A DNA stretch of 64,000 nt from Octopus sinensis (lineage: Eukaryota). Shown piece by piece: positions 1 to 64,000 of the stretch. The translations under genes were made by a program, and so were the position numbers. The stretch covers positions 127,968,001 to 128,032,000 of the forward strand of contig NC_043001.1 in assembly GCF_006345805.1 (NCBI RefSeq), given 5' to 3'. How positions within the stretch are numbered: the first letter of the stretch is position 1; every line of letters begins with the position of its first letter. The notes under the pieces are model-generated. The model did not search any database, was not told the origin of the DNA, and saw only the letters and a program-made list of their open reading frames with translations.

Positions 1-185
1 TGCCCTTCCTAACGCCAACCACTCCGTGAGTGTAGTGGGTGCTTTTTACGTGCCACCGGCACAAGTGCCAGACGGGGCTGGCAAACGGCCATGGTCAGAT
101 GGTGCTTTTTACGTGCCACTGGCACGGGGACCAGGCGAGGCTGGCAACGGCCACGATCGGATGGTGCTTTTTACGTGCCACCGGT
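1..185 (-). mobile_element. V-domain-type SINE (family C), partial, with ~60-bp tandem subunits
   Basis: tgcccttcctaacgccaaccactccgtgagtgtagtgggtgctttttacgtgcc, followed by two more gtgctttttacgtgcc units; same family as 25478, 36526 and 45809. Confidence 0.85.
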
Positions 186-676
186 ATGGATAAATGAAAA
201 GATGTATAAACAAATGGGAGACAAACAGAAAGTCCATAATTCTTCATCAGTTATTGACCAATTGGTACTGTTTAGTTTCGCACTTTTAATGATAAGACTG
301 AGTGCTTCTTGATTGACGGTACACACAAAAAATATTTTCTTTCGCAGAATTAGGGAAAAGAGCAGATAAAATAGAACAAGACAAGCAAAATGACATAGAG
401 TGTGATTTAGGACGGTGGACGAGGACAAGCAATCAGATGGGATGCCTTGCAATATTTGCCCATGGGGCCAGATAGATAATTAGATAGGTGATGGGCTTCC
501 ACATAGTTTCTATCCACCAAATTTACCCACAAGGCATTGGGTTAACCCAGGGCTATAGTAGAAAACACCCAATGTACTGCATGAAAAAACATTCACTTAA
601 ACATTGAAGGCTTGTTTCCAACAGGGGTCTTTGTTGGTCAGGGTTAGCTAGATATTTGTACTTGTATGCACAATAC

Positions 677-828
677 CAGGCAGTCTACTCTTTCCATGAT
701 ACTGATATTGTCCAAGGAAATGGCTGTTGCTTTAGGGCTGATATAGCTTGGTATTAGTGTGATTATTGGCATTGCTGACAGAATGTAATGAATCAGGGCA
801 AATATTGCAAGGCATCCCATCGGACTCT
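677..828 (-). CDS. Candidate exon of a minus-strand multi-pass membrane protein (SPMGCLAIFALIHYILSAMPIITLIPSYISPKATAISLDNISIMERVDCL)
   Basis: Acceptor tttttAG at 830-829; the only open frame; donor CTG|GTATTG at 676 (alternative donor at 661); phase-1 entry matches exon 1623-1672. Confidence 0.35.
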
Positions 829-1622
829 CTAAAAATTCTGCTAATCTACTATCCTGGATTGGTATTTCACATAGATATATGACACAACAGAGCTTCTATA
901 TAGCCACTCAATCTGCTAGAAATGACAACCAAATTTTTCTCAAATAACACCTATTTAAAAAAAAAAGGAAAGATTAAGCCAAATTCCCATCACACAGCTG
1001 TCAAGTATGAACAAATATTATTTGGGAACATATTCCATACTTTTGATAATTATTTTAGGTGCCTTTTTAGTTGTGAGTAGACAGAAACACTTTCTTGACT
1101 CTCTTGCCTTTGATCCAGTAGAACATCCAGAATGAGACAGCTGGAGGGAGAAAGGGTCATAGGCACAGTAGGGTACAATGGAGCAAAGACGCAAAGAGTT
1201 ACTCACTCCAGGAATTTGAACCTACAGCCTTACGATTATTAACCAAACCCCGTAACCACAGCTTGCCATTAAAAAAACCCCCAAAACGCAATAACGCATT
1301 AGACAATGTAGTCTTGTAAACATTGTTCAGAAATAAGATAGAATAATCATAGCGGCATCGGTTTATCGTAAGTCTACTTGATCAAAACTGACCTTAACCA
1401 AAAAAATAACCATAATTACTGTTACTTGTTATTTCTTGATTTTCAACTTGGAATTTATAAATTAAATGGAAGGCCTTGAAGGGAATAATAGATGCTACTT
1501 ATCAGGAATATAAAACCCTGGAGTCTCGAGGGATGCATTCAAAGGTGTTAATTTCTCTTATTAAGAATCAATATTTTCTTATATTGACACAAGGTCACGA
1601 ATATGTTGGATATTTCCAGTAC

Positions 1623-1672
1623 TTATCAATACATAACTAAGGATTTGGATCTTGACTGTGGAGGGATAAAAT
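1623..1672 (-). CDS. Candidate exon of the same minus-strand gene (FYPSTVKIQILSYVLI)
   Basis: Acceptor ctatttAG at 1674-1673, weak donor AA|GTACTG; 50 nt, phase 2 to 1, frame-consistent with both neighbours. Confidence 0.3.
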
Positions 1673-1752
1673 CTAAATAGGTGTTAACTCATTTAATCGC
1701 TCCCTCCACAGTAATTAACGAATTCTTGTAATCGTATATCGATATAAGGTAC

Positions 1753-1858
1753 TTATTCCCCAGAATCCAGACGGATGAAAAAGCCAAGTTAATTAACCCT
1801 AGCAACTCTTGTAGAGAAGAAACTACCAGCAATAAAACATTTACTGAATCGCTCTCTC
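1753..1858 (-). CDS. Candidate exon of the same minus-strand gene (ESDSVNVLLLVVSSLQELLGLINLAFSSVWILGN)
   Basis: Acceptor tttattttcaAG, donor AA|GTACCT, single open hydrophobic frame, 80-nt downstream intron. Confidence 0.4.
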
Positions 1859-1955
1859 CTTGAAAATAAATGGTAGTAAAATAGATTTTATAAGATTTAA
1901 AAAAAAAATCATTTTGAGAGAAGGATATTACAGACTACAAGCAATCACTTCTCAC

Positions 1956-1989
1956 TTTTATAGACATTTGAAAGTATTAAACAAGCAAA
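1956..1989 (-). CDS. Candidate upstream exon of the same gene (FACLILSNVYK)
   Basis: Acceptor cttttcatatgtAG, donor AAA|GTGAGA; phase 0 to 1 fits the next exon. Confidence 0.25.
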
Positions 1990-4900
1990 CTACATATGAA
2001 AAGCTTGAAACACCGCAGAGAAGTTATCGATTTCCGTTTTGGTTGTTCCACTTATATTTAGAAAGAAGGGCGATTACTTCAATTCATGCTACTACTTCGT
2101 CTCTACTGAGAACTGATTATTTGTGGTAGAACCAGACATCCAGGCCGATTGTTTTTATTGTAGTTTAGTCTAGTCATTCATTACTTTTAGATCAAACACT
2201 GCAGGGGTCTACTTCGTAATTTTGGGCCTGGGTTTGATAAATAACCACCAATAAAATATTAGATGATAGTTTCTATTGATTATGGTGAACGGAAGTAAGG
2301 CCAGTGTTTTAGTTAAGGAAAAAAAAAAGTCATATCTCAATTGAATTAAATATTTAACTTGAGCATACATCATCACGTATACAGAATTACAACGCAGATG
2401 GCATTATGTGTGTCAAAAACACATTTTATTCGATATCAAGTGAAAAAACCTATTAAATTCAGTAATTTTATTTTAGATTCTTCTGTGACAGTTTCTCCCA
2501 GGAAATTCCCAACAAAAATTTGGCTTTGTATGAAACCAAAATAAATTAAATCTGATACTGTATTAAAAACAAAAATACAACTTATCAGCATTAAGAAATA
2601 GAATGGATTTTATATTTTATTTTCTTCGAAAATTTTGTTGCTTTGGACCCTAAATCATTTTATTTTAGGCTCCAATAAGTACATAAGTGAGAAACACATT
2701 GGACTGTAACATGGCGACAGGCAACAAAGAAGCACTGGGTCTAATTATTTAATTTGGAAAAAAAAAAAGCTGTTATTTGATACACATACTTCGCAGTTTC
2801 TTTTTAATTTTCGAAATTGGATACATTGATAAAAATCAATAAATAAAACAAGTTCAAACACATAATGAAAAGTGTTTGGTCAGATAAGTTGTGGAAAATT
2901 TGAATGTTTACACTAAAACTAAATCATTATATATTATACACACACACATTTCGGTTCTACATACGCTTCCTCCAACCCTTTTGGTCATTATAAACAAATC
3001 ATTTGTCTTCGACGGGTGAATTCATACATAATACACACACACGCACTTGTTATTTCGCTTACATTGGTCGCCTAATTTACCATTATGCGCAGCGCACTGC
3101 CCTAAGTTCCGAATTAATTGCAGCTTTCAATTAAAACGGTGTGCGACGTGTAGTGACGGGCACTGACATTTAGATAGCCCTTATAGGAAATAATTGCATA
3201 AAAGAAAGGCAGTTGAACATTTCCTAGCATGGAAATATCAGTCGTATTTCCTGACGCCAGGAAATATCAGTTGGAAAACATTTCTTGACGAACACCCCGA
3301 GAAGCACTTGCGTGGGAGGGGGCGTCGTCCTGTGTATCAACGTCCGTCTTACAAGTTTACCTACAACGTCTCCTTCTATGAAAAGGAGACATTTATGAAG
3401 TTATCGCGTATTGTTGCTCGACTAACAGCAGAAATTTTGCTAATATATGCAACCATATCCGCGAGTATGCTTTCTATTTTCCAGTTGTGTCGATTTATTT
3501 CTAACAAAATTATATTCTCATAAGGATGAAGATTTAAATAAAAGTGTCAATATCCTACGCAAACTACGTGCTTAAATGTCTAATGCAGGGGGAATACTTT
3601 TTTTTCAATAGAACCCACGTAAGGGGCTCAATATCTTTGTTGTTCGGACAGTTCACACAATTCACGGTGCTTTTTTTTTTTTTCAATGCTGAATGGGTCA
3701 ACCTTAAGTTTTCTACGATTAATAAAATGATATTCCGATCATGCATTTTTCCCATCATGGCCCCACATTAAAATGCAAAGGAAAATTTTGTTACGTCTAA
3801 GTAGGAAAGTAAACCGCTTAAATAACAGAAAAACAACAAAAAAAATGCCCCCGAAACGTGTCCATAACAACAAGACGATGTGGCACAGTCAACTGCTTCG
3901 CAGCTACTGAAATGGCGTCATGTGTGTCGCTTTATACTACCGAGCACGTGACCTCCAGCACCTCTCACTCAAATTACCGCCATTTTAAAAACCATCAGGT
4001 TTCCCTGCCGGACCTCGCAGTTTTATTGTATTCTTAGAGAATTCAGTTAAAGGATTTACTCTGTGGGAATAAATCGTCAATACACATCTTAAGCAAAAAA
4101 ATTTTTATTTGGTCAACCAATCAGATTTCGAAGTCACTAAGCTAGATAGACCCATATTGCAGTGCGTCGGATGTGGTAATAGCGGGAACTAACGAATTAA
4201 CTCCCTTGGCAAAACCAGCTAGGCCCTAGAATAAATTACGGATGACTAAAAGTTTCAAAATAATCCACGAACTCAGCGCCATCGTGTTTTTATACTTAAT
4301 TTTAATTTGGACTGAAGTTTCTTCGTATCTTATGCAAATTTCTCTATTTATATTGTTTTATAGCAAACAGAGATTAAATAAAAAAGTAAATTTATAAAGA
4401 AACTGCTATTATTTTCAAAGAGTTCAGAAATGCACTTGAAATATGGAAACGCAAATTGTGACACGTTTAGGTTTTCATAATTGTATAACTGTAGTTTCGT
4501 CAGCAATCGTTTGCTATTTCTAAATGGAAATGCTTGTTGTCGCACATGTTATGTGGCCAACTAATATCTGATTCCAATTGAAATTTCAACTCGAAAATAG
4601 GTTTAGAACTGAACTCCAGCGGAATACTGCTTGTCCAATCTGTTGGTAAAGTGTTGATTTTAATATCGATACTGATAAAAGTAGAATTTCGATAAATATT
4701 AACATTTAAATATCAATGACTGTTTCGACACCGTCTGCAACCAGGAAAATTTATAGCTTTTAGTAAGCTTTGTTTTATTTTTTCTCCTAATTGGCTTTGT
4801 GTATATATATATATTTTATTACCATTATTTTTATCTTTACATTTGCATTTACCAGCTTGATTAACCATTTTACAGAGCACTTCACCTCTTCACTAATACG

Positions 4901-5537
4901 GAGAAATCATTTCCATTGTATTTCATGTGGTGTGAGTGTATATATATATATATATATATATATTGTGTGTGTTTGTGCGCAACGATTTTCCCTTCTTTTC
5001 TATTTAAAAACATTATTTTCCTTTCTAAATGAGATATTTATTTACATATATGTATCTTCAATTCTGCAGATTTAAATTTGTTTCACCTTTTCAATTTTGT
5101 TTTCTGTATTTATATGATGAATTTTTGTCGGTTTGTTAGTTATTATGTGTAAATCTTATGATGGAATATTTTCCCTTTTTTTATCTTTCAATAAATTAAA
5201 TCAAACCGTCGCACAACGTAATGAAGTGAATCAAAAGTTCTTTCCAAAAATCTTGAATGTCCATAAATTCTCTGGAAAGATTTATCCTTGCCTAATTTGA
5301 AAAGTGGGGGTCCAGATTTAGTAAGAAAATCTAAACGATTTTGGCAACTCATTTTGTGTCCAATAAGGCCTTAGCTAAATTCAAAAACTCATCTTAGAAT
5401 CCCCTTTTCTGCTTTTCCCTCCCTACAAATATGTATATATTTCTTCGTTTATTCAGTGTTTCGTCTAGATTATTAAGCATTGTTATCACTATTTGAGGTC
5501 TTACTTTAACCACAAACCTTTTTTGATTTGTTTTGTT

Positions 5538-5756
5538 TTAACCCATTTAATACATAAACTTTTTTTATGTTTTCATAAAAATAAACAGTATGGATGGAAA
5601 AAAGTCTAAAATATAATTAGAGAAATTGTTTGGGATTTGTGGAAAATTAATACAAGAACAAAAGTATTTTAGGTACTTTTAAATTGAAATATATATTCAT
5701 AGTGTTTAATTTTCTTACTGTCCTGATTTTGGGACACTTGTGCATTAATGGGTTAA
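5538..5756. mobile_element. TTAA-flanked MITE (piggyBac-like ends)
   Basis: ttaacccatttaatac ... gcattaatgggttaa, imperfect TIRs between TTAA sites. Confidence 0.55.
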
Positions 5757-6034
5757 TTATAGTCTTCCCTAAGAGTCTTCCCCAAGTCTTCTTTTTGTGT
5801 TCATTTCCTCATCATTTAATAGTTTTCCCCCCATGTTTTTGATTTGTGTACTTTTTTTTGCTATCTGAAAGTGAGAACAAGGAAGTTTTTATTTATTTAT
5901 TTTTCGGTATATTTAATATGTAGGTTTAAATGTTTTTCTTACATTTCTTTATGAATTCCTCTGTACACATCTGAAGTTTTAGTCAATATTTTTTCTTTTA
6001 TGAAACACTTTAAAGATACATTTCGCGACGATCA

Positions 6035-6343
6035 CATTAAAAAGGTGGAGGGATGAAGGTTATAAAAATGAGTTGTGTGGAAGGCTTCACAGGTACAGAT
6101 TGGGCGCAGGGACATAGACATTATCAATATGTTAAGAAGAAAGGGTTTTCTCAAGCACAACTAACTGCCAATCATCTTGGTCCTTTGACAACGTTGCAGT
6201 GGCTCAACAACCTGAGGTCAGTTTCCATGTCTTTTCTCATGGATCTCCGCCTTCCACAAGTTTTATCCATATTTAGTGATTGACACTTTATACAACTATC
6301 CTCATCCATATACAGCACATAACCATACCAGCACACTATAGCT
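6035..6343 (-). repeat. 309-bp inverted duplicate of 13353-13661
   Basis: Reverse complement matches 13353-13661 at 307/309 positions; explains the twin 76-aa ORFs 6053-6283(+) and 13413-13643(-). Confidence 0.97.
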
Positions 6344-7044
6344 TTGGGAAAGGTTAAACCTTTAACGATCAGTGCTTGCGAGCCAGTTTCGATTCCGGGT
6401 AGATTCTCTTCTTTTACTTATGTCGCTAATATATTTGAAAAGGCATGACTATCGCAACAGTGCTTTTTGCCACTTCAACAACTCTTAAGATCTTATGTCT
6501 ACTAATGCAAAGAAGTCAGTAAGTTTTAAACTTTTTTTTTATTAATTTACCCATTCGTTGTAGAGCTGGTTACTATTCAAGAAGAGTTTTAATTTTCGGT
6601 GTCGATGAAATCAGATATATACATTCAATATTCAGCTGAATCGCTCATGTTTATGTATGTATATCTGTACCATTCGGGCGATCTTTCGCCTTGACGCTGT
6701 GTTTATATATTTTTATGTGCATGTATCTATAATTGTGCATACACATGCATGCACAAATATGCATACATACACGCATAAACACAATACATACCCCAAAAAT
6801 ACATAGATAAAAGCGATGCATCTGAAAAATATATTAAAGAAATACAAAAAAAAATTATGGAAATTGCCGAACAAATAGTTTTACTTCTCGTGTACTTTCT
6901 TCGATAGATTGCTATATATATATATATATATTTGTATGTATGTATATATTAGTCAAAAGAACTTGAGCCGAATGTGTCGCTCAAATTTGATTCTTTGTGA
7001 ATCGATTCATTTACATCATTTACGTCCTTGGTAAATGCATGAAC

Positions 7045-7310
7045 CTTACCTAGTTTAATCCTCTTTATTGTAAATTCCACCGCCTTGTGCATAAAGCAAG
7101 TACTATTGTATTGCAAACACTCCGATACACCGTTAGCTTCTCTATTACACCGAACACGCGTGCCGGTTTCGAATCGTTACTGGAAAGCAATTCCGCTTTG
7201 ATTTCATCATATTTTCCTTTATGAAATAAAGCAGAAAAGGGGCAGTGTCTTTTCTTTTCCTTTTTTCCCCCTGTAAAATGGGCCGGTGTGGGACAATAGA
7301 TAAGGTATTG
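7045..7310. promoter_or_regulatory. Probable (bidirectional) promoter and non-coding first-exon region of NOL9
   Basis: CpG-richer island upstream of the 8712 acceptor; + donor AAG|GTATTG at 7305 and outward-facing minus donor TAG|GTAAGG at 7049. Confidence 0.4.
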
Positions 7311-8888
7311 GGTTATGATTAAAAAATTTTTTTTTCGGTGTATCTGCTTTGTTACAGTTTATTTACAATGCCCCTGCTCTAACTATCGGAAATAGGTGAA
7401 TACTGAGTTAGGTTCCGGCTCTAGAGCAACTGTATAGACTGAAGCCTCGCTGTCCGGCCTGTTACCTCTCCCCTTATTCTAATTTCTCTCGTGTGTGTGG
7501 TAAATTGATGGAATATTCAACAGGTTTTGAGTAGGTATTTTTACCTGACCATTTGTTTGGTACATCGAGTTCAATTTCTATCGAGTCATTAAAATTATTT
7601 CTGGCCTTGTCTAATCTGTCGAATTTGTTTCTCTGGCACCAAGTAAATTGAGGGCAATGTGCTCCAATAAGGTCATGGTCAAATATCCGAAACCATTAAA
7701 AAATATGAAAAAAGATGTTTCATACTTCTTTTAATGTAATTTCTGGTTAATATTTTGTGTTCTACAAATGGTTAGCAAAAATTGAACTATTTTAATTTTC
7801 CTTTCAGTTTTACCTCTACAACTAACAGTAAATATATAGTTCATCAAACAGTGGGAACAATAATTGTTTCATTTAGTTATTTACAGTAAATTATTACAGT
7901 ATTAAGTATTGTAGAAACCGGTGTATATCAACTTGATCGACGCCAGCAACCAGTTGGTTTATTATTATGGAATATTGTTTACAGGGTAGAGCATTCTTAA
8001 AAAAAGAAAAATCTCAGATTTTGCCTTCTAAGTTGAATTTAAGCGTATTGAAAAATATTCACATAATTTTCGAATTTGGATAATTTCCTATGCATATTTT
8101 TCTATTTACATGTGCAAATTCTAATGGGAAATATTGAACAGAATACAATGAGCTAGAAGAGGTGGACTGAATGCATTACGGCCCGTTTTGCATTTGAATC
8201 TTGCTAGGTCACTAAACCCCACTCGTCTCCAAAAAACATGAGCCGTGAGGTCTTTGTTATTGAAAACAAGGATGCTTGAACTTTTCATGTTTTGCAGTGT
8301 ATATCAATCACCTTGTCCTGGGACTTGATTGTTTACTGTAATATATGCAAGAACAATATTTTGGCGCCTTTGTACACGAGGTCTTTGAAAACTTATACTG
8401 AGGAGTTGCATAATTATATATGGTCTGTTCAGCATAGTACGTTTTATCCATTTTAGGTGATAGATGAGAATTCGCATGTTTAGTCAAAGATTATTTAGCA
8501 CAAAACATGAACGAAATGGTTTCAGTGGATAATAAAAACCAAATTACCACTGAAATCCTAGTTCTCTGCTTATTTTTATCTTAGAGCACATAAAACGCAC
8601 AAACAATATTGGGTTTATCAAATGTTTTCTCATGAATTATTTCGTTATTTTCATGAATTTAATCTTTATTTTAAAGCGAAATTTGATACATATATTTTTT
8701 TTTATTAACAGGTTTATGAACTTATTACTACAGTTCAGCATGTATGACTGAAGATTGATAATAATTGTAACAATAATAATTAGAAGAAACGTGAAACAAA
8801 GCCAGAAAATATCAGCAGGTTAGATTGTTTCTAAACTGTGGTGTGTAATATGAATGCAGCTGTTTGCTGATAGCTTGCTTTTGTTGAT

Positions 8889-10048
8889 ATGTCACCTCAC
8901 GGAATCAAAGGAACAGGCAAGAAAAATAAGTGCTCATCACTTAGTGTTAATGGACCAAAAATGCTTGCAAAGAAAAAAAGGAAGATTTTAAGTGAGACTC
9001 CTGATGTTGATGTGTCTGGAAAAGCAACCAGTTGGCGTGGTCTTAAAATTGAATCCTCAAATGATCTTAAAGAGAAGATACTGAAGCAGTTAACATGTCC
9101 ATCTCGCCAGTACAAAGGGAGAGATGGCGAAATAGAGCTTCCTCCCAAGAAAAAGCGGAAATTTCAAAACAATGGCAGTGTTGAAACTGATTCAGATGTA
9201 GAGAAAACTAGTCGGAGAAGCAAACTGATGAAAAAACAGTATCTGGAAAAGCCTAGCTCTAAAATGCAAAGATGGAAGAAGCTGGCTGAAGATGCTGAAT
9301 TCTATGGGTCTTCAAATTCTGCAAGCAAAGGCAAAAAGAAAAAGAAATTAATGACTGTAAATTATGATGATGGGGTTTGTGTTTATGATTTGCACACACC
9401 CAGCAAATTGAAGAAAATGAAACGGCAAAAAGGTGCTAATCACATAGTCAACAAAAAGAAGGTTCATATTGGTAAACGTGTCATTACTCCTCACAAGGGG
9501 GGCCGAAAGGAAGCCATGAAACCAAAACTCAATGTCAGCAGCAGTCGTTTAAAACTTTTGTCTAAAAAACAACGAAAGAAGCTTGAGGAAAATTATTCAC
9601 TGCAGATATACAGTGATGTGGAATTGTCAGACAGTGATGTGTCTGCTGATGGACAAAACGTAATTTCAATCAAGAAGGGCAAGTTTTCAATGCCTGACAA
9701 GTGGAGTTATCGACAACTGCTGAGCAAGAAAAAGGCCAAGTCTAAGAAAGAACAGGAATGCAATGTTGGCAAGATAAAAAAGTCAAAGCAGCATCACGAG
9801 CATGTTTTGGAGGATGAAGATTCCTACGACAACATTGAAGAAGCTTCTTCTGATGAAGATTTATCAGAAGTTGATGATGATGACGAGGATGAGGATGAGG
9901 TTGATGATGCTGAAGAGGATGATGATGATGAGGAGGAAGAGGATGATGATGATGATGAGGATGACGACGACGAAGACAGTGAGGCCCAAATGAGTGATGA
10001 AAGACTTGGTGCAGAAAAGAAAAATGTATCAAATCAGAATTTACCCAA
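8889..10048 (+). CDS. NOL9: NOL9 first coding exon: Lys-rich then Asp/Glu-rich disordered N-terminus (exon starts at 8712 with 5'UTR)
   Basis: Acceptor tttattaacAG at 8710-8711; 386 codons + AA, donor AA|GTAAGT at 10049; phase 2 matches exon 42929. Confidence 0.8.
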
Positions 10049-11731
10049 GTAAGTTATTTATTTCTCATTACTTGATTACTTTTTTTTTTCTTTGTTCTTT
10101 ATGACTGGTCTTTTCTAAAATATGCATAACATAAAGTCACTGGACTTTGTCTTGTCAGCATAGGTATTTTTGTTGGTTTTTTTTTTTTTTTTTTTTGCTT
10201 CTTATATCATTTATGTATACAAAGAGAAGAGGAAACATTAATGGTTAAGTGAGAATTGAATTTGCATCTCTTGGTTTAATGCCCAAGTGCTTCCCAAATT
10301 AAACTTCTGTTAATTTGTTCCTGTAACAGTCTAAGCATTATTCATATATGTAGTTAAAATCTTTTCGAAATGTGTGCAAAGGCTTGTAAATTTACATGAA
10401 AATATTGATGAAGCATGAAGTAGATGATATCAAAGAGACTCAAGTTAACAGTATGTATATTATCATTTTAGAAATGTTTATACATAAAAGTAGACAGTAT
10501 CTCATGTGTTAATGACGCAGGCACAAGGAAGATATATTGAAACAAAAAGTGAGCTAACTACGAATTGAACCTCAGTTTGTTTTTTTTATAAGCCATTCAG
10601 TTAAGCTGCAAGATCTTTTACCAGTTTATCATGTTTATAAATTTAGATGTATTTAATCACATGTTCCTTTGATTATGATATTCTAAGGGTTACTGATTTC
10701 CCCGTCTTTTGTGTTTCATATTTCTAATCGTCATTACATAAATTTTTATAGTACTTATTAATATATTGTTTTAATGTTAAAGATTCTGGTGTGAAAGTTT
10801 TTGTTTTGATATCTCAAAATCGGTTCAGATGGTTAGTTTCACTTCAGATCTTATTTTATTTAATGCTTGGTTTCAGGTTACGAGATTTAGATCTCAAATT
10901 CTTCAGTTTTATTCAGTATCTTATAGACTGATTTTCAGATTAAGTACATTATCGTTATTGTCTACTACACCATCTCTCTAACAGAATATGCTTTTTTTCT
11001 TTTTTTTTTTTACACTTCTTAGTAGTACTATGTCTGCTCAGTTGATATCATTCAGTAACTTCCAAGTTGCAGCATCACCCTTATCACAAATATCATTTTG
11101 ACATCATTGCAGTTCTCATGCTCTGTTCATCAGTGCCACTTTTTCATACCTGATACATATTACTTCATCTACATGCATCTAACATGTTCCTCTCTAAAGC
11201 AGTTTTACAGTTTTATTCTTTTAAGCTACACACCTATGACAGACCAGTCACACATTTGATACATTCATTGTGCTTCTTGGATGGAGAATGACTGATCAAA
11301 TTTTTCTTTTTGTTTAAGGCAATCAGAAAATAAGTTAGGATAATATTGCCTATGACTTATATATTTCCCCTCAAAATTCTTGGTTAATTCCTTTAGCTTG
11401 ATTGAATGTTTTGTACCTTAACTTTTGGTTGGTTAGAACTTTGGTGAATTATATATAATTTTAGCAAAATAATACTTGGTCAGTTGCAGATATTTACAAA
11501 TGGTACATATATTTGCTACTAAATCCTAGATTCTATTTCTGCTTGACATATTACTATTAACTGTCTATCTCATCAGCTATTATCTTAAACCAACTTTGCA
11601 TTATCTTAAGGTTAAAGCTTTTAAATTTTTCTGGTATTGTTGAGAAAGCAATGTCTTTGCTGGTTCATTCAGCATGCAACTATTGAAGACTTACATTAAT
11701 GCACACATTTCATACAGTATAGATATTCTTT

Positions 11732-11878
11732 TCTACTCCAGGCACAAGGCCCAAAATTTCTGGGGAAGGGCCAGTCGATTAGATCGACCCCAGTACGCAA
11801 CTGGTACTTACGTTATTGAACCTGAAAGAATGAAAGGCAAAGTCGACCTCGGTGGAATTTGAACTCAGAACATAAAGA
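11732..11878 (-). mobile_element. Deu/Nin-domain SINE fragment (family B)
   Basis: Reverse complement of ctgagttcaaattc..gaggtcgactttgcctttcat, similar to 23282-23516. Confidence 0.7.
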
Positions 11879-12799
11879 GATGAAATGCATACAGTATAGA
11901 TATTGCATTGCAGTTCTTATCTTTTGAGAATGTATCTAGACGTGCACAAAATACTTAAGTAGCAGTTAATAACTACTACAGCTATAATTGTGGGTTGGGG
12001 GTTTTCAGCTGGTTCTGAAGAATGTGTGTGTGTGTGTGTAGTATTTAAAAAAATCTACTTACAGTGCCTGAATATTTTCACGTAATCTTATTGGCATAAT
12101 AAATAGATGTACTTGAACAAACTGCTCAGTTATCTACACACACATGCACACTAATTTTGGTTGGATGGAGAGCTGGGGTTTTTTTTCTGGCCAAATGTAA
12201 ATATATTTTATTGTCTAATAGGATGTTAACCATAGTTTTTCCAGTCAAGATATTTTACTCTGTTAGTAGGAAGGTGTTATTTTTTAAAATTACTGAACTG
12301 TTATGTACTTAGATGAAGGCTGTGTAGCTAAGTTTGCTTCCCAATTGCTTTGTTACAGGTTCTGTTGCACTGTGTGGCTATTTGGGCGTTTATTATCTAT
12401 TGTAACCCCTGGCTGACCAAAGCTTTATTAGGGAATCTAGTAGACAGAAACTGAAAGAAGCTTGTCTTATATGTGTGTGCATGTGTTTGTGTCTATTTGT
12501 CTTGACATTATGCAATAGTTGTAATCAAATATCACTATCTTACATGTAGTGTGTCAGTCATTTCCAATCTTCTGTGAAAGTGTTTGGCAATAGAAAAATA
12601 TTACTTTTCTTGGGAACAAGTGAGAGTTGGTGACAGAAAGGACATCTTGCTGTAGTAAATTTGCCTTCATGAATTCTGTTTCCTCCATGCAAAGAAAGAA
12701 AAATGAACATTAAAACAATGCTGATAATGAAATAATTTAGTAACTGGCAATTGTGATCTTAAGTTGATTAGATTGGTCTAAGTATTTTAATGATCCTTT

Positions 12800-13560
12800 G
12801 TTCCTTGATCTGCTGCAGAAGCTAATAGTAGATGAATTGGCTGGTGTGAGCTGTCCAAGTCATGCACAGGAGTGCTGCTAGTGAGGTAACAGTAGTGTGC
12901 TCAGTGATGAATTTGGTGTGCAGATAGTTCATCAGGTCTACACCTCCTTCTGTTTGTCAGTCTTTTAAGCCATGAGAACTCGTTGCCTGTCAGAAATCCT
13001 TTCTGCTGATACTCATGTTCATACAGCTGAATCTAGTAGAATTAGAAAAATTTCAAATGTGCAAGTAAAACTTGGAATCAAAGGGCCTTAAAATTAACTT
13101 AGCAAAGTCTTAGTAAGCAAGAGAGCAGTACACTAATCCCTTTAGGAAAATGGCCTTGTTCAGTATGGAGAAATCCCATCTGGTGTACACAGTGCAAACT
13201 ATGAACACATTAGAGGTCCAGTGGATTCACAGGAAGATTAATAGAAAGTAGACTTTGTGGAAGCTAACATTCTCTACTAGACGTGCATTGTTAGTGTGCA
13301 TATATGACAAAGTGTAAATGTATTTAAAGAAAAATTGGGCATAAGAGGCATCAGCTATAGTGTGCTGGTATGGTTATGTGCTGTATATGGATGAGGATAG
13401 TTGTATAAAGTGTCAATCACTAAATATGGATAAAACTTGTGGAAGGAGGAGATCCATGAGAAAAGACATGAAAACTGACCTCAGGTTGTTGAGCCACTGC
13501 AACGTTGTCAAAGGACCAAGATGATTGGCAGTTAGTTGTGCTTGAGAAAACCCTTTCTTC
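12800..13560 (+). mobile_element. Degenerate RTE-clade LINE 3' fragment
   Basis: Decayed RT motifs (ADxxxxxAES, ESKGLKIN) and C-terminal CWYGYVLYMDEDSCIK, matching RTE RLRWxGHVxRMDED; many stops. Confidence 0.7.
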
Positions 13561-13661
13561 TTAACATATTGATAATGTCTATGTCCCTGCGCCCAATCTG
13601 TACCTGTGAAGCCTTCCACACAACTCATTTTTATAACCTTCATCCCTCCACCTTTTTAATG
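13353..13661 (+). repeat. Probable source copy of the 309-bp inverted duplication (LINE tail plus ~100 bp flank)
   Basis: Continuous with the RTE fragment upstream, whereas the 6035 copy is an isolated piece. Confidence 0.9.
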
Positions 13662-14678
13662 AGATATTATTTCTTCAACTGCTGCAATTTTATGAATGGA
13701 ACTGCACATACTTCATCCCTTTTGTGCTACCCTCTTCTTGGAACCACTTCTTTTGTCACTCATCCTGCGCTCCCCAACATTGTTGTATTCCATTGAACCC
13801 TCCCCACACATATTTTCCTGTCATTATATCCACCACTATGTCCTTCTGGCTTGCATCTCTGTTTCCCCTTCATTTTTAATCAATTCTCTATTTTGCATCT
13901 GTCTATGGTTTTATTATACTCTTACTTGCCACCCACTCCTATTTTCCTTTACCCTAAACTGACATTAACCATTAACCATACCTCTAACCATGTTCACCAT
14001 TGACTGCATTCACCTTTACCTTCATCTCTGTCTCTCTATTTTCACAATTCTCCGTTCCTATTTTTACTTTGGGCCCTCACACCTCACCTTGTTCATTCTT
14101 TCTCCTTTTTGCTAAGGTAGCTATATATCTTTTGCAAGACACCTGTTCCTGTCTGTCTATCATACTTTAGCCTCTCAACACAAAGCTACCCTCCTCAGTA
14201 CTGCACTATTATTCTGTCAAATGATCTTGTGAGTTGGTGATCTCATGTGTACCAGTGCCATAAAAATAAAGCACCCAGTACACTCCATAAAATGGTTGGC
14301 ACTGGGAAAGGCATCCAGCTATAGAAACCATGTCAAAGTACATAGTGGAGCTTGACACAGTCCTCTTGCTTGTTTGGTCCTATCAAACCATCCAATCTCT
14401 GCCAGCATGAAATACGAATGTTAAAGAAGGATGATATATACTGCGGCTGAGAACATGGGTTTTATGGTTGTCATATCTTTACCTATTTGTGTATAATGTA
14501 AACTGATTGCTTGATGCTTAGGTTTTTGGAGATCTTACCAAGAAATTAATGATTGAAAACAAAACAAACAAAAATTAGTTTAAAAAGAATTCATATCAAT
14601 AGCATTATTACAACTTAAATTTTTTAATCACATTATACAAGAGAATTATTAAAGCTTTATCTGAATTAATTAGATATA

Positions 14679-15060
14679 CTCTTTTACTTGTTTGTCATTT
14701 GACTGCCGCCATGCTGGAGCACCGCCTTTAGTCGAGTAAATCAACCCCGGGACTTATTCTTTGTAAGCCCAGTACTTATTCTATCGGTCTCTTTTTGCCG
14801 AACCGCTAAGTGACGGGGACGTAAACACACCAGCATCGGTTGTCAAGCAATGCTAGGGGGACAAACACAGACACACACACATACATATATATATACATAT
14901 ATACGACAGGCTTCTTTCAGTTTCCGTCTACCAAATCCACTCACAAGGCATTGGTCAGCCCGGTGCTATAGCAGAAGACACTTGCCCAAGATGCCACGCA
15001 GTGGGACTGAACCTGGAACCATGTGGTTGGTTAGCAAGCTACTTACCACACAGCCACTCC
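14679..15060 (-). mobile_element. tRNA-derived CORE-type SINE (family A), full length
   Basis: Reverse complement of ggagtggctgtgtggtaag..ggttcagtccc..cttgggcaagtg..gactgaaacaagtaaaagag; A/B-box-like head and CORE-like cttgggcaag. Confidence 0.9.
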
Positions 15061-15272
15061 TGCACCTATGTTGATAAAAATAAAATTAATTTTTTTAAAA
15101 TGCTAGAGTACTTAGTTGAATAATTGTTTGTTGTTTAGTTAGTGCTCAGGTATAAAATTTAAAACCTAGCAAAATTGTATAATCTCTTTTGCCATGTTTA
15201 GCATCCAAAGTTTGATAGGTTTTGAGTGTAATACTCTTTATTTTTAGGCTTATTTCTTTCTATTTGTATCAG

Positions 15273-15313
15273 AGAGCTATTTGAAGGCTCGTCTTTTCTT
15301 GTCCAAAGGAAAG
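15273..15313 (+). CDS. NOL9: Probable NOL9 microexon (ELFEGSSFLVQRK)
   Basis: Pyrimidine-rich acceptor tttctttctatttgtatcAG, donor AAG|GTAAGA; 41 nt, phase 2 to 1, open; with 37218-37251 restores the frame (75 nt). Confidence 0.5.
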
Positions 15314-17169
15314 GTAAGATTCCAATCAAGATAGTATTTATTTTAGCTGGACTGCCTGTACTTATTTCATTAAACCATGAGCAATGAAGGACTAAATTGA
15401 CTTTGGTGAGACACTAAGGGCTGAAATTTATTACTAATAGGTATTAATCACTTGACATTTATCTCTACTAATTCATTGTCTGCTTTTCTCTGTTAGTATA
15501 CATTTGATAAGTTCATCTCATTCTATATTAATATACTTCAGAGCATCACCTCTTCTGTACCTAGATATATAGTCTTGTGTATAAGGTGGTTTGCCAGCAA
15601 GATGGGGTTGCTGTTGTTCTGTCTATATCCTTGGTTAAAGGTCAGTCCAACATCCACTTCAGGTCAGAGCTAACTTTTTACTGCAGGTGCTATTACATTT
15701 AGGAATACACATTTTTTTTTAATTGGACACATTTCATTTTCATGAACTGTTGCTAAGATCAGACTAGTACATTTTTTCCCCCCATTTGACTCTTTTCGTG
15801 TGACAACATTTAATTCTCCAATATTTTTAGCATTTCCATGTTTTATTAGATTGTTTTTGGCAGTCAGTTTTTTTTTTTTTTATCAGTAGAACTTTCTCTT
15901 AATTTTTGAAGTAAATTTGTTTGCTGAAACTAATTTCTAAGTTTCATTCAAATTCAGCTCCATTGATTTTATTGACTTAGTTGATCCTCAGTGTTAGTAT
16001 TTCTGCCTCCATATTTTAACAATTTGTTTATCTTGTATTGACCTTTAGTCTCAAACTAGGTAAGATTACATTTTAGTGCTGATTTAGTTTATTAGGCCTC
16101 CTGTTTTTCCTCTGCAAAGCAGTAGAGCTTGTGTTGAATCCAAAGAAATAATTTTTCTAGAAGAATCCAATAGCTGTGTTTATGGTTCTCGACACCCTTA
16201 GTATTGATAACAATAAAAAAAAAAAATCAATTAATCCTGCAACAAAAAAATAGATCAAAAGGTAGAATTTTGAAAATTGAATGAATGCTTATTGTTTTGA
16301 TTCAATTGTTTTATATTAAGTAAAGACAGTATCCATCTATCGTCATTCGACACTGCTGCATTTTCATACTCAATACAAAATAAGATATCTATATTTTTAT
16401 CTATTATTTACTATTGTAGGAAGGAATTAATGTTAAGATATTATAATTCATAACACTTTCATCACCATTCTTAGTCTCACTGCTATTACATAAGACAACA
16501 TATTTGGTGTAGTTGTTATAAATTGGTTTAGTTGCTTTAAGTCTAGCTGTTTTAAGCTCAAACCCTGTCTGTCTCAACATTTATACCAGTAATATATCCC
16601 ACTCCCTTACAAAATTAGTCTTATCCCAACACAATAAAAAAATAAAATGCATTCATATCAGAGAGGCATATAAGCATCTCTTATCTGTAGCTATGAAGTC
16701 CCATATGGATGGTTAAATGACACATATCAGCTTCTCTGGGATTTTACAATGTAGTGAGTAGGGTGCATATAAGTGTCTTTGGTATTTTAGGGCTATCTTT
16801 AAGCAATGCATATATGTGCCACTGAGATTTCTTAACTATAAATAAGAGATGCTAATGTGCATCTGTGGTATAGATGGTGTTAGATGTCCATAGAGATGAT
16901 TAAAAGAATAGCTTTATTATAGCTGTTTTATCAAGATGTGGAAATTGTTGCTTCATATTTTCTTTAAGGAAAATTTTTCAACTCCCTGTCATCCTTCTGA
17001 AGAAGGAGAATTTATAAAATTAATTCCAGTAAAATGATGAGGATCAAATCTCTTGAATTATTTCTTAAAATGATAATCAAAAAGACTTGGTACTAAGCAG
17101 AAAATTATTTGTGGTTAATTTATACTAGAGTCACTTAGAAACAACTGTTTTTGGTTTAGCTATTTCAGG

Positions 17170-17345
17170 GAGAGGCTAAGTTGATTACATCAATCCCAGT
17201 GACCGACTTGTACTCATTTTATTAATTCCAAAAGGATGAAAAGCAAAGCTAACCTCAGTGGAATATAAACTCAGAACGTAACGATGGACGAAACCCTGCT
17301 AAGCATTTTGCCCAACATGCTAACGTTTCTGCTGGCTTGCTACCT
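17170..17345 (-). mobile_element. Older Deu/Nin-domain SINE (family B)
   Basis: Diverged reverse complement of 23282-23516. Confidence 0.65.
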
Positions 17346-20300
17346 TAACCATTGTTAAAATATTAGTGACTGTTTTGTATTTTCTATTACAATCTGAACA
17401 GGTTTGAACTGTTGATGTTTTATTTTAAATCAGAGAGTATGCAGTGTTATAATTCCCTTGATGTTTTTGCTGTCAGAAAATAAATTTCTTTTCCAAACAC
17501 AATGACTGAATTTAATTATGCTGGACTACTGGTTAATACAGTCAGTCATTAGCAATAGATCTTAACTATAGCTGTTATAACTTTGGACTTACCCATTAGA
17601 TCTATTTTTGTTTAATGATGAAATGCAATTACTATAGTAGGATTTGAACTTGTGGTTCTCTACATCTCTAGTTCAATTCTGTTTTGGCTTTAAATGTGAA
17701 AAAGTTTGACAAGGTTGTTTTGCTTAATTGTCGCAATAAGACTGTATGGATGTGCTCTTGTAGTTTTCTGTAACAGAATTCAGTTAACATATATTGATTG
17801 GTTGATTGATAGATATTTACAGTTTGTTTTCACTGAGTACTGATGAATGGGTAAATTCATAGCTTTTACAGAAATTTTTGCAAATATATATAGTTTTGGT
17901 AGAATGTTTTGTATTGTACAAATTGACACCAAAAATGCATTTAATGTGAGAAAAACATAGGTAAGTTTAGGTAATGTTTTAATCTGGATTGCTATTACTA
18001 TTATTTTTATTTTATTTAAAAAGATGTTTTGACAGCTTAACTGAAGCATAACACTAAAATTATCAATTGCATTTTTAACGTTTTAAAAAAAAATTTACTC
18101 TTTGACGTTTTATACTTGTAAATATGAATTACATGTTTTTTTTTTTATTAAATATATAGTTATGCATTGGTTATTTCTCATTGATTATGAGTGCTAAGCC
18201 AAAATTTGCTTAGATACCCTTTTTTCCTTAATTATTTCTGGTGGTGGTAGGGGGTGTATTTTTTTTCTTGTTCTAATATATATTCTTAAAATAATAGTTA
18301 ATATTTATCTGTCAGGTAAAAAAAATTTTTTTAATAATATAGTTTAAGTGAAGTTCTGTTTTGGGAATGTTTTTAAATCTAAGGGAAAATATTCAATCTC
18401 TAAAACTTCATAGCTAATTGCAGCACTTTTAATGGCTCAAGAATTTTTCATGTTAGTGTTAATGAGTTAATATTTGCAAATTTTGTATATTGTACAATTT
18501 GGAGTAATTTCAATAGCTTGTAACAGAATTTGAATTGCTGACATTCTAATCAAAAGTCCCCAGCACCTTAACCTCACACCTACTTTGTCTCTAGGCTCAA
18601 TATAACTATTATGATTGTAAATCATTCTGTAAACAAGAGATAGGTGGTAATATTCTACAGTCTGTTTGTATGTGTTCATAGTTTGTTTCTTTAATTGAAC
18701 TTTAATTTGTTGATATTTATATATTTAAATAGTAGTCTCTCAAGTGCAAAAAAGACAGTTCTGTAATTTTTTGTTGGACAATAGCTCACTTCCTCCATTA
18801 AATCAACATTGCCAGTATAGATGCTTGGTGTGCTACATGTCAAATGTCAGAGATTGCAGTGCATTGTGAGATGAATTGTTTAGCTAAAGAACACAATGTA
18901 CCACTTGGTCAAGGAATTGAACCTCTGATCTTTTGTAAGTGCAACACCCCAACCACTAGGCCACTTGTTGATGAAAGTTTTCTTTTTCTGTTTGTTAAAT
19001 TAAAAAAAAAATTTTCTTTAGGCTACAGCTGTTAGTTCCAGAAAAACGTGTTATTGTTTACTGTACATTTGAGCAAGGATGAAATTTTGATCTATACTAC
19101 TTTCTAATTTTTTAAACTATTTACGGAGTCATAAAAATTAATTTTAGTTTATATCTTTTTCATCTGGAGATGTTCAAAGACTGTGAAGTTAAGGTGCTGG
19201 AATATTAAGTCTACCTTTTATTTAAAAGTGTTTTTTTTTTTCTTTCCTATCCCTATTAACAAGATAGATTTTTCTCTGTTTTGATTCTGCTCCTTTAAGG
19301 TTTAGAAAACTATTATGGTTGCTTTTTCTTTGAATTCATACATGTACAGTTTGTTTTCTATGTGAAAATATAAGTGCTAGATACTTCAGTTTATGTCTCT
19401 ATGTGGCTGTGTACACACATATATACACTTATCGTAGGAATAAGAATCTCTCTCTTTATTATTTTTTTTTTTAGTGTTTGGTGACTGATCTTATATTGAA
19501 ATTGCTAGAAAAATAATTTCCACTTTCTCCAATGACCAAACCCCCAACCCTTCCCCTCACATATATTGAGCAACAATTTATAATTTTGAGGCCTGTAACA
19601 CTTGTAAATCTGCAAGTTAAACATTTACATTGAGAACATATAAGATTAAAACTTATCAAAGATTCTTACTCAAACAAATTCCTGTTTGATATATTGGATT
19701 TTTGCAAATATTTGTTTGTTGGGTTGAATATGGAATTTTATTGTTATTTTATTTATTCTACATTATAGTATTCTAACAGATAAATTTTTGAAGAACTTAA
19801 GTTAAATCTGTGTCATCAACATCTGCTGGAATTGGGGGGTGGGGGTGGATCCAAGATAAATTTCTGCTCTGACAAGGAAGGACAAATGTTCATTTGTTTT
19901 TATGGCACTCTTGTTGTTTAGTACCTGCTCACATTAAAAAAACAAAAAGTTTGATGTAGGGTTGGCATTTGGGATTGGAATATCAGTTCCAGTTCTCTGT
20001 TATTGATCTTAAGATTTCCACAATTAGAATTCATATTACTTGTATGATTTTTTTTCAAGTTCTTTATTTCTGTTTCTTGTTTGTTAATATTGTAGCAAGC
20101 AGCTCTCATTACAAATCCCAAGGTTTAAATAATTTTTTTGATAAGAATTATGTAATTGTAAGATTGTCATACACTCAAGATGCATCCCTATTCTAAAAAT
20201 GCTTAAGTTGAAGTCTTGCCACTGAAATAATTATTTTAATGAACTGCTTGTTCCAGGGTTGCATTGGTAAGTTGTCTAGAGTCTACAAACTAACTTGAAT

Positions 20301-23055
20301 AAATTCTAATTGTAACCACTTGAATTTTGTTAATAGTACTCTTTTTCAAATGTTTAAACATAACATTTACATGATTTTCCCCTTACATTTAAATTCAAGA
20401 CCTAATTAACAAATCCTGATAATTATTTGAAGTTGAGTACATTGTGAGCATGTTAGAATCCATAGTGTTCAACATATATTTTCATTCTTATTTATCTTTA
20501 GTTCTCATAAGTCATTTATCCAGAGTGAATCTGCCAACATGTCTTCATATACTCAGCTGGTTAATATGGTAACTGAGTATCTGAAATGGTTTTCAATTTA
20601 ATCTGTTCACCATTAGTAATGTTAAAGCAAGTTGGTTATTATAGTTGATAACTACTTTTACGCTATCACTGACTGGCATTGCTCATGATTTTGGTAGTCT
20701 GAAAAGCTACAAAATCTGAAGCTAACTTTACAATAAATTTTTAATTTGTATTTTTATAAAAATAATTGCTTTAACATCCTTAACAATCACAATAGTTGAA
20801 TAACTTGGATTAGTAACATGATCATCTGCACTGAAACTTTTCCTCATTAGTAAATCTAAGCTGCATCTAAATTACCAAATATCTTCAACATTTTCTTTTT
20901 ACTGTTACTGTGATAAATTCTGCTCTTTCAAATTTACCAACTTGTACACATATCGCATTCATTTCAATCAACCCTTACTAATACTTGAACCAAGTATCAC
21001 CAAATAGTCCTTAACAAAGGCTAAGAACTCTGCTTTATTGGAGAACTAAGCTCTTACCATCAGTCTTCAATTAATATTTCATTGTCTTTAATTGCTTAGT
21101 CTACATAGCTGTGGGAATAAGTACCAACATTTCTGAAAATGTTACGTTTTGTTTAATTAAGAAGGAGAATAATCCAAATTGCACAACTAAACTCTGGCTT
21201 AATGGGTACCTATAACTCTTGGAGATATTCATCTTTTATAATTGGAAGGCAGGGGTTGAGTTGGGGTAATAACATCACAGTCAGTTAAAAGTTGCAATTA
21301 TTACATTGGTAAGAATTGGAAAGATCAAAAGTAAAATCTTGTAAGTTTAAAAAAAGGATTATTCTTGATTTGTCTGTGGTATTGTATCCTTTACACATTA
21401 AACATCTAAAATATTTCTAGGAGGTTATAAATGATTTGTTACTTAGTGAGTTATTAAAAAAAAAATCTCATTCATAGAATATAAGATTATAAGTTACAGT
21501 ATTATTTAGTCTTTAATGTTTTCCTCTCTACTTTCTTTGCTCTTTACATAGTAATCTGCTTGTGTGAATTAGTAGGGCCAATGACAGTCAATAGTAACCA
21601 AGCATCTGCACATATGTGCAGGCCTGGACAAGATTTATTGAAGAGGATTAGTAGTTGCCCATGCATGCAAGTCTCCCCTTTTCTCACCACTGACGTTTTT
21701 CCTGGGGAAAGGTTACTGACCTAGGCTAGTACAGATAGGGACCAGTGTTGGTGCAAGCATTGCTGTTAGAACACATACTACAAGGCACTTTGCCAACTTT
21801 CTAACAGTTCTACCAACCTACCACCTTGGATTGCTACATTTTAATTGCCCCTAGAAGAAAGAAAGTCAAAGTTAACCATTACAGGATTTGAACTCTGATG
21901 CAGACAGTCACCACAAAATGTTCCTATTGCCTCTATTAGCATAATTTGCCACCCTGAGTTTTATATTCAAGTTTTTTTTTGCCCTACAGAAATTATGTCA
22001 TTGTGTCATATAAGAGCCCAATGTTAAAATGGGTTTCAAACATTAGACCAAAATTAACGAAACGATTAGATAAGCTTTATTAGATAAAATATTGTAATTT
22101 TGAAAAGTATTAGAAACACATAATTGGATATTTCTTTTACTAGAAACATGATCAATGGAAAGGGTTTTTTTTTTTGCAGGGATGGGGGTTGTAACATTGT
22201 TCCAAATCCATATATTTGTAGGAATTTGTTGAACCCAGCATCCCTCATGTTATGGAAACACTGTGATCCTGAAAATCAAGGCTTACTATGGAATTGCACA
22301 TTGTGAAACATATTTCCCATTGATTTCCATGTAATATGGAAGTTAGTGAAAGAATGATTTCACATTACAAAATTATGGCAAGATTTTCAGGAATGCAAGG
22401 ATTCCTTAATGCCAGAGATTTATGTACCTATTTTAAGGACCCTAAATGGATGAAAGGCTATAAGTACCTCAGTGGCACTTAAACTCAGACCACAGAATGG
22501 AGTTAAGTTTACTCTAATATTCTACATTTTCTAACATGCCAGATGGCAGTTTATTGATTACACAAAAGCCTCTCCATGGTTGCTCAGTTTGCTAGAAATA
22601 GCACGCAAATACCCACAAATTGTACTCTTACTGCCTTGTAAAAGGACAATCTTGTTTTAGATGGGATTATCACGGCAAGAATTCCTTCAATCAAAAGTCA
22701 GCTCAGTCAGAGCTGATATGAAATGAAACAACTCACTGCAAAAGAAGTTTGGCTATATATTGTGTTCTATGATTTTCGTAATGATTCCCAGCATAGGCAC
22801 AAAGCCACAAATTAATATTTTTTTTATCAATGACAGACAAGGTTGACCTGAATGGGATTTGAACCCAGAATGTGTAAGAATATAAAAGAGATGTAACTAA
22901 ATATGTCAAGGCTCTTTGAGACTCTCCCGATTCTTTCATCCATCATTCAATCTCAGTAATTTATCAAACTAACTGCATCCATTTTTTACATGAATCTTTT
23001 CGATTTTCATGGAATTTCCCTGGCATTATATCAAATTTGACTTTTGATTTGTTTT

Positions 23056-23255
23056 CATCATCATCATCATACGTCCGTTTTCCACGCTGGCATGGGCTAG
23101 GCAGTTTGACGAGGAGCTGTCTAAATTTCAGTTGTCTGTTGTGGTATATTTTCTACGGCTGGATGCCCTTCCTAACGCCAACCACTTTACAGAGTGTGCT
23201 GGGTGCTTTTTACGTACCACCAGCATGGTTGCATCTATGTAGCACTGGCACCTGC
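23056..23255 (-). mobile_element. V-domain SINE (family C), diverged
   Basis: (cat)n acgtccgttttcc..ggatgcccttcctaacgccaacc. Confidence 0.8.
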
Positions 23256-23281
23256 AAAGGACAAGCTTATATGTATGGATG

Positions 23282-23516
23282 GAAGGCGGCGAGCTGGCAG
23301 AAACGTTAGCACGCCGGGCGAAATGCCTAGCCGTATTTCGTCTGCCGTTACGTTCTGAGTTCAAATTCTGCCGAGGTTGACTTTGCCTTTCATCCTTTCG
23401 GGGTCGATAAATTTAAGTACCAGTTACGCACTGGGGTCGATGTAATTGACTTAATCCCTTTGTCTGTCCTTGTTTGTCCTCTCTGTGTTTAGCCCCTTGT
23501 GGGTAGTAAAGAAATA
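23282..23516 (+). mobile_element. Young Deu/Nin-domain SINE (family B) with 14-bp TSD
   Basis: Contains gcctttcatcctttcggggtcgataaa..agtacc; TSD tatatgtatggatg at 23268-23281 and 23517-23530; near-identical to 62517-62750. Confidence 0.9.
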
Positions 23517-23539
23517 TATATGTATGGATGATAACAGTT

Positions 23540-23990
23540 TTAATTAGCTTGGTGCATCTTAAGTACAGCAAATTGCCACAACTCCCGGTCCTTGTCATTT
23601 TCTCAGGTTCAGCATCCAGCTCCTTTCTGAGCACTTAGTCCCACATCTTCCTGGGTCTGCTCCTTCCACAGATTCCCTCTACAATTAGAGCTTTGCACTT
23701 CTATATGCAGCTGTCCTCATGCATAAGCTTCACATGACCAAACCAGCATGGTCTTCTCTCTTGCACACAACATATGATGCCTTTTACACTCTGTTGTGTG
23801 TGCACAGTGACATTACCCATCCTGTGGTGTATGTTAGCTTCATTTCTTTCAAGCCTTTGCAAGTCCTCTATAGCCAGAGCCCATGTTTCACTGCTATGTA
23901 GCATCGCTGTACATACACAGGCATCATACTGTCTGCCTTTTACTTTGAGGGAGAGGCCTGCTCCAGTCAAAGTTTTTAAGATTCAGCAAT
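23540..23990 (-). mobile_element. Degenerate RTE LINE 3' fragment
   Basis: ORF 23701-23970: AMLHSSETWAL..LQRLERNE..VQERRPCWFGHV, the RTE C-terminal motif. Confidence 0.8.
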
Positions 23991-25477
23991 GTCAGAATTG
24001 GGTTGGTAAGAATGCTATATTTAGTTACATCTCTTTTATATTCTTACACATTCTGGGTTCAAATCCCATTCAGGTTAACCCACCAACACTGACTTATCAT
24101 TTCTGGCTTCTGGTGTTAAAGAAAGAAATGTTTGTGATAGCCCAGAGCTAATTTGATTACATCCTATTTAAGTAAACCTAGCTAGTCTACTGAAATCTCA
24201 GATAAAGCTAATAACCATATGACATTTCCCCCCTTAGCATCTGTAGACTAGAGGACATTGGAATAGCTTATAAAGTGAATGTGAGGTTTTCTAGTTGGTG
24301 TTAAGTTTGTTTTTTTTTTGTGTGGGGAGGGAACAAGTTGGAGACTTGATATTACAAAAAAACTAAAATATTTTACCATTTTAATGATAATGGTGGTGGG
24401 TTGTAGTAAATTCTTCAAATTAGGTTATTTTTACTGATATGTTTTTTAAGATATTTGTTTTATCATTCTTGGTTTTGATAATATTCTTCACTAAACTTTA
24501 CATTTCATTAATTCATAAAAATAGATCATACAGTAAAAATTACTTTACACTACTGCACACAAAGGTTATGCTAAACTATCATAGCTCCTATGGTATTAAT
24601 AACTCCTTTCCTAATCATTTCTCCAGAACTATCATGCAGTACTTAACCAAGGAAGCTTGATGTTATTTACTACTTGTTAATAAGAAAACTAATTGATTAT
24701 ATATCCATACTTATTTTGTCAAACCTTTGTGTGTGCGTATTCACATGAAGTTATCTCTGCTTCTTCATTTGAGCAATGTTGTTTATATTCTCAGTGAACA
24801 TTACATTCTGAAGCTCTACAGTTTAGAAGTTTAGTGGGATAAAAGAAGAAAAAAATCCCTTACTTGAGAAACCTGCAAGGGTTGGCAACGGGAAGAGTGT
24901 TGAGCCATAAAATACCTCCTGAAATAAGTATCTCTCCAATCTGTGCCAGCATAGAAAAATGAGCAAAAAGGAATTTAGTTGATTTATTCCCAGTTCCTCT
25001 TTTCTCCTTCTTGGGTAGTAGCAATATTTCTCTATTTGGACTATACATGTATGATAGAAAATTTGGAAAAAAAATTCTGCTATATGATTTACTATGACCT
25101 CTATAAATAATTTCACCTTCCAATTCAAGCATTATAAAATTTCACTTTGTATTAAACAAAGAATCTAAATATATTAATCCTTCATCTCTTAGAGGAGACC
25201 ATTAAATAACTGGAGCTGCTTTATTTTAGTAGCTAAGCAAAACTTGCACATAATAATTATGTGAATGTTCTCTTTTACTCATTGGATTACCTTACAATGA
25301 AATCCCTTGGCTTTAGTGATGTATGGAAAAAATATTATGTTAAGCAAATACCTAAGAGCTGTATCTGGTCATTTTAAGGCTTAATAACTTGGGTTTTGAA
25401 AAGCTGCTTTGAGAAGGGCAGTGGGTGTTTAAAGTTTTACGAAGCTGCCATAAAAAATGTGTTATCACTCAGTTATA

Positions 25478-25805
25478 TCATCATCATTTAGCGTCTGTTT
25501 TCCATGCTAGCATGGGTTGGACGGTTTAACTGGGGTCTGTGAAGCCGGAAAGCTTCATTAGGCCCAGTCAGATTTGGCAGTGTTTCTACGGCTGGATGCC
25601 CTTCCTAACGCCAACCACTCCGCGAGTGTAGTGGGTGTTTTTTACGTGCCACCTGCACAGGCGCCAGACAGAGCTGGCACAACGGCCACGAACAGATGGT
25701 GCTTTTACGTGTCACCGGCACGGGGCCAGCCGAGGCTGGCAACGAACACGAACGGATGGTGCTTTTACGTGCCACCGACACGGGGCCAGACAGAGCTGGC
25801 AAACG
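25478..25805 (-). mobile_element. V-domain SINE (family C)
   Basis: (cat)n tail, ggatgcccttcctaacgccaacc core, three tandem subunits. Confidence 0.88.
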
Positions 25806-25990
25806 AAACACAAGAGGGCAGACCTGTTACTGAGTCAAGAATCTTTTCAAAGCCTGGAGTCCATGGCAAAATAAATTTAAGAGGATCTCTGGTAGTAAAA
25901 TGGGGTTAACAAATGAAATAGTCAATTATCTAAATAGTTCTTTTTTTTTTTTTTTGTTTGTTTACTATCATTAGATCAGTTTTCAATGTA

Positions 25991-27249
25991 TTGGGTCATC
26001 CCATATACAAAGTGGTTTTTTAATACTTTTATGTTTCAAAATTAAGATAAACAAAGTTCCTTTTTAATCTAAAATATACTCTCCTTCATTTTCTACAATG
26101 TTCTTCCATCTATCTTGTGGACTTGCAAGGCCCTTCTTCCAAACTTCGCTTGTCTGTGATGAAAAATACTCCTCCAGTACTGTTCTGACCTCGTCTACAG
26201 AATTCATATTTTTTTCTGTCCAAATGATTTTGATGACTTGAGGAATAAATAATTAGGTGGGGCAATGTCCAGTGAATATGGTAGTTGGGGCATCGTTTCC
26301 CATTCAAACTGCTCTAGCTTTTGGAATGTCATCTTCGCTATGTGTAGCCGAGCATTAACCTGATGGAAGAATACCTTTCATCTTGAAACCAAAGATAATC
26401 ATTTTTTTCTTCTACTGTTGACTTAAACTGCTCAAGTTGCTTGAAGTAGACTCCTTTGTTATCGTTTGGTTTTGGTTAAAAAGCTCAAAGTGGACTAAAC
26501 CTTATATATCCCACCAAACAGATAACAACACCTTACATAGGTGAAGATCTTCTTTAGCCTGGTGTGCCCCTGTTTCTCCTTTCCCTACCCAGTCTCTTTG
26601 GTGCTTGACATTTTTATAGAGAACCCATTTTTCATCATCAGTCACTATTCGGTCCAAAAAAGGTTCATTTGTGAGATATGATAGCACAGAAGAGCACACA
26701 TTCATTCTTTGTACATGATTAGCCTAGGAAAGTTTGTGAAGAACCCATTGACTCAATTTACTGACTTTTCCGATGGCATGCAGGTGTTGATAAATGGTTG
26801 AATGACCAAATCTAAGCTTCTCTGCTAGTTCCTCAACAGTTTGCAGGACATCCTCGTCGAGCTCTACAGATCTTCCAGGACAAGGCTTGTCTTCAAGGCT
26901 GTAGTTTCTGGCTCAGAATTTCTGGAACCACCGTTGACACTGGCTTATGCTTATTGTCCAATCTCCATATACTGCATTAATATTCCTCACAGTTTTCGTT
27001 GCATTGTTGCCTTTATTGAACTCGTAAAGCAAAATATACCAAATATACTCCTTTGTCACTTCCATTATAGCTTTTGAAAAAATTAGTGTTAAAATTGAAT
27101 TGCACTCTTCAAAACTTGCACTAAGAATAAGGACAAGGTAAAATTACTACCTGCTTTTATAGCAAGTTGATGCAGGTAGTTTATCCTGTCCCCCTCCGAC
27201 TTTTAGTTCATGGAATTGAAAAAACTACATTATTCATGGGATGACCCGA
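25991..27249 (-). mobile_element. Full-length decayed mariner transposon (1259 bp)
   Basis: TIRs ttgggtcatcccat../..atgggatgacccga with TA on both sides; transposase remnant FLDRIVTDDEKWVLYKN..KVLLSVWWD (26502-26705); frames broken. Confidence 0.92.
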
Positions 27250-27311
27250 TATTTTCTTGTAGAGATATATATATGTATGTATGTATATATGTAGATATAT
27301 ATATATGTATG

Positions 27312-27353
<42 letters not shown>

Positions 27354-27665
27354 TAAGATATCACATTCTTTTTTTCATCAGTAAAGCAATTTCTGTATTT
27401 TTTAAATATTTCCTAATCTTTTTTTTTTTTGTTACGTCTACAAAGCCTACCTTTTAGTACTTAGGGTTTTTAAAACTTTCTTACAGGGTATCTACTTTGG
27501 TGAATTTTGGCTAAATAGTTAAAAATTAATATTTCTGTTGCAAATCTAATTAAAGACATCTGTCTTCATCAATGGTCTTTCTTAGTTTTTTTTTTTTCTA
27601 TAATATATTTGAGTAAATTTCAAAATGAGAACTTATGCATAACTTTATGTTGAAAAAAAAAAGAC

Positions 27666-30260
27666 ATGCAAACATTAAAAAATCTTATGTGTACTTTTCA
27701 AGCCCAATTTTTTATTGGCAGTGGAAATTGGGAAATGATTAATGACGAGCGATGTCGAGAAGTGACTCAAGAAGACTATGGTAGTGCCTGGAAACAACAT
27801 GATGGAGACACAACATCAATTGTACTGCATCCATGGCCTCATGGTAACAACTTTCAAGAACAGCAGCCACATTCCCATCAAGTGCTACAGAAAAATAAAC
27901 ATGCTGGTCTTGCGAACACTTCTAATTTGTCAATTATTGGTGGTGTTCTTGACAGTACACTATCAGGACACAACAACCCAGGTATTTCTCATCCTTCGCT
28001 TCAACATTATCATTCAGAACAAGAAAAGCAACAGTCTCAATTTACTGAGAATCACATTCAGGTGCAAGATGGTTCTGTACGGCATTTTGGTGATCAAACT
28101 CAAATATACAATACCTATAATGTTGATGTCAAATCCCAGACTCATATCTCAAATAACCAAACTGATCCCAACCAATCTTCCCAACCATGTCATCTACAGC
28201 AATACACTGACTTAAATCACACTCAGTCTCAACCAAACGGTTCTTCGTTTGGTGCTTCTAAAGTAAAATATTATTACCCTGCAAGCTTTGGTAAAGAAGG
28301 TATTTTAGAGGTTGAAAGGGCTTTGCAACCTGTTCCTCCCGAAGAAGTACTGACTCAAGGTTTCCGCATAAATATAAAGCGATGTGATATGGCTACTTTA
28401 GTTGGGGCCAACTGGCTCAATGATGAAATCATCAATTTTTACATGAATATTATTGTTCAAAGAAGTAAAATAGATGGCTATCCTTCAGTCTACATTCCAA
28501 GCACATTCTTCTTTCCCATGGTTATGAAACGAGGCTATAATGGTGTAAGGCGGTGGACCAAAAATGTAGACATATTTGATCATGATTTAATGCTGATACC
28601 AATTCATTTGGAGAGTGAAAATCATTGGACTCTCATAGCTGTTGATTTCCTTCAGTCTAGTATCTGCTATTATGACAGTTATTTACAAGACAGGGATGAT
28701 GCTATGGATGCAATTCTTAATTATTTGAGAGAAGAAATGAAAACCAAAAAGAATATTGAAATGGACACCAACTGTTGGGTGAAAGTGAATATGAAGAATA
28801 TACCACTTCAAGAAAACATGTCTGATTGTGGTGTCTTCAGTTGTATTTATGCCGAGTACATCAGCCGAGGAGACAAAATGGATTTTACTCAAGAAGATAT
28901 GCCCTATTTCCGACGGAAAATGGTTTATGAAATTCTTAATCATAAAATAGTTAATCACAGTCCAAGGGATCTTGAGAATATGATTTCTGATGACCTTTTA
29001 GACGATATTACTTCCGCAAATGAAAATGGTCATATTCTGACACCAGATATTGCCACAGCCGTGATCCAAAATGGTCTACCTGACAATTTCCAGGGTCCTA
29101 CAAAGGTTAGTGAGGAGGCTATGGGCTTAGCTGCTGTTTCAAAAGACACAGAAGGAGTCAGAGACGTTGAAAAGACCCAGAATGGTTCTACAGGTGGAGA
29201 AATGGAAGAAAAGGCTTCACCTGCAGAAGCAGGTGAAGAAACTAGTAGAAAACATAAAACCAATTTGATCTCTGAAATTAAAAGAATTGTCAGTCTCTTT
29301 GATGATGTCAGTGAGGAAAAGAGAAATCTACTTGAGAGTCAACTCTTTCAGTTGCTCAGAGAAAATCTGCAGAATTCTAACCAGAAAGCCAAGAAATTTA
29401 AAATCAGGCATAATGATCTTGCAAGCATAATGTCAGTGATTGAAAAGCATTCAGGGGAAAATTCTGAGAGTGATGAATTAAATAGTGTCAGTGATGACAG
29501 TGCCAGTAGTAGTACTGTCAGCAGTAGTTCTAGAACTACCACCAGTAGTACTGTTTCAAGTGATAAAGGAATAAAAAGCTCTGATGACACTGAAGTTTCA
29601 AGCCTTTCTGATAATTCAGAAGAGTCAGGTTTGTTTAATATTATGAAGGAAATGGAGAAAATGTTTCTTTCTTTGGCTGCTTTTGTACGAATTATTTGCA
29701 AAACTGACCAAGAACTGTTGAAAGGCAAAGCGGGAGAAGCGTCCAGTCGATCAAATTCTGTGATAAAAGGGATTAGCTACATTACGTCTAAACTAGAAAA
29801 CATAAACCAAAGGTTGAAGAGTCAATCTATTCTGAAAACTGCTGCACAGCAACACATGACATCTCAGCATGACAGAAAAACATCCAAAAAATGTATGTCG
29901 CAACGTTTAGTGATCCAGAAAAAATCGAGGAGAAATGAAAGGGACATTATGAAAACCAAACATTGTTTGAGAAATAGCGTTACATTTTCAAACCAAGTTG
30001 GCAGTGAGGAGGACATCTCCAATGATGAAACTACTGAAGCAAGACTTTTTACCAGTGCAGCAAAAAACCTTGGCATCAGTCTTGAAAGTGGAGCTTATTT
30101 GAAAAAGCTTCACTTACGAAAAAACTTATTGAAAAAATTTCCATTGCCAGCAGATGTATTTGATTTGAATTGCCAGTTGCAGGACAAAGCTCACAAGCAA
30201 CATGCATTCAAAAGCATGGTGCGGTCAGATCATTGTAAAAAAGGAAAAAAGAAAAAGTAA
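27666..30260 (+). CDS. Intronless SENP1-like SUMO protease (Ulp1/peptidase C48) ORF nested in the NOL9 intron; true 5' boundary probably a splice acceptor at 27702 or 27721
   Basis: 864 open codons; domain 28362-28949 has WLNDEIINFYM, VRRWTKNVDIF, PIHL..NHW (His 28623), YYDS (Asp 28674), QENMSDCG (Gln 28809, Cys 28827) and FTQEDMPYFRRKMVYEIL; triad spacing as in SENP1. Confidence 0.93.
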   Translation: MQTLKNLMCTFQAQFFIGSGNWEMINDERCREVTQEDYGSAWKQHDGDTTSIVLHPWPHGNNFQEQQPHSHQVLQKNKHAGLANTSNLSIIGGVLDSTLSGHNNPGISHPSLQHYHSEQEKQQSQFTENHIQVQDGSVRHFGDQTQIYNTYNVDVKSQTHISNNQTDPNQSSQPCHLQQYTDLNHTQSQPNGSSFGASKVKYYYPASFGKEGILEVERALQPVPPEEVLTQGFRINIKRCDMATLVGANWLNDEIINFYMNIIVQRSKIDGYPSVYIPSTFFFPMVMKRGYNGVRRWTKNVDIFDHDLMLIPIHLESENHWTLIAVDFLQSSICYYDSYLQDRDDAMDAILNYLREEMKTKKNIEMDTNCWVKVNMKNIPLQENMSDCGVFSCIYAEYISRGDKMDFTQEDMPYFRRKMVYEILNHKIVNHSPRDLENMISDDLLDDITSANENGHILTPDIATAVIQNGLPDNFQGPTKVSEEAMGLAAVSKDTEGVRDVEKTQNGSTGGEMEEKASPAEAGEETSRKHKTNLISEIKRIVSLFDDVSEEKRNLLESQLFQLLRENLQNSNQKAKKFKIRHNDLASIMSVIEKHSGENSESDELNSVSDDSASSSTVSSSSRTTTSSTVSSDKGIKSSDDTEVSSLSDNSEESGLFNIMKEMEKMFLSLAAFVRIICKTDQELLKGKAGEASSRSNSVIKGISYITSKLENINQRLKSQSILKTAAQQHMTSQHDRKTSKKCMSQRLVIQKKSRRNERDIMKTKHCLRNSVTFSNQVGSEEDISNDETTEARLFTSAAKNLGISLESGAYLKKLHLRKNLLKKFPLPADVFDLNCQLQDKAHKQHAFKSMVRSDHCKKGKKKK

Positions 30261-31019
30261 ACTCTTACACACTCACAAAAAAAAAAAAAAGAAAGAAAAA
30301 AATATCATTTACCTGTCTGTCTACCTTTCTATCATCTGATTTTTCAAATTTTCATTGAGTTACTTTCTCATACTTCATTAATAGGCATACAGAAACACAC
30401 ATATACATATGCATGCATGCATACATACGTAAATACCTGTCAGCATCTTTTATACCTTGCAATCAACTAAATTGCTTATGATAATCTGAAAATACAGCAA
30501 AAGATGTACACAAGTAGTCTAGGTCTGTTCATTTTTATACATGCAGAATTGGAAAACAAAATGAGCAGCTTTAAAATCATTTCAAAGCTCTTTAAATTCA
30601 ATGTTAGTTTTGTCTGTTTTCTCTCTCTCCTATGTCCCATTACCACTGCCTCCGTCGCTGCTGTCGACCAGCAAGATCAACACTTACCACCATTACTCCT
30701 TTCCTTCCACTGTCAGCAACTCTTTGATTTCTTCGTCTTGTTTTGCTCATGAAACCCATCTCTGCTGCTATTGTTGCAATGACATACTGTTCTCTGTTGA
30801 GTTCTTTGTAACAATCAAACCATTAAGCCCACTAAGACAGACATTGTAGGGAAATGTAAAAGATCTGTACCACGTCTCTTTCGTCGTTTGATGCAAAATG
30901 CATGGTAGTTTCTCTTACTCCAAAGACCATTGATGAAACAAAGTCAACTAGATGCTTTTTGATTGGCATATTGTTCATTTACTTTTCATTTATCCGAAAC
31001 TTTTTTTTTTTTGATTCCC

Positions 31020-32435
31020 TCTCTGATAGAAAGTTTTTAGTTAAAGAATGTACTATGAAAAAAGGCTGAATTTCAAATCAGGACACCCACAAAATTTGGA
31101 TTTCTCCATTTTGATGAGGAGATTATTATTATTATCATATTTTAAAAATCACTATAGCCTTTAAAATGATGTGCTTTTTATGAAAAAAAATTTTGAAAAT
31201 TTATGCTTTTTCCATCACCCCTTCACTACTTCTATCCAAACAGGTTTTGACCAATCTTTTTTGCACTACACACTTAAAAACAAAGGAAGAAGCCTTTTTG
31301 GTAAAAAGTGGTTTAAGGAAGATTTAGCATTTGTTTCTAGCACACCCTACGACTACCTGGTACCTTACTTGTTTCACCTTGACACCATGTGTGTGTGTGA
31401 GAAAAAGTATATTTACCAAAAATAAAAAAGTTTAATGAAAAACAAAAATTTTGAAAATTTAATTTTTTTCAATCCTTCCCTCCATTTGTTTTCTGCTTAT
31501 AATTTTGAAATATTGGAGAGCCTGAGAAGGCCATTGCTGGGATTTATCCACAGTGATTAAAAAAAGGTGTGTAGTTTTAAGGGCGATATAGCTGTTTCTA
31601 GCACATCGTACAAACTTTTTGGCATCTTCCTCATTTCTTTGCCATTCTGATATGTATTGATGTTTTTCAATATTTTTGTACCCATAGACATTTTATAGTA
31701 TGGTGATCCATTTCTGGGATTTAAGCAACAAAATAATTTGTAATTTAAATTTTTATTGCAGCCCTCTTCCACCCTGCACCAAGCAAGTTTGCATGTGTAA
31801 GGAAAGACTTTTGCTAACAGAAAAGAATGTTATTAAAATAAATTCTTTTACATACCCTTTTTTTTTTTTTAAATCACTGGATAAATCCCAGCAATGATCT
31901 TTTCAGGCTCTCCAATATTTTGAATTGATAAACAGAAACAAACAAGGGCGTTGAAAAAAAATTATTAATTTTCAAACGTTTTTTTCTTTTAATAACAGAC
32001 TTTTCTGTTCTTAAATGCTTTTTCTTACATGTAATTTCGCTTGGCGCTAAGCTTGGGTGGAGAAGAAATGAGGAAGGTATCGGTGGGTTGTAGGGTGTAC
32101 TAAAAACAACTAAATCTCTTAATTCATACACCTTTTCTTCTGGAATTTTTTTTTTTTTTTTCAAACTGAAAAGTCTCCTCCCATTGTCTTAAAGTGTGCA
32201 ATGCCAAAAAAAAAAATTTGACCAAAATCAGTTTGATTGTGGAAAGAAAGTGGGTATGAGGAAAACCATAAATTTTCAAAAAAAAAAAAATTAAGGCTGT
32301 GGTGAAAAAAGAAATTTAGAAAAATCACTGTCAAAACAGAAGATCCAACTTAGGTGGGTGTCCTGATTCGTAACTCTGCTGAAAAAAATAAATTTAGGGA
32401 AAGCATTTTGATTAAAAGTATGTATAACAGAAAAA
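31020..32435. mobile_element. Foldback-like non-autonomous element with ~0.5-kb imperfect inverted arms
   Basis: aatcaggacacccac (~31077) vs gtgggtgtcctgatt (~32354); cattgctgggatttatcca vs tggataaatcccagcaatg; caccctac vs gtagggtg; boundaries approximate. Confidence 0.75.
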
Positions 32436-32690
32436 AATGAGAGGTTATGGATTAGGTTATAAGGAAGCATACATACTCAATGAAGAAATAATAAATGTTT
32501 TTCTTTTTTTTTTTTTTATTTTCATTTGTTGTCTGCAATTGGAAGTCTTGCTCTGCTTTCTTGAGTTCTACATTATCAATTACTTCATTTCTTCATATTT
32601 CTTATGCTTCTTACCACATTGTCAATTCAATTCAGTTATTTCTGTGTTGCCTCTTGTTATTTATTTGTTTTTTTTTCTCTTTTTTTTTTA

Positions 32691-32752
32691 AATACATACA
32701 ACAAATAAAGTTATTTTCATGTTAATGTCTGATGCAAATGACTTTTACTACT
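32691..32752. repeat. 62-bp direct repeat, copy 1 (copy 2 at 33726-33787), each preceded by poly-T
   Basis: aatacatacaacaaataaagttattttca(t/c)gttaatgtctgatgcaaatgacttttactact, 1 mismatch. Confidence 0.9.
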
Positions 32753-33173
32753 GTCTATATCGCCATACTATAATGTCCAGTATATTTATTACATATCAAG
32801 AACATGAATTATATGTAGTGAGAATGCTAGATGTGAAAACTTGATTAAAAGAGAGAAACTGTTGCCTTAGATGGACACATGGCTCTGTCTATATGATGTT
32901 CCTTATCTGGAGAAAATATGGTATTTAAGCTTTTTATGAAGAATTGCTGAATTTCAGGCTGCGACTCAGAGGTTTTCTCTGTATTAAATAGATATAACCA
33001 CTGTAAACTGGCATTCAAATATCTTAGCTGCATGATCAGTTGATCAAACTTACCTGTGGACTGTATGTTGTTGACACAAGCCATCACCATTTCTCTTGAA
33101 TTCCAAATCTAACACCGTCTTCATTTTTCAGCTGTGCCAGTACTAAGAGCTGTATAACTAGTTCCAGTCGTCT

Positions 33174-33398
33174 TTAACCCTTTAGCATACAGATTACTCT
33201 GTCAGATGTAATGTTTATTTATTCAGTGTTTTGAATTAATCATGCATTATCTCATAGCTTTGAGGTTTTGATAATGTGATTGCTTATTTTTAGAATGACG
33301 TTGTAGGGTAGGTGTGAGAAACTTGATCTGGATGGTTTGGAAATAAAACAATAGAATATTTGGGCCAGATAAAGCCAGTTTAGATGCAAAAGGGTTAA
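33174..33398. mobile_element. ~225-bp TTAA MITE (piggyBac-like)
   Basis: TTAAccctttagcat ... atgcaaaagggTTAA; same interior as 52069 and 55293. Confidence 0.85.
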
Positions 33399-35109
33399 AT
33401 GAAGGCTAAACAGTTGTGTGACTGGACTGTACCCATGAGATTTTGTTGATCTATATAAATTTTAACTCTCCTGTTAAAACTGATACATTCTTTACAGCTT
33501 GTTGGTCTGAAAGAAAATGTGTGTTAATGAAGAGTAGTAACAATAATAATACAATCTTTGTACTGTGTTGATCAACTGCTCATTGTTTTGCACATATTTT
33601 ATTCATCCATCCATTTATTATGTTAGTCTACTATGTGAACAATGTATTAATCCAAAATACAATTCTGAGAAAGTATTTATTAAGGACAAATCAGAGAATT
33701 TTTTCGTTTTTTTTTTTTTTTTTTCAATACATACAACAAATAAAGTTATTTTCACGTTAATGTCTGATGCAAATGACTTTTACTACTAAATTGTATTTAG
33801 GTAGCTTTGAGAGAGCAACAGGTGTTTTGCTCAAAGATAATTAAGGGACTTTCATCCGTACTTTAATCTGAACATTGTATACCATGAAAACTACAAATCT
33901 TTTTATTATGTAGCTGTAAAACCTGAAAATAAGTTGTCAGGGCAGTAATAATACTTCATTTACAGTCTTTACAAATGTTGGGGCTACAAAATATGCTATA
34001 ATTTCTCATTGCACCTAACCAAAACTGCATTACAGAGGTTAGGGTGTCTCTTCAAAGCCATGAAATATGTAATCTCTGAATAGCTGTCATGCTTTTCCTA
34101 AACAACAAATGCATACTATCATACATTTAGATCAGAGCATCTTTGTCCGTTCATGCAATCACTCCAGTCTCAAAAAGAGAGGAGTTGAGAACACAACAGA
34201 TTTGAAAATTAATGCACCTCAATTTGTTTGCTTTTCTTTTTTTGTTAATGCCTGGACAGAGGAGCTATGTACATTGCCTGTGCAAACCCTCTAAAACTGG
34301 TAAGATGTTCCTATTAGCTATGTGAAAGTTGTGGATGCAAGAGGGTTGATATATGGAGGAAGACTCGGGTGTGGTAGTGCAGGTTCTGGTAAGATGTGGG
34401 GGATTTTTTCTGTTGCTGTCACAATCTTTGAAGATTGAAAATCAAATGAAAATTTTCAAATTTGGTATATTGATATAATTTTTCATGTTGAATCTGATGT
34501 TATTCACTTGTTCCTTAAAATTGTTTAGAAAAATGTTACAGAGGTTTAAAGTTTTATTTTTACCCAATCAGAAAACAGGATTTGGAAGTTGGCATTTTGT
34601 GCATGATAGCTGTCTAGTACATTACGATGACAATGAAAGCAATATATTACCATGACAAAAATTGTAAGAAGTTTTGAAATTTTAATAAGTTTAAATGAAT
34701 AAAGTTATGTGAAATGTTGGAACAGGCAGTGTAGAGGGAAAAATCCTCAATGAAATTTTTTTGCAAAAAAAAAAAAAAAAACCTGTTAAATTGCCACAAA
34801 AAAAGAGACAAAAAAAAAACCTGTTACACTACTGTACTTCAGGTCATGTAAACAATACATTTTGTTACAAAAATTTGAAAACGAAAGTTTGCGATAGACT
34901 AGGAGTTACCCAAAGAAATAATTTTCATATCTGCTGCATCATAAACTCTGGTGGGTCCCACATTGTTATTCATTTTATACTAACCCATGTGCTTTACACT
35001 TGTTGTGTATGGGGACCATCAATTTTGGGAGTGTGAGAGTAGGCCCTCCACAAGTTACAGAAAGTTGTTGTTCCTGGAAGAATCGATTGACATATGCATT
35101 TCCCTAGTG

Positions 35110-35385
35110 CAGTGGCTCTCAACTAGGGTCCACATAGTCCCAGAATTTCCATGAGATTTTGGGGTTCCATGCAACAAAATAGTAAATTGGAGCTCCATAA
35201 GAGTATTTTTAAGGGCTCCTGAAAAAATTTGCTTTAGATGTATGTATTGCAAAAAACAGCTCGGTTTCTTTCTCTAACACATTACATAGTTCAAGGAAAT
35301 TTCTTTAAAACTAGTTTTTTAAACATTGAATAGTTATGGGGTTCCACCAGAATATAATAGAAATCAAAGGGGTCCATAGGTCAGA
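35110..35385. mobile_element. hAT-like non-autonomous fragment
   Basis: Begins cagtggctctcaac, a hAT-type terminus; repeated gggtcc motifs; right end not resolved. Confidence 0.45.
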
Positions 35386-35606
35386 AATGTCCTCATATAT
35401 GTGCTCAAGTGCATGAATATTATGTTGGTGAGCACAGTAGTGCTAACGTTGACATGATGACTGGCTATTCTGCATTTTTGAAGACTTGTTGAATATATTA
35501 CCTAGGAAATGGTGAGAGAAAGAACATCTGGTTGTAAAATCCTGCCTCAAAATCTGTTCTCATCCAAGCCATGCTTGGAACAAGCATGGAACAATATATA
35601 TATATA

Positions 35607-36008
35607 GGAGTGGTTGTGTGGTAAGTAGCTTGTTTACCAACCACATGGTTCTGGGTTCAGTCCCACTGCGTGGTACCTTGGGCAAGTGTCTTCTACTATA
35701 GCCTCGGGCTGACCAAAGCCTTGTGAGTGGATTTGGTAGATGGAAACTGAAAGAAGCCCGTCATATATATATGTATATATATATATATATGTGTGTGTGT
35801 GTCTGTATTTGTCCCCCTAGCATTGCTTGACAACCGATGCTGGTGTGTTTACGTCCCCGTTACTTAGCGGTTTGGCAAAAGAGACCAATAGAATAAGTAC
35901 TGGGCTTACAAAAGAACAAGTCCCGGGTTCGAGTTGCTCGATTAAAGGCGGTGCTCCAGCATGGCCGCAGTCAAATAACTGAAACAAGTAAAAGAGTAAA
36001 AAAGAGAG
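35607..36008 (+). mobile_element. tRNA-derived CORE-type SINE (family A), full length
   Basis: Same sequence as 14679-15060 in opposite orientation, with internal (TA)/(TG) tract. Confidence 0.9.
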
Positions 36009-36525
36009 TATATATATATATATATTAGAAATAGAGAATGCACAAACAAAACGTGGTATCACTTTAGAGCATTTAATTTGTAATCTAAATATAGTACTGA
36101 GTAATTACAATAAATATGTAAAGTCTCTTACAGCAGGTTCTAGAATAGCCAAGTGTGTAGAATATATGTTATTGAGCAAGGATTTCTATGTAAGCTAACT
36201 ATTCTGTCATTGGTGAGAGAGGGAGAGAGTGATAATGAATATCCTTAATCAAGGATATTTGTAGTTACCAAATTGTTGAAGAACTATCTTAAACTCAGTA
36301 AGGATTTCATAAATTCTTCAATCATGGAACTACCAACTACTATAATCTTTATACTTAGATCTTCAATTTGGTAACTACTAATGTCCTTAATTAAGGATAT
36401 TCTCTATTTCTCTCTTTCTCTCTGATGACAGTATAGTTAGCTTACATGAAAATCCTTGCTCAATAACATGTTTAGCTATTCTAGAAACTGCAGTAAGGGA
36501 CTTTACATTTTTTCTATAACTACAA

Positions 36526-36775
36526 TCATCATCATCATCATCATTTAGCGTCCGTTTTCCATGCTAGCATGGGTTGGACGGTTTAATTAGGGTCTGTGAA
36601 GCCGGAAGGCTTCATCAGGCCCAGTCAGATTTGGCAGTGTTTCTACGGCTGGATGCCCTTCCTAACGCCAACCACTCCGTGAGTGTAGTGGGTGCTTTTT
36701 ACGTGCCAGACGGATCTGGCAAACGGCCACGAACGGATGGTGTTTTTACGTGCCACCGGCACGGGGGCCAGGCGA
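36526..36775 (-). mobile_element. V-domain SINE (family C)
   Basis: (cat)n tail and core near-identical to 25478 copy. Confidence 0.88.
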
Positions 36776-37217
36776 CAATGTACTGTTTAAATTATAAATT
36801 AAATCCTGTAAAGTGATACCACATGTTTTGCTTGCTTATTCTCTATTTCTAAGATATATCTGTCTGCCCTGCAATGATCTACATCTGACCATCCTTGAAA
36901 AGCTGCCTTGACACCAACTTTCATTCTGTTGCAGTTCAAGCTGAAGTTTTAGTGGAAAACCAAACTGAGCACTTAAAGTACATATTACATTACTTTATTA
37001 GAAGGTGGTGTCCCAGCATGGCCGCGGCCTTCGGGCTAAAACATTTTTAAGGATAGATATATATATATATATATATAATAAATTGCTAGCAAGGACACGG
37101 TACTTCATTTTATAAACATAATATACTACCAAGTATATTAAAGGTTTACGTGTTAATATGGTCTTTTTATGATAGTATTACAATGCTTTCATTTTAACGT
37201 TTATAAATTTTCTATAG

Positions 37218-37251
37218 AATTCAGAGCCAGCACTTCAAATTATGGCATTTT
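37218..37251 (+). CDS. NOL9: Probable NOL9 microexon (FRASTSNYGI in phase 1 to 2)
   Basis: Acceptor aaattttctatAG, donor TT|GTAAGT; 34 nt; complements 15273-15313 to keep the frame into 42929. Confidence 0.5.
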
Positions 37252-40200
37252 GTAAGTAATGTATGTATATGCATATTTCAAGAGTTATTGCTCTTTTATC
37301 AGCATCACATCCAACCTATCAACTATCCACGAATGCATTGCTTAAATACCCACCGAATTTAATGGTCTAACACTATTGAATAGACCAGTTTACGTATTAA
37401 ATTCATTCTTAGCAACTGGTTCATGAACATTGTTAGCAAGGACAAAATTTCGTTATGTAACCATAATATTCTACCAAGTACATTGACGGTGTATGAAATG
37501 TAACTTGCAGTGTTGGCTCTTAATCCTATAGAAAATCTATAAGATCAACGCAAAAAGTACTCCATCTGGTGTGAGAAATATTTAATAAGCAATTTATGTT
37601 TTATGTGCTACTATTAGTTTCATGTGCTGAAAGCATGCTTAAATACGTCTGGTGTCTTAGATTGATGATTGTACTAGGATACCAGGCATTTAAAAATACT
37701 GTCTGGCATGTTATCAGCACATGAAACTAATAGTAGCACATAAAAACATAGTGTTTATTTTATATATGTACGTGTGTGTGGCATATTCAACAAGTGGCTC
37801 ATTAAGTTGCTATGGTGGAAATTGAATAATATGATTTAATAAATTTAGCTATGAATAGTCTCACATTCAGTAAATGTTTTTTCAATAATTAACAAAACTA
37901 ATGTATGTTAATGAGAAAAAGAAAGCTTAATTCTTTCTTTGGGAGAAAATTACTTGTGTGAAGAATTTGTGGAATCAGATGTAAGGAAGTTGAGCCTTAC
38001 AGATTATACAGAATCTTAAAGAAGTATGATACTTACACTGAACATATTCTTGAGACTGCATCATTAATTCTAATCCTATTCTTGAGGTTGTATTGTGCAA
38101 TGAACTTACTGGAGTCATGTAAACTTTTAGGATACCTACAAAAAAAGATAACTACAAAAATACATGAACTCAGCCCACCTTGATGTCAATAACAAAATTT
38201 ACTTATTGATATTTGAGTGCATTAGGTATGGGTTTAAAGATATTTCATGTTTTTCTTTGAATATATGAAAAATAGATTTAAACATTACTGAAGGAATGAA
38301 ATGCTATTGACTTCAACAAGACACAAGTTTCGTTTCCATCATGTATGATAAGAGAACACAACCCTCCCAAAGGTTAAAAAAAATATTGGCACAAAAATGA
38401 ATTGAGCCAAGTAATCTGTATTACATATTAAGACCATCAGAGCAGTTATGCTATTGTTTCTATCTACCAAGATTTTGACTATCACCAATATACACATGTA
38501 TGTTTTACTCCTTTATATAATATATATATATACAAAGAGAGAGAGAGAGATGTATATATTTGTTCATCTTGTGTTTTTTTTCTATAAGAGCAAGGGTTGA
38601 ATGAAAACTTGGTAAAATTTTGCGCCTATCTCCAGTTATTATTTAAATAAGTGGTCTTTGAAAACTAGTATTATAGTGCTTTAACAAGTTTTTGTGTTTC
38701 TTGGCATTCACCAAATTTCATGCAGGGTTCTCTTTTTGCATTGATGTAACTGATACGTTGCTCTGATCAGTACCTTGCTGTCTGGAGGTCTGTTGTCAGG
38801 TCCCAAAAGCTTCATTTCCCAGCTGAATTTGAATTCTGAATGCAAACAGTTGCAAGACATCTTTGTCAAATTTTCTAAAACACATATGCCAATTCATTGT
38901 CCAAATAGTTGACTAGTGGAATTTGAACAAATACCAAAGGGCATTTTATCCAGTGCTGTAATGACTGCCAGTTTTGTTACCTTCGTTTTAGCAGAACGAA
39001 ACCAGTCACTTTGACTTCAGATGTTATACACTGCTGGTTTCAGTGTGTTTCCAATTCTTTCTTGATTGCTTCCTTCTTTACCGTCTTGGCCCACGTTGTC
39101 TAAATTGTCTTTCCATCACTGTGGAAGCTTTCTAGGTGGCCTTGGATACCACTTGGCTACTGCACAGGTTCACTTGTTGTTTGTGAACTTTGTGACAGCT
39201 CTGACCAAGTGGAACTTGTTTTTGGTATTCTCCAATCCCAGCAATCACCCTGCTCTGTTCTCAAATTACCTCATTTTGCAATGGTAGTCCTAGCATCAAT
39301 CTTTCCACGACCCCTTGCATTGTAGCCAATTGGTATTCTTTGCAATTGTCTACATCTCACTTGTATATGAGAATAAAGCAAATAGATTAGCTAATATCAA
39401 TTCTATTTGTGTACCTCAAAGTAGCTTATTTAAATCCCATAGTTACTGGACAGCAGCTTGAATTGGTGATAATTAGTTAAAGCAAATTTCAAGATAATGT
39501 CTAGATGATCACTATTACACTATCTTAAAATGAGAGGACACCTTCAACAATCTAGTTCTAGATACACTATTCCTGAATATGGCCGTTCAGCATATGATTG
39601 TAGTGGTCATCCCCCACTACTATCTAACAACCAGTGTTGGTTTGTTTATCTCCATAGCTTAGTGGTTCAGCAAAAGAAACTGATAGGATAAATACTGAGG
39701 TTGATATGTTCAGCTAAACCCTTCAAACCGGTGCCCCAATATGACTGCAGTCATGAATGGCATGTGGAAGCTCCATCTCTTCAGGTTTCTGTTGCAGCAT
39801 CTCTTCCCTTGAAGTTGTTTCACTCTACAGTGAGACATGTTCAAGATATTTCTAAACTCGGGTCACTCACAGGTTTGTAATGGAGATACATAATAGATTC
39901 ATTCAATCCCAAAACATGGTGGGATTTTATTTTATAAACTCTGGCGAAGTTGATATTATATTCTATTTAGTCCACCTGAGATGTTTTTGTAGCCCCAGGT
40001 CAGCTTTGATGGAGTAGACCTATAATCAAAGGCATTCCAGTCATGACCATTTTATCTTTTCTAGGTTTCTAGGACTATTATCTCAGATGTCCTTTCTGTT
40101 TCAAGACAATAAGTGGTGTGGTTTGATGGCAATTTGACTACTACTTCTAGCAGACTAAGCCAACTGTATTGAGGCTCCTTCATTAGTTGTAGTTTAAATA

Positions 40201-41038
40201 TGTACCATTTAAAATGATTTTGTATCTAACTGTTCCATATTAGCATTTCAGTGTAAAGGGAGTCCTATAATTGGGAGCTTTTTAATAAAGGTTTTCTTGT
40301 CTGTTGATCATGTCATAGGTTTATAACCCTGAAAAGAGGAAACAAATAACTGAACTTAATCTTAGTGTGCTAGAAGTAGTTGTCAAATCTCCATCTTAAA
40401 ACAAGAAGGACATGTGAGCTAATATGGTCCTAGAACATTGGAGAAAAGATTAAATGTTTGTGACTGGAATGCCTTTGATCATAGGTCTGTTCAATCAAAT
40501 GCGATTCTTTATCACCAAAGGTCTCTTGCTGTTCATGATTTCTCAAGGGCACAAATTTGTAGATCTGCTATGTAATCCACAGATTTAATGCTAGTATATG
40601 CTGGAGAAATGAAAGGCAGTCAATCCTGGTGGAATATTTATATTCTGAAGTTACAGGATATAACTCAAGAATGTAAAAAGTGGTGCTTCAGAATGGCTGC
40701 AGTCCAATAACTGAAACAAAGGTACATGCATTTAGTGTTGCAATGCAGTTTGATGTCCATGAGATAGTGGAAGCTTGTGCACAGAATAGGCTGTTGCCAT
40801 CTCATTTAACCTTTAATTAGATCTATATGCCAGTTCCAATGATAGGATGAGTTGGGGGTGATTATTAGAGAACACTAGGCTGACGTTGAGTACTGAAATG
40901 AATTCTGCATATCTCCAGGAGAGAAAAGGGTTAAACTACCAGCTAATGATTTATTTGTCAGTTTTTCAGTGTTACAGCTGCCTACAGAGTACTTACTATT
41001 TTCAGCAAGGTGGACTGAGTTAGGGTAGTGTTTATATA

Positions 41039-41817
41039 TATGGTGCGGTGAATAAACTGTTTAAATTACACAAAAATGAAAGTAACAGACATCTCACTTT
41101 AAGATATATTTACCAAAATTACATAAAAATCTTTTTAAATACTAAAGAGTAAATTTATTCAATAAAATTGCCATTGGCTTCAACCACGACCTTTGGAATC
41201 TCCTGCAACTCTTCTGGACAGTCTCCTTGTTTAAATTGGGGAATGCTGCCATAATCCTTGCCTTCAGTTCATCTTTGGTGTTACAAGGAATTTTATTCAT
41301 CTCTTGCTCAACTGTGCCCCACACATAATAATCAAGGGGGTTGCAGTCTTGGGAGTTAGGAGTGATGTGGTCACAGAAATCGTGTGACAGTCATGACTGG
41401 GTTCTCCTGCTTGAGTGGCATGGTACAGAGTCCTGTTGCCATACAGGGTTTTCCAGTAGGCCTCTGTGTTGAGTCTAAGACCGCATGGGAAGATGAATGG
41501 AGGTATAACATCACCATCACTACTGATCAGTCCAAGCACCATGATGTTGACTGGATGCCTGATTTTACCGCTCTCAGTACATGTCCTCAAATTGACATCC
41601 AAACACTCTGAAATGTTTGTGTTAGAGCTCCATGTGCAAGTGACTAACAGTACAGCATGTCATTTCCAAATTTTGGGCACAGTGAATTGCATCATGGTGC
41701 TTTTTTTCTCACAGACAAGTCCCCAACTGACCCTACTATACTGTATAGTTGACAAAATCAAAAACAATGTGCATGTCCAAAATTAAAAATATAAAATGGC
41801 GACAATTTACCCATCAC

Positions 41818-41823
<6 letters not shown>
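41039..41823 (-). mobile_element. Internally deleted Tc1/mariner element, maT-like
   Basis: Remnants HPVNIMVLGLISSDGDVIPPFIFPCGLRLNTEAY and MWGTVEQ..NTKDELKARI; diverged TIRs inside TA runs. Confidence 0.8.
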
Positions 41824-41854
<31 letters not shown>

Positions 41855-42928
41855 AGAGAGTACTTCGGTTTGTCAAGGGTTACTATTCATCTGCTCATGT
41901 GCAGGCTGGCACAGATATTTTTTTGAAGAAGACTAGAAATTGCTCATGCATACAAGTTTCCCCTTTCCATGCCACCAATGTTTATCCAAGAGAAAAGCTG
42001 CTGATACTGCTTGACACCAGTTTTGTTGCAGGTATTGCTGTCGGAACAGAAAGAGCTGAAACAGATACTGTAAGACATCTCACCTGACCCTATGACAGTT
42101 TTCCTAGTTTACTACCCTCAGTTACTACTTTTTGTCAACTCTGAAAGGATGAAAATACACCTGATATACCACAAACTACACAGTGGATCTAATATGTAGT
42201 CTGTATATTATTAATGTTTGTAAGAGTTTGTCTATCGTCTTGCGGAAGACTTTGGTACATCATCAGTCAGGTTTCTGGTCACTGACAACACAATGTTCCG
42301 CTCATTCGAAATGAGACAAAAATGTTTTTGAAAATGTGCTTAAAATGTAAGTATTATACCTGGGTTACATACTTTATTTTTAAGAATAATCATAACTGCT
42401 CTGAACATTGTACACCTTCACAATGCTTCCTTGAGATTTTCCAGCCCCTTATGAACTCAGCATCCCAAAGTGGACCACTTACATAGATCAGCAGTTATTA
42501 CTTTGTATAAAGACTGGGTTTCCTTTTTACGTCCTGAATATGCTTTAATTCAGAACAATCATTAACTTTTTACATGACATAAGTGTGCACATGCATATCT
42601 ATGAGTTTGAGATTTCAGCTGCTGCAAACAAATGAGACTGCATTGCAAAAAAATAGAGCCATCAGACTGATGAGAAAACATTCACTTACCAACAGGTGAG
42701 AACCACGAACTCAGTGTAAGAAAATCTTTATTTATTCATATATTCTACTGCACATGTTTCCTTAGTAGTCAGCTAATTGTCATATTTGCACTGCTTGATT
42801 TTGAGGATCATCTGAGAATGGCCAGCCTTCCCATTGACTCACCAACTCAATGATATTTACACCTTCATATTACTACAAGCTAATAATGAAAAATTCCTAC
42901 TTATTAAACCTATTTGTTTATTTTTCAG

Positions 42929-43458
42929 GCATATCTGGATAGCTCGATGTGAAGACCAAGCCATTGTAAATCTCAAACACCCATTGGAAAGAAACTTGGC
43001 TGGATTCTGTGAAATCAGTGTTTTATCTGGTTGTATTTGCTTATTAGATGCGAAAATAGTGCCAGATGGACAGTGGCATCCATTATATTCTCCACACGAC
43101 CATACACCTCTCAAGTTGGTGACTCTACATTCGTGTGGTAAGGATGGTCTTGTCATCACCAAAAAGAAAGTTGCATCGATGCTTTCAGAGTCAGACAATT
43201 TTGTAAACAGAATTGATTCTAATTCAGTAATTCTGTTGGTCCGCCGACTTCGGTGGGCTTTCACTGATTACATAAGCACCATTCGTCCATATCAGAGTCT
43301 CTTTCAAGGACTGAAGGAGGAAGACAAAACTACATGTAACCAGACCCTTCAGCCATTTGGTATAAGTTTCATTGCTAAATCAAATATGCCAGATTATACT
43401 TCTTCAGCTGAGGAACAGCATTTTATAGAAAAATGGGAGTCATTAATAAAAAGTAAAG
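42929..43458 (+). CDS. NOL9: NOL9 exon: N-terminal (pre-kinase) domain
   Basis: Acceptor tttttcAG, donor AAG|GTTTGT; 530 nt; GFCEISVLSGCICLL..LYSPHDHTPL resembles NOL9 GICRVTCLYGQVQVF..FSVYTHSCL. Confidence 0.85.
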
Positions 43459-43722
43459 GTTTGTTACAAATTTCTTCTCTCTCTTCACCCATTTTAAAAA
43501 GGGGTTTTGTATGCTCCTTTTCTTTGTATTTTTTTCACTTCTTTCAGTTAGTGAACTGTGGCCATACTAGAGTAACAGCTTCAGTTTATATTGCCACCAC
43601 CACAACATTCATTTCAATTTGGTACTTATTTTATTGATCTCTATCAAACCATTAAGTTATGGGACTTAAAGAAATACGAAAAAAACAGCACAGATATACA
43701 CACACACTGAGTTCACTTTTTC

Positions 43723-44123
43723 ACTTTTACTCTTTTACTTGTTTCAGTCATTTGACTGCGGCCATGCTGGAGCACCACCTTTAATCGAGCAACTCGACCC
43801 CTGGACTTATTCTTTTTGTAAGCCCAGTACTTATTCTATCGGTCTCTTTTGCCGAACCACTAAGTAACGGGGACATAAACACTCCAGCATTGGTTGTCAA
43901 GCAATGCTAGAGGAACAAACACAGACACACAAACACACACACGCATATATATATATACATATATACGACAGGCTTCTTTTCAGTTTCTGTCTACCAAATC
44001 CACTCACAAGGCTTTGGTCGGCCCAAGGTTATAGTAGAAGACACTTGCCCAAGGTGCCACGCAGTGGGACTGAACCCGGAACCATGTGGTTGGTAAAGAA
44101 GCTACTTATCACACAGCCACTCC
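43723..44123 (-). mobile_element. tRNA-derived CORE-type SINE (family A), full length
   Basis: Near-identical to 14679-15060. Confidence 0.9.
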
Positions 44124-44901
44124 TGTGCCTGTTAATTTCTGTTAATTTTATTTTATTTGTTTGGTTTATTAGCAGGCCAGTGATTGTGTATTTAAGGTGT
44201 AGGCTGTGGATCAAATGATTAAAGAGTTAAAGCCTTCTCTTAGGAAAGCCAATGACAGAGTGTCTCTGATGTTGCTTGAACTGCTAGAAATAGCAGCCAA
44301 ATCTACCTCAGATTACATCCTGTATCTTCAAAATAAAGGACATAGTGGATAATTTTAAACCTAGATATGCATTGCTCAAGATAAAGATGAGATGGTTATT
44401 GCTTGACTACTTCCTTATCTCAGATCTGCTGAGTTGAGACTAGCATTAAGGATAAACATTAACAATAGCTACAACCAGTCTACTTGACTTGCTTTTGTTA
44501 GTGCTAAGAAGTGACCCAGATATGTTAGCTTGGGAAAATAAATGTAAATTAAAAAATATTATTCTAGGAACACTGTATGTATGAAATTGATGGTGATAAT
44601 TATCATCAACATTTAATGTCCGTTTTCCATGCTGGCAAGTGATGGATGGCTTGATAGGAACTGCCAGTGGCTCGACCAGGTTCCATAGTCTGTTTTGGCT
44701 TGGTTATTTTTTACAGTTGGACACCCTAATGCAAACCACTTGACAGAGTGTACAGGGTGCTTTTTACATGGTACCTTGATTTTAGGATCTCGATTCTGTT
44801 TTGATGAGTAGGTCTACTTGGTCCTCTGTCATCTCCTTCATAAGATTCAGCATTTTGAGATCGGCCTTCAATGCTTCGTCCTATATCTTCCTAGGTCTCC
44901 C

Positions 44902-44984
<83 letters not shown>

Positions 44985-44990
44985 ATGTAT

Positions 44991-45203
44991 GTGGCACGTA
45001 AAAAGCACCATCCAATTGTGGCTGGTGGCACGTAAAAAGCACCCACTACACTCACGGAGTGGTTGGCATTAGGAAGGGCATCCAGCTGTAGAAACATTGT
45101 CAGATCAGACTGGGCCTGGTGCAGCCTTCTGGCTTCCCAGACCCCAGTTGAACCGTCCAATCCATGCTAGCATGGAAGGCAGATGCTAAATGATGATGAT
45201 GAT
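44991..45203 (+). mobile_element. V-domain SINE (family C)
   Basis: gcacgtaaaaagcacccactacactc..aggaagggcatccagc..(gat)n tail. Confidence 0.88.
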
Positions 45204-45808
45204 ATATACATATATATATATGCGTGTGTGTGTGTGTGAGAGAGAGACATAAACACCACAGCTTTTATGCTGCTATAAAACAAAATGTGTTGCAACGATT
45301 GAATGTCTAAAGATGTTGAATAAAATACCTAATTTCACAAAACAGTTTGTATTAGGAAAGGCATCTGCCTGCAGAGTTTTGTCTCAAAAAATTCTTATCC
45401 ACCCCATGCCTGCATGGATAAAACAGATAAAAAAATATAATGAAGATGATCTATTTATATACGCATGTGTGTTGGATTGTAAGTATTAATGTGTCTTAGG
45501 TTTATCTTAGTTTATTTCAAATTTTAGTGGTAATGTCTGCACTAATTATATTGACTCTACCTTTAGTAAAGAGGTAGCAACATATGCCAACATCACATCA
45601 TGCTGAAGACGAGGCAACAAATGTCTAAAACTTTTGATGATGAACTTGGGAAATTTAATCTTTCAAATAGCTTTATGAAAAGTATGATAAAAAGAAACTA
45701 AAACACTGTTGTGCTTGCAATGGGCAAATCACTTCCATTCAAAGATGAGAATTGTATTGTTCAGGCTTCTGAAGTACTTGCCCCTGAATTAATGTGTAAC
45801 TGGCTGAA

Positions 45809-46140
45809 TCATCATCATCATCATTTAACGTCCGCTTTCCATGCTAGCATGGGTTGGACGATTCAACGGGTCTGGGAAGCCAGAAGGCTGTGCGAGGCCC
45901 AGTCTGATCTGGCAGTGTTTCTACAGCTGGATGCCCTTCCTAATGCCAACCACTCTGTGAGCGTAGTGGGTGCTTTTTACGTGCCACCGGCACAGGTGCC
46001 AGATGAGGCTGGCAAACGGCCACGATCGGATGGTGCTTTTTACGTGCCACCGGTGCGGAGACCAGACAAAGCTGGCAATGGCCACAAATCGGATGGTGCT
46101 TTTTACGTGCCACCGGCACGGAGACCAGACGAAGCTGGCG
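45809..46140 (-). mobile_element. V-domain SINE (family C) with three subunits
   Basis: (cat)n tail, core and units at ~45968, 46030 and 46093. Confidence 0.88.
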
Positions 46141-47219
46141 GGATATATAATTCTTAGACCGAATCATTGTGATACAGTATGTGACAAGTTTGCACCTGAA
46201 TTACAGGCACAATTCATCCAAGTCTTCTCTACAGTCTCTATCTGCCCAGTTTCACAACGTGTGGTTCAACCCAAGGAAATAAAAAGTGACATTTGTCTAA
46301 GATATATATAAAAGTGACTTCTGCCTGTTGGACCCCCCCCCCCACCTTCCTGCTGACCAAAGCTGTGAATTTGGCAACTGAAAACTGAAAGAAGCTGTTA
46401 TGTGTGTGCATGGGGGGTTGGAGTGTGTCTGTATATGTTTTTATGTGTGTATATTTGTCTCCTTGCCACAACATTGCATGATAGTTGTAAATCAGATTCA
46501 CTGTCATGTAACTGCTGTCATTTGTTTCTTCTCTTCCATGTAACCATGTCCAGCCATGGGGAAAGAAGGACATTTGACCATAGAAAATCAGACTCAACAA
46601 ATTTCGTCTAACCCATGAATGCATGGAATAGTGGATGTTAAAACGATGATGATGATATATATACTTTGGGAAGCTTTACACAGCTCTCACAGTAAATGAA
46701 CTATTACACTGCTTGCATCTACCCTCTGAAGTCACCCATCTAAACACTAATCATATGTGTATAGCTTAGCTCTGAAAATAATGAGGATGAGGAGAAAAAG
46801 GATGGCAGCAAGAGGAGGAAGAGGATTTCTATTTTTCTAAATATACAAAATTTTCCATTGAGCCGAATATATTGCAGTTTTCGTTTCTTTGGTCATTGAA
46901 AAAGAAAAATGTTCAGTTAGTTTCTGTTCAGTGAAATGAATTTGATAACAACAACAAAAACACTAGAACACTTAGCTTCCTCAGTTAAGACTTAAAAATG
47001 AAACAACACATTCTTCCAGAATATATGCCGGATTTTATTCTATATTGTTGTTGATGAATAGTATTGGTCAGTTTCTGTTTTGTCTTTCCTGTTTTGCTGT
47101 GGTCATGAGAACAAATTATAACAGTTATTTTATATAAATTCTATAAAAAGAGGATTGTTTAAAGAGATAAACCAACAATTAAGGCATATCAACTATATTA
47201 CAATGTGTGTGTGTGTGTA

Positions 47220-47617
47220 TCATCATCATCATCATCGTTTAACGTCTGCTTTCCATGCTAGCATGGGTTGGATGATTTGACTAAGATCTGGCGAACCAGA
47301 TGGCTGCACCAGACTCCAATCTGATCTGGCAGAGTTTCTACAGATGGATGCCCTTCCTGACGCCAACCACTCCGAGAGTGTAGTGGGTGCTTTTACGTGC
47401 CACTGGCACGAGGGCCAGTCAGGCGGTACTGGCAACGGACACCACGCTCAAATGGTGCTTTTTATGTGCCACCTGCACAGGAGCCAGTCCAGCGGCACTG
47501 GCAACGACCTCGCTCAAATGTTTTTTCACATGCCACCAGCACAAGTGTCAGTAAGGCGACGCTAGTAACGATCACGCTCGAATGGTGATTTTTACGTGCC
47601 ACCGGCACGGAGGCCAA
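47220..47617 (-). mobile_element. V-domain SINE (family C), diverged
   Basis: Same tail and core with four degenerate subunits. Confidence 0.85.
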
Positions 47618-48534
47618 CTTGTGTAGCACAATTACACTGGCAAATAAGCATGAATGCCTTTACACATATATAGTTAGAGTAATTATAATAGTTACAATAA
47701 CAGTGCATTAGAACTGACAAGTGGATGAGGTATTGGACTATATATTTCTAGATCATGAGTTCAGTCCTGACTTGAACTCATCAAAAAAACATCATTATTT
47801 AATGCCTGCTTTCCATGCAGGGAACACAGCTATGCCTGCATCTTTGAATTAGACCTTATGTGAGGCAAAATAACAATAACTGCTTAACACTATGAATCTA
47901 AAGTGAAACACTTAACATCCTTGAAAAGCCTCTCAGGGAATGAGGAGATTATTACATTCTCTGATTGCTGTTTGGTATTTTTTTAAAATGGAAAACATCC
48001 CTGCAATAGACTGAAATCTAATCATGGGAGATATTCATTGCTCATTACCTTATTTTTAGAAAACCCAATCTCAGTAATGACCCTTCCTATCTTCTCTCCT
48101 CTGCTGAATTTGTTAAAAGGGTTGACTTGGATGTGAAAGTTCTTATTTTGCTAGATCCAGCATATTTTATCCCTAGTTAAGTGCTGCATCAGTTTTCATA
48201 GTTGAGCTATGAGTACCATTTAGGGTCATAATGTATTGAGTTGTATAGTTTGACTGAAGGAAATTGGAAAACCATATTCTGCCGCTCTGCTTGAAACAAT
48301 ACCCAAAGACCTATGTGAGATGAGCTAATGAGGAAGCTTCTATGTGGTTACTCTGCCTACTAGAAACCTCAGTCAAATTTCACTCATCACATCCTACAAG
48401 CTTATGCAAAGAGGTTTACACTGGACAATGTAGTCCCTGATATACAAAAGACAGGATGATCAGGATTGGAATGCATTTGATCATAGGTCTGCTCAATCAA
48501 AGCTAACCTAGATCTAAATATCAACAACAACCAA

Positions 48535-48850
48535 TCATCATCATCAGTTAACGTCCGTTTTCCATGCTAGCATGGATTGGATGGTTCAACTGGGGTCTGA
48601 GAAGCCAGGTGGCTGTGCCAGGCTCCAGTCTGATCTGGCAGTGTTTCTACAGCTGGATGCCCTTCCTAATGCCAACCACTCTGTGAGTGTAGTGGGTGCT
48701 TTTTATGTGCCACTGGCACAGAGCCAGAGGTGACTGGCAAACGGCTGCGATCTTTTGGTGCTTTTTACGTGTCACTGACACTGATGCCAGTCCGGAGGCG
48801 CTGAGATCAGCCATGTTAGGATGGTGCTTTTTATATGCCACCGGTATGGG
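48535..48850 (-). mobile_element. V-domain SINE (family C)
   Basis: Same tail and core. Confidence 0.85.
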
Positions 48851-48889
48851 TATCACGACTACAATTTCCATTTGATTTTTTATTTTGAT

Positions 48890-49140
48890 GTTGATGTACT
48901 TGACTCAATAGGTCTCCTCAAGCACAGCGGGTCATCCTATGATCCAAGGTTAGCACAGCAGGCCTTCCTGCGAGCCATAAACTCACTTCATTTGTCGGGT
49001 CTTCGCAGTCACAGCATATCTGCAGAGGTCTCGGTCTTTCGTCATAGCCTCTGTGAGGCCCAATGTTGACCACCTCATCCCATGTCTTCCTGGATCTAGC
49101 TCTACCCCAGATTCCTTCAAGCAGTGTATACAATGTGGTT
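48890..49140 (-). mobile_element. RTE LINE 3' fragment
   Basis: LEGIWGRARSRKTWDEVV matches the RTE GRGRPRKTW motif. Confidence 0.7.
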
Positions 49141-49284
49141 TCAATTTTATGTTCTGTGATGCTCAGTTTTCCTTCTTTAACACCACCACCTGGTCCTTGT
49201 TTGCTTTTCTCTAAGTTCGCTCTGTTGCAAGCATTTTCACTAAACTCCTGGTTTCCTTGATACCCATTTTTTTCTCTGTAAATG

Positions 49285-49511
49285 TTAATCCTTTAGCATC
49301 TAGATTACTCTATCAAATATAACACTTATTAATTCACACTGTTTTGAATTAATCATACATTCTCATAGCTTCAAAATTTTAATTTGTGATTGTATATTTT
49401 TAGAATGACATTGTAGAAATAAGGTGTGAGAAGCCAGATCTGGTCAGTTTCTATATAGAATAGGTAGAATATTTGGGCTGGATATGGTCAGTTTAAATGC
49501 TAAGCAGTTAA
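49285..49511. mobile_element. TTAA MITE, diverged copy
   Basis: ttaatcctttagcat ... gctaagcagttaa; interior similar to 33174-33398. Confidence 0.75.
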
Positions 49512-49969
49512 TGTTGGGTATTTGGTTGCACCAATTTTATCCGTCTTTAAGGGCTTGCAAAGTTTGTAGATACTGCCTTTTGCTTTCTGAGTAATTTATA
49601 CTAACTATGAAGCAATAATAATTTTTACTTCTTGTCACAACTTTCTCTCTGGTCCAGGTAATTTACAAGTCTCACTTTGCTTCGAGAAAAGGGTATAAAT
49701 ACTGTGAATATAAACCTGGTAGAAAATAATGTGGTACTCACTATATCATAAATATTGTGGTACAAGCAATTCTGAAGTCTCAGTTGTTTACAATACAGTT
49801 GTCCTAATACCAACAATAATTATAATCCCTTCTGCTATGGACACAAGGCCCGAAATTTTAGTGAAAAGGGCAAGTCAATTATATGGGCCCCAATGCTTGA
49901 CTAATACTTAGTTTATCAACCCTGAAAGAATGGAAGGCAAAGTTGACCCTATCAGAATTTGAACCCAGA

Positions 49970-50004
<35 letters not shown>

Positions 50005-50492
50005 GTTGTAGTAGTTCTACTATAGGTAAAAGGCTTGAAATTTTGGAGGCAGGGGCTAGTTGAGTGCATTCACCCCAGTGCTCAGCTAGTCCTTTTTTGA
50101 TTGATGCTGAAGGGATGAAAGGCAAAGTCAACCATGGCAGAATTTGAACTCAGAGAGAGTGTAAGGCTAGAAGAAATTTGCTATTGGTTTCTAATTTAGA
50201 CACAAGGCTAGCTATTTTGATGGGAGTAACTTAGTCAAAGTTATTCACCCCAGGATTTGAACTTAGAATCCAAGGGGCTGGAACACACTGCATCATGTAA
50301 GAAAGTAAAACATTATCTTACAATCATGAGTGCAACACTAACCACAAGGCTTGTGACCTAATGGTTAGGGTGTTGCGCTCACAGTCTTTAACCTTTTGGC
50401 ATCCAGTTCAGTTTATAAATATTGTGGTACAAGCAATTCTGAAGTCTCTGTTGTTTACAATACAGTTGTTCTAATACCAACAATAATAATAA

Positions 50493-50655
50493 TGGGTTGG
50501 ACGGTTCAGCTGGGGTCTGGGAAGCCAGAAGGCTGCACCAGGCCCAGTCTGATCTGGCAGTGTTTCTACAGCTAGATGCCCTTCCTAACGCCAACCACTC
50601 CGTGAGTGTAGTGGGTGCTTTTTACATGCCACCGGCACAGGTGCCAGACGAGGCA
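50493..50655 (-). mobile_element. Truncated V-domain SINE inside a disrupted MITE (50388-50808)
   Basis: SINE core without tail; MITE right half continues to gctaaagggttaa at ~50808. Confidence 0.8.
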
Positions 50656-50905
50656 TTATTTTATAGCTTTGAGATTTCGATTATGTGATTGCTTATTTTT
50701 AAAATGACATTGTAGGGTAAGTCTGAGAAACCGTATTTGGCCAATGTGAACATGAAACAAATAGAATATTTTTGCCAGATATGGCCAGTTTGAATGCTAA
50801 AGGGTTAATAGTAATATTTTGATAATAATTTCTCTTACAATGTTTTTTGAATATGAAATGTTTGACTTTCTAATTTATGGAGTTCATTTTTAACTTAATT
50901 TTCAG

Positions 50906-50990
50906 AGAATCCAAGAATTTTGTTGTGTGGATCAACAAATACAGGAAAATCTACATTTTGCCGAAGATTGTTAAATATCTGCCTTAATAT
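50906..50990 (+). CDS. NOL9: NOL9 exon with Walker A (NPRILLCGSTNTGKSTFCRRLLN)
   Basis: ttttcAG and AT|GTAAGT; 85 nt, phase 1 to 2; GxxxxGKST as in Clp1/Grc3 kinases; missed by the ORF track. Confidence 0.95.
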
Positions 50991-51295
50991 GTAAGTAAAG
51001 CTGTCTTTTATTTATTTATTTTTGTTTTTGTGAATTATATAAAGAACTGCAATTAAGATGTATTTAGTAGAATTAATGATCAGATATGATTACAGAGTTT
51101 GCATTTCTAAGGAGGAAGGAATTGACAAAATGTGATTGAGAAAAAAAATATAGTATGATGAGTATTTTTAAATGTCAAAAGGAAAATTATCTGATTTAAT
51201 GACATTTGAGTTGATATTGAAAAAATGCAACTATATTGTTGGCCAAGATATGTGTGGTTAGTGTTTTTTTTAATGTAATTCTCTAGATTTTCTTT

Positions 51296-51537
51296 TTACG
51301 TGCCACCGGCACGTAAAAAGCACCAACCGATCGTGGCTGCTGCCAGATTCCCCTGGCACGTAAAAAGCACCCACTACACTCACAGAGTGGTTGGTGTTAG
51401 GAAGGGCATCCAGCTGTAGAAACACTGCTAGATCAGACTGGAGCCTGGTGCAGCCTCCTGGCTTCCCAGACCCCGGTCGAACCGTCCAACCTGTGCTAGC
51501 ATGGAAAATGGACGTTAAACGATGATGATGATGATGA
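51296..51537 (+). mobile_element. V-domain SINE (family C)
   Basis: Core plus (gat)n tail; reverse complementary to 50493-50655. Confidence 0.88.
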
Positions 51538-52068
51538 AATATAGGTGAAAGTCTTTAACTTTTTTAGCATCCAGTCCAGTTTAGTTTGTCAAATGCAATG
51601 CTTAAAATCTTCATATTGTTTTGAGCTAATCATGCATTATTTTATAGCTTTGAGATTTCGATTATGTGATTGCTTATTTTTAAGGTACTGAATTAACTTA
51701 CTAATGTGGGCATGTCTAGTTAAGAAGTTTTCTTTGTAATCACAGGCTTTGTATTAAGTCCCACTGTGCAGCATTTTGGGGGTAAGTGTGATCTGCCATG
51801 ACCTCCAAACCAATGAATGCTTTGTGAGTAAATGTGGTTGACAGAAACTATGGAACCCTATTGTGTGTGTGTGTGCATTTTCGTCTTTATATTTGTTCTG
51901 TACTCCACCTTGTGATAGCCAACGTTGGTTTGTTTACTTCACTGTAACTCAGTGCTTTGGCAAGATAAAGACCAATAGAATAAATGCCTAAAACCTAAAA
52001 GAACGAGTGGTTTTACTTGAATGAGTGTAACAAGTAAAAGAATAAAAGGGTTTGTTCGGGTTGTGAGT

Positions 52069-52297
52069 TTAACCCTTTAGTGTTCGCATTATTCTACCAA
52101 AATTAATGCTTCTTCATCCACATTGTTTTGAATTGATCATGCATTATCTTGTAACTATGAGATTTTGATGAGGTAGCTGTTAATTTTTTAAAAGATATTG
52201 TAGGGTTGGTGTGAGAGACCAGATCTGGCCAGTTTGAACATAAAACAGGCAGAATGCTTTTAGCCGGATATGGCCGGTTTAAATGCTAAAGGGTTAA
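52069..52297. mobile_element. TTAA MITE
   Basis: TTAAccctttag ... atgctaaagggTTAA. Confidence 0.88.
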
Positions 52298-52429
52298 ATA
52301 TGCCATAGATATTTCATTGTATTTCTGGATAAGACATTTAATTCTGTTTAATATGAGTTCATCTAACTCTCATTAACATGTAGCAAATTATTTTCTGGAA
52401 CAGTTACCCATGATAAGACATTATTTAGT

Positions 52430-54240
52430 TCATGGAGATTTGTCTCTCAATTTCAGCTACTAGAGCCTATGAACTCTTGTGACCATTCCTTCATGTGTTC
52501 CTATTTGGCCCTCCCTGCGTCTTTTCTTCTTTTATCACTCTTCATCCCCTCAAAACTGTTCTCTCATTGATGCTGTATCTGACGAAAATGACCATGTCCT
52601 TTCTTCTTGTGATTCATGAAAGGATTGAATTTGAGAGGTCTCTAATCTAACTATTGATTTTAACCCTTTAACATTCAAACCAGCTATATCTGATCCAAAT
52701 ATTCTATCTGTTTTATGTTCAAACTGACCAGATTCAGTCTCTCAGACCTACCCTACAATGCCATTCTAAAAGTAAAACAACAGCATCATCAAAATCTTGA
52801 TGCTGTGAGATAATGCATAATTAATTCAAAAACACTGTAATTAATAAGCTTTGTGTTTGATAAAGTAATCTGAATGCTAAACGGTTGAAGACCAGCTCTA
52901 ACTGTATGAAATTTCTCTTCTCTCCTATTATGTATTTATATTATGAATACTGTGTGTGAAGATTTAGAGGGTCATGTAATATAACTTTTAGTTTCTTACT
53001 CTGTTGTCAGTATTTGCTTCTATGTTATCTCTCCCTTGTTGAACATACTCATCTAATCTCAGTGTTTTTTTTCTGTTCTGAGGCCATCTAGTCATTAGAA
53101 ACCTGAACTCTGGTGCAGTACCCAGAAAGGCTGTTCAGTCAATAGTTATATATCAGGATATTTATAGCGACATGTTGTGCATGGAAGGAGTCTTTGCATG
53201 TATATCCGATGTGTTTTCCTGGGGTCACATGAAGAGCCATTTGTTACATTAGATCTTTGGCTTCCGACTAGAAGTATTTTTTTTTTGATTTTACTATTTA
53301 TGAAATGGTTTCACTTACTTATAGAGAAAGAAATCTAAATTCATCTCTTAAACCTCTGATTTGGTCTTTCATAAATAAGTGAGGTAGGTCTTTGTTGTAA
53401 CTCTTATTTTGTTCAATTTTTCCCACTACAAAGTCTTGACATCTTAGAGACTTGATAGTTCTCATTTGGAAACAGTTATCTCCCTTCTTGTTGAATCCGA
53501 TGGCTTTGGTGTCTGTAATAATCTTCCAGTTACTTTTAAATATTCTGACCATTCCTTCATGTGTTTTTATTTGGCCCTCCTACATTCTACTGTGCGTCTT
53601 TTCTTCTTTTATCACTCTTCATCCCCTCACTCTCATTGATGCTGTATCTGACAAAAATGACCATGTCCTTTCTTCTTGTCCTTCAAAAAACATTGTAGAG
53701 ACTAGTGATTTCATTGCTCACAATGTTAACTGACTTATTTTCTAAAATGCAAATTCTGCTTGGAAACCCTGTTTTAATCTCTCACTCTCTTTCTCAGTCA
53801 ACTTCCCTATTTGTTATCCAGACCATGAGAACCATAATCTTTTCCTTGTTGATCTTTGCCTCATGTCTGATTCTATTATTTGCTTTATCTTTCCCATGAA
53901 CCACTTGATACACTGGTTGCATATTTCTCTGAATATATCTGCTAATTTCTTCTCGCACTGTCTTCTAATTCTCTGTAACTTATATTTATTAACTTGATAA
54001 CTGAGATTCTTTTTGCAATTTTCTCCATGATTCTCTTTCGGATAATTTCTTTCTCTTTTTGCTGATATAACAGAAAGCCTCCGTAGTTTATTTTGGATTT
54101 AGATGAGTATGAATTCTTTCATTCCTCATCAGAAATAACTTAGTTAAAACCACGTGACTTTCTTTGATTTTCTCTTGCTTTGCGTCTACTATTGCTCAGA
54201 GAAATTACTTTTCCCATCTTTATTGTGAAGACAACTCTTG
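52430..54240 (-). mobile_element. Highly decayed LINE (RT region), interrupted by a MITE
   Basis: Minus-strand remnant EIKTGFPSRIC resembles RT IKTGVRQGCIL; many stops; boundaries approximate. Confidence 0.45.
52660..52888. mobile_element. TTAA MITE, opposite orientation
   Basis: TTAAccctttaacattcaaaccagctatatc is the reverse-complement end of the 52069 copy. Confidence 0.8.
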
Positions 54241-54252
54241 AGAAAATAAACA

Positions 54253-54529
54253 TTTGGTAGACAGAAACTGAAAAGAAGCCTGTTGTATATATGTATATAT
54301 ATATATGCATGTGTGTGTTTGTGTGTCTGTGTTTGTCCCCCTAGCATTGCTTGACAACCGATGCTGGTGTGTTTATGTCCCCGTTACTTAGCGGTTCGGC
54401 AAAAGAGACCGATAGAATAAGTACTGGGCTTACAAAAGAATAAGTCCCGGGGTCGAGTTGCTCGATTAAAGGCGGTGCTCCAGCATGGCCGCAGTCAAAT
54501 GACTGAAACAAGTAAAAGAGTAAAGAGAG
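54253..54529 (+). mobile_element. 5'-truncated CORE-type SINE (family A)
   Basis: 3' half of the family A sequence. Confidence 0.88.
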
Positions 54530-54789
54530 TATCTTTTCTCATTATGCTGGGGAAGCACTGCAAGAAAGTCCTTGCAGGTGCTAAATCTCAGTGTATAGAG
54601 TGGACCAAATTTTGTTTTGCTACAATTGGCTGAATCATTACCTTACAAATTTGTATTCTTGTGTATTAGAAATGATTATTGTAAGGCAGAGAGCTCTCAG
54701 AATCATCGGTCCATTGGACAAAATGCTTCATGACATTTCTTCCTGTTTTTCTGAGTTCAAATCCCACCAAGGTTAATTTTGTCTTGTGC

Positions 54790-55082
54790 CGGTGGCACGT
54801 AAAAAGCACCATCCGATTCGTGGCCATTGCCAGCTTCGACTGGTCTCCGTGCCGGTGGCACGTTAAAAGCACCATCCGATCGTGGCCGTTTGACAGCCTC
54901 GTCTGGCACCTAAAAAGCACCCACAACACTCGCGGAGTGGTTGGCGTTAGGAAGGGCATCCAGCTGTAGAAACACTGCCAGATCAGACTGGGCCTGGCGC
55001 AGCCTTCTGGCTTCCCAGACCCCAGTTGAACCGTCCAACCCATGCTAGCATGGAAAGCGGACGTTAAACGATGATGATGATG
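54790..55082 (+). mobile_element. V-domain SINE (family C)
   Basis: Subunits, core and (gat)n tail. Confidence 0.88.
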
Positions 55083-55292
55083 ATTTTTATGGGTTTGATA
55101 TAATAAAGCACTAGTCAAGTACTGGGTTGATGTAATTAGCTAAGCTTCTTCCCTAAAGAATTGCTTTGTCTTCCGTCAGAATTCAAAATGTTGTTGTTAC
55201 TGTTGATGCTGCTGCTGTTGAATATTGGAAGAGTCATTTGAGAATCAGAAAAATTGCTTTGGGTGTATTTGTTTTGACTCTTTGTTTTGAGT

Positions 55293-55520
55293 TTAACCCT
55301 TTAGCATTAAGATTACTCTGTCAAATGTAATGCTGATCTATTTGCACTGATTTGAATTAATCAAGTATTATCTAATAGCTTTGGGATTTCGATGATGTGA
55401 TTGTTCATTTTTAAATATACATTGTAGCATAGATGTAAGAGATGAGATCTGAATGGTTTGAACATAAAACAGGTAGAATCTTTGGGCTAAATATGACCAG
55501 CTTAAATTCTAAAGGGTTAA
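55293..55520. mobile_element. TTAA MITE
   Basis: TTAAccctttagcat ... ctaaagggTTAA. Confidence 0.85.
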
Positions 55521-55909
55521 AATCCTACCAAGATCAACTTTGTCTTACATCCCTCCAAGGTCTATAAAATAAAGTACCAGTGAAGTATGGTTTTTGATGT
55601 AATCAGTGAACCACCTACCCCAATGTTGCTGGTTTGTGCCTCGCTTAGAAATAATTATTCAAGACAGCTGGCTAAATTGTTAGTGTCAGAGGGGAAAACA
55701 ATACCTTGTGGTATTTGTTCCAATTCTTTGTTCCGAGTTGAAAACCTTCCAGGGTTAACTTTATCTTTCATCGTTCTGAGTTCAATGAAATAAAGTCTGA
55801 GTTTGATGAAATAAAGTGTGTGTTAAATAAATGTAATCAATTAATCCCTCCTTTAAAATTGCTTGCCTCATGTCTAAATTAGAAACCATTATTTATTTAT
55901 TTATTCCAG

Positions 55910-56007
55910 AAAGAAAAGTGTCTATTTTCTTGACTGTGATCTTGGTCAAACAGAATTCACACCACCAGGCTGTGTATCCTTGAGTTTGGTGAAAGATTAT
56001 GTTCTAG
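55910..56007 (+). CDS. NOL9: NOL9 exon with Walker B (VYFLDCDLGQTEFTPPGCVSL)
   Basis: ttattccAG and G|GTAAGC; 98 nt, phase 2 to 1; DxGQxEFTPPG is the Clp1/NOL9 signature. Confidence 0.96.
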
Positions 56008-56426
56008 GTAAGCTATGTGTATAAAAATATTTCTAATTGTATTGAAATGTTCCATAATTCCAAACCAAATTATTGGTTGTATATATTGTTGTATCCTTCA
56101 GTTGGTGAACATTTCCACTCTTTGCCTCTTGCCACTTGACTGATAAGACTGAATAGAAATGGTATTTTATTTTGCAAAGTGAAAGCTAGATTATCAACCA
56201 CATGCTCATAAGTTCAAACTTTATTGCAGTCATTGGATTGTTTCCTTCACTTTGCTTACTTTGACTAAACAGAAAAAAAAAAATGGGCAAGTTCCAGTTT
56301 TGTTTCATGATTGAGTGTCAAGCCAGGAATTCACAGCCTTTGGTAGTTTAAAAGCTCTCTTTTACTGGATGGGAATAACTGTTTTATAAATGATTCACCT
56401 CAGGTTTTGAAGAGAGAGGTAAACCA

Positions 56427-56800
56427 TCATCATTGTTGTTTAACGTCCGCTTTCCATGCTGGCATGGATTGGATTGTTTGACTGAGGGCTGGCAACCCAG
56501 AAGGCTGCATCAAGCTTCAATCTGTTCTCGCAAAGTTTCTACAGCTGTATGCCCTTCCTATCACCAACCACTCCGAGAGTGTAGTGGGTGCTTTTTACGT
56601 ACCACCGGCATAGAGGCCAATCAGGCAGTACTGGCATTGATCATGCTTGAATGGTGCTTTTTACGTGCCATCAGCATGGGATGCAGTCAAGTGGCACTGG
56701 CAATGACCATGCTTGAGTGGTGTTTTTTACTTGCCACTAGCATGAGTGCCAATCAGGCAGTACTGGCATTGGCCACAACAGTGGCTTCACTTGATTCAAC
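56427..56800 (-). mobile_element. V-domain SINE (family C), diverged
   Basis: aacgtccgctttccatgctggcatgg tail, core and subunits. Confidence 0.8.
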
Positions 56801-58086
56801 AGGCCTTCACTAGTGCAGTTGATTGCCCAACGATTGAAAGGTATTCTTAAATGGGCTGGTTATGCTGCAGTGGCATAGGCTACGGTTACAGTTTCACTTA
56901 GTAAAATTTGTATAGAAATTACTGAAAGTGGTGAGGTCTTATCTATATAATTAAATTATATTGGATCTTGGTACATCATTAGTCATATTTTTGCTTGCTG
57001 ATAACACAATGACCTATACATCATATTTTATTCCAGACAGATGTATTTAAAATATAAATGTTGTACCTGGTTTAAATATTTTATGTCTAAGAAAAAACAC
57101 CACTTCTCTAAACAACCAGCACCCTCTCCATATCATCATATGCCATTTACTACTCCCCTAACCTCTCAATGCCCTGAAGGAGGCACTGTTAAGAAAGACT
57201 ACCCTAGAGTGTTGTAGACCATAGGAATATCACGAGATCTTAAGTTTAAGTTACACAACTGAGAAAAAATGCCAAATTTTATTAGAAATATAGATTACAG
57301 AGAGAGTGAGAAAATGCAGTTAGGGTATAGTCAATTTTTCTCTGGAGCTTATATATTCTCTTCTGGAATAAAACCTTAAATATAAGGGGGATAAGTTGAT
57401 GGTGTCACAGAAACAGTGGAATCCACTTGGTTAGCTGTAGGCATAGCATTTACTTTTCTTTTTCAGTGATCCTATCTGAGAAATGGAAATCATATATATC
57501 TCTGTCTTCTACTCCAGATGCTCTGTGAAGTGGTTGTAAGTGAACAAAGACTTGGGGTCCTTTCAGTTTTCTCAATGGAAACTAACAGAAGCCCATTGTA
57601 AATATATATATGTATGTATGTACATACGTACATGGTCTGATCAACAAGTAACAGGTCTCTTGCTATGGTAATGAAGCTAAAATATGCAGAATGAAACAGC
57701 TTGGCACAAATTGACTTGAATGCTTTTGCACATTCACATTTAGTTATAACATTCTCATTCACTTCCGATATTTTTAGCTGTGCTTAGAGGTAAAATGTGT
57801 AGTTGTCTCAAAAAAAGATAGGTTTTCAGCTGTGTAGGGTCTCCTCGATTGTATTGAGGAAGATGGAAAAATTTTCAATATGGTCATAATAGGTGACGTA
57901 TTGTGGGTTTGTGGCTATGACCCTGAAAACAAAGGCTCAGTCTTCACAGTGGAAGACCCCAACAAGATTTCAAGACATTGAGGAAATTCAAGAGAATGTA
58001 ATGAAACAATAAAAAAACCCACAGTAAATCAATAGTCTCTAATAGGATCTTTAAGCATTCTTATAAGAGTTTGGCATTGTTTACTA

Positions 58087-58313
58087 TTAACCCTTTCATT
58101 ACCAACCTGGCTAAAACCGGCTCTGGCTCTGAGTACAAATGTCTTCTTTTCATAAGTTTTGAATTAAAATCTTCCACCAAGCCTTAGTTACAATTTATGT
58201 TCTTAACACTAGCTGAATGGTAACCAAGTTATTTTACTAAATTCTTTGTATATTTAAAGTAATTGAAAGAAACACAGAGCATCTCAAAATAAATACAATA
58301 ATGAAAGGGTTAA
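58087..58313. mobile_element. Second TTAA MITE family
   Basis: TTAAccctttcatta ... taatgaaagggTTAA, 11-bp perfect TIR; interior differs from the 33174 family. Confidence 0.85.
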
Positions 58314-58454
58314 TACAGTATTTTGAATTTTTAAGTATTTCTTTAAGGTAACATACTAAATAAACTTATTTCACTCCTCCTTCTGTATCGTAAAATTTCA
58401 TCACTTTCTATATATTTGTAAAATTGAGATAACCTGATATATTTTGTTTTTCAG

Positions 58455-58488
58455 GCCCACCATTCTGTCACCAAAAAGAACCCATTTA
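58455..58488 (+). CDS. NOL9: NOL9 microexon (GPPFCHQKEPI)
   Basis: ttttcAG and TA|GTAAGT; 34 nt, phase 1 to 2; matches NOL9 GPPFTH. Confidence 0.93.
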
Positions 58489-59690
58489 GTAAGTATGCAG
58501 TGCAGCAAGGTTGCTCTTGTATTTGATATTTTTCTGTGTGTGTATTTGTTATTTTTATTGTTGAGTAACTGTGGTCAACTCTATTTGAGTAAAGCTTAAA
58601 GAGGTAGCTGATTAAACAATTCATTCAAATGGTGCTTTTTCAGCTATTGCATCCAATGTTTAATGTGGGACATTCATTTTATAGATAGTATTGAGATTTT
58701 TTTTTTCTTTTGGTGGGGAAGAGTTTGGCTGCCATGTTGTGGTGGTTGAATGACTAATTTGAGATATGTATTGTTTAATAAAAAATAGACATAAACAACG
58801 TAAGCCACAGATGACTGAGGTGGTATGGTTTCAGACCAGCAATCAAGAGTATGAGTGGTTGATAGTCTGTGACCATGTCATGGCACTTCTCTTTCAGTGA
58901 CTCAATTCTTTTTTGCGATAAGTTCACTTTGTTGTATGCTGTTTCTGGAGTAAGTTCACAGTGGCCCAATTCATTATGCAGTTTACCTTGCATGCTACAA
59001 GCTGTGTTACAGTATAGTGTATTTCACCAGATTAAATAGTGACAGCATTACAAAAACAGAAAAGTGTTTTGATAAATTTACAGTACTGCGTTCAGCTTTC
59101 TTCCATACTTACAAGTTGGACAAGGAGGGTCACTGCCAAGCTTTTTTACTTGTCTTAGATATTCTGTTATTAGCATATTTTTATATAATTCATTTTCAAT
59201 GCAAATGTTGCAAGGGTTTGTTCTAGTACAATATCTTGCCACTTGTTGTTGCAGTCCTTTTGTCACCTTTTCTCTGAGGTCCAGCACCTCTGAGCACCTC
59301 TGAGCTTAAACCTATATTTTTCCTACATCCTCTTCTCCTACTGGAGATTCCTTCTACTTAAATTGCTTATGTTAGTCTTGTTCTTATATATATATATATC
59401 TATTTTGGATGTATTTGGGGTACTTAGTTGTGCCCGTGACTTAGTATTTGCTTCTTCCATGGGTATCTCATTTATTTCTTTTGCCACATGTATCACTGAC
59501 GAAGAGAGGGCTCTTAGTAGCTAACTCTGAAATCGGTCTGATATGGTAATAATGGAATTTTTTAGAAATTTCTGTCAACCTTTTTTCGAGTAGCGTGCTT
59601 ATTGTGAAAAAATTATATGGTTAATGGACAATATGTCCAATTTTTTGGCATATTTGGCATTAGAAATTTTTTCCTTTGCCCTCATTTATG

Positions 59691-59725
<35 letters not shown>

Positions 59726-59855
59726 GATAAAATCTTATATGGTTTGCTCCTGCAGCTTTATATGTTATGGGATTCAGCTACATAGGCAAACACAACAACA
59801 ATAACAATTACCATAACCATGAATGTTACTGTTCATTTTTTTCTTTGATTTCCAG

Positions 59856-59992
59856 TAATATTTTTGTGGGTGATATCACACCTGAATCCAGTGCTAACCA
59901 TTACATGATCTGTATTCGCAATGTTATTCATTTCTACCTGAGATTATCTCCACAATTACCTTTGGTCATTAACACAATGGGCTGGATTAAAG
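59856..59992 (+). CDS. NOL9: NOL9 exon (NIFVGDITP..PLVINTMGWIK)
   Basis: tttccAG and G|GTTGGT; 137 nt; matches the conserved PLIVNTMGW motif. Confidence 0.95.
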
Positions 59993-60875
59993 GTTGGTTT
60001 TTTATTATTATTTTTCTACTGATTTGTGTGTTATTTCTAATTTAAATGTTTTTTTCATTCTTTTCATATATGTCCATGTAATCCCTATACACATGTACAC
60101 CTACTCATCTTCACAACACAAAACCATTGCATACACTAATAGTTTCTATAAACATTCTCTACTGATCTCACATTATGTAAGTCAGTTGCAGTGGACAACA
60201 CAGCTCATTCACAAAGTTTACTGCATTTTTCTGGTACAAAATTTTCCCAAAACGCCCCTAATGAGTGTTGGTAGATGGTGTAACATATGCTAGTGCCAGA
60301 TTTCTAGCATAAGCTATTGAAAGATCTGTGAAGTGTAGGAATGGCTGTGTGGTAAGAAATTTGCTTTGCCGGTCACATTTTTATTCCGGGTTCAGTTCTG
60401 CTGCGTTGCACATCGAACCATAGCCCTAGGCCAACAAAAAGTCATGTGAGTGAATTTGGTAGGTTAAAAACTGAAAAAACCCTATTGTGTGCATGGGTGC
60501 CTGTCCTCTTCACACTGTTTAACAACCCTGTAACTTAATGGCTTGGCAAAAGTGTACCAATAGAATAGTACCGAACATAAAAAGACAAGTATTGGGGCAA
60601 ACTTTTTTTCCCAGTTAAATACTTCAAGGTAATGCCCCAGCATGGTCGCAGTTCAGTGATTAAAGCAAGGTATATCATCGTCTCATTTAACATCTGTTTC
60701 CTTGTCGGCATAAGTTGGACAGTCTGACAGGAGCTGGTCAGCTGAAGAGCTTTTCGGGTTTCATGTCTGTTTTCGCATGGTTTCTATAGCTGGATGCCCT
60801 TCCTAATGCCACCCACTTCACAGTATACTGGCTGCTTTCATGTAGCACCAGCACCCACAAGCCTGCAAGATTAGG

Positions 60876-61258
60876 GAAGCACTCCGTCGGTTACGACGAC
60901 GGGGGTTCCGGTTGATCCGAATCAACGGAACAGCCTGCTCGTGAAATTAACGTGTAAGTGGCTGAGCACTCCACAGACACGTGTACCCTTAACGTAGTTC
61001 TCGGGGATATTCAGCGTGACACAGAGAGTGACAAGGCCGGCCCTTTGAAATACAGGTACAACAGAAGCAGGAAGTAAGAGTGAGAGAAAGTTGTGGTGAA
61101 AGAGTACAGCAGGGATCACCACCATCCCCTGCCGGAGCCTCGTGGAGCTTTAGGTGTTTTTGCTCAATAAACACTCACAACGCTCGGTCTGGGAATCGAA
61201 ACCGCGATCCTATGACCACGAGTCCGCTGCCCTAACCACTGGGCCATTGTGCCTCCAA
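60876..61258 (-). mobile_element. Young tRNA-derived SINE (family D) with 11-bp TSD, inserted into an older V-SINE
   Basis: Minus-strand head tggcccagtggttagg (A box) ... ggtttcgattccc (B box); TSD gcaagattagg at 60865-60875 and 61259-61269. Confidence 0.9.
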
Positions 61259-62248
61259 GCAAGATTAGGATCACTCAGCTGAAGTGGGATGCAGGAGACA
61301 TGCCTGTTTGCAAGGACAACCATGATTTTACTTAGCTTGTTTTCTCAAGAACAGCAAACTGCCAAACCACAGTTTCATTCAATGGACTTTTTAGTTGACT
61401 GAACATATTAGCAAATTTAAAAGTTTGGAAATGTCTCACTTTAAGTCTCACTCGAGACTTTTTAAGGGTTAGCAACTAATCGAAGCTGAAGTATATTTTA
61501 ATCTTACGAAAAAAAAAAGAAGCCAATCTTTGTGATGTAGTTTTAATAATGCTATTCATGTGAGGTGGTCATGAGAGATCAGCTGAAATGGTAAAAACTA
61601 GCATTTATAAGGACATATATGATTGGTGTAAATTATGTCTGACTTTCTCTTTGATATGTGTAGTGATTATGCCTTTGTGCTATTGAAGGAGACTATGTTG
61701 TTATTGATATAAGTGATTTACATCTACATTTCTACATTAGTGTGAAGGGTGGGAGATTTTGCATTTATTTTGGAGCAGTTGTTTTTCTTTTATTACTTTT
61801 TATCATTCCTACACCAACCATGTGAATCTTTATTTCCTTTTAATAATAATAATAATAATAATAATTGTGTACAGTGCTCAGGTGCACTACAACTCATCTA
61901 AAGTGTATATATAATCAGGTGTAGTTTCGGCGGATTTCGGAAAGCACGAGGGCCTTAAAGGATGCAGTGTCATGGCAGTCAACAACTGACGCAGGCAGTT
62001 TATTCCATGCTTCAGCAACTCTGAGCGTGGAAAAATGTTTCCGAAAGTCATGGGAGCTGTGTTGTTTTCTGACTTAGTAGGCATGTCCACGTGTGTTTGC
62101 CATGCCAGATAAGATTGCTCAGGAAAACAGGGCACAGGTTAGAAATTATGACCTCATGATTAGTAGTCCAGCACATTAACCTCACAGCTAATGTGGTCTT
62201 TGTTTCATTTACATATTGATGTTTATATCCTTTGGTTTTATTTTACAG

Positions 62249-62406
62249 GACCTGGGAAACAGATGCTTGATGGCATACTTAATTTAATCACTCCAGACCA
62301 GGTTGTTTACCTTTATTCACCTAAAATAAAATTAGAGCCTAAGGAACTGCAGCCTTCTGTTGTTGGTCAGAACCCATGGAATTTTCCTGGAGAGAAAAAT
62401 GAACTT
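62249..62406 (+). CDS. NOL9: NOL9 exon (GPGKQMLDGILNLITPDQVVYL...); gene continues beyond the window
   Basis: ttttacAG and CTT|GTAAGT; 158 nt, phase 1 to 0; resembles NOL9 LIRLLSPSHVVQ; no stop reached. Confidence 0.9.
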
Positions 62407-62516
62407 GTAAGTAACAAAAAGGAGGGAAATAATTGCATTTCTCATCATCATCAAACTTCTACTTTTCCATGTTTGCTTGGGGCAGGCAAGAGTATTTTGG
62501 GATAGTTATATAGCTG

Positions 62517-62750
62517 CAAGGTGGCGAGCTGGCAGAAACGTTAAGCACGCCGGGCGAAATGCATAGCCGTATTTCGTCTGCCATTACGTTCTGAGTTCAA
62601 ATTCCGCCGAGGTCGACTTTGCCTTTCATCCTTTCGGGGTCGATAAATTAAGTACCAGTTACGCACTGGGGTCGATGTAATCGACTTAATCCATTCGTCT
62701 GTCCTTGTTCGTCCCCTCTGTGTTTAGCCCCTTGTGGGTAGTAAAGAAAT
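62517..62750 (+). mobile_element. Young Deu/Nin-domain SINE (family B) with 11-bp TSD
   Basis: TSD ttatatagctg at 62506-62516 and 62751-62761. Confidence 0.9.
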
Positions 62751-63021
62751 TTATATAGCTGGATGCCCTTGTTGACAACCCTTCTTTTCCAAGTGAAGTA
62801 ATAATCTTCCAGTCATTATCAAGCAACAAACAGCACCAGTTGAATGGGCCTTTTGCTTACAAAGATCATGCTGCATGTTCAGAAGCACAGACATGCTTTC
62901 ATGGCTGACTGCAAGCAAATGACACCACCAGGAAGATACTGTTTGCACACTAGTGAACATGAGGTTAAATATGAACTCACATACATAGATATATACATAT
63001 ACAGTATACAACAGGCTTCTA

Positions 63022-63250
63022 GGAGTGGCTGTGTGGTAAGTAGCTTGTTTACCAACCACATGGTTCCGGGTTCAGTCCCACTGTGTGGCACCTTGGGCAA
63101 GTGTCTTCTACTATAGCCTCGGGCCGACCAAAGCCTTGTGAGTGGATTTGGTTGACGGAAACTGAAAAGAAGCCCGTCGTATATATGTGTATGTATATAT
63201 ATATGTATATATATATATGTATATATGTATATATATATATGTATATATAT
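63022..63250 (+). mobile_element. CORE-type SINE (family A), 5' half ending in a (TA/TG) microsatellite
   Basis: ggagtggctgtgtggtaagtagc..ccttgggcaag..gaagcccgtcgtatat. Confidence 0.88.
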
Positions 63251-64000
63251 ATATATGTATATATCTCTATATATAAAACTGAATTGCGTTTTTACCGCTT
63301 GGTTCGCTTTCAATGCCACTACATCCCGTCCGATTCGCTCCAAAATTTACAGGGACATGTAGAATGAGGTGACGATGCGCGTGGGCTACCTTAGAAATCC
63401 CTATCTTAAAAGGTGTGGTTGCTAGAGGCCATCTTCCTACCTCACCCTATTTCCTCCAGTACTCTGTCACTCCTCTTCATTTGACAATGCAACTACCGTT
63501 ATTTAATGTAAAGTCTTCCTCAAATCACTCTGTAGCTATTTACTCTCTTCCAAGAACATTTTCACTCACTCTATCTCTTACCTTCCTATACATTTTACTC
63601 ATGTATCTCTCAGCGTTCATGGACAGTAACAAATATTACTCGCCATCCCCATCGCCATCGCATTCTATTGTCTACCTGTCAACACACACACACACACACA
63701 CATATATTCATATATCTAATATTATATTTTTATTTTTATGTTTTTGTTTTTGGTTTTTTACTGTTTCATTTCCCTATTAGTGGTTTTATCTCTAATTTAA
63801 TTTCTACAGCGTGCACACACACACACACACACACACCTATATGTAGCCCCAGTACACCCGAATGAAATCGGGTTCTCTTCATCAAAATGTGAAAAGGGGT
63901 CTACAATTATCATCGCCACAACTTATGTATGTCTTCCTCACTCACTCACTCTTTTTCCTAATGATAATTATCATCGCCACCACCAACACCACCAACACAC

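What the first reader, a model, noticed from the sequence alone, without database searches (positions are those of the whole stretch)
27666..30260. Possible chimeric isoform: NOL9 N-terminus spliced in frame to a nested SUMO protease
Seen: the first ~18 codons of the SENP ORF are AT/pyrimidine-rich and intron-like, with an in-frame TGA at 27651. They contain two AGs. Acceptor ttttttattggcAG (27720-21) is phase 2, so the NOL9 exon-2 donor (AA|gt at 10048) gives AAT and a 1232-aa fusion. Acceptor tacttttcaAG (27701-02) is phase 1, so the microexon donor at 15313 (G|gt) gives GCC and a 1252-aa fusion. Established: in mammals the nucleolar SUMO protease SENP3 associates with NOL9, LAS1L, PELP1, TEX10 and WDR18 in 60S maturation. 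Inference: alternative terminal-exon choice may let one locus make either the NOL9 kinase or a protease carrying the same Lys-rich/acidic nucleolar-type N-terminus, a convergent nucleolar SENP built from a SENP1-type domain. AGs are common, so phase compatibility alone is not proof. A standalone 841-aa product from ATG 27735 is the alternative.
Basis: partly seen in the sequence, partly recalled or inferred. Interest (0 to 1): 0.88.

Follow-up and report, generated by a model that had tools for sequence, protein, structure and literature searches.

The report
NOL9–SUMO protease alternative-exon fusion in cephalopods
In octopus, the gene for the ribosome-maturation kinase NOL9 also makes a second protein, in which its N-terminal tail is spliced to an intronless SUMO-protease exon sitting in a NOL9 intron; a distant cephalopod does the same, so the arrangement is old and real, though databases already hold it as an unnamed predicted isoform.

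Summary
The window is Octopus sinensis chromosome DNA. Joining 8889-10048 to 27722-30260 translates exactly to RefSeq XP_029637096.1, a 1232-aa "uncharacterized protein LOC115212363 isoform X1" with junction NLPN|GNWEM. O. bimaculoides has the same model (1235 aa).

The strongest evidence comes from an unidentified, distant cephalopod. One RNA-seq contig encodes the fusion (1248 aa) and four encode NOL9 (948 aa). They are 99.6-99.9% identical over the 5'UTR and first 389 codons, then diverge exactly at the conserved AA|GT donor.

The acceptor region is the only conserved intron sequence. The octopus ATG at 27735 is not conserved: the first Met is codon 70 in the two other species. The codons before that Met are under purifying selection (dN/dS 0.16).

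The protease exon is intronless, whereas octopus SENP1 has about 17 exons. It is SENP1/2-type with H, D, Q and C intact (dN/dS 0.019) and carries a novel 430-aa helical C-terminal extension.

The 1252-aa microexon variant has no support. Nucleolar targeting and a rixosome role are inference only. This is a new, unpublished example of a TRIMCyp-like captured terminal exon.

The parts
8889..10048 (+). Shared coding exon. ATG at 8889; 386 codons plus 2 nt. Encodes a Lys/Arg-rich (21%) and Asp/Glu-rich (21%) N-terminal region used by both the 930-aa NOL9 product and the 1232-aa protease product.
   Evidence: Both products start here. No Pfam domain. Conserved motifs in three cephalopod lineages. 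Homologues found only in cephalopod NOL9 and fusion proteins. Composition.
10049..10054 (+). Shared 5' splice site GTAAGT (AA|GT, phase 2).
   Evidence: Same position and phase in genomic contig L010 (AA|GTAAGC). It is the divergence point of transcripts L002 and L015-L018.
27694..27721 (+). Conserved 3' splice region; 27700-27721 reads AAGCCCAATTTTTTATTGGCAG, with the acceptor AG at 27720-27721.
   Evidence: 22 nt are identical and 28 nt are 93% identical to L004 from a distant cephalopod. No other similarity was found in the ~490 nt of L004 intron compared with the ~720 nt upstream of the octopus acceptor. The 74 nt upstream are identical in O. bimaculoides.
27722..30260 (+). Alternative 3'-terminal coding exon: 845 codons plus stop, no introns. 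Encodes the protease half of the fusion.
   Evidence: Joined to 8889-10048 it translates exactly to P0001. dN/dS against O. bimaculoides is 0.17.
27666..27721 (+). The first 18.7 codons of the mechanical 864-aa ORF. This is intron, not coding sequence.
   Evidence: L004 has an in-frame TAA 7 codons before the acceptor. Prokaryote-style gene callers produced 864-, 871- and 875-aa 'proteins' starting here or at a GTG.
28410..28937 (+). Peptidase_C48 (Ulp1/SENP) catalytic domain of SENP1/2 type. Keeps His (HLESENHW), Asp (YYDS), Gln and Cys (LQENMSDCG).
   Evidence: Pfam E = 8e-39. Aligns to SENP1 2ckg. AF2 pLDDT above 90 and TM 0.95 to SENP2. dN/dS 0.019.
28938..30257 (+). C-terminal extension of about 430 aa, absent from other SENPs. 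Ser-rich linkers plus predicted long helices; ends KKGKKKK.
   Evidence: Only P0001-P0003 cover it. AF2 helices at exon-product residues 501-573, 634-713 and 770-805. dN/dS 0.19. No match to SENP1 or its locus.
30277..30302 (+). A-rich tract (A14 G AAA G A7) 17 nt after the stop. Possibly a poly(A) remnant of a retrocopy; unproven.
   Evidence: There is no AATAAA or ATTAAA before 31421.
42929..43458 (+). Next NOL9 coding exon (Cupin_NOL9 region). Its acceptor TTTATTTTTCAG|G has the same phase 2 as the protease exon. The 3' end is approximate.
   Evidence: Joining exon 2 to this exon reads NLPKHIWIARCEDQ, as in Argonauta NOL9.
50878..62406 (+). Further NOL9 exons, approximate from tblastn: 50878-51018, 55911-56009 (DCDLGQTEFTPPG), 58364-58486, 59857-59994 (INTMGWIKG), 62239-62406. 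The gene runs past the window end.

Best explanation
The 864-codon ORF is not a free-standing gene. From 27722 it is an alternative 3'-terminal exon of the NOL9 locus.

Transcripts begin at the NOL9 promoter and include the exon with ATG 8889. From the single donor at 10048 they splice in one of two ways. Splicing to 42929 and onwards gives the 930-aa polynucleotide kinase NOL9. Splicing to 27722 gives a 1232-aa protein. That protein carries NOL9's 386-aa basic/acidic, apparently disordered N-terminal region, a 200-aa linker, an intact SENP1/2-type cysteine protease domain and a new 430-aa helical C-terminal extension. The fusion contains none of NOL9's folded domains.

The arrangement predates the split between octopods and a distant cephalopod lineage. 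It probably arose when an intronless, most likely retroposed, copy of a SENP1/2-type gene landed in the NOL9 intron and was captured by the upstream donor.

Shown: gene structure, splice junction, shared 5' end, conservation, purifying selection, intact catalytic residues and fold.

Inferred: the protein is a SUMO protease, and the shared N-terminus with its conserved KKKRK clusters and acidic tract delivers it to the nucleolus or pre-60S/rixosome environment where NOL9 works.
For: 1. Translating 8889-10048 + 27722-30260 gives XP_029637096.1 exactly. O. bimaculoides XP_014773087.1 / UniProt A0A0L8HE73 has the same architecture. In both genomes a NOL9 product (930 or 933 aa, with Cupin_NOL9, CLP1_P and NOL9_C) shares the start codon.
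2. Logan contig L002 (SRR24189497, 3963 nt) encodes a contiguous 1248-aa fusion.
3. Contigs L015-L018 (SRR24189490, SRR24189498, SRR27666060, SRR27666070) encode a 948-aa NOL9. L016, the one whose 3' end was read, ends in an A-run.
4. L002 and L015-L018 are 99.6-99.9% identical over L002 nt 1-1377, then diverge right after ...TTGTCAAA.
5. L002 starts matching the unspliced contig L004 exactly at the base after the AG.
6. The donor AA|GTAAG is conserved in genomic contig L010. The acceptor region is conserved across lineages.
7. The protease acceptor and the NOL9 exon-3 acceptor have the same phase.
8. In the two other species the first in-frame Met of the exon is codon 70. The 68 codons before it have dN/dS 0.16, against 0.175 for the whole exon.
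9. dN/dS between O. sinensis and O. bimaculoides is 0.019 for the catalytic domain and 0.19 for the C-terminal extension.
10. Pfam C48 E = 8e-39. SENP1/2 score E about 1e-61 with H, D, Q and C aligned. AF2 plus Foldseek give TM 0.95 and rmsd 1.0 A to SENP2.
11. Octopus SENP1 has about 17 exons over 35 kb, with at least 5 introns in the catalytic domain, whereas this exon has none.
12. In mammals NOL9 and SENP3 are both enzymatic subunits of the rixosome (PMC3279398, PMC12292926).
Against: - No junction reads from octopus itself were examined. The octopus evidence is two automated gene models.
- Contigs L011/L012 (95% identical to window 27153-30409) and L003-L009 run unspliced from intron into the exon. 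If those runs are RNA-seq, an unspliced or internally initiated transcript also exists. Whether they are DNA or RNA could not be determined.
- No canonical poly(A) signal lies within 1.1 kb of the stop, so the 3' end is undefined.
- The species behind L002 and L015-L018 is unidentified.
- Retroposition rests on intron absence only. There is no target-site duplication and no similarity outside the catalytic domain. The NJ tree does not place the copy next to cephalopod SENP1 (14/100).
- Localisation, substrate and SUMO specificity are untested.
Confidence: 0.85

Rival explanations
1. A standalone nested gene. An internal promoter in the NOL9 intron drives an unspliced mRNA, translated from ATG 27735 (841 aa) or ATG 27666 (864 aa). 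The fusion would then be minor or an annotation artefact.
For: - Octopus has in-frame ATGs at 27666, 27687 and 27735.
- Contigs L011/L012 and L003-L009 join upstream intron to the exon without splicing, in several sequencing runs.
Against: - ATG 27735 is absent outside Octopus. The first Met is codon 70 in L002 and L004, yet the preceding 68 codons are conserved with dN/dS 0.16.
- L004 has a TAA 7 codons before the acceptor.
- The 875-aa 'protein' P0002 starts at a GTG chosen by a prokaryotic gene caller.
- The acceptor region is conserved.
- A spliced fusion transcript exists.
- The unspliced contigs may simply be genomic DNA.
Confidence: 0.1
2. The fusion is an artefact: a read-through or chimeric gene model in octopus and a de Bruijn-graph chimera in L002.
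For: - P0001 and P0133 are automated predictions.
- L002 is a single contig from one run.
Against: - Three independent sources give the same in-frame junction at canonical GT/AG sites that are conserved in position and phase.
- An assembly chimera would not break exactly at a donor and an acceptor while keeping the frame.
- The pre-Met coding conservation independently requires an upstream start.
Confidence: 0.03
3. A longer 1252-aa variant is the real product: exon 2, then the 41-nt segment 15273-15313, then the upstream acceptor at 27702/27703.
For: The splice-like signals exist (cag|...AAAG|gtaaga and ttttcaAG|CC) and the frame works, reading QRKAQFFIGSGNWEM.
Against: - No protein or transcript shows it.
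- The fusion in the other species joins exon 2 directly (KLSN|GDWEN).
- Argonauta NOL9 lacks the segment.
- Including it would frameshift NOL9 and give a stop after about 24 codons.
Confidence: 0.04
4. The ORF is a decaying retropseudogene or transposon-borne Ulp1 protease with no host function.
For: - The ORF is intronless, sits in an intron and is followed by an A-rich tract.
- C48 proteases are carried by some transposons (my own knowledge).
Against: - 845 open codons are maintained in at least four species at an orthologous position.
- Catalytic-domain dN/dS is 0.019, with 86-89% identity across lineages whose overall identity is about 45%.
- The catalytic residues are intact.
- It is single-copy in the window.
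Confidence: 0.01

Closest known systems
TRIM5-CypA (TRIMCyp) fusions of owl monkeys and macaques; also Drosophila jingwei
   Same: An intronless copy of one gene inserted in or next to a host gene is spliced to the host's upstream exons as an alternative terminal exon. This replaces the host's C-terminal domain while the host isoform persists (PMC2279257, PMC6677749; jingwei from my own knowledge).
   Different: - This case is much older: it is shared by distant cephalopod lineages, against lineage-specific events in primates.
- The captured part is an enzyme with a new 430-aa C-terminal extension.
- The donated host part is only a disordered N-terminal region.
- The retroposition hallmarks are eroded, so the origin is inferred from intron absence alone.
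Human SENP1 / SENP2 (Ulp1-branch SUMO proteases)
   Same: The catalytic domain is 42-48% identical, with E about 1e-61 and TM 0.95. H, D, Q, C and both tunnel Trp residues are conserved.
   Different: - The catalytic domain is internal, not C-terminal.
- There is a two-residue insertion before the catalytic His (HLESENHW against HLGVHW).
- QQMNGSDCG has become LQENMSDCG.
- The N-terminus is borrowed from NOL9.
- The domain forms its own long-branched clade.
Human SENP3 (nucleolar, rixosome-associated SUMO2/3 protease)
   Same: SENP3 works in the same complex as NOL9: PELP1-WDR18-TEX10 plus LAS1L, NOL9 and SENP3 (PMC3279398, PMC12292926). It also has a non-catalytic N-terminus that governs localisation (PMC4281951).
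   Different: - It is not an orthologue: E = 1.6e-37 against 5e-62 for SENP1.
- SENP3 is recruited through a disordered segment of PELP1 (PMC11976907, PMC12292926), not by sharing a polypeptide with NOL9.
- Any functional parallel is hypothesis only.
Alternative last exon / intronic polyadenylation isoforms
   Same: One promoter and one donor serve two mutually exclusive downstream exon sets with different 3' ends.
   Different: The two products here share no folded domain and have unrelated enzymatic activities (kinase against protease). The poly(A) site of the short isoform was not located.

Membership tests
Peptidase C48 (Ulp1/SENP), SENP1/2 subgroup | Sequence match to the Ulp1 catalytic domain above the curated threshold | tested here: met
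   PF02902 scores 134 bits against a cut-off of 20.7, E = 8e-39. SENP1 5e-62 and SENP2 2e-61 score better than SENP3 1.6e-37 and SENP5 5e-36.
Peptidase C48 (Ulp1/SENP), SENP1/2 subgroup | Catalytic His-Asp-Cys triad plus oxyanion Gln | tested here: met
   In the alignment to SENP1 2ckg, nHW, yyDs, lQ and sdCg line up with the SENP1 catalytic residues. All four are invariant in the 23-sequence alignment.
Peptidase C48 (Ulp1/SENP), SENP1/2 subgroup | Ulp1 fold | tested here: met
   AF2 pLDDT is above 90 over residues 180-435. Foldseek against SENP2 2io1 gives TM 0.95-0.96 and rmsd 1.0 A.
Peptidase C48 (Ulp1/SENP), SENP1/2 subgroup | Activity on SUMO rather than NEDD8 or another ubiquitin-like protein | not testable with these tools
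   Needs a biochemical assay.
SENP3/SENP5 nucleolar subgroup | Orthology to SENP3/5 | tested here: not met
   The domain is closer to SENP1/2 by about 25 orders of magnitude in E-value. It forms its own clade next to SENP1/2-type sequences.
SENP3/SENP5 nucleolar subgroup | Nucleolar localisation and association with pre-60S or the rixosome | not testable with these tools
   Inferred only from the shared NOL9 N-terminus and its basic and acidic clusters.
NOL9/Grc3 polynucleotide kinase | CLP1_P P-loop kinase domain with Cupin_NOL9 and NOL9_C | tested here: not met
   The fusion protein has none of these. The locus's other product does. The fusion is therefore not a NOL9 family member, only a product of the NOL9 gene.
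Retrogene-derived chimeric gene (TRIMCyp / jingwei type) | Intronless copy of a multi-exon parental gene family | tested here: met
   845 codons lie in one exon. Octopus SENP1 has about 17 exons, with at least 5 introns in the catalytic domain.
Retrogene-derived chimeric gene (TRIMCyp / jingwei type) | Located in a host-gene intron and spliced in frame to the host's upstream exon(s) | tested here: met
Retrogene-derived chimeric gene (TRIMCyp / jingwei type) | Poly(A) remnant, target-site duplication and an identifiable parent | tested here: inconclusive
   There is an A-rich tract 17 nt after the stop. No similarity to SENP1 was found outside the catalytic domain. Sister grouping with cephalopod SENP1 appears in only 14 of 100 bootstraps. 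Target-site duplications were not searched for, because the age makes them unlikely to survive.
Alternative last exon isoform pair | Same 5' end and donor, with mutually exclusive terminal exons | tested here: met
   L002 and L015-L018 are identical to nt 1377 and then diverge. The two acceptors have equal phase.
Alternative last exon isoform pair | Own polyadenylation site downstream of the proximal terminal exon | tested here: inconclusive
   There is no AATAAA or ATTAAA between 30261 and 31420. The contigs end in low-complexity sequence.

The most novel reading that the evidence does not exclude
Cephalopods have hard-wired a SUMO protease to the rixosome pathway. The NOL9 gene alternately produces the ITS2 kinase or a SENP that carries NOL9's own N-terminal targeting region. 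This natural 'Rosetta-stone' fusion would mirror the mammalian NOL9-SENP3 partnership. The splice choice at one donor could then set the kinase-to-deSUMOylase ratio during 60S maturation.
Probability: 0.3. Interest if true: 0.75.

Novelty: new member of a known kind. Interest (0 to 1): 0.62.

Why it matters
- The fusion links, within one gene, two enzyme types that in mammals meet only as separate subunits of the rixosome. That is independent evolutionary evidence that putting a SENP where NOL9 acts is advantageous.
- It suggests a direct experiment on what the poorly understood NOL9 N-terminal region does: targeting, or something else.
- It is an unusually old and well-preserved case of a captured intronless gene copy becoming an alternative terminal exon, in a lineage known for transcriptome plasticity.
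- It is a practical warning for annotation. ORF-based or prokaryote-style gene calling reports 864-, 871- and 875-aa 'proteins' that begin inside an intron.

Tried and rejected
- Homologue search with the exon-2 peptide was swamped by low-complexity words and gave one hit. A later profile search solved this.
- A search with concatenated NOL9 exon peptides returned only vertebrate and plant NOL9. It confirmed NOL9 identity but gave no cephalopod sequences.
- Looking up the run accessions in the literature did not identify the species or the library type.
- BLAST of the pre-catalytic region and the C-terminal extension against octopus and Argonauta SENP1 and the SENP1 locus found nothing. There is therefore no extra support for a retrocopy, nor for the idea that the extension derives from a former 3'UTR.
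- The L002 5'UTR has no similarity to the window.
- A poly(A)-signal scan found none near the stop.
- Rfam and tRNA scans of the window were empty.
- The pseudogene/transposon reading was rejected on selection and conservation.
- The microexon variant was rejected for lack of any support and because it is incompatible with the NOL9 frame.
Full report
**Source and observation.** The window is Octopus sinensis chromosome sequence (GCA_006345805.1, CM016863.1). There is an 864-codon ORF at 27666-30260 with an in-frame TGA at 27651. The acceptor TTTTTTATTGGCAG ends at 27721. The donor CCCAA|GTAAGT follows 10048. A Peptidase_C48 domain covers ORF residues 249-424 (E = 8e-39). NOL9 coding exons lie downstream at 42929-43458 and at about 50.9, 55.9, 58.4, 59.9 and 62.3 kb. 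The ORF therefore sits in the 32.9-kb intron that follows 10048.

**The predicted fusion exists in databases.** Translating 8889-10048 joined to 27722-30260 gives 1232 residues identical to XP_029637096.1, 'uncharacterized protein LOC115212363 isoform X1'. O. bimaculoides has XP_014773087.1 / UniProt A0A0L8HE73 (1235 aa) with the same layout. In both genomes a 930- or 933-aa product with Cupin_NOL9, CLP1_P and NOL9_C starts at the same ATG. No paper in the searchable library mentions NOL9 together with octopus.

**Independent transcript evidence.** A profile of the exon-2 peptide, searched against 1.84 billion representative proteins, found only cephalopod sequences:
- P0003, a 1248-aa fusion.
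- P0139, a 948-aa NOL9 with all three NOL9 domains.
- Argonauta hians NOL9-like X2, 930 aa.

P0003 lies on a 3963-nt contig from SRR24189497 (L002). P0139 lies on four contigs of about 3.4 kb from SRR24189490, SRR24189498, SRR27666060 and SRR27666070. L016, the one whose 3' end was read, ends in an A-run. L002 and these contigs are 99.6-99.9% identical over L002 nt 1-1377, which covers the 5'UTR and 389 codons. They diverge immediately after ...TTGTCAAA. L002 then continues TGGAGATTGGG (N|GDWEN), while the NOL9 contigs continue CCGCCAG (N|RQCEK). One locus in a second, distant cephalopod therefore makes both mRNAs from one donor. The species could not be identified.

**Splice-site conservation.**
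- Genomic contig L010 carries the homologous exon ending AA|GTAAGC.
- Contig L004 is from a third species whose protein is 69% identical to P0003 over the aligned protease exon. It holds the protease exon preceded by 2 kb of unrelated sequence.
- Similarity of L004 to spliced L002 begins at the base after its AG.
- The 22 nt AAGCCCAATTTTTTATTGGCAG are identical to octopus. No other similarity was found in the ~490 nt of L004 intron compared with the ~720 nt upstream of the octopus acceptor.
- The NOL9 exon-3 acceptor (TTTATTTTTCAG|G at 42929) has the same phase as the protease acceptor. Either choice therefore stays in frame.

**Fusion or standalone product.** Octopus has an ATG at 27735, but it is not conserved. 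In L002 and L004 the first in-frame Met of the exon is codon 70. The 68 codons between the acceptor and that Met have dN/dS 0.16, the same as the whole exon at 0.175. L004 has a TAA seven codons before the acceptor. The 875-aa P0002 begins at a GTG picked by a prokaryotic gene caller. These codons must therefore be translated from an upstream start, which means through splicing.

Unspliced contigs do exist: L011/L012 at 95% identity to window 27153-30409, and L003-L009. I could not tell whether they come from DNA or RNA. A co-existing standalone transcript in octopus is not excluded, and I give it about 10%.

**The microexon variant.** The 41-nt segment 15273-15313 has splice-like borders and the 1252-aa arithmetic is right. 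However, including it frameshifts NOL9. Argonauta NOL9 reads NLPK|HIWIAR without it, and the other species' fusion joins directly. I found no support for this variant.

**What the protein is.**
- The catalytic domain matches human SENP1 (5e-62) and SENP2 (2e-61) much better than SENP3 (1.6e-37) or SENP5 (5e-36). His, Asp, Gln and Cys align.
- The AF2 model has pLDDT above 90 across the domain. It superposes on SENP2 at TM 0.95 and rmsd 1.0 A.
- Between O. sinensis and O. bimaculoides, dN/dS is 0.019 in the catalytic domain, 0.19 in the C-terminal extension, 0.61 in the pre-catalytic linker and 0.47 in the shared exon.
- In an NJ tree the four orthologues form a 100%-supported clade on a long stem. 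They are 86-89% identical to each other but only 46-51% identical to any SENP1/2. They are not reliably sister to cephalopod SENP1 (14/100).
- Clade-specific features are a two-residue insertion before the catalytic His (HLESENHW), LQENMSDCG in place of QQMNGSDCG, and a roughly 430-aa C-terminal extension. The extension has predicted long helices (residues 501-573, 634-713, 770-805 of the exon product) and a conserved KKGKKKK end. Other SENP1/2 proteins end with the catalytic domain.

**Origin.** Octopus SENP1 (XP-type model P0023) has about 17 exons over 35 kb, with at least five introns inside the catalytic domain. The nested exon has none over 845 codons. That pattern, its position in an intron and an A-rich tract 17 nt after the stop fit a retroposed copy captured by the upstream donor, as in TRIM5-CypA (PMC2279257). 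Intron absence is the only firm hallmark, because nothing outside the catalytic domain resembles SENP1 or its locus.

**Mechanism and function.**
- Shown: one donor, two acceptors of equal phase, two products sharing a 386-aa N-terminus. That N-terminus is 21% Lys+Arg and 21% Asp+Glu, has no Pfam domain, and carries conserved KKKRK, P.KKKRK and NKKKV..GK motifs plus a 35-residue acidic tract.
- Established elsewhere: the mammalian rixosome contains LAS1L, NOL9 and SENP3 as enzymatic subunits (PMC3279398, PMC12292926). SENP3 acts on pre-60S factors (PMC4281951). The NOL9 N-terminal domain is disordered in the cryo-EM structure (PMC11976907).
- Inferred: the shared N-terminus targets the protease to the nucleolus or pre-60S, giving cephalopods a NOL9-linked SENP analogous to SENP3 but not orthologous to it. 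Localisation, substrate and SUMO specificity were not testable here.

**Verdict.** The structure already exists in RefSeq and UniProt as an unnamed prediction, and I found no published description. It is a new member of a known kind, a captured intronless copy serving as an alternative terminal exon. It is noteworthy for its age and for joining two rixosome-type enzymes in one gene. Interest 0.62.

Noticed in passing
window 1-182, 23055-23220, 25477-25789, 36525-36771, 45025-45203, 45808-46051, 47201-47530, 48534-48803, 50492-50647, 51354-51537, 54818-55084, 56425-56708, 60766-60854: An interspersed repeat of about 270-290 nt occurs in at least 13 copies in both orientations, 71-85% identical, throughout the NOL9 introns. 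It looks SINE-like. No tRNA or Rfam match was found. It produces many spurious ORFs with recurring peptides such as LDALPNANHS.
   Followed up: partly
L015-L018 / P0139 residues 390-423 against window 42929: In the other cephalopod, NOL9 carries about 34 extra residues (RQCEKQQHDQKESEESREPQTQCLSQQRQKIKQV) between the shared exon and the Cupin region. Octopus and Argonauta NOL9 lack them. This may be an extra exon or an extended exon.
   Followed up: no
Logan contigs of cluster P0139 (P0141 85 aa and P0144/P0145 870 aa on the same ~3.38-kb contigs): Some NOL9 transcript contigs are split into an 85-aa and an 870-aa ORF by a frameshift inside the A-rich KKKRK-coding run. The likely cause is a homopolymer assembly error, but a real variant is not excluded.
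   Followed up: no
L003-L008, first 35 nt: These contigs begin with T19-21 followed by GCAAAATTTTATT. On the opposite strand this reads AATAAAATTTTGC followed by poly(A). It may be the 3' end of an antisense transcript or retroposed element about 2 kb upstream of the protease exon in that species.
   Followed up: no
window 27280-27345 and 30400-30440: TA/CA-type microsatellites flank the protease exon. They coincide with the ends of, or an indel in, contigs L011/L012 from the related octopus. This explains where those assemblies break.
   Followed up: partly
window 30236-30260 and the orthologues' C-termini: The protein ends KKGKKKK, encoded by an A-rich run, and an A14/A7 tract lies just downstream. 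The ending is conserved in all lineages (GKKGKKKK, GKRGKKKK). This raises the untested idea that the C-terminus derives from a retrocopy's poly(A) tail.
   Followed up: partly

What the first reader, a model, noticed from the sequence alone, without database searches (positions are those of the whole stretch)
28362..28949. Intact intronless SENP1-like gene nested same-strand in a NOL9 intron (probable retrogene)
Seen: 2.6 kb open in AT-rich DNA where every nearby transposon is shattered; the catalytic His/Asp/Gln/Cys are kept at SENP1 spacing; there are no introns; an A-rich run follows the stop (30277-30302). Established: the catalytic domain of vertebrate SENP1 spans several exons. Inference: a retroposed SENP1-type segment now under purifying selection, with local changes (HLESENHW insertion, YYDSYLQD instead of YYDSMGG) that may alter SUMO-paralogue or substrate preference.
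Basis: partly seen in the sequence, partly recalled or inferred. Interest (0 to 1): 0.75.

Follow-up and report, generated by a model that had tools for sequence, protein, structure and literature searches.

The report
SUMO protease exon sharing NOL9's start
In octopus, squid and cuttlefish, one gene starts with a shared first exon and then splices either to the ribosome-assembly kinase NOL9 or to a single large exon encoding a SENP1-type SUMO protease. The finding is therefore an old gene fusion, not a free-standing intronless retrogene.

Summary
The open frame is real: 27666-30260, 864 codons, Octopus sinensis chromosome CM016863.1. It holds a SENP1/2-type C48 domain with His/Asp/Gln/Cys intact.

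It is not an intronless gene. The coding exon starts at an acceptor at 27722. It is spliced in frame to an exon at 8889-10048 (386 aa, basic then acidic), giving the RefSeq protein LOC115212363 (1232 aa).

That same first exon, with the same donor and phase, also splices to NOL9 exons from 42929 onward (930 aa). In a decapodiform species, transcripts of both kinds share 1377 nt of 5'UTR plus exon 1 at 99.6% identity and diverge exactly at the donor.

The layout is conserved in O. bimaculoides, a third octopod genome and decapodiform transcripts.

dN/dS is 0.02-0.035 for the catalytic domain and 0.18-0.28 for the C-terminal extension.

Canonical octopus SENP1 has 18 coding exons, with five introns inside the homologous region. 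A retroposed origin is therefore plausible but unproven. The A-run after the stop is Octopus-specific and is not a poly(A) relic.

Most likely function, inferred only: a nuclear or nucleolar SUMO protease co-regulated with NOL9, recalling mammalian SENP3 in the rixosome.

The parts
8889..10048 (+). Shared first coding exon. It runs from the ATG at 8889 to the donor CCCAA|gtaagt, phase 2. It encodes 386 aa plus 2 nt. Residues 1-305 are basic (26% K+R, pI 10.1) with KKKRK at 28 and 87 and KKKKK at 149. Residues 306-386 are an acidic tract (59% D+E).
   Evidence: tblastn of P0001. Sequence. The spliced CDS translates exactly to P0001. The NOL9 CDS starts at the same coordinate. Composition.
27700..27721 (+). 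3' end of the intron before the SENP-like exon: aagcccaattttttattggcag. These 22 nt are identical in octopods and a decapodiform, while the rest of the intron does not align.
27722..30260 (+). SENP-like alternative 3'-terminal coding exon, 2539 nt including the stop. Its first base, T, completes the split codon AA|T (Asn387). It encodes residues 387-1232 of LOC115212363.
27723..28262 (+). Linker rich in Q, N and H, residues 388-567. It is predicted disordered and poorly conserved.
28263..28997 (+). SENP1/2-type C48 catalytic domain with conserved flanks, residues 568-812. Codons: Trp618 28413-28415, His688 28623-28625, Asp705 28674-28676, Gln750 28809-28811, Cys756 28827-28829.
   Evidence: Pfam. 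PDB sequence matches. AlphaFold pLDDT above 90. Foldseek TM 0.94-0.96 and rmsd 1.0-1.3 A to SENP1/2. Codons.
28998..30257 (+). C-terminal extension, residues 813-1232. It has no homology to SENP1. Predicted long helices are separated by Ser-rich acidic linkers. Conserved blocks include FPLP..FDL and the tail RSDHxKxGKKKK.
30277..30302 (+). A-rich run 17 nt after the stop. It is specific to the genus Octopus and is not a conserved feature.
42929..43458 (+). NOL9 coding exon 2 (Cupin_NOL9 N-terminal domain). The acceptor is tttatttttcag|G. The first base completes AA|G (Lys), the same phase as the SENP-like exon.
50906..50990 (+). NOL9 exon with the Walker A motif GSTNTGKS
55910..56007 (+). NOL9 exon (VYFLDCDLGQTEFTPPG)
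58455..58488 (+). NOL9 34-nt microexon (PPFCHQKEPI)
59856..59992 (+). NOL9 exon (FVGDITPESS...INTMGWIK)
62249..62406 (+). NOL9 exon (GPGKQMLDGILNL...). The remaining roughly 200 codons of NOL9 lie beyond the end of the window.

Best explanation
The ORF is the alternative 3'-terminal exon of a two-product locus.

Architecture (shown):
- Transcription starts upstream of 8889.
- The 386-aa first coding exon (8889-10048) has one donor.
- That donor joins either the acceptor at 27722 or the acceptor at 42929. Both acceptors keep the reading frame.
- Splicing to 27722 ends the mRNA inside NOL9 intron 1. The product is 1232 aa: basic/acidic N-terminal region, disordered Q/N/H linker, SENP1/2-type catalytic domain, 420-aa helical and Ser-rich extension, Lys-rich tail.
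- Splicing to 42929 continues through the NOL9 exons. The product is the 930-aa polynucleotide 5'-kinase NOL9.
- The two products are mutually exclusive for any one transcript. They share a promoter, a 5'UTR and an N-terminal module.
- The arrangement predates the split of octopods and decapodiforms.

Origin (inferred, about 0.6): a SENP1-type mRNA, probably 5'-truncated, was retroposed in sense orientation into NOL9 intron 1. It gained a splice acceptor and later lost its original stop.

Activity (inferred, about 0.75): an active SUMO-specific cysteine protease.

Cellular role (inferred, about 0.35): the shared basic N-terminal exon carries nuclear or nucleolar targeting. The protease would then act where NOL9 acts, on SUMOylated pre-60S or rixosome factors, much as SENP3 does in the mammalian rixosome.
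For: Architecture in O. sinensis:
- tblastn places P0001 residues 1-386 at 8889-10046 and residues 385-1232 at 27714-30257.
- The CDS 8889-10048 plus 27722-30260 translates exactly to P0001.
- The gene tables give a NOL9 product whose CDS starts at the same coordinate as the SENP-like CDS. It is 930 aa in O. sinensis and 933 aa in O. bimaculoides.
- Both acceptors accept phase 2.

Transcripts:
- P0003 (SENP type, 1248 aa) and P0212 (NOL9 type, 948 aa) have identical first 389 residues.
- Their contigs come from run series SRR241894xx. They match over 1377 nt at 99.6% and diverge at the donor TCAAA|.
- Cuttlefish NOL9 transcripts P0206 and P0208 (950 aa) carry the same kind of N-terminus.

Conservation:
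- The exon is intact in a third octopod, inside NOL9 intron 1.
- dN/dS against that octopod, at dS 0.68: exon 1 0.23, linker 0.23, catalytic domain 0.035, extension 0.28.
- The catalytic domain is 88-89% identical between octopus and decapodiforms.

Protease:
-.
- Of about 57 catalytic-domain columns that are at least 95% conserved in 42 canonical SENP1/2 sequences, only Gly->Met/Leu at 753 and Leu->Ile at 796 differ.

Origin: canonical SENP1 has 18 coding exons. Introns follow residues 529, 597, 623, 649 and 681. None is present here.

Role:
- Exon 1 has KKKRK and KKKKK motifs and an acidic tract.
- The human NOL9 N-terminal tail holds a proven nucleolar localisation signal (bioRxiv 10.1101/647073).
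- SENP3 and NOL9 are both rixosome subunits. SENP3 controls the nucleolar residence of LAS1L and PELP1 (PMC3279398, PMC12292926).
Against: - No enzymatic, localisation or interaction data exist.
- Direct spliced-transcript evidence comes from decapodiforms. For Octopus it rests on RefSeq models.
- Unspliced contigs exist that carry the exon with upstream intron sequence (L004-L007, P0199). An internal promoter or intron retention is therefore not excluded.
- The NJ tree does not place the clade next to cephalopod SENP1 (4% bootstrap).
- No homology to SENP1 survives outside the catalytic domain.
- No poly(A) relic or target-site duplication survives. Retroposition is parsimony only.
- Gly753->Met/Leu, three residues before the nucleophile, and the 2-aa insertion before the catalytic His could change activity or specificity.
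- Exon 1 is not homologous to the human NOL9 signal. Its basic part is found only in cephalopods.
- In mammals SENP3 is recruited through PELP1, not through NOL9.
Confidence: 0.72

Rival explanations
1. It is an autonomous nested retrogene. A separate transcription unit inside the NOL9 intron would have its own promoter and start codon, and the exon 1 junction would be a minor or artefactual isoform.
For: - An in-frame ATG lies at 27666, upstream of the acceptor.
- Contigs from at least four decapodiform runs (L004-L007) and an octopus contig (P0199) carry the exon contiguous with upstream intron sequence.
- RefSeq lists it as a gene separate from NOL9.
Against: - The ATG at 27666 is not conserved. 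In the decapodiform the called start is a GTG placed by an ORF caller.
- The 22 nt of the acceptor are identical across coleoids, while the rest of the intron does not align.
- A spliced transcript exists.
- Exon 1 is under purifying selection.
- The split-codon arrangement AA|T versus AA|G is conserved.
- The unspliced contigs may be genomic reads or pre-mRNA.
Confidence: 0.12
2. It is an old DNA-level paralogue of SENP1 that lost its introns, or an exon-shuffled duplicate, rather than a retrocopy. It may be older than cephalopods.
For: - The clade is 48-54% identical to every canonical SENP1.
- It falls outside the invertebrate SENP1 group in the NJ tree.
- No poly(A) relic or flanking duplications remain, and there is no homology outside the domain.
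Against: - Losing five or more introns at once is most simply explained by a cDNA intermediate.
- Full-length relatives were found only in coleoids, among 5.8 billion proteins.
- A long stem branch followed by 88-89% conservation fits rapid change after the fusion.
Confidence: 0.2
3. The domain is no longer a SUMO protease. It would be a binding module, or a protease for another ubiquitin-like protein.
For: - Gly->Met/Leu at 753 lies three residues before the Cys, in a column invariant in 42 canonical sequences.
- A 2-aa insertion sits directly before the catalytic His, and 'MGG' is replaced by 'YLQ' after the catalytic Asp.
Against: - The triad, the oxyanion Gln and both clamp Trp residues are kept.
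- All other highly conserved columns are kept.
- dN/dS of 0.02-0.035 extends to the active-site residues.
- The predicted fold superposes on SENP1/2 at about 1 A.
Confidence: 0.15
4. It is a transposon-borne Ulp1-like protease, or a gene-model chimera with no biological meaning.
For: C48 domains do occur in some DNA transposons (own knowledge). The window is full of repeats.
Against: - It is single copy and at the same position in three octopod genomes.
- It is most similar to cellular SENP1/2.
- Both isoforms are seen as independent transcript assemblies.
- It is under strong purifying selection.
Confidence: 0.02

Closest known systems
SENP1/SENP2 (Ulp1-branch SUMO proteases, MEROPS C48)
   Same: - The catalytic domain is 46-54% identical.
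- The His-Asp-Cys triad, the Gln and the Trp clamp are kept.
- The predicted fold has TM 0.94-0.96.
   Different: - It is a separate, coleoid-only clade.
- The domain lies mid-protein, followed by a conserved 420-aa extension.
- There is no SENP1 N-terminal homology.
- It has a 2-aa insertion before His, Gly->Met/Leu before Cys, and YLQ in place of MGG.
- It is encoded in one exon instead of six.
- Its N-terminus is borrowed from NOL9.
SENP3, the SUMO protease subunit of the mammalian rixosome (PELP1-WDR18-TEX10-LAS1L-NOL9-SENP3)
   Same: Both link a SENP-family protease to NOL9 and ribosome biogenesis. In mammals the link is membership of one complex (PMC3279398, PMC12292926). Here it is a shared gene, promoter and N-terminal exon.
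   Different: - The octopus domain is SENP1/2-like: E 1e-60, against 2e-36 for SENP3.
- Mammalian SENP3 is a separate gene recruited by a PELP1 motif.
- Any physical association in cephalopods is untested.
Host-retrocopy fusion genes such as TRIM5-CypA (TRIMCyp) in primates and jingwei in Drosophila (own knowledge)
   Same: An intron-free coding segment derived from another gene lies in a host gene on the same strand. It is spliced in frame to upstream host exons, and the host still makes its own product.
   Different: - It is much older, predating the octopod-decapodiform split, so the hallmarks of retroposition are erased.
- The captured enzyme and the host enzyme belong to the same pathway in mammals.
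NOL9/Grc3 polynucleotide 5'-kinase
   Same: The host gene has Cupin_NOL9, CLP1_P (Walker A GSTNTGKS) and NOL9_C domains.
   Different: Cephalopod NOL9 carries a 386-aa basic/acidic N-terminal exon with no detectable homologue outside cephalopods. That exon doubles as the N-terminus of the protease.

Membership tests
Peptidase C48, SENP1/2 type | Match to the Ulp1/SENP catalytic-domain profile above the curated threshold | tested here: met
   PF02902 scores 134.2 bits against a cut-off of 20.7. SENP1/2 chains match at E about 1e-60.
Peptidase C48, SENP1/2 type | Catalytic His-Asp-Cys triad, oxyanion Gln and the two Trp residues that clamp the SUMO Gly-Gly tail | tested here: met
   W618, H688, W689, D705, Q750 and C756 align to SENP1 W465, H533, W534, D550, Q597 and C603.
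Peptidase C48, SENP1/2 type | Ulp1 fold | tested here: met
   AlphaFold pLDDT is above 90 over the domain. Foldseek gives TM 0.94-0.96 and rmsd 1.0-1.3 A to SENP1/2. This is a prediction, not a solved structure.
Peptidase C48, SENP1/2 type | Catalytic domain at the extreme C-terminus, as in SENP1/2/3/5 | tested here: not met
   A conserved extension of 420 aa follows the domain.
Peptidase C48, SENP1/2 type | Orthology to SENP1 | tested here: not met
   A canonical SENP1 orthologue exists separately (P0023). The clade does not group with it (4% bootstrap).
Peptidase C48, SENP1/2 type | SUMO processing or deconjugation activity | not testable with these tools
   Needs an enzyme assay.
Processed retrogene | Absence of the parent's introns across the homologous region | tested here: met
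   Canonical SENP1 has introns after residues 529, 597, 623, 649 and 681. None is present here.
Processed retrogene | An intron-containing parent elsewhere in the genome | tested here: met
   P0023 lies on CM016868.1 with 18 coding exons over 35 kb.
Processed retrogene | Poly(A) remnant and target-site duplications | tested here: not met
   The A-run after the stop is specific to the genus Octopus. No flanking duplications can be expected at this age.
Processed retrogene | Copy nests within the parent's lineage in a tree | tested here: inconclusive
   The NJ tree shows a long stem branch and unresolved placement.
Processed retrogene | Intronless, self-contained transcription unit | tested here: not met
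   It is spliced to an exon 17.7 kb upstream.
Host-retrocopy fusion gene (TRIMCyp / jingwei kind) | Captured coding segment inside a host intron, same strand, spliced in frame to the host's upstream exon | tested here: met
Host-retrocopy fusion gene (TRIMCyp / jingwei kind) | Host gene still makes its own product from the same 5' exon | tested here: met
   NOL9 products of 930, 933, 948 and 950 aa carry the same N-terminus.
Rixosome-associated SUMO protease (SENP3-like role) | Physical association with PELP1/LAS1L/NOL9, and nucleolar localisation | not testable with these tools
   Only circumstantial: a shared N-terminal exon with NLS-like motifs, and the mammalian precedent.

The most novel reading that the evidence does not exclude
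Coleoid cephalopods built a dedicated nucleolar, rixosome-linked SUMO protease by capturing a SENP1-type retrocopy inside the NOL9 gene. The ITS2 kinase and the desumoylase would then share one promoter and one N-terminal targeting module, and they would be traded against each other by splice and polyadenylation choice. This would be a genetic hard-wiring of the SENP3-NOL9 partnership that mammals achieve through protein-protein contacts.
Probability: 0.3. Interest if true: 0.78.

Novelty: new variant of a known kind. Interest (0 to 1): 0.6.

Why it matters
- It shows how an enzyme domain can be grafted onto the targeting exon of a functionally related gene and kept for a very long time. In that respect it is an old counterpart of the young TRIMCyp fusion.
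- It gives a natural experiment on the link between SUMO deconjugation and 60S ribosome maturation. Isoform choice at one locus would set the ratio of kinase to desumoylase.
- It corrects annotation. RefSeq lists the product as 'uncharacterized'. The cuttlefish NOL9 model lacks exon 1. A third octopod genome does not call the protease at all.
- Cephalopod NOL9 has a long basic N-terminal extension. That qualifies a published suggestion that such extensions are unique to vertebrates.

Tried and rejected
- The word-indexed protein search with exon 1 returned only P0121. A search with concatenated NOL9 exons did not return the octopus protein itself. The gap was closed through cluster members and an exhaustive profile search.
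NOL9 exons were found instead from a Walker-A pattern and tblastn.
- The Biopython bootstrap timed out. It was redone with numpy distances.
- BLASTP of the linker, the extension and exon 1 against the SENP1 N-terminal region found nothing better than E about 3.
- tblastx of the extension against the 2 kb downstream of SENP1 found nothing. The idea that the extension is a translated former 3'UTR ending in a poly(A)-derived Lys tail therefore stays speculative.
- The first AATAAA lies 1161 nt after the stop, so the 3' end is not mapped.
- The journal version of the Nol9 localisation paper is not held. The preprint was used.
- The transposon-protease and model-artefact readings were rejected, as set out under the rival explanations.
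Full report
**1. The observation**

The + strand has an open frame at 27666-30260 (864 codons) in DNA of about 35% GC.
- It matches Pfam Peptidase_C48 at 134 bits against a cut-off of 20.7.
- It matches the crystallised catalytic domains of human SENP1 and SENP2 at E about 1e-60. SENP3, SENP5 and Ulp1 follow far behind.
- His, Asp, Gln, Cys and both clamp tryptophans are in place.
- 'HLESENHW' is a two-residue insertion relative to octopus SENP1 'HLEMHW'. 'YYDSYLQD' replaces 'YYDSIGG'.
- An A-rich run follows the stop.

**2. Whose gene it is**

The window is Octopus sinensis chromosome CM016863.1. The ORF is 100% identical to RefSeq XP_029637096.1, 'uncharacterized protein LOC115212363 isoform X1'. 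That protein is 1232 aa, not 864.

tblastn places residues 1-386 at 8889-10046 and the rest at 27714-30257.
- The upstream exon ends CCCAA|gtaagt at 10048.
- The ORF region has an acceptor ttattggcag|T, so the exon starts at 27722.
- The split codon AA|T reads Asn.
- Joining 8889-10048 to 27722-30260 reproduces the RefSeq protein exactly.

The gene therefore has a 17.7-kb intron, and the first 18 codons of the ORF are intron. 'Intronless' is wrong for the gene. It is right for the catalytic domain.

**3. The host gene**

The gene table for the locus lists a second product of 930 aa with Cupin_NOL9, CLP1_P and NOL9_C domains. Its CDS starts at the same coordinate as the protease CDS. O. bimaculoides shows the same pair, 933 and 1235 aa.

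Downstream on the + strand I found these NOL9 exons:

| Exon | Coordinates |
|---|---|
| Cupin domain | 42929-43458 |
| Walker A | 50906-50990 |
| VYFLDCDLGQTEF | 55910-56007 |
| 34-nt microexon | 58455-58488 |
| FVGDITPESS | 59856-59992 |
| GPGKQMLDGILNL | 62249-62406 |

The rest of NOL9 lies beyond the window. The acceptor at 42929 (tttatttttcag|G) takes the same phase as the one at 27722, giving AA|G, Lys. One donor can therefore feed either acceptor in frame.

**4. Independent transcript evidence**

- The 90% cluster of the Sepia pharaonis NOL9 protein contains 950-aa products from 3.7-3.9 kb transcript contigs. They begin 'MSPHGIKGSSKK...GLSK' and continue into the NOL9 body.
- An exhaustive profile search with exon 1 found only four strong hits among 1.84 billion representatives:
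  - the SENP-type P0003 (1248 aa);
  - a NOL9-type P0212 (948 aa);
  - an octopod NOL9, P0213 (930 aa);
  - a fragment.
- P0003 and P0212 have identical first 389 residues.
- Their contigs come from the same run series. They match over 1377 nt at 99.6%, covering the 5'UTR and exon 1. They part exactly at the donor: TCAAA|TGGAGATTGG against TCAAA|CCGCCAGTG.

This shows a common promoter and first exon with two alternative 3' bodies. A gene-model artefact would not produce this pattern.

**5. Conservation**

A third octopod genome (GCA_054771915.1) has an 852-codon open frame in its NOL9 intron 1. It has the same acceptor and the same C-terminal HCKKGKKKK, although no gene is called there.

| Region | dN/dS vs O. 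bimaculoides | dN/dS vs third octopod, dS 0.68 |
|---|---|---|
| Exon 1 | 0.47 | 0.23 |
| Linker | 0.60 | 0.23 |
| Catalytic domain | 0.022 | 0.035 |
| C-terminal extension | 0.18 | 0.28 |

- The counts are small in the O. bimaculoides comparison.
- Between octopus and decapodiforms the catalytic domain is 88-89% identical, and conserved blocks run through the extension.
- Introns are 84-89% identical between the two Octopus species. The block around the exon is 96.6% identical.
- The last 22 nt of the intron are identical in octopods and a decapodiform, while the rest of the intron does not align.

**6. Origin**

Canonical octopus SENP1 (P0023, another chromosome) has 18 coding exons over 35 kb. 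The region homologous to the new exon is split by introns after residues 529, 597, 623, 649 and 681. None is present here, so a cDNA intermediate is the most economical explanation.

Four things weaken that inference:
- The long A-run after the stop is present only in the two Octopus species.
- No homology to SENP1 survives outside the domain.
- Every canonical SENP1 is 48-54% identical to the clade.
- An NJ tree gives 100% support for the clade but leaves its position unresolved, with 4% support for a sister relation to cephalopod SENP1.

I rate retroposition at about 0.6.

**7. The protein**

- The AlphaFold model gives pLDDT above 90 for the catalytic domain.
- The Q/N/H linker is predicted disordered.
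- The extension has three long helical segments (pLDDT 55-82) separated by Ser-rich acidic linkers.
- Foldseek superposes the domain on SENP1/2 at TM 0.94-0.96 and rmsd 1.0-1.3 A.
- Of about 57 catalytic-domain columns that are at least 95% conserved in 42 canonical sequences, only two differ. One is Gly753->Met/Leu, three residues before the nucleophile. The other is Leu796->Ile.

An active SUMO protease is the most likely reading. The changes near His and Cys leave room for altered specificity.

**8. Likely role**

- Exon 1 is 26% Lys+Arg over residues 1-305, with KKKRK at 28 and 87 and KKKKK at 149. An acidic tract of 59% Asp+Glu follows. This is the make-up of nuclear and nucleolar targeting regions.
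- In human cells the N-terminal tail of NOL9 holds a proven nucleolar localisation signal that also carries LAS1L into the nucleolus (10.1101/647073).
- In mammals NOL9 and the SUMO protease SENP3 are both subunits of the rixosome.
- SENP3 removes SUMO from LAS1L and PELP1 and keeps them nucleolar (PMC3279398; PMC12292926; PMC11976907).

I therefore propose that the cephalopod isoform is a SUMO protease delivered to the same compartment as NOL9 and expressed from the same promoter. Each transcript would yield one product or the other. This step is inference. The cephalopod exon is not homologous to the human signal, and mammalian SENP3 is recruited through PELP1, not through NOL9.

**9. Novelty**

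The protein is annotated but unnamed. I found no paper on it. It is a new architectural variant of the SENP family and a very old example of a host-retrocopy fusion.

Noticed in passing
window 45701-46320; also about 1-190, 25477-25805, 36528-36775, 45021-45203(-), 47222-47616, 48534-48845, 50492-50654, 51299-51535(-), 54785-55085(-), 56422-56737: A SINE-like dispersed repeat of about 300 nt with internal subrepeats of about 63 nt. It has at least 14 copies in both orientations and fills the NOL9 introns. It translates to the recurring 'LTSAFHASMGW...DALPNANHS' pseudo-ORFs.
   Followed up: partly
window 58455-58488: A 34-nt NOL9 microexon (PPFCHQKEPI) with AG/GT boundaries. tblastn gave only a weak extended match there; the exon was placed with a peptide-pattern search.
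   Followed up: yes
L016 22091-24586 (GCA_054771915.1, BAAFZT010000005.1): The SENP-like exon is intact (852-codon open frame) in this third octopod genome, but no gene is called for it there. This is an annotation gap.
   Followed up: yes
P0122 (Acanthosepion pharaonis GRC3, CAE1264540.1) compared with P0206/P0208: The deposited cuttlefish NOL9 model (562 aa) lacks the roughly 390-aa first exon seen in 950-aa transcripts of the same cluster. It starts with 19 unrelated residues and is probably mis-modelled.
   Followed up: partly
P0212 residues 390-422 (L012-L015): In one decapodiform the NOL9 isoform has an extra segment of about 33 aa (RQCEKQQ...QKIKQ) between exon 1 and the Cupin exon. It is absent from octopods and from the cuttlefish transcripts, and is probably an additional small exon.
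   Followed up: no
L004-L007 (runs ERR129213xx, ERR12945500), P0199: Contigs of near-identical length (4902-4904 nt) from several runs carry the SENP-like exon with 1.98 kb of unspliced upstream sequence. They could be genomic reads, retained intron or an internal start site. This was not resolved.
   Followed up: partly
window 27230-27350: A compound (TA)n/(TATG)n microsatellite lies about 400 nt upstream of the SENP-like acceptor.
   Followed up: no
window 8889-10048, compared with bioRxiv 10.1101/647073: The Nol9 localisation paper proposes that a basic N-terminal extension of NOL9 is unique to vertebrates. Cephalopod NOL9 has a much longer basic/acidic N-terminal exon with no detectable homologue outside cephalopods.
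   Followed up: partly
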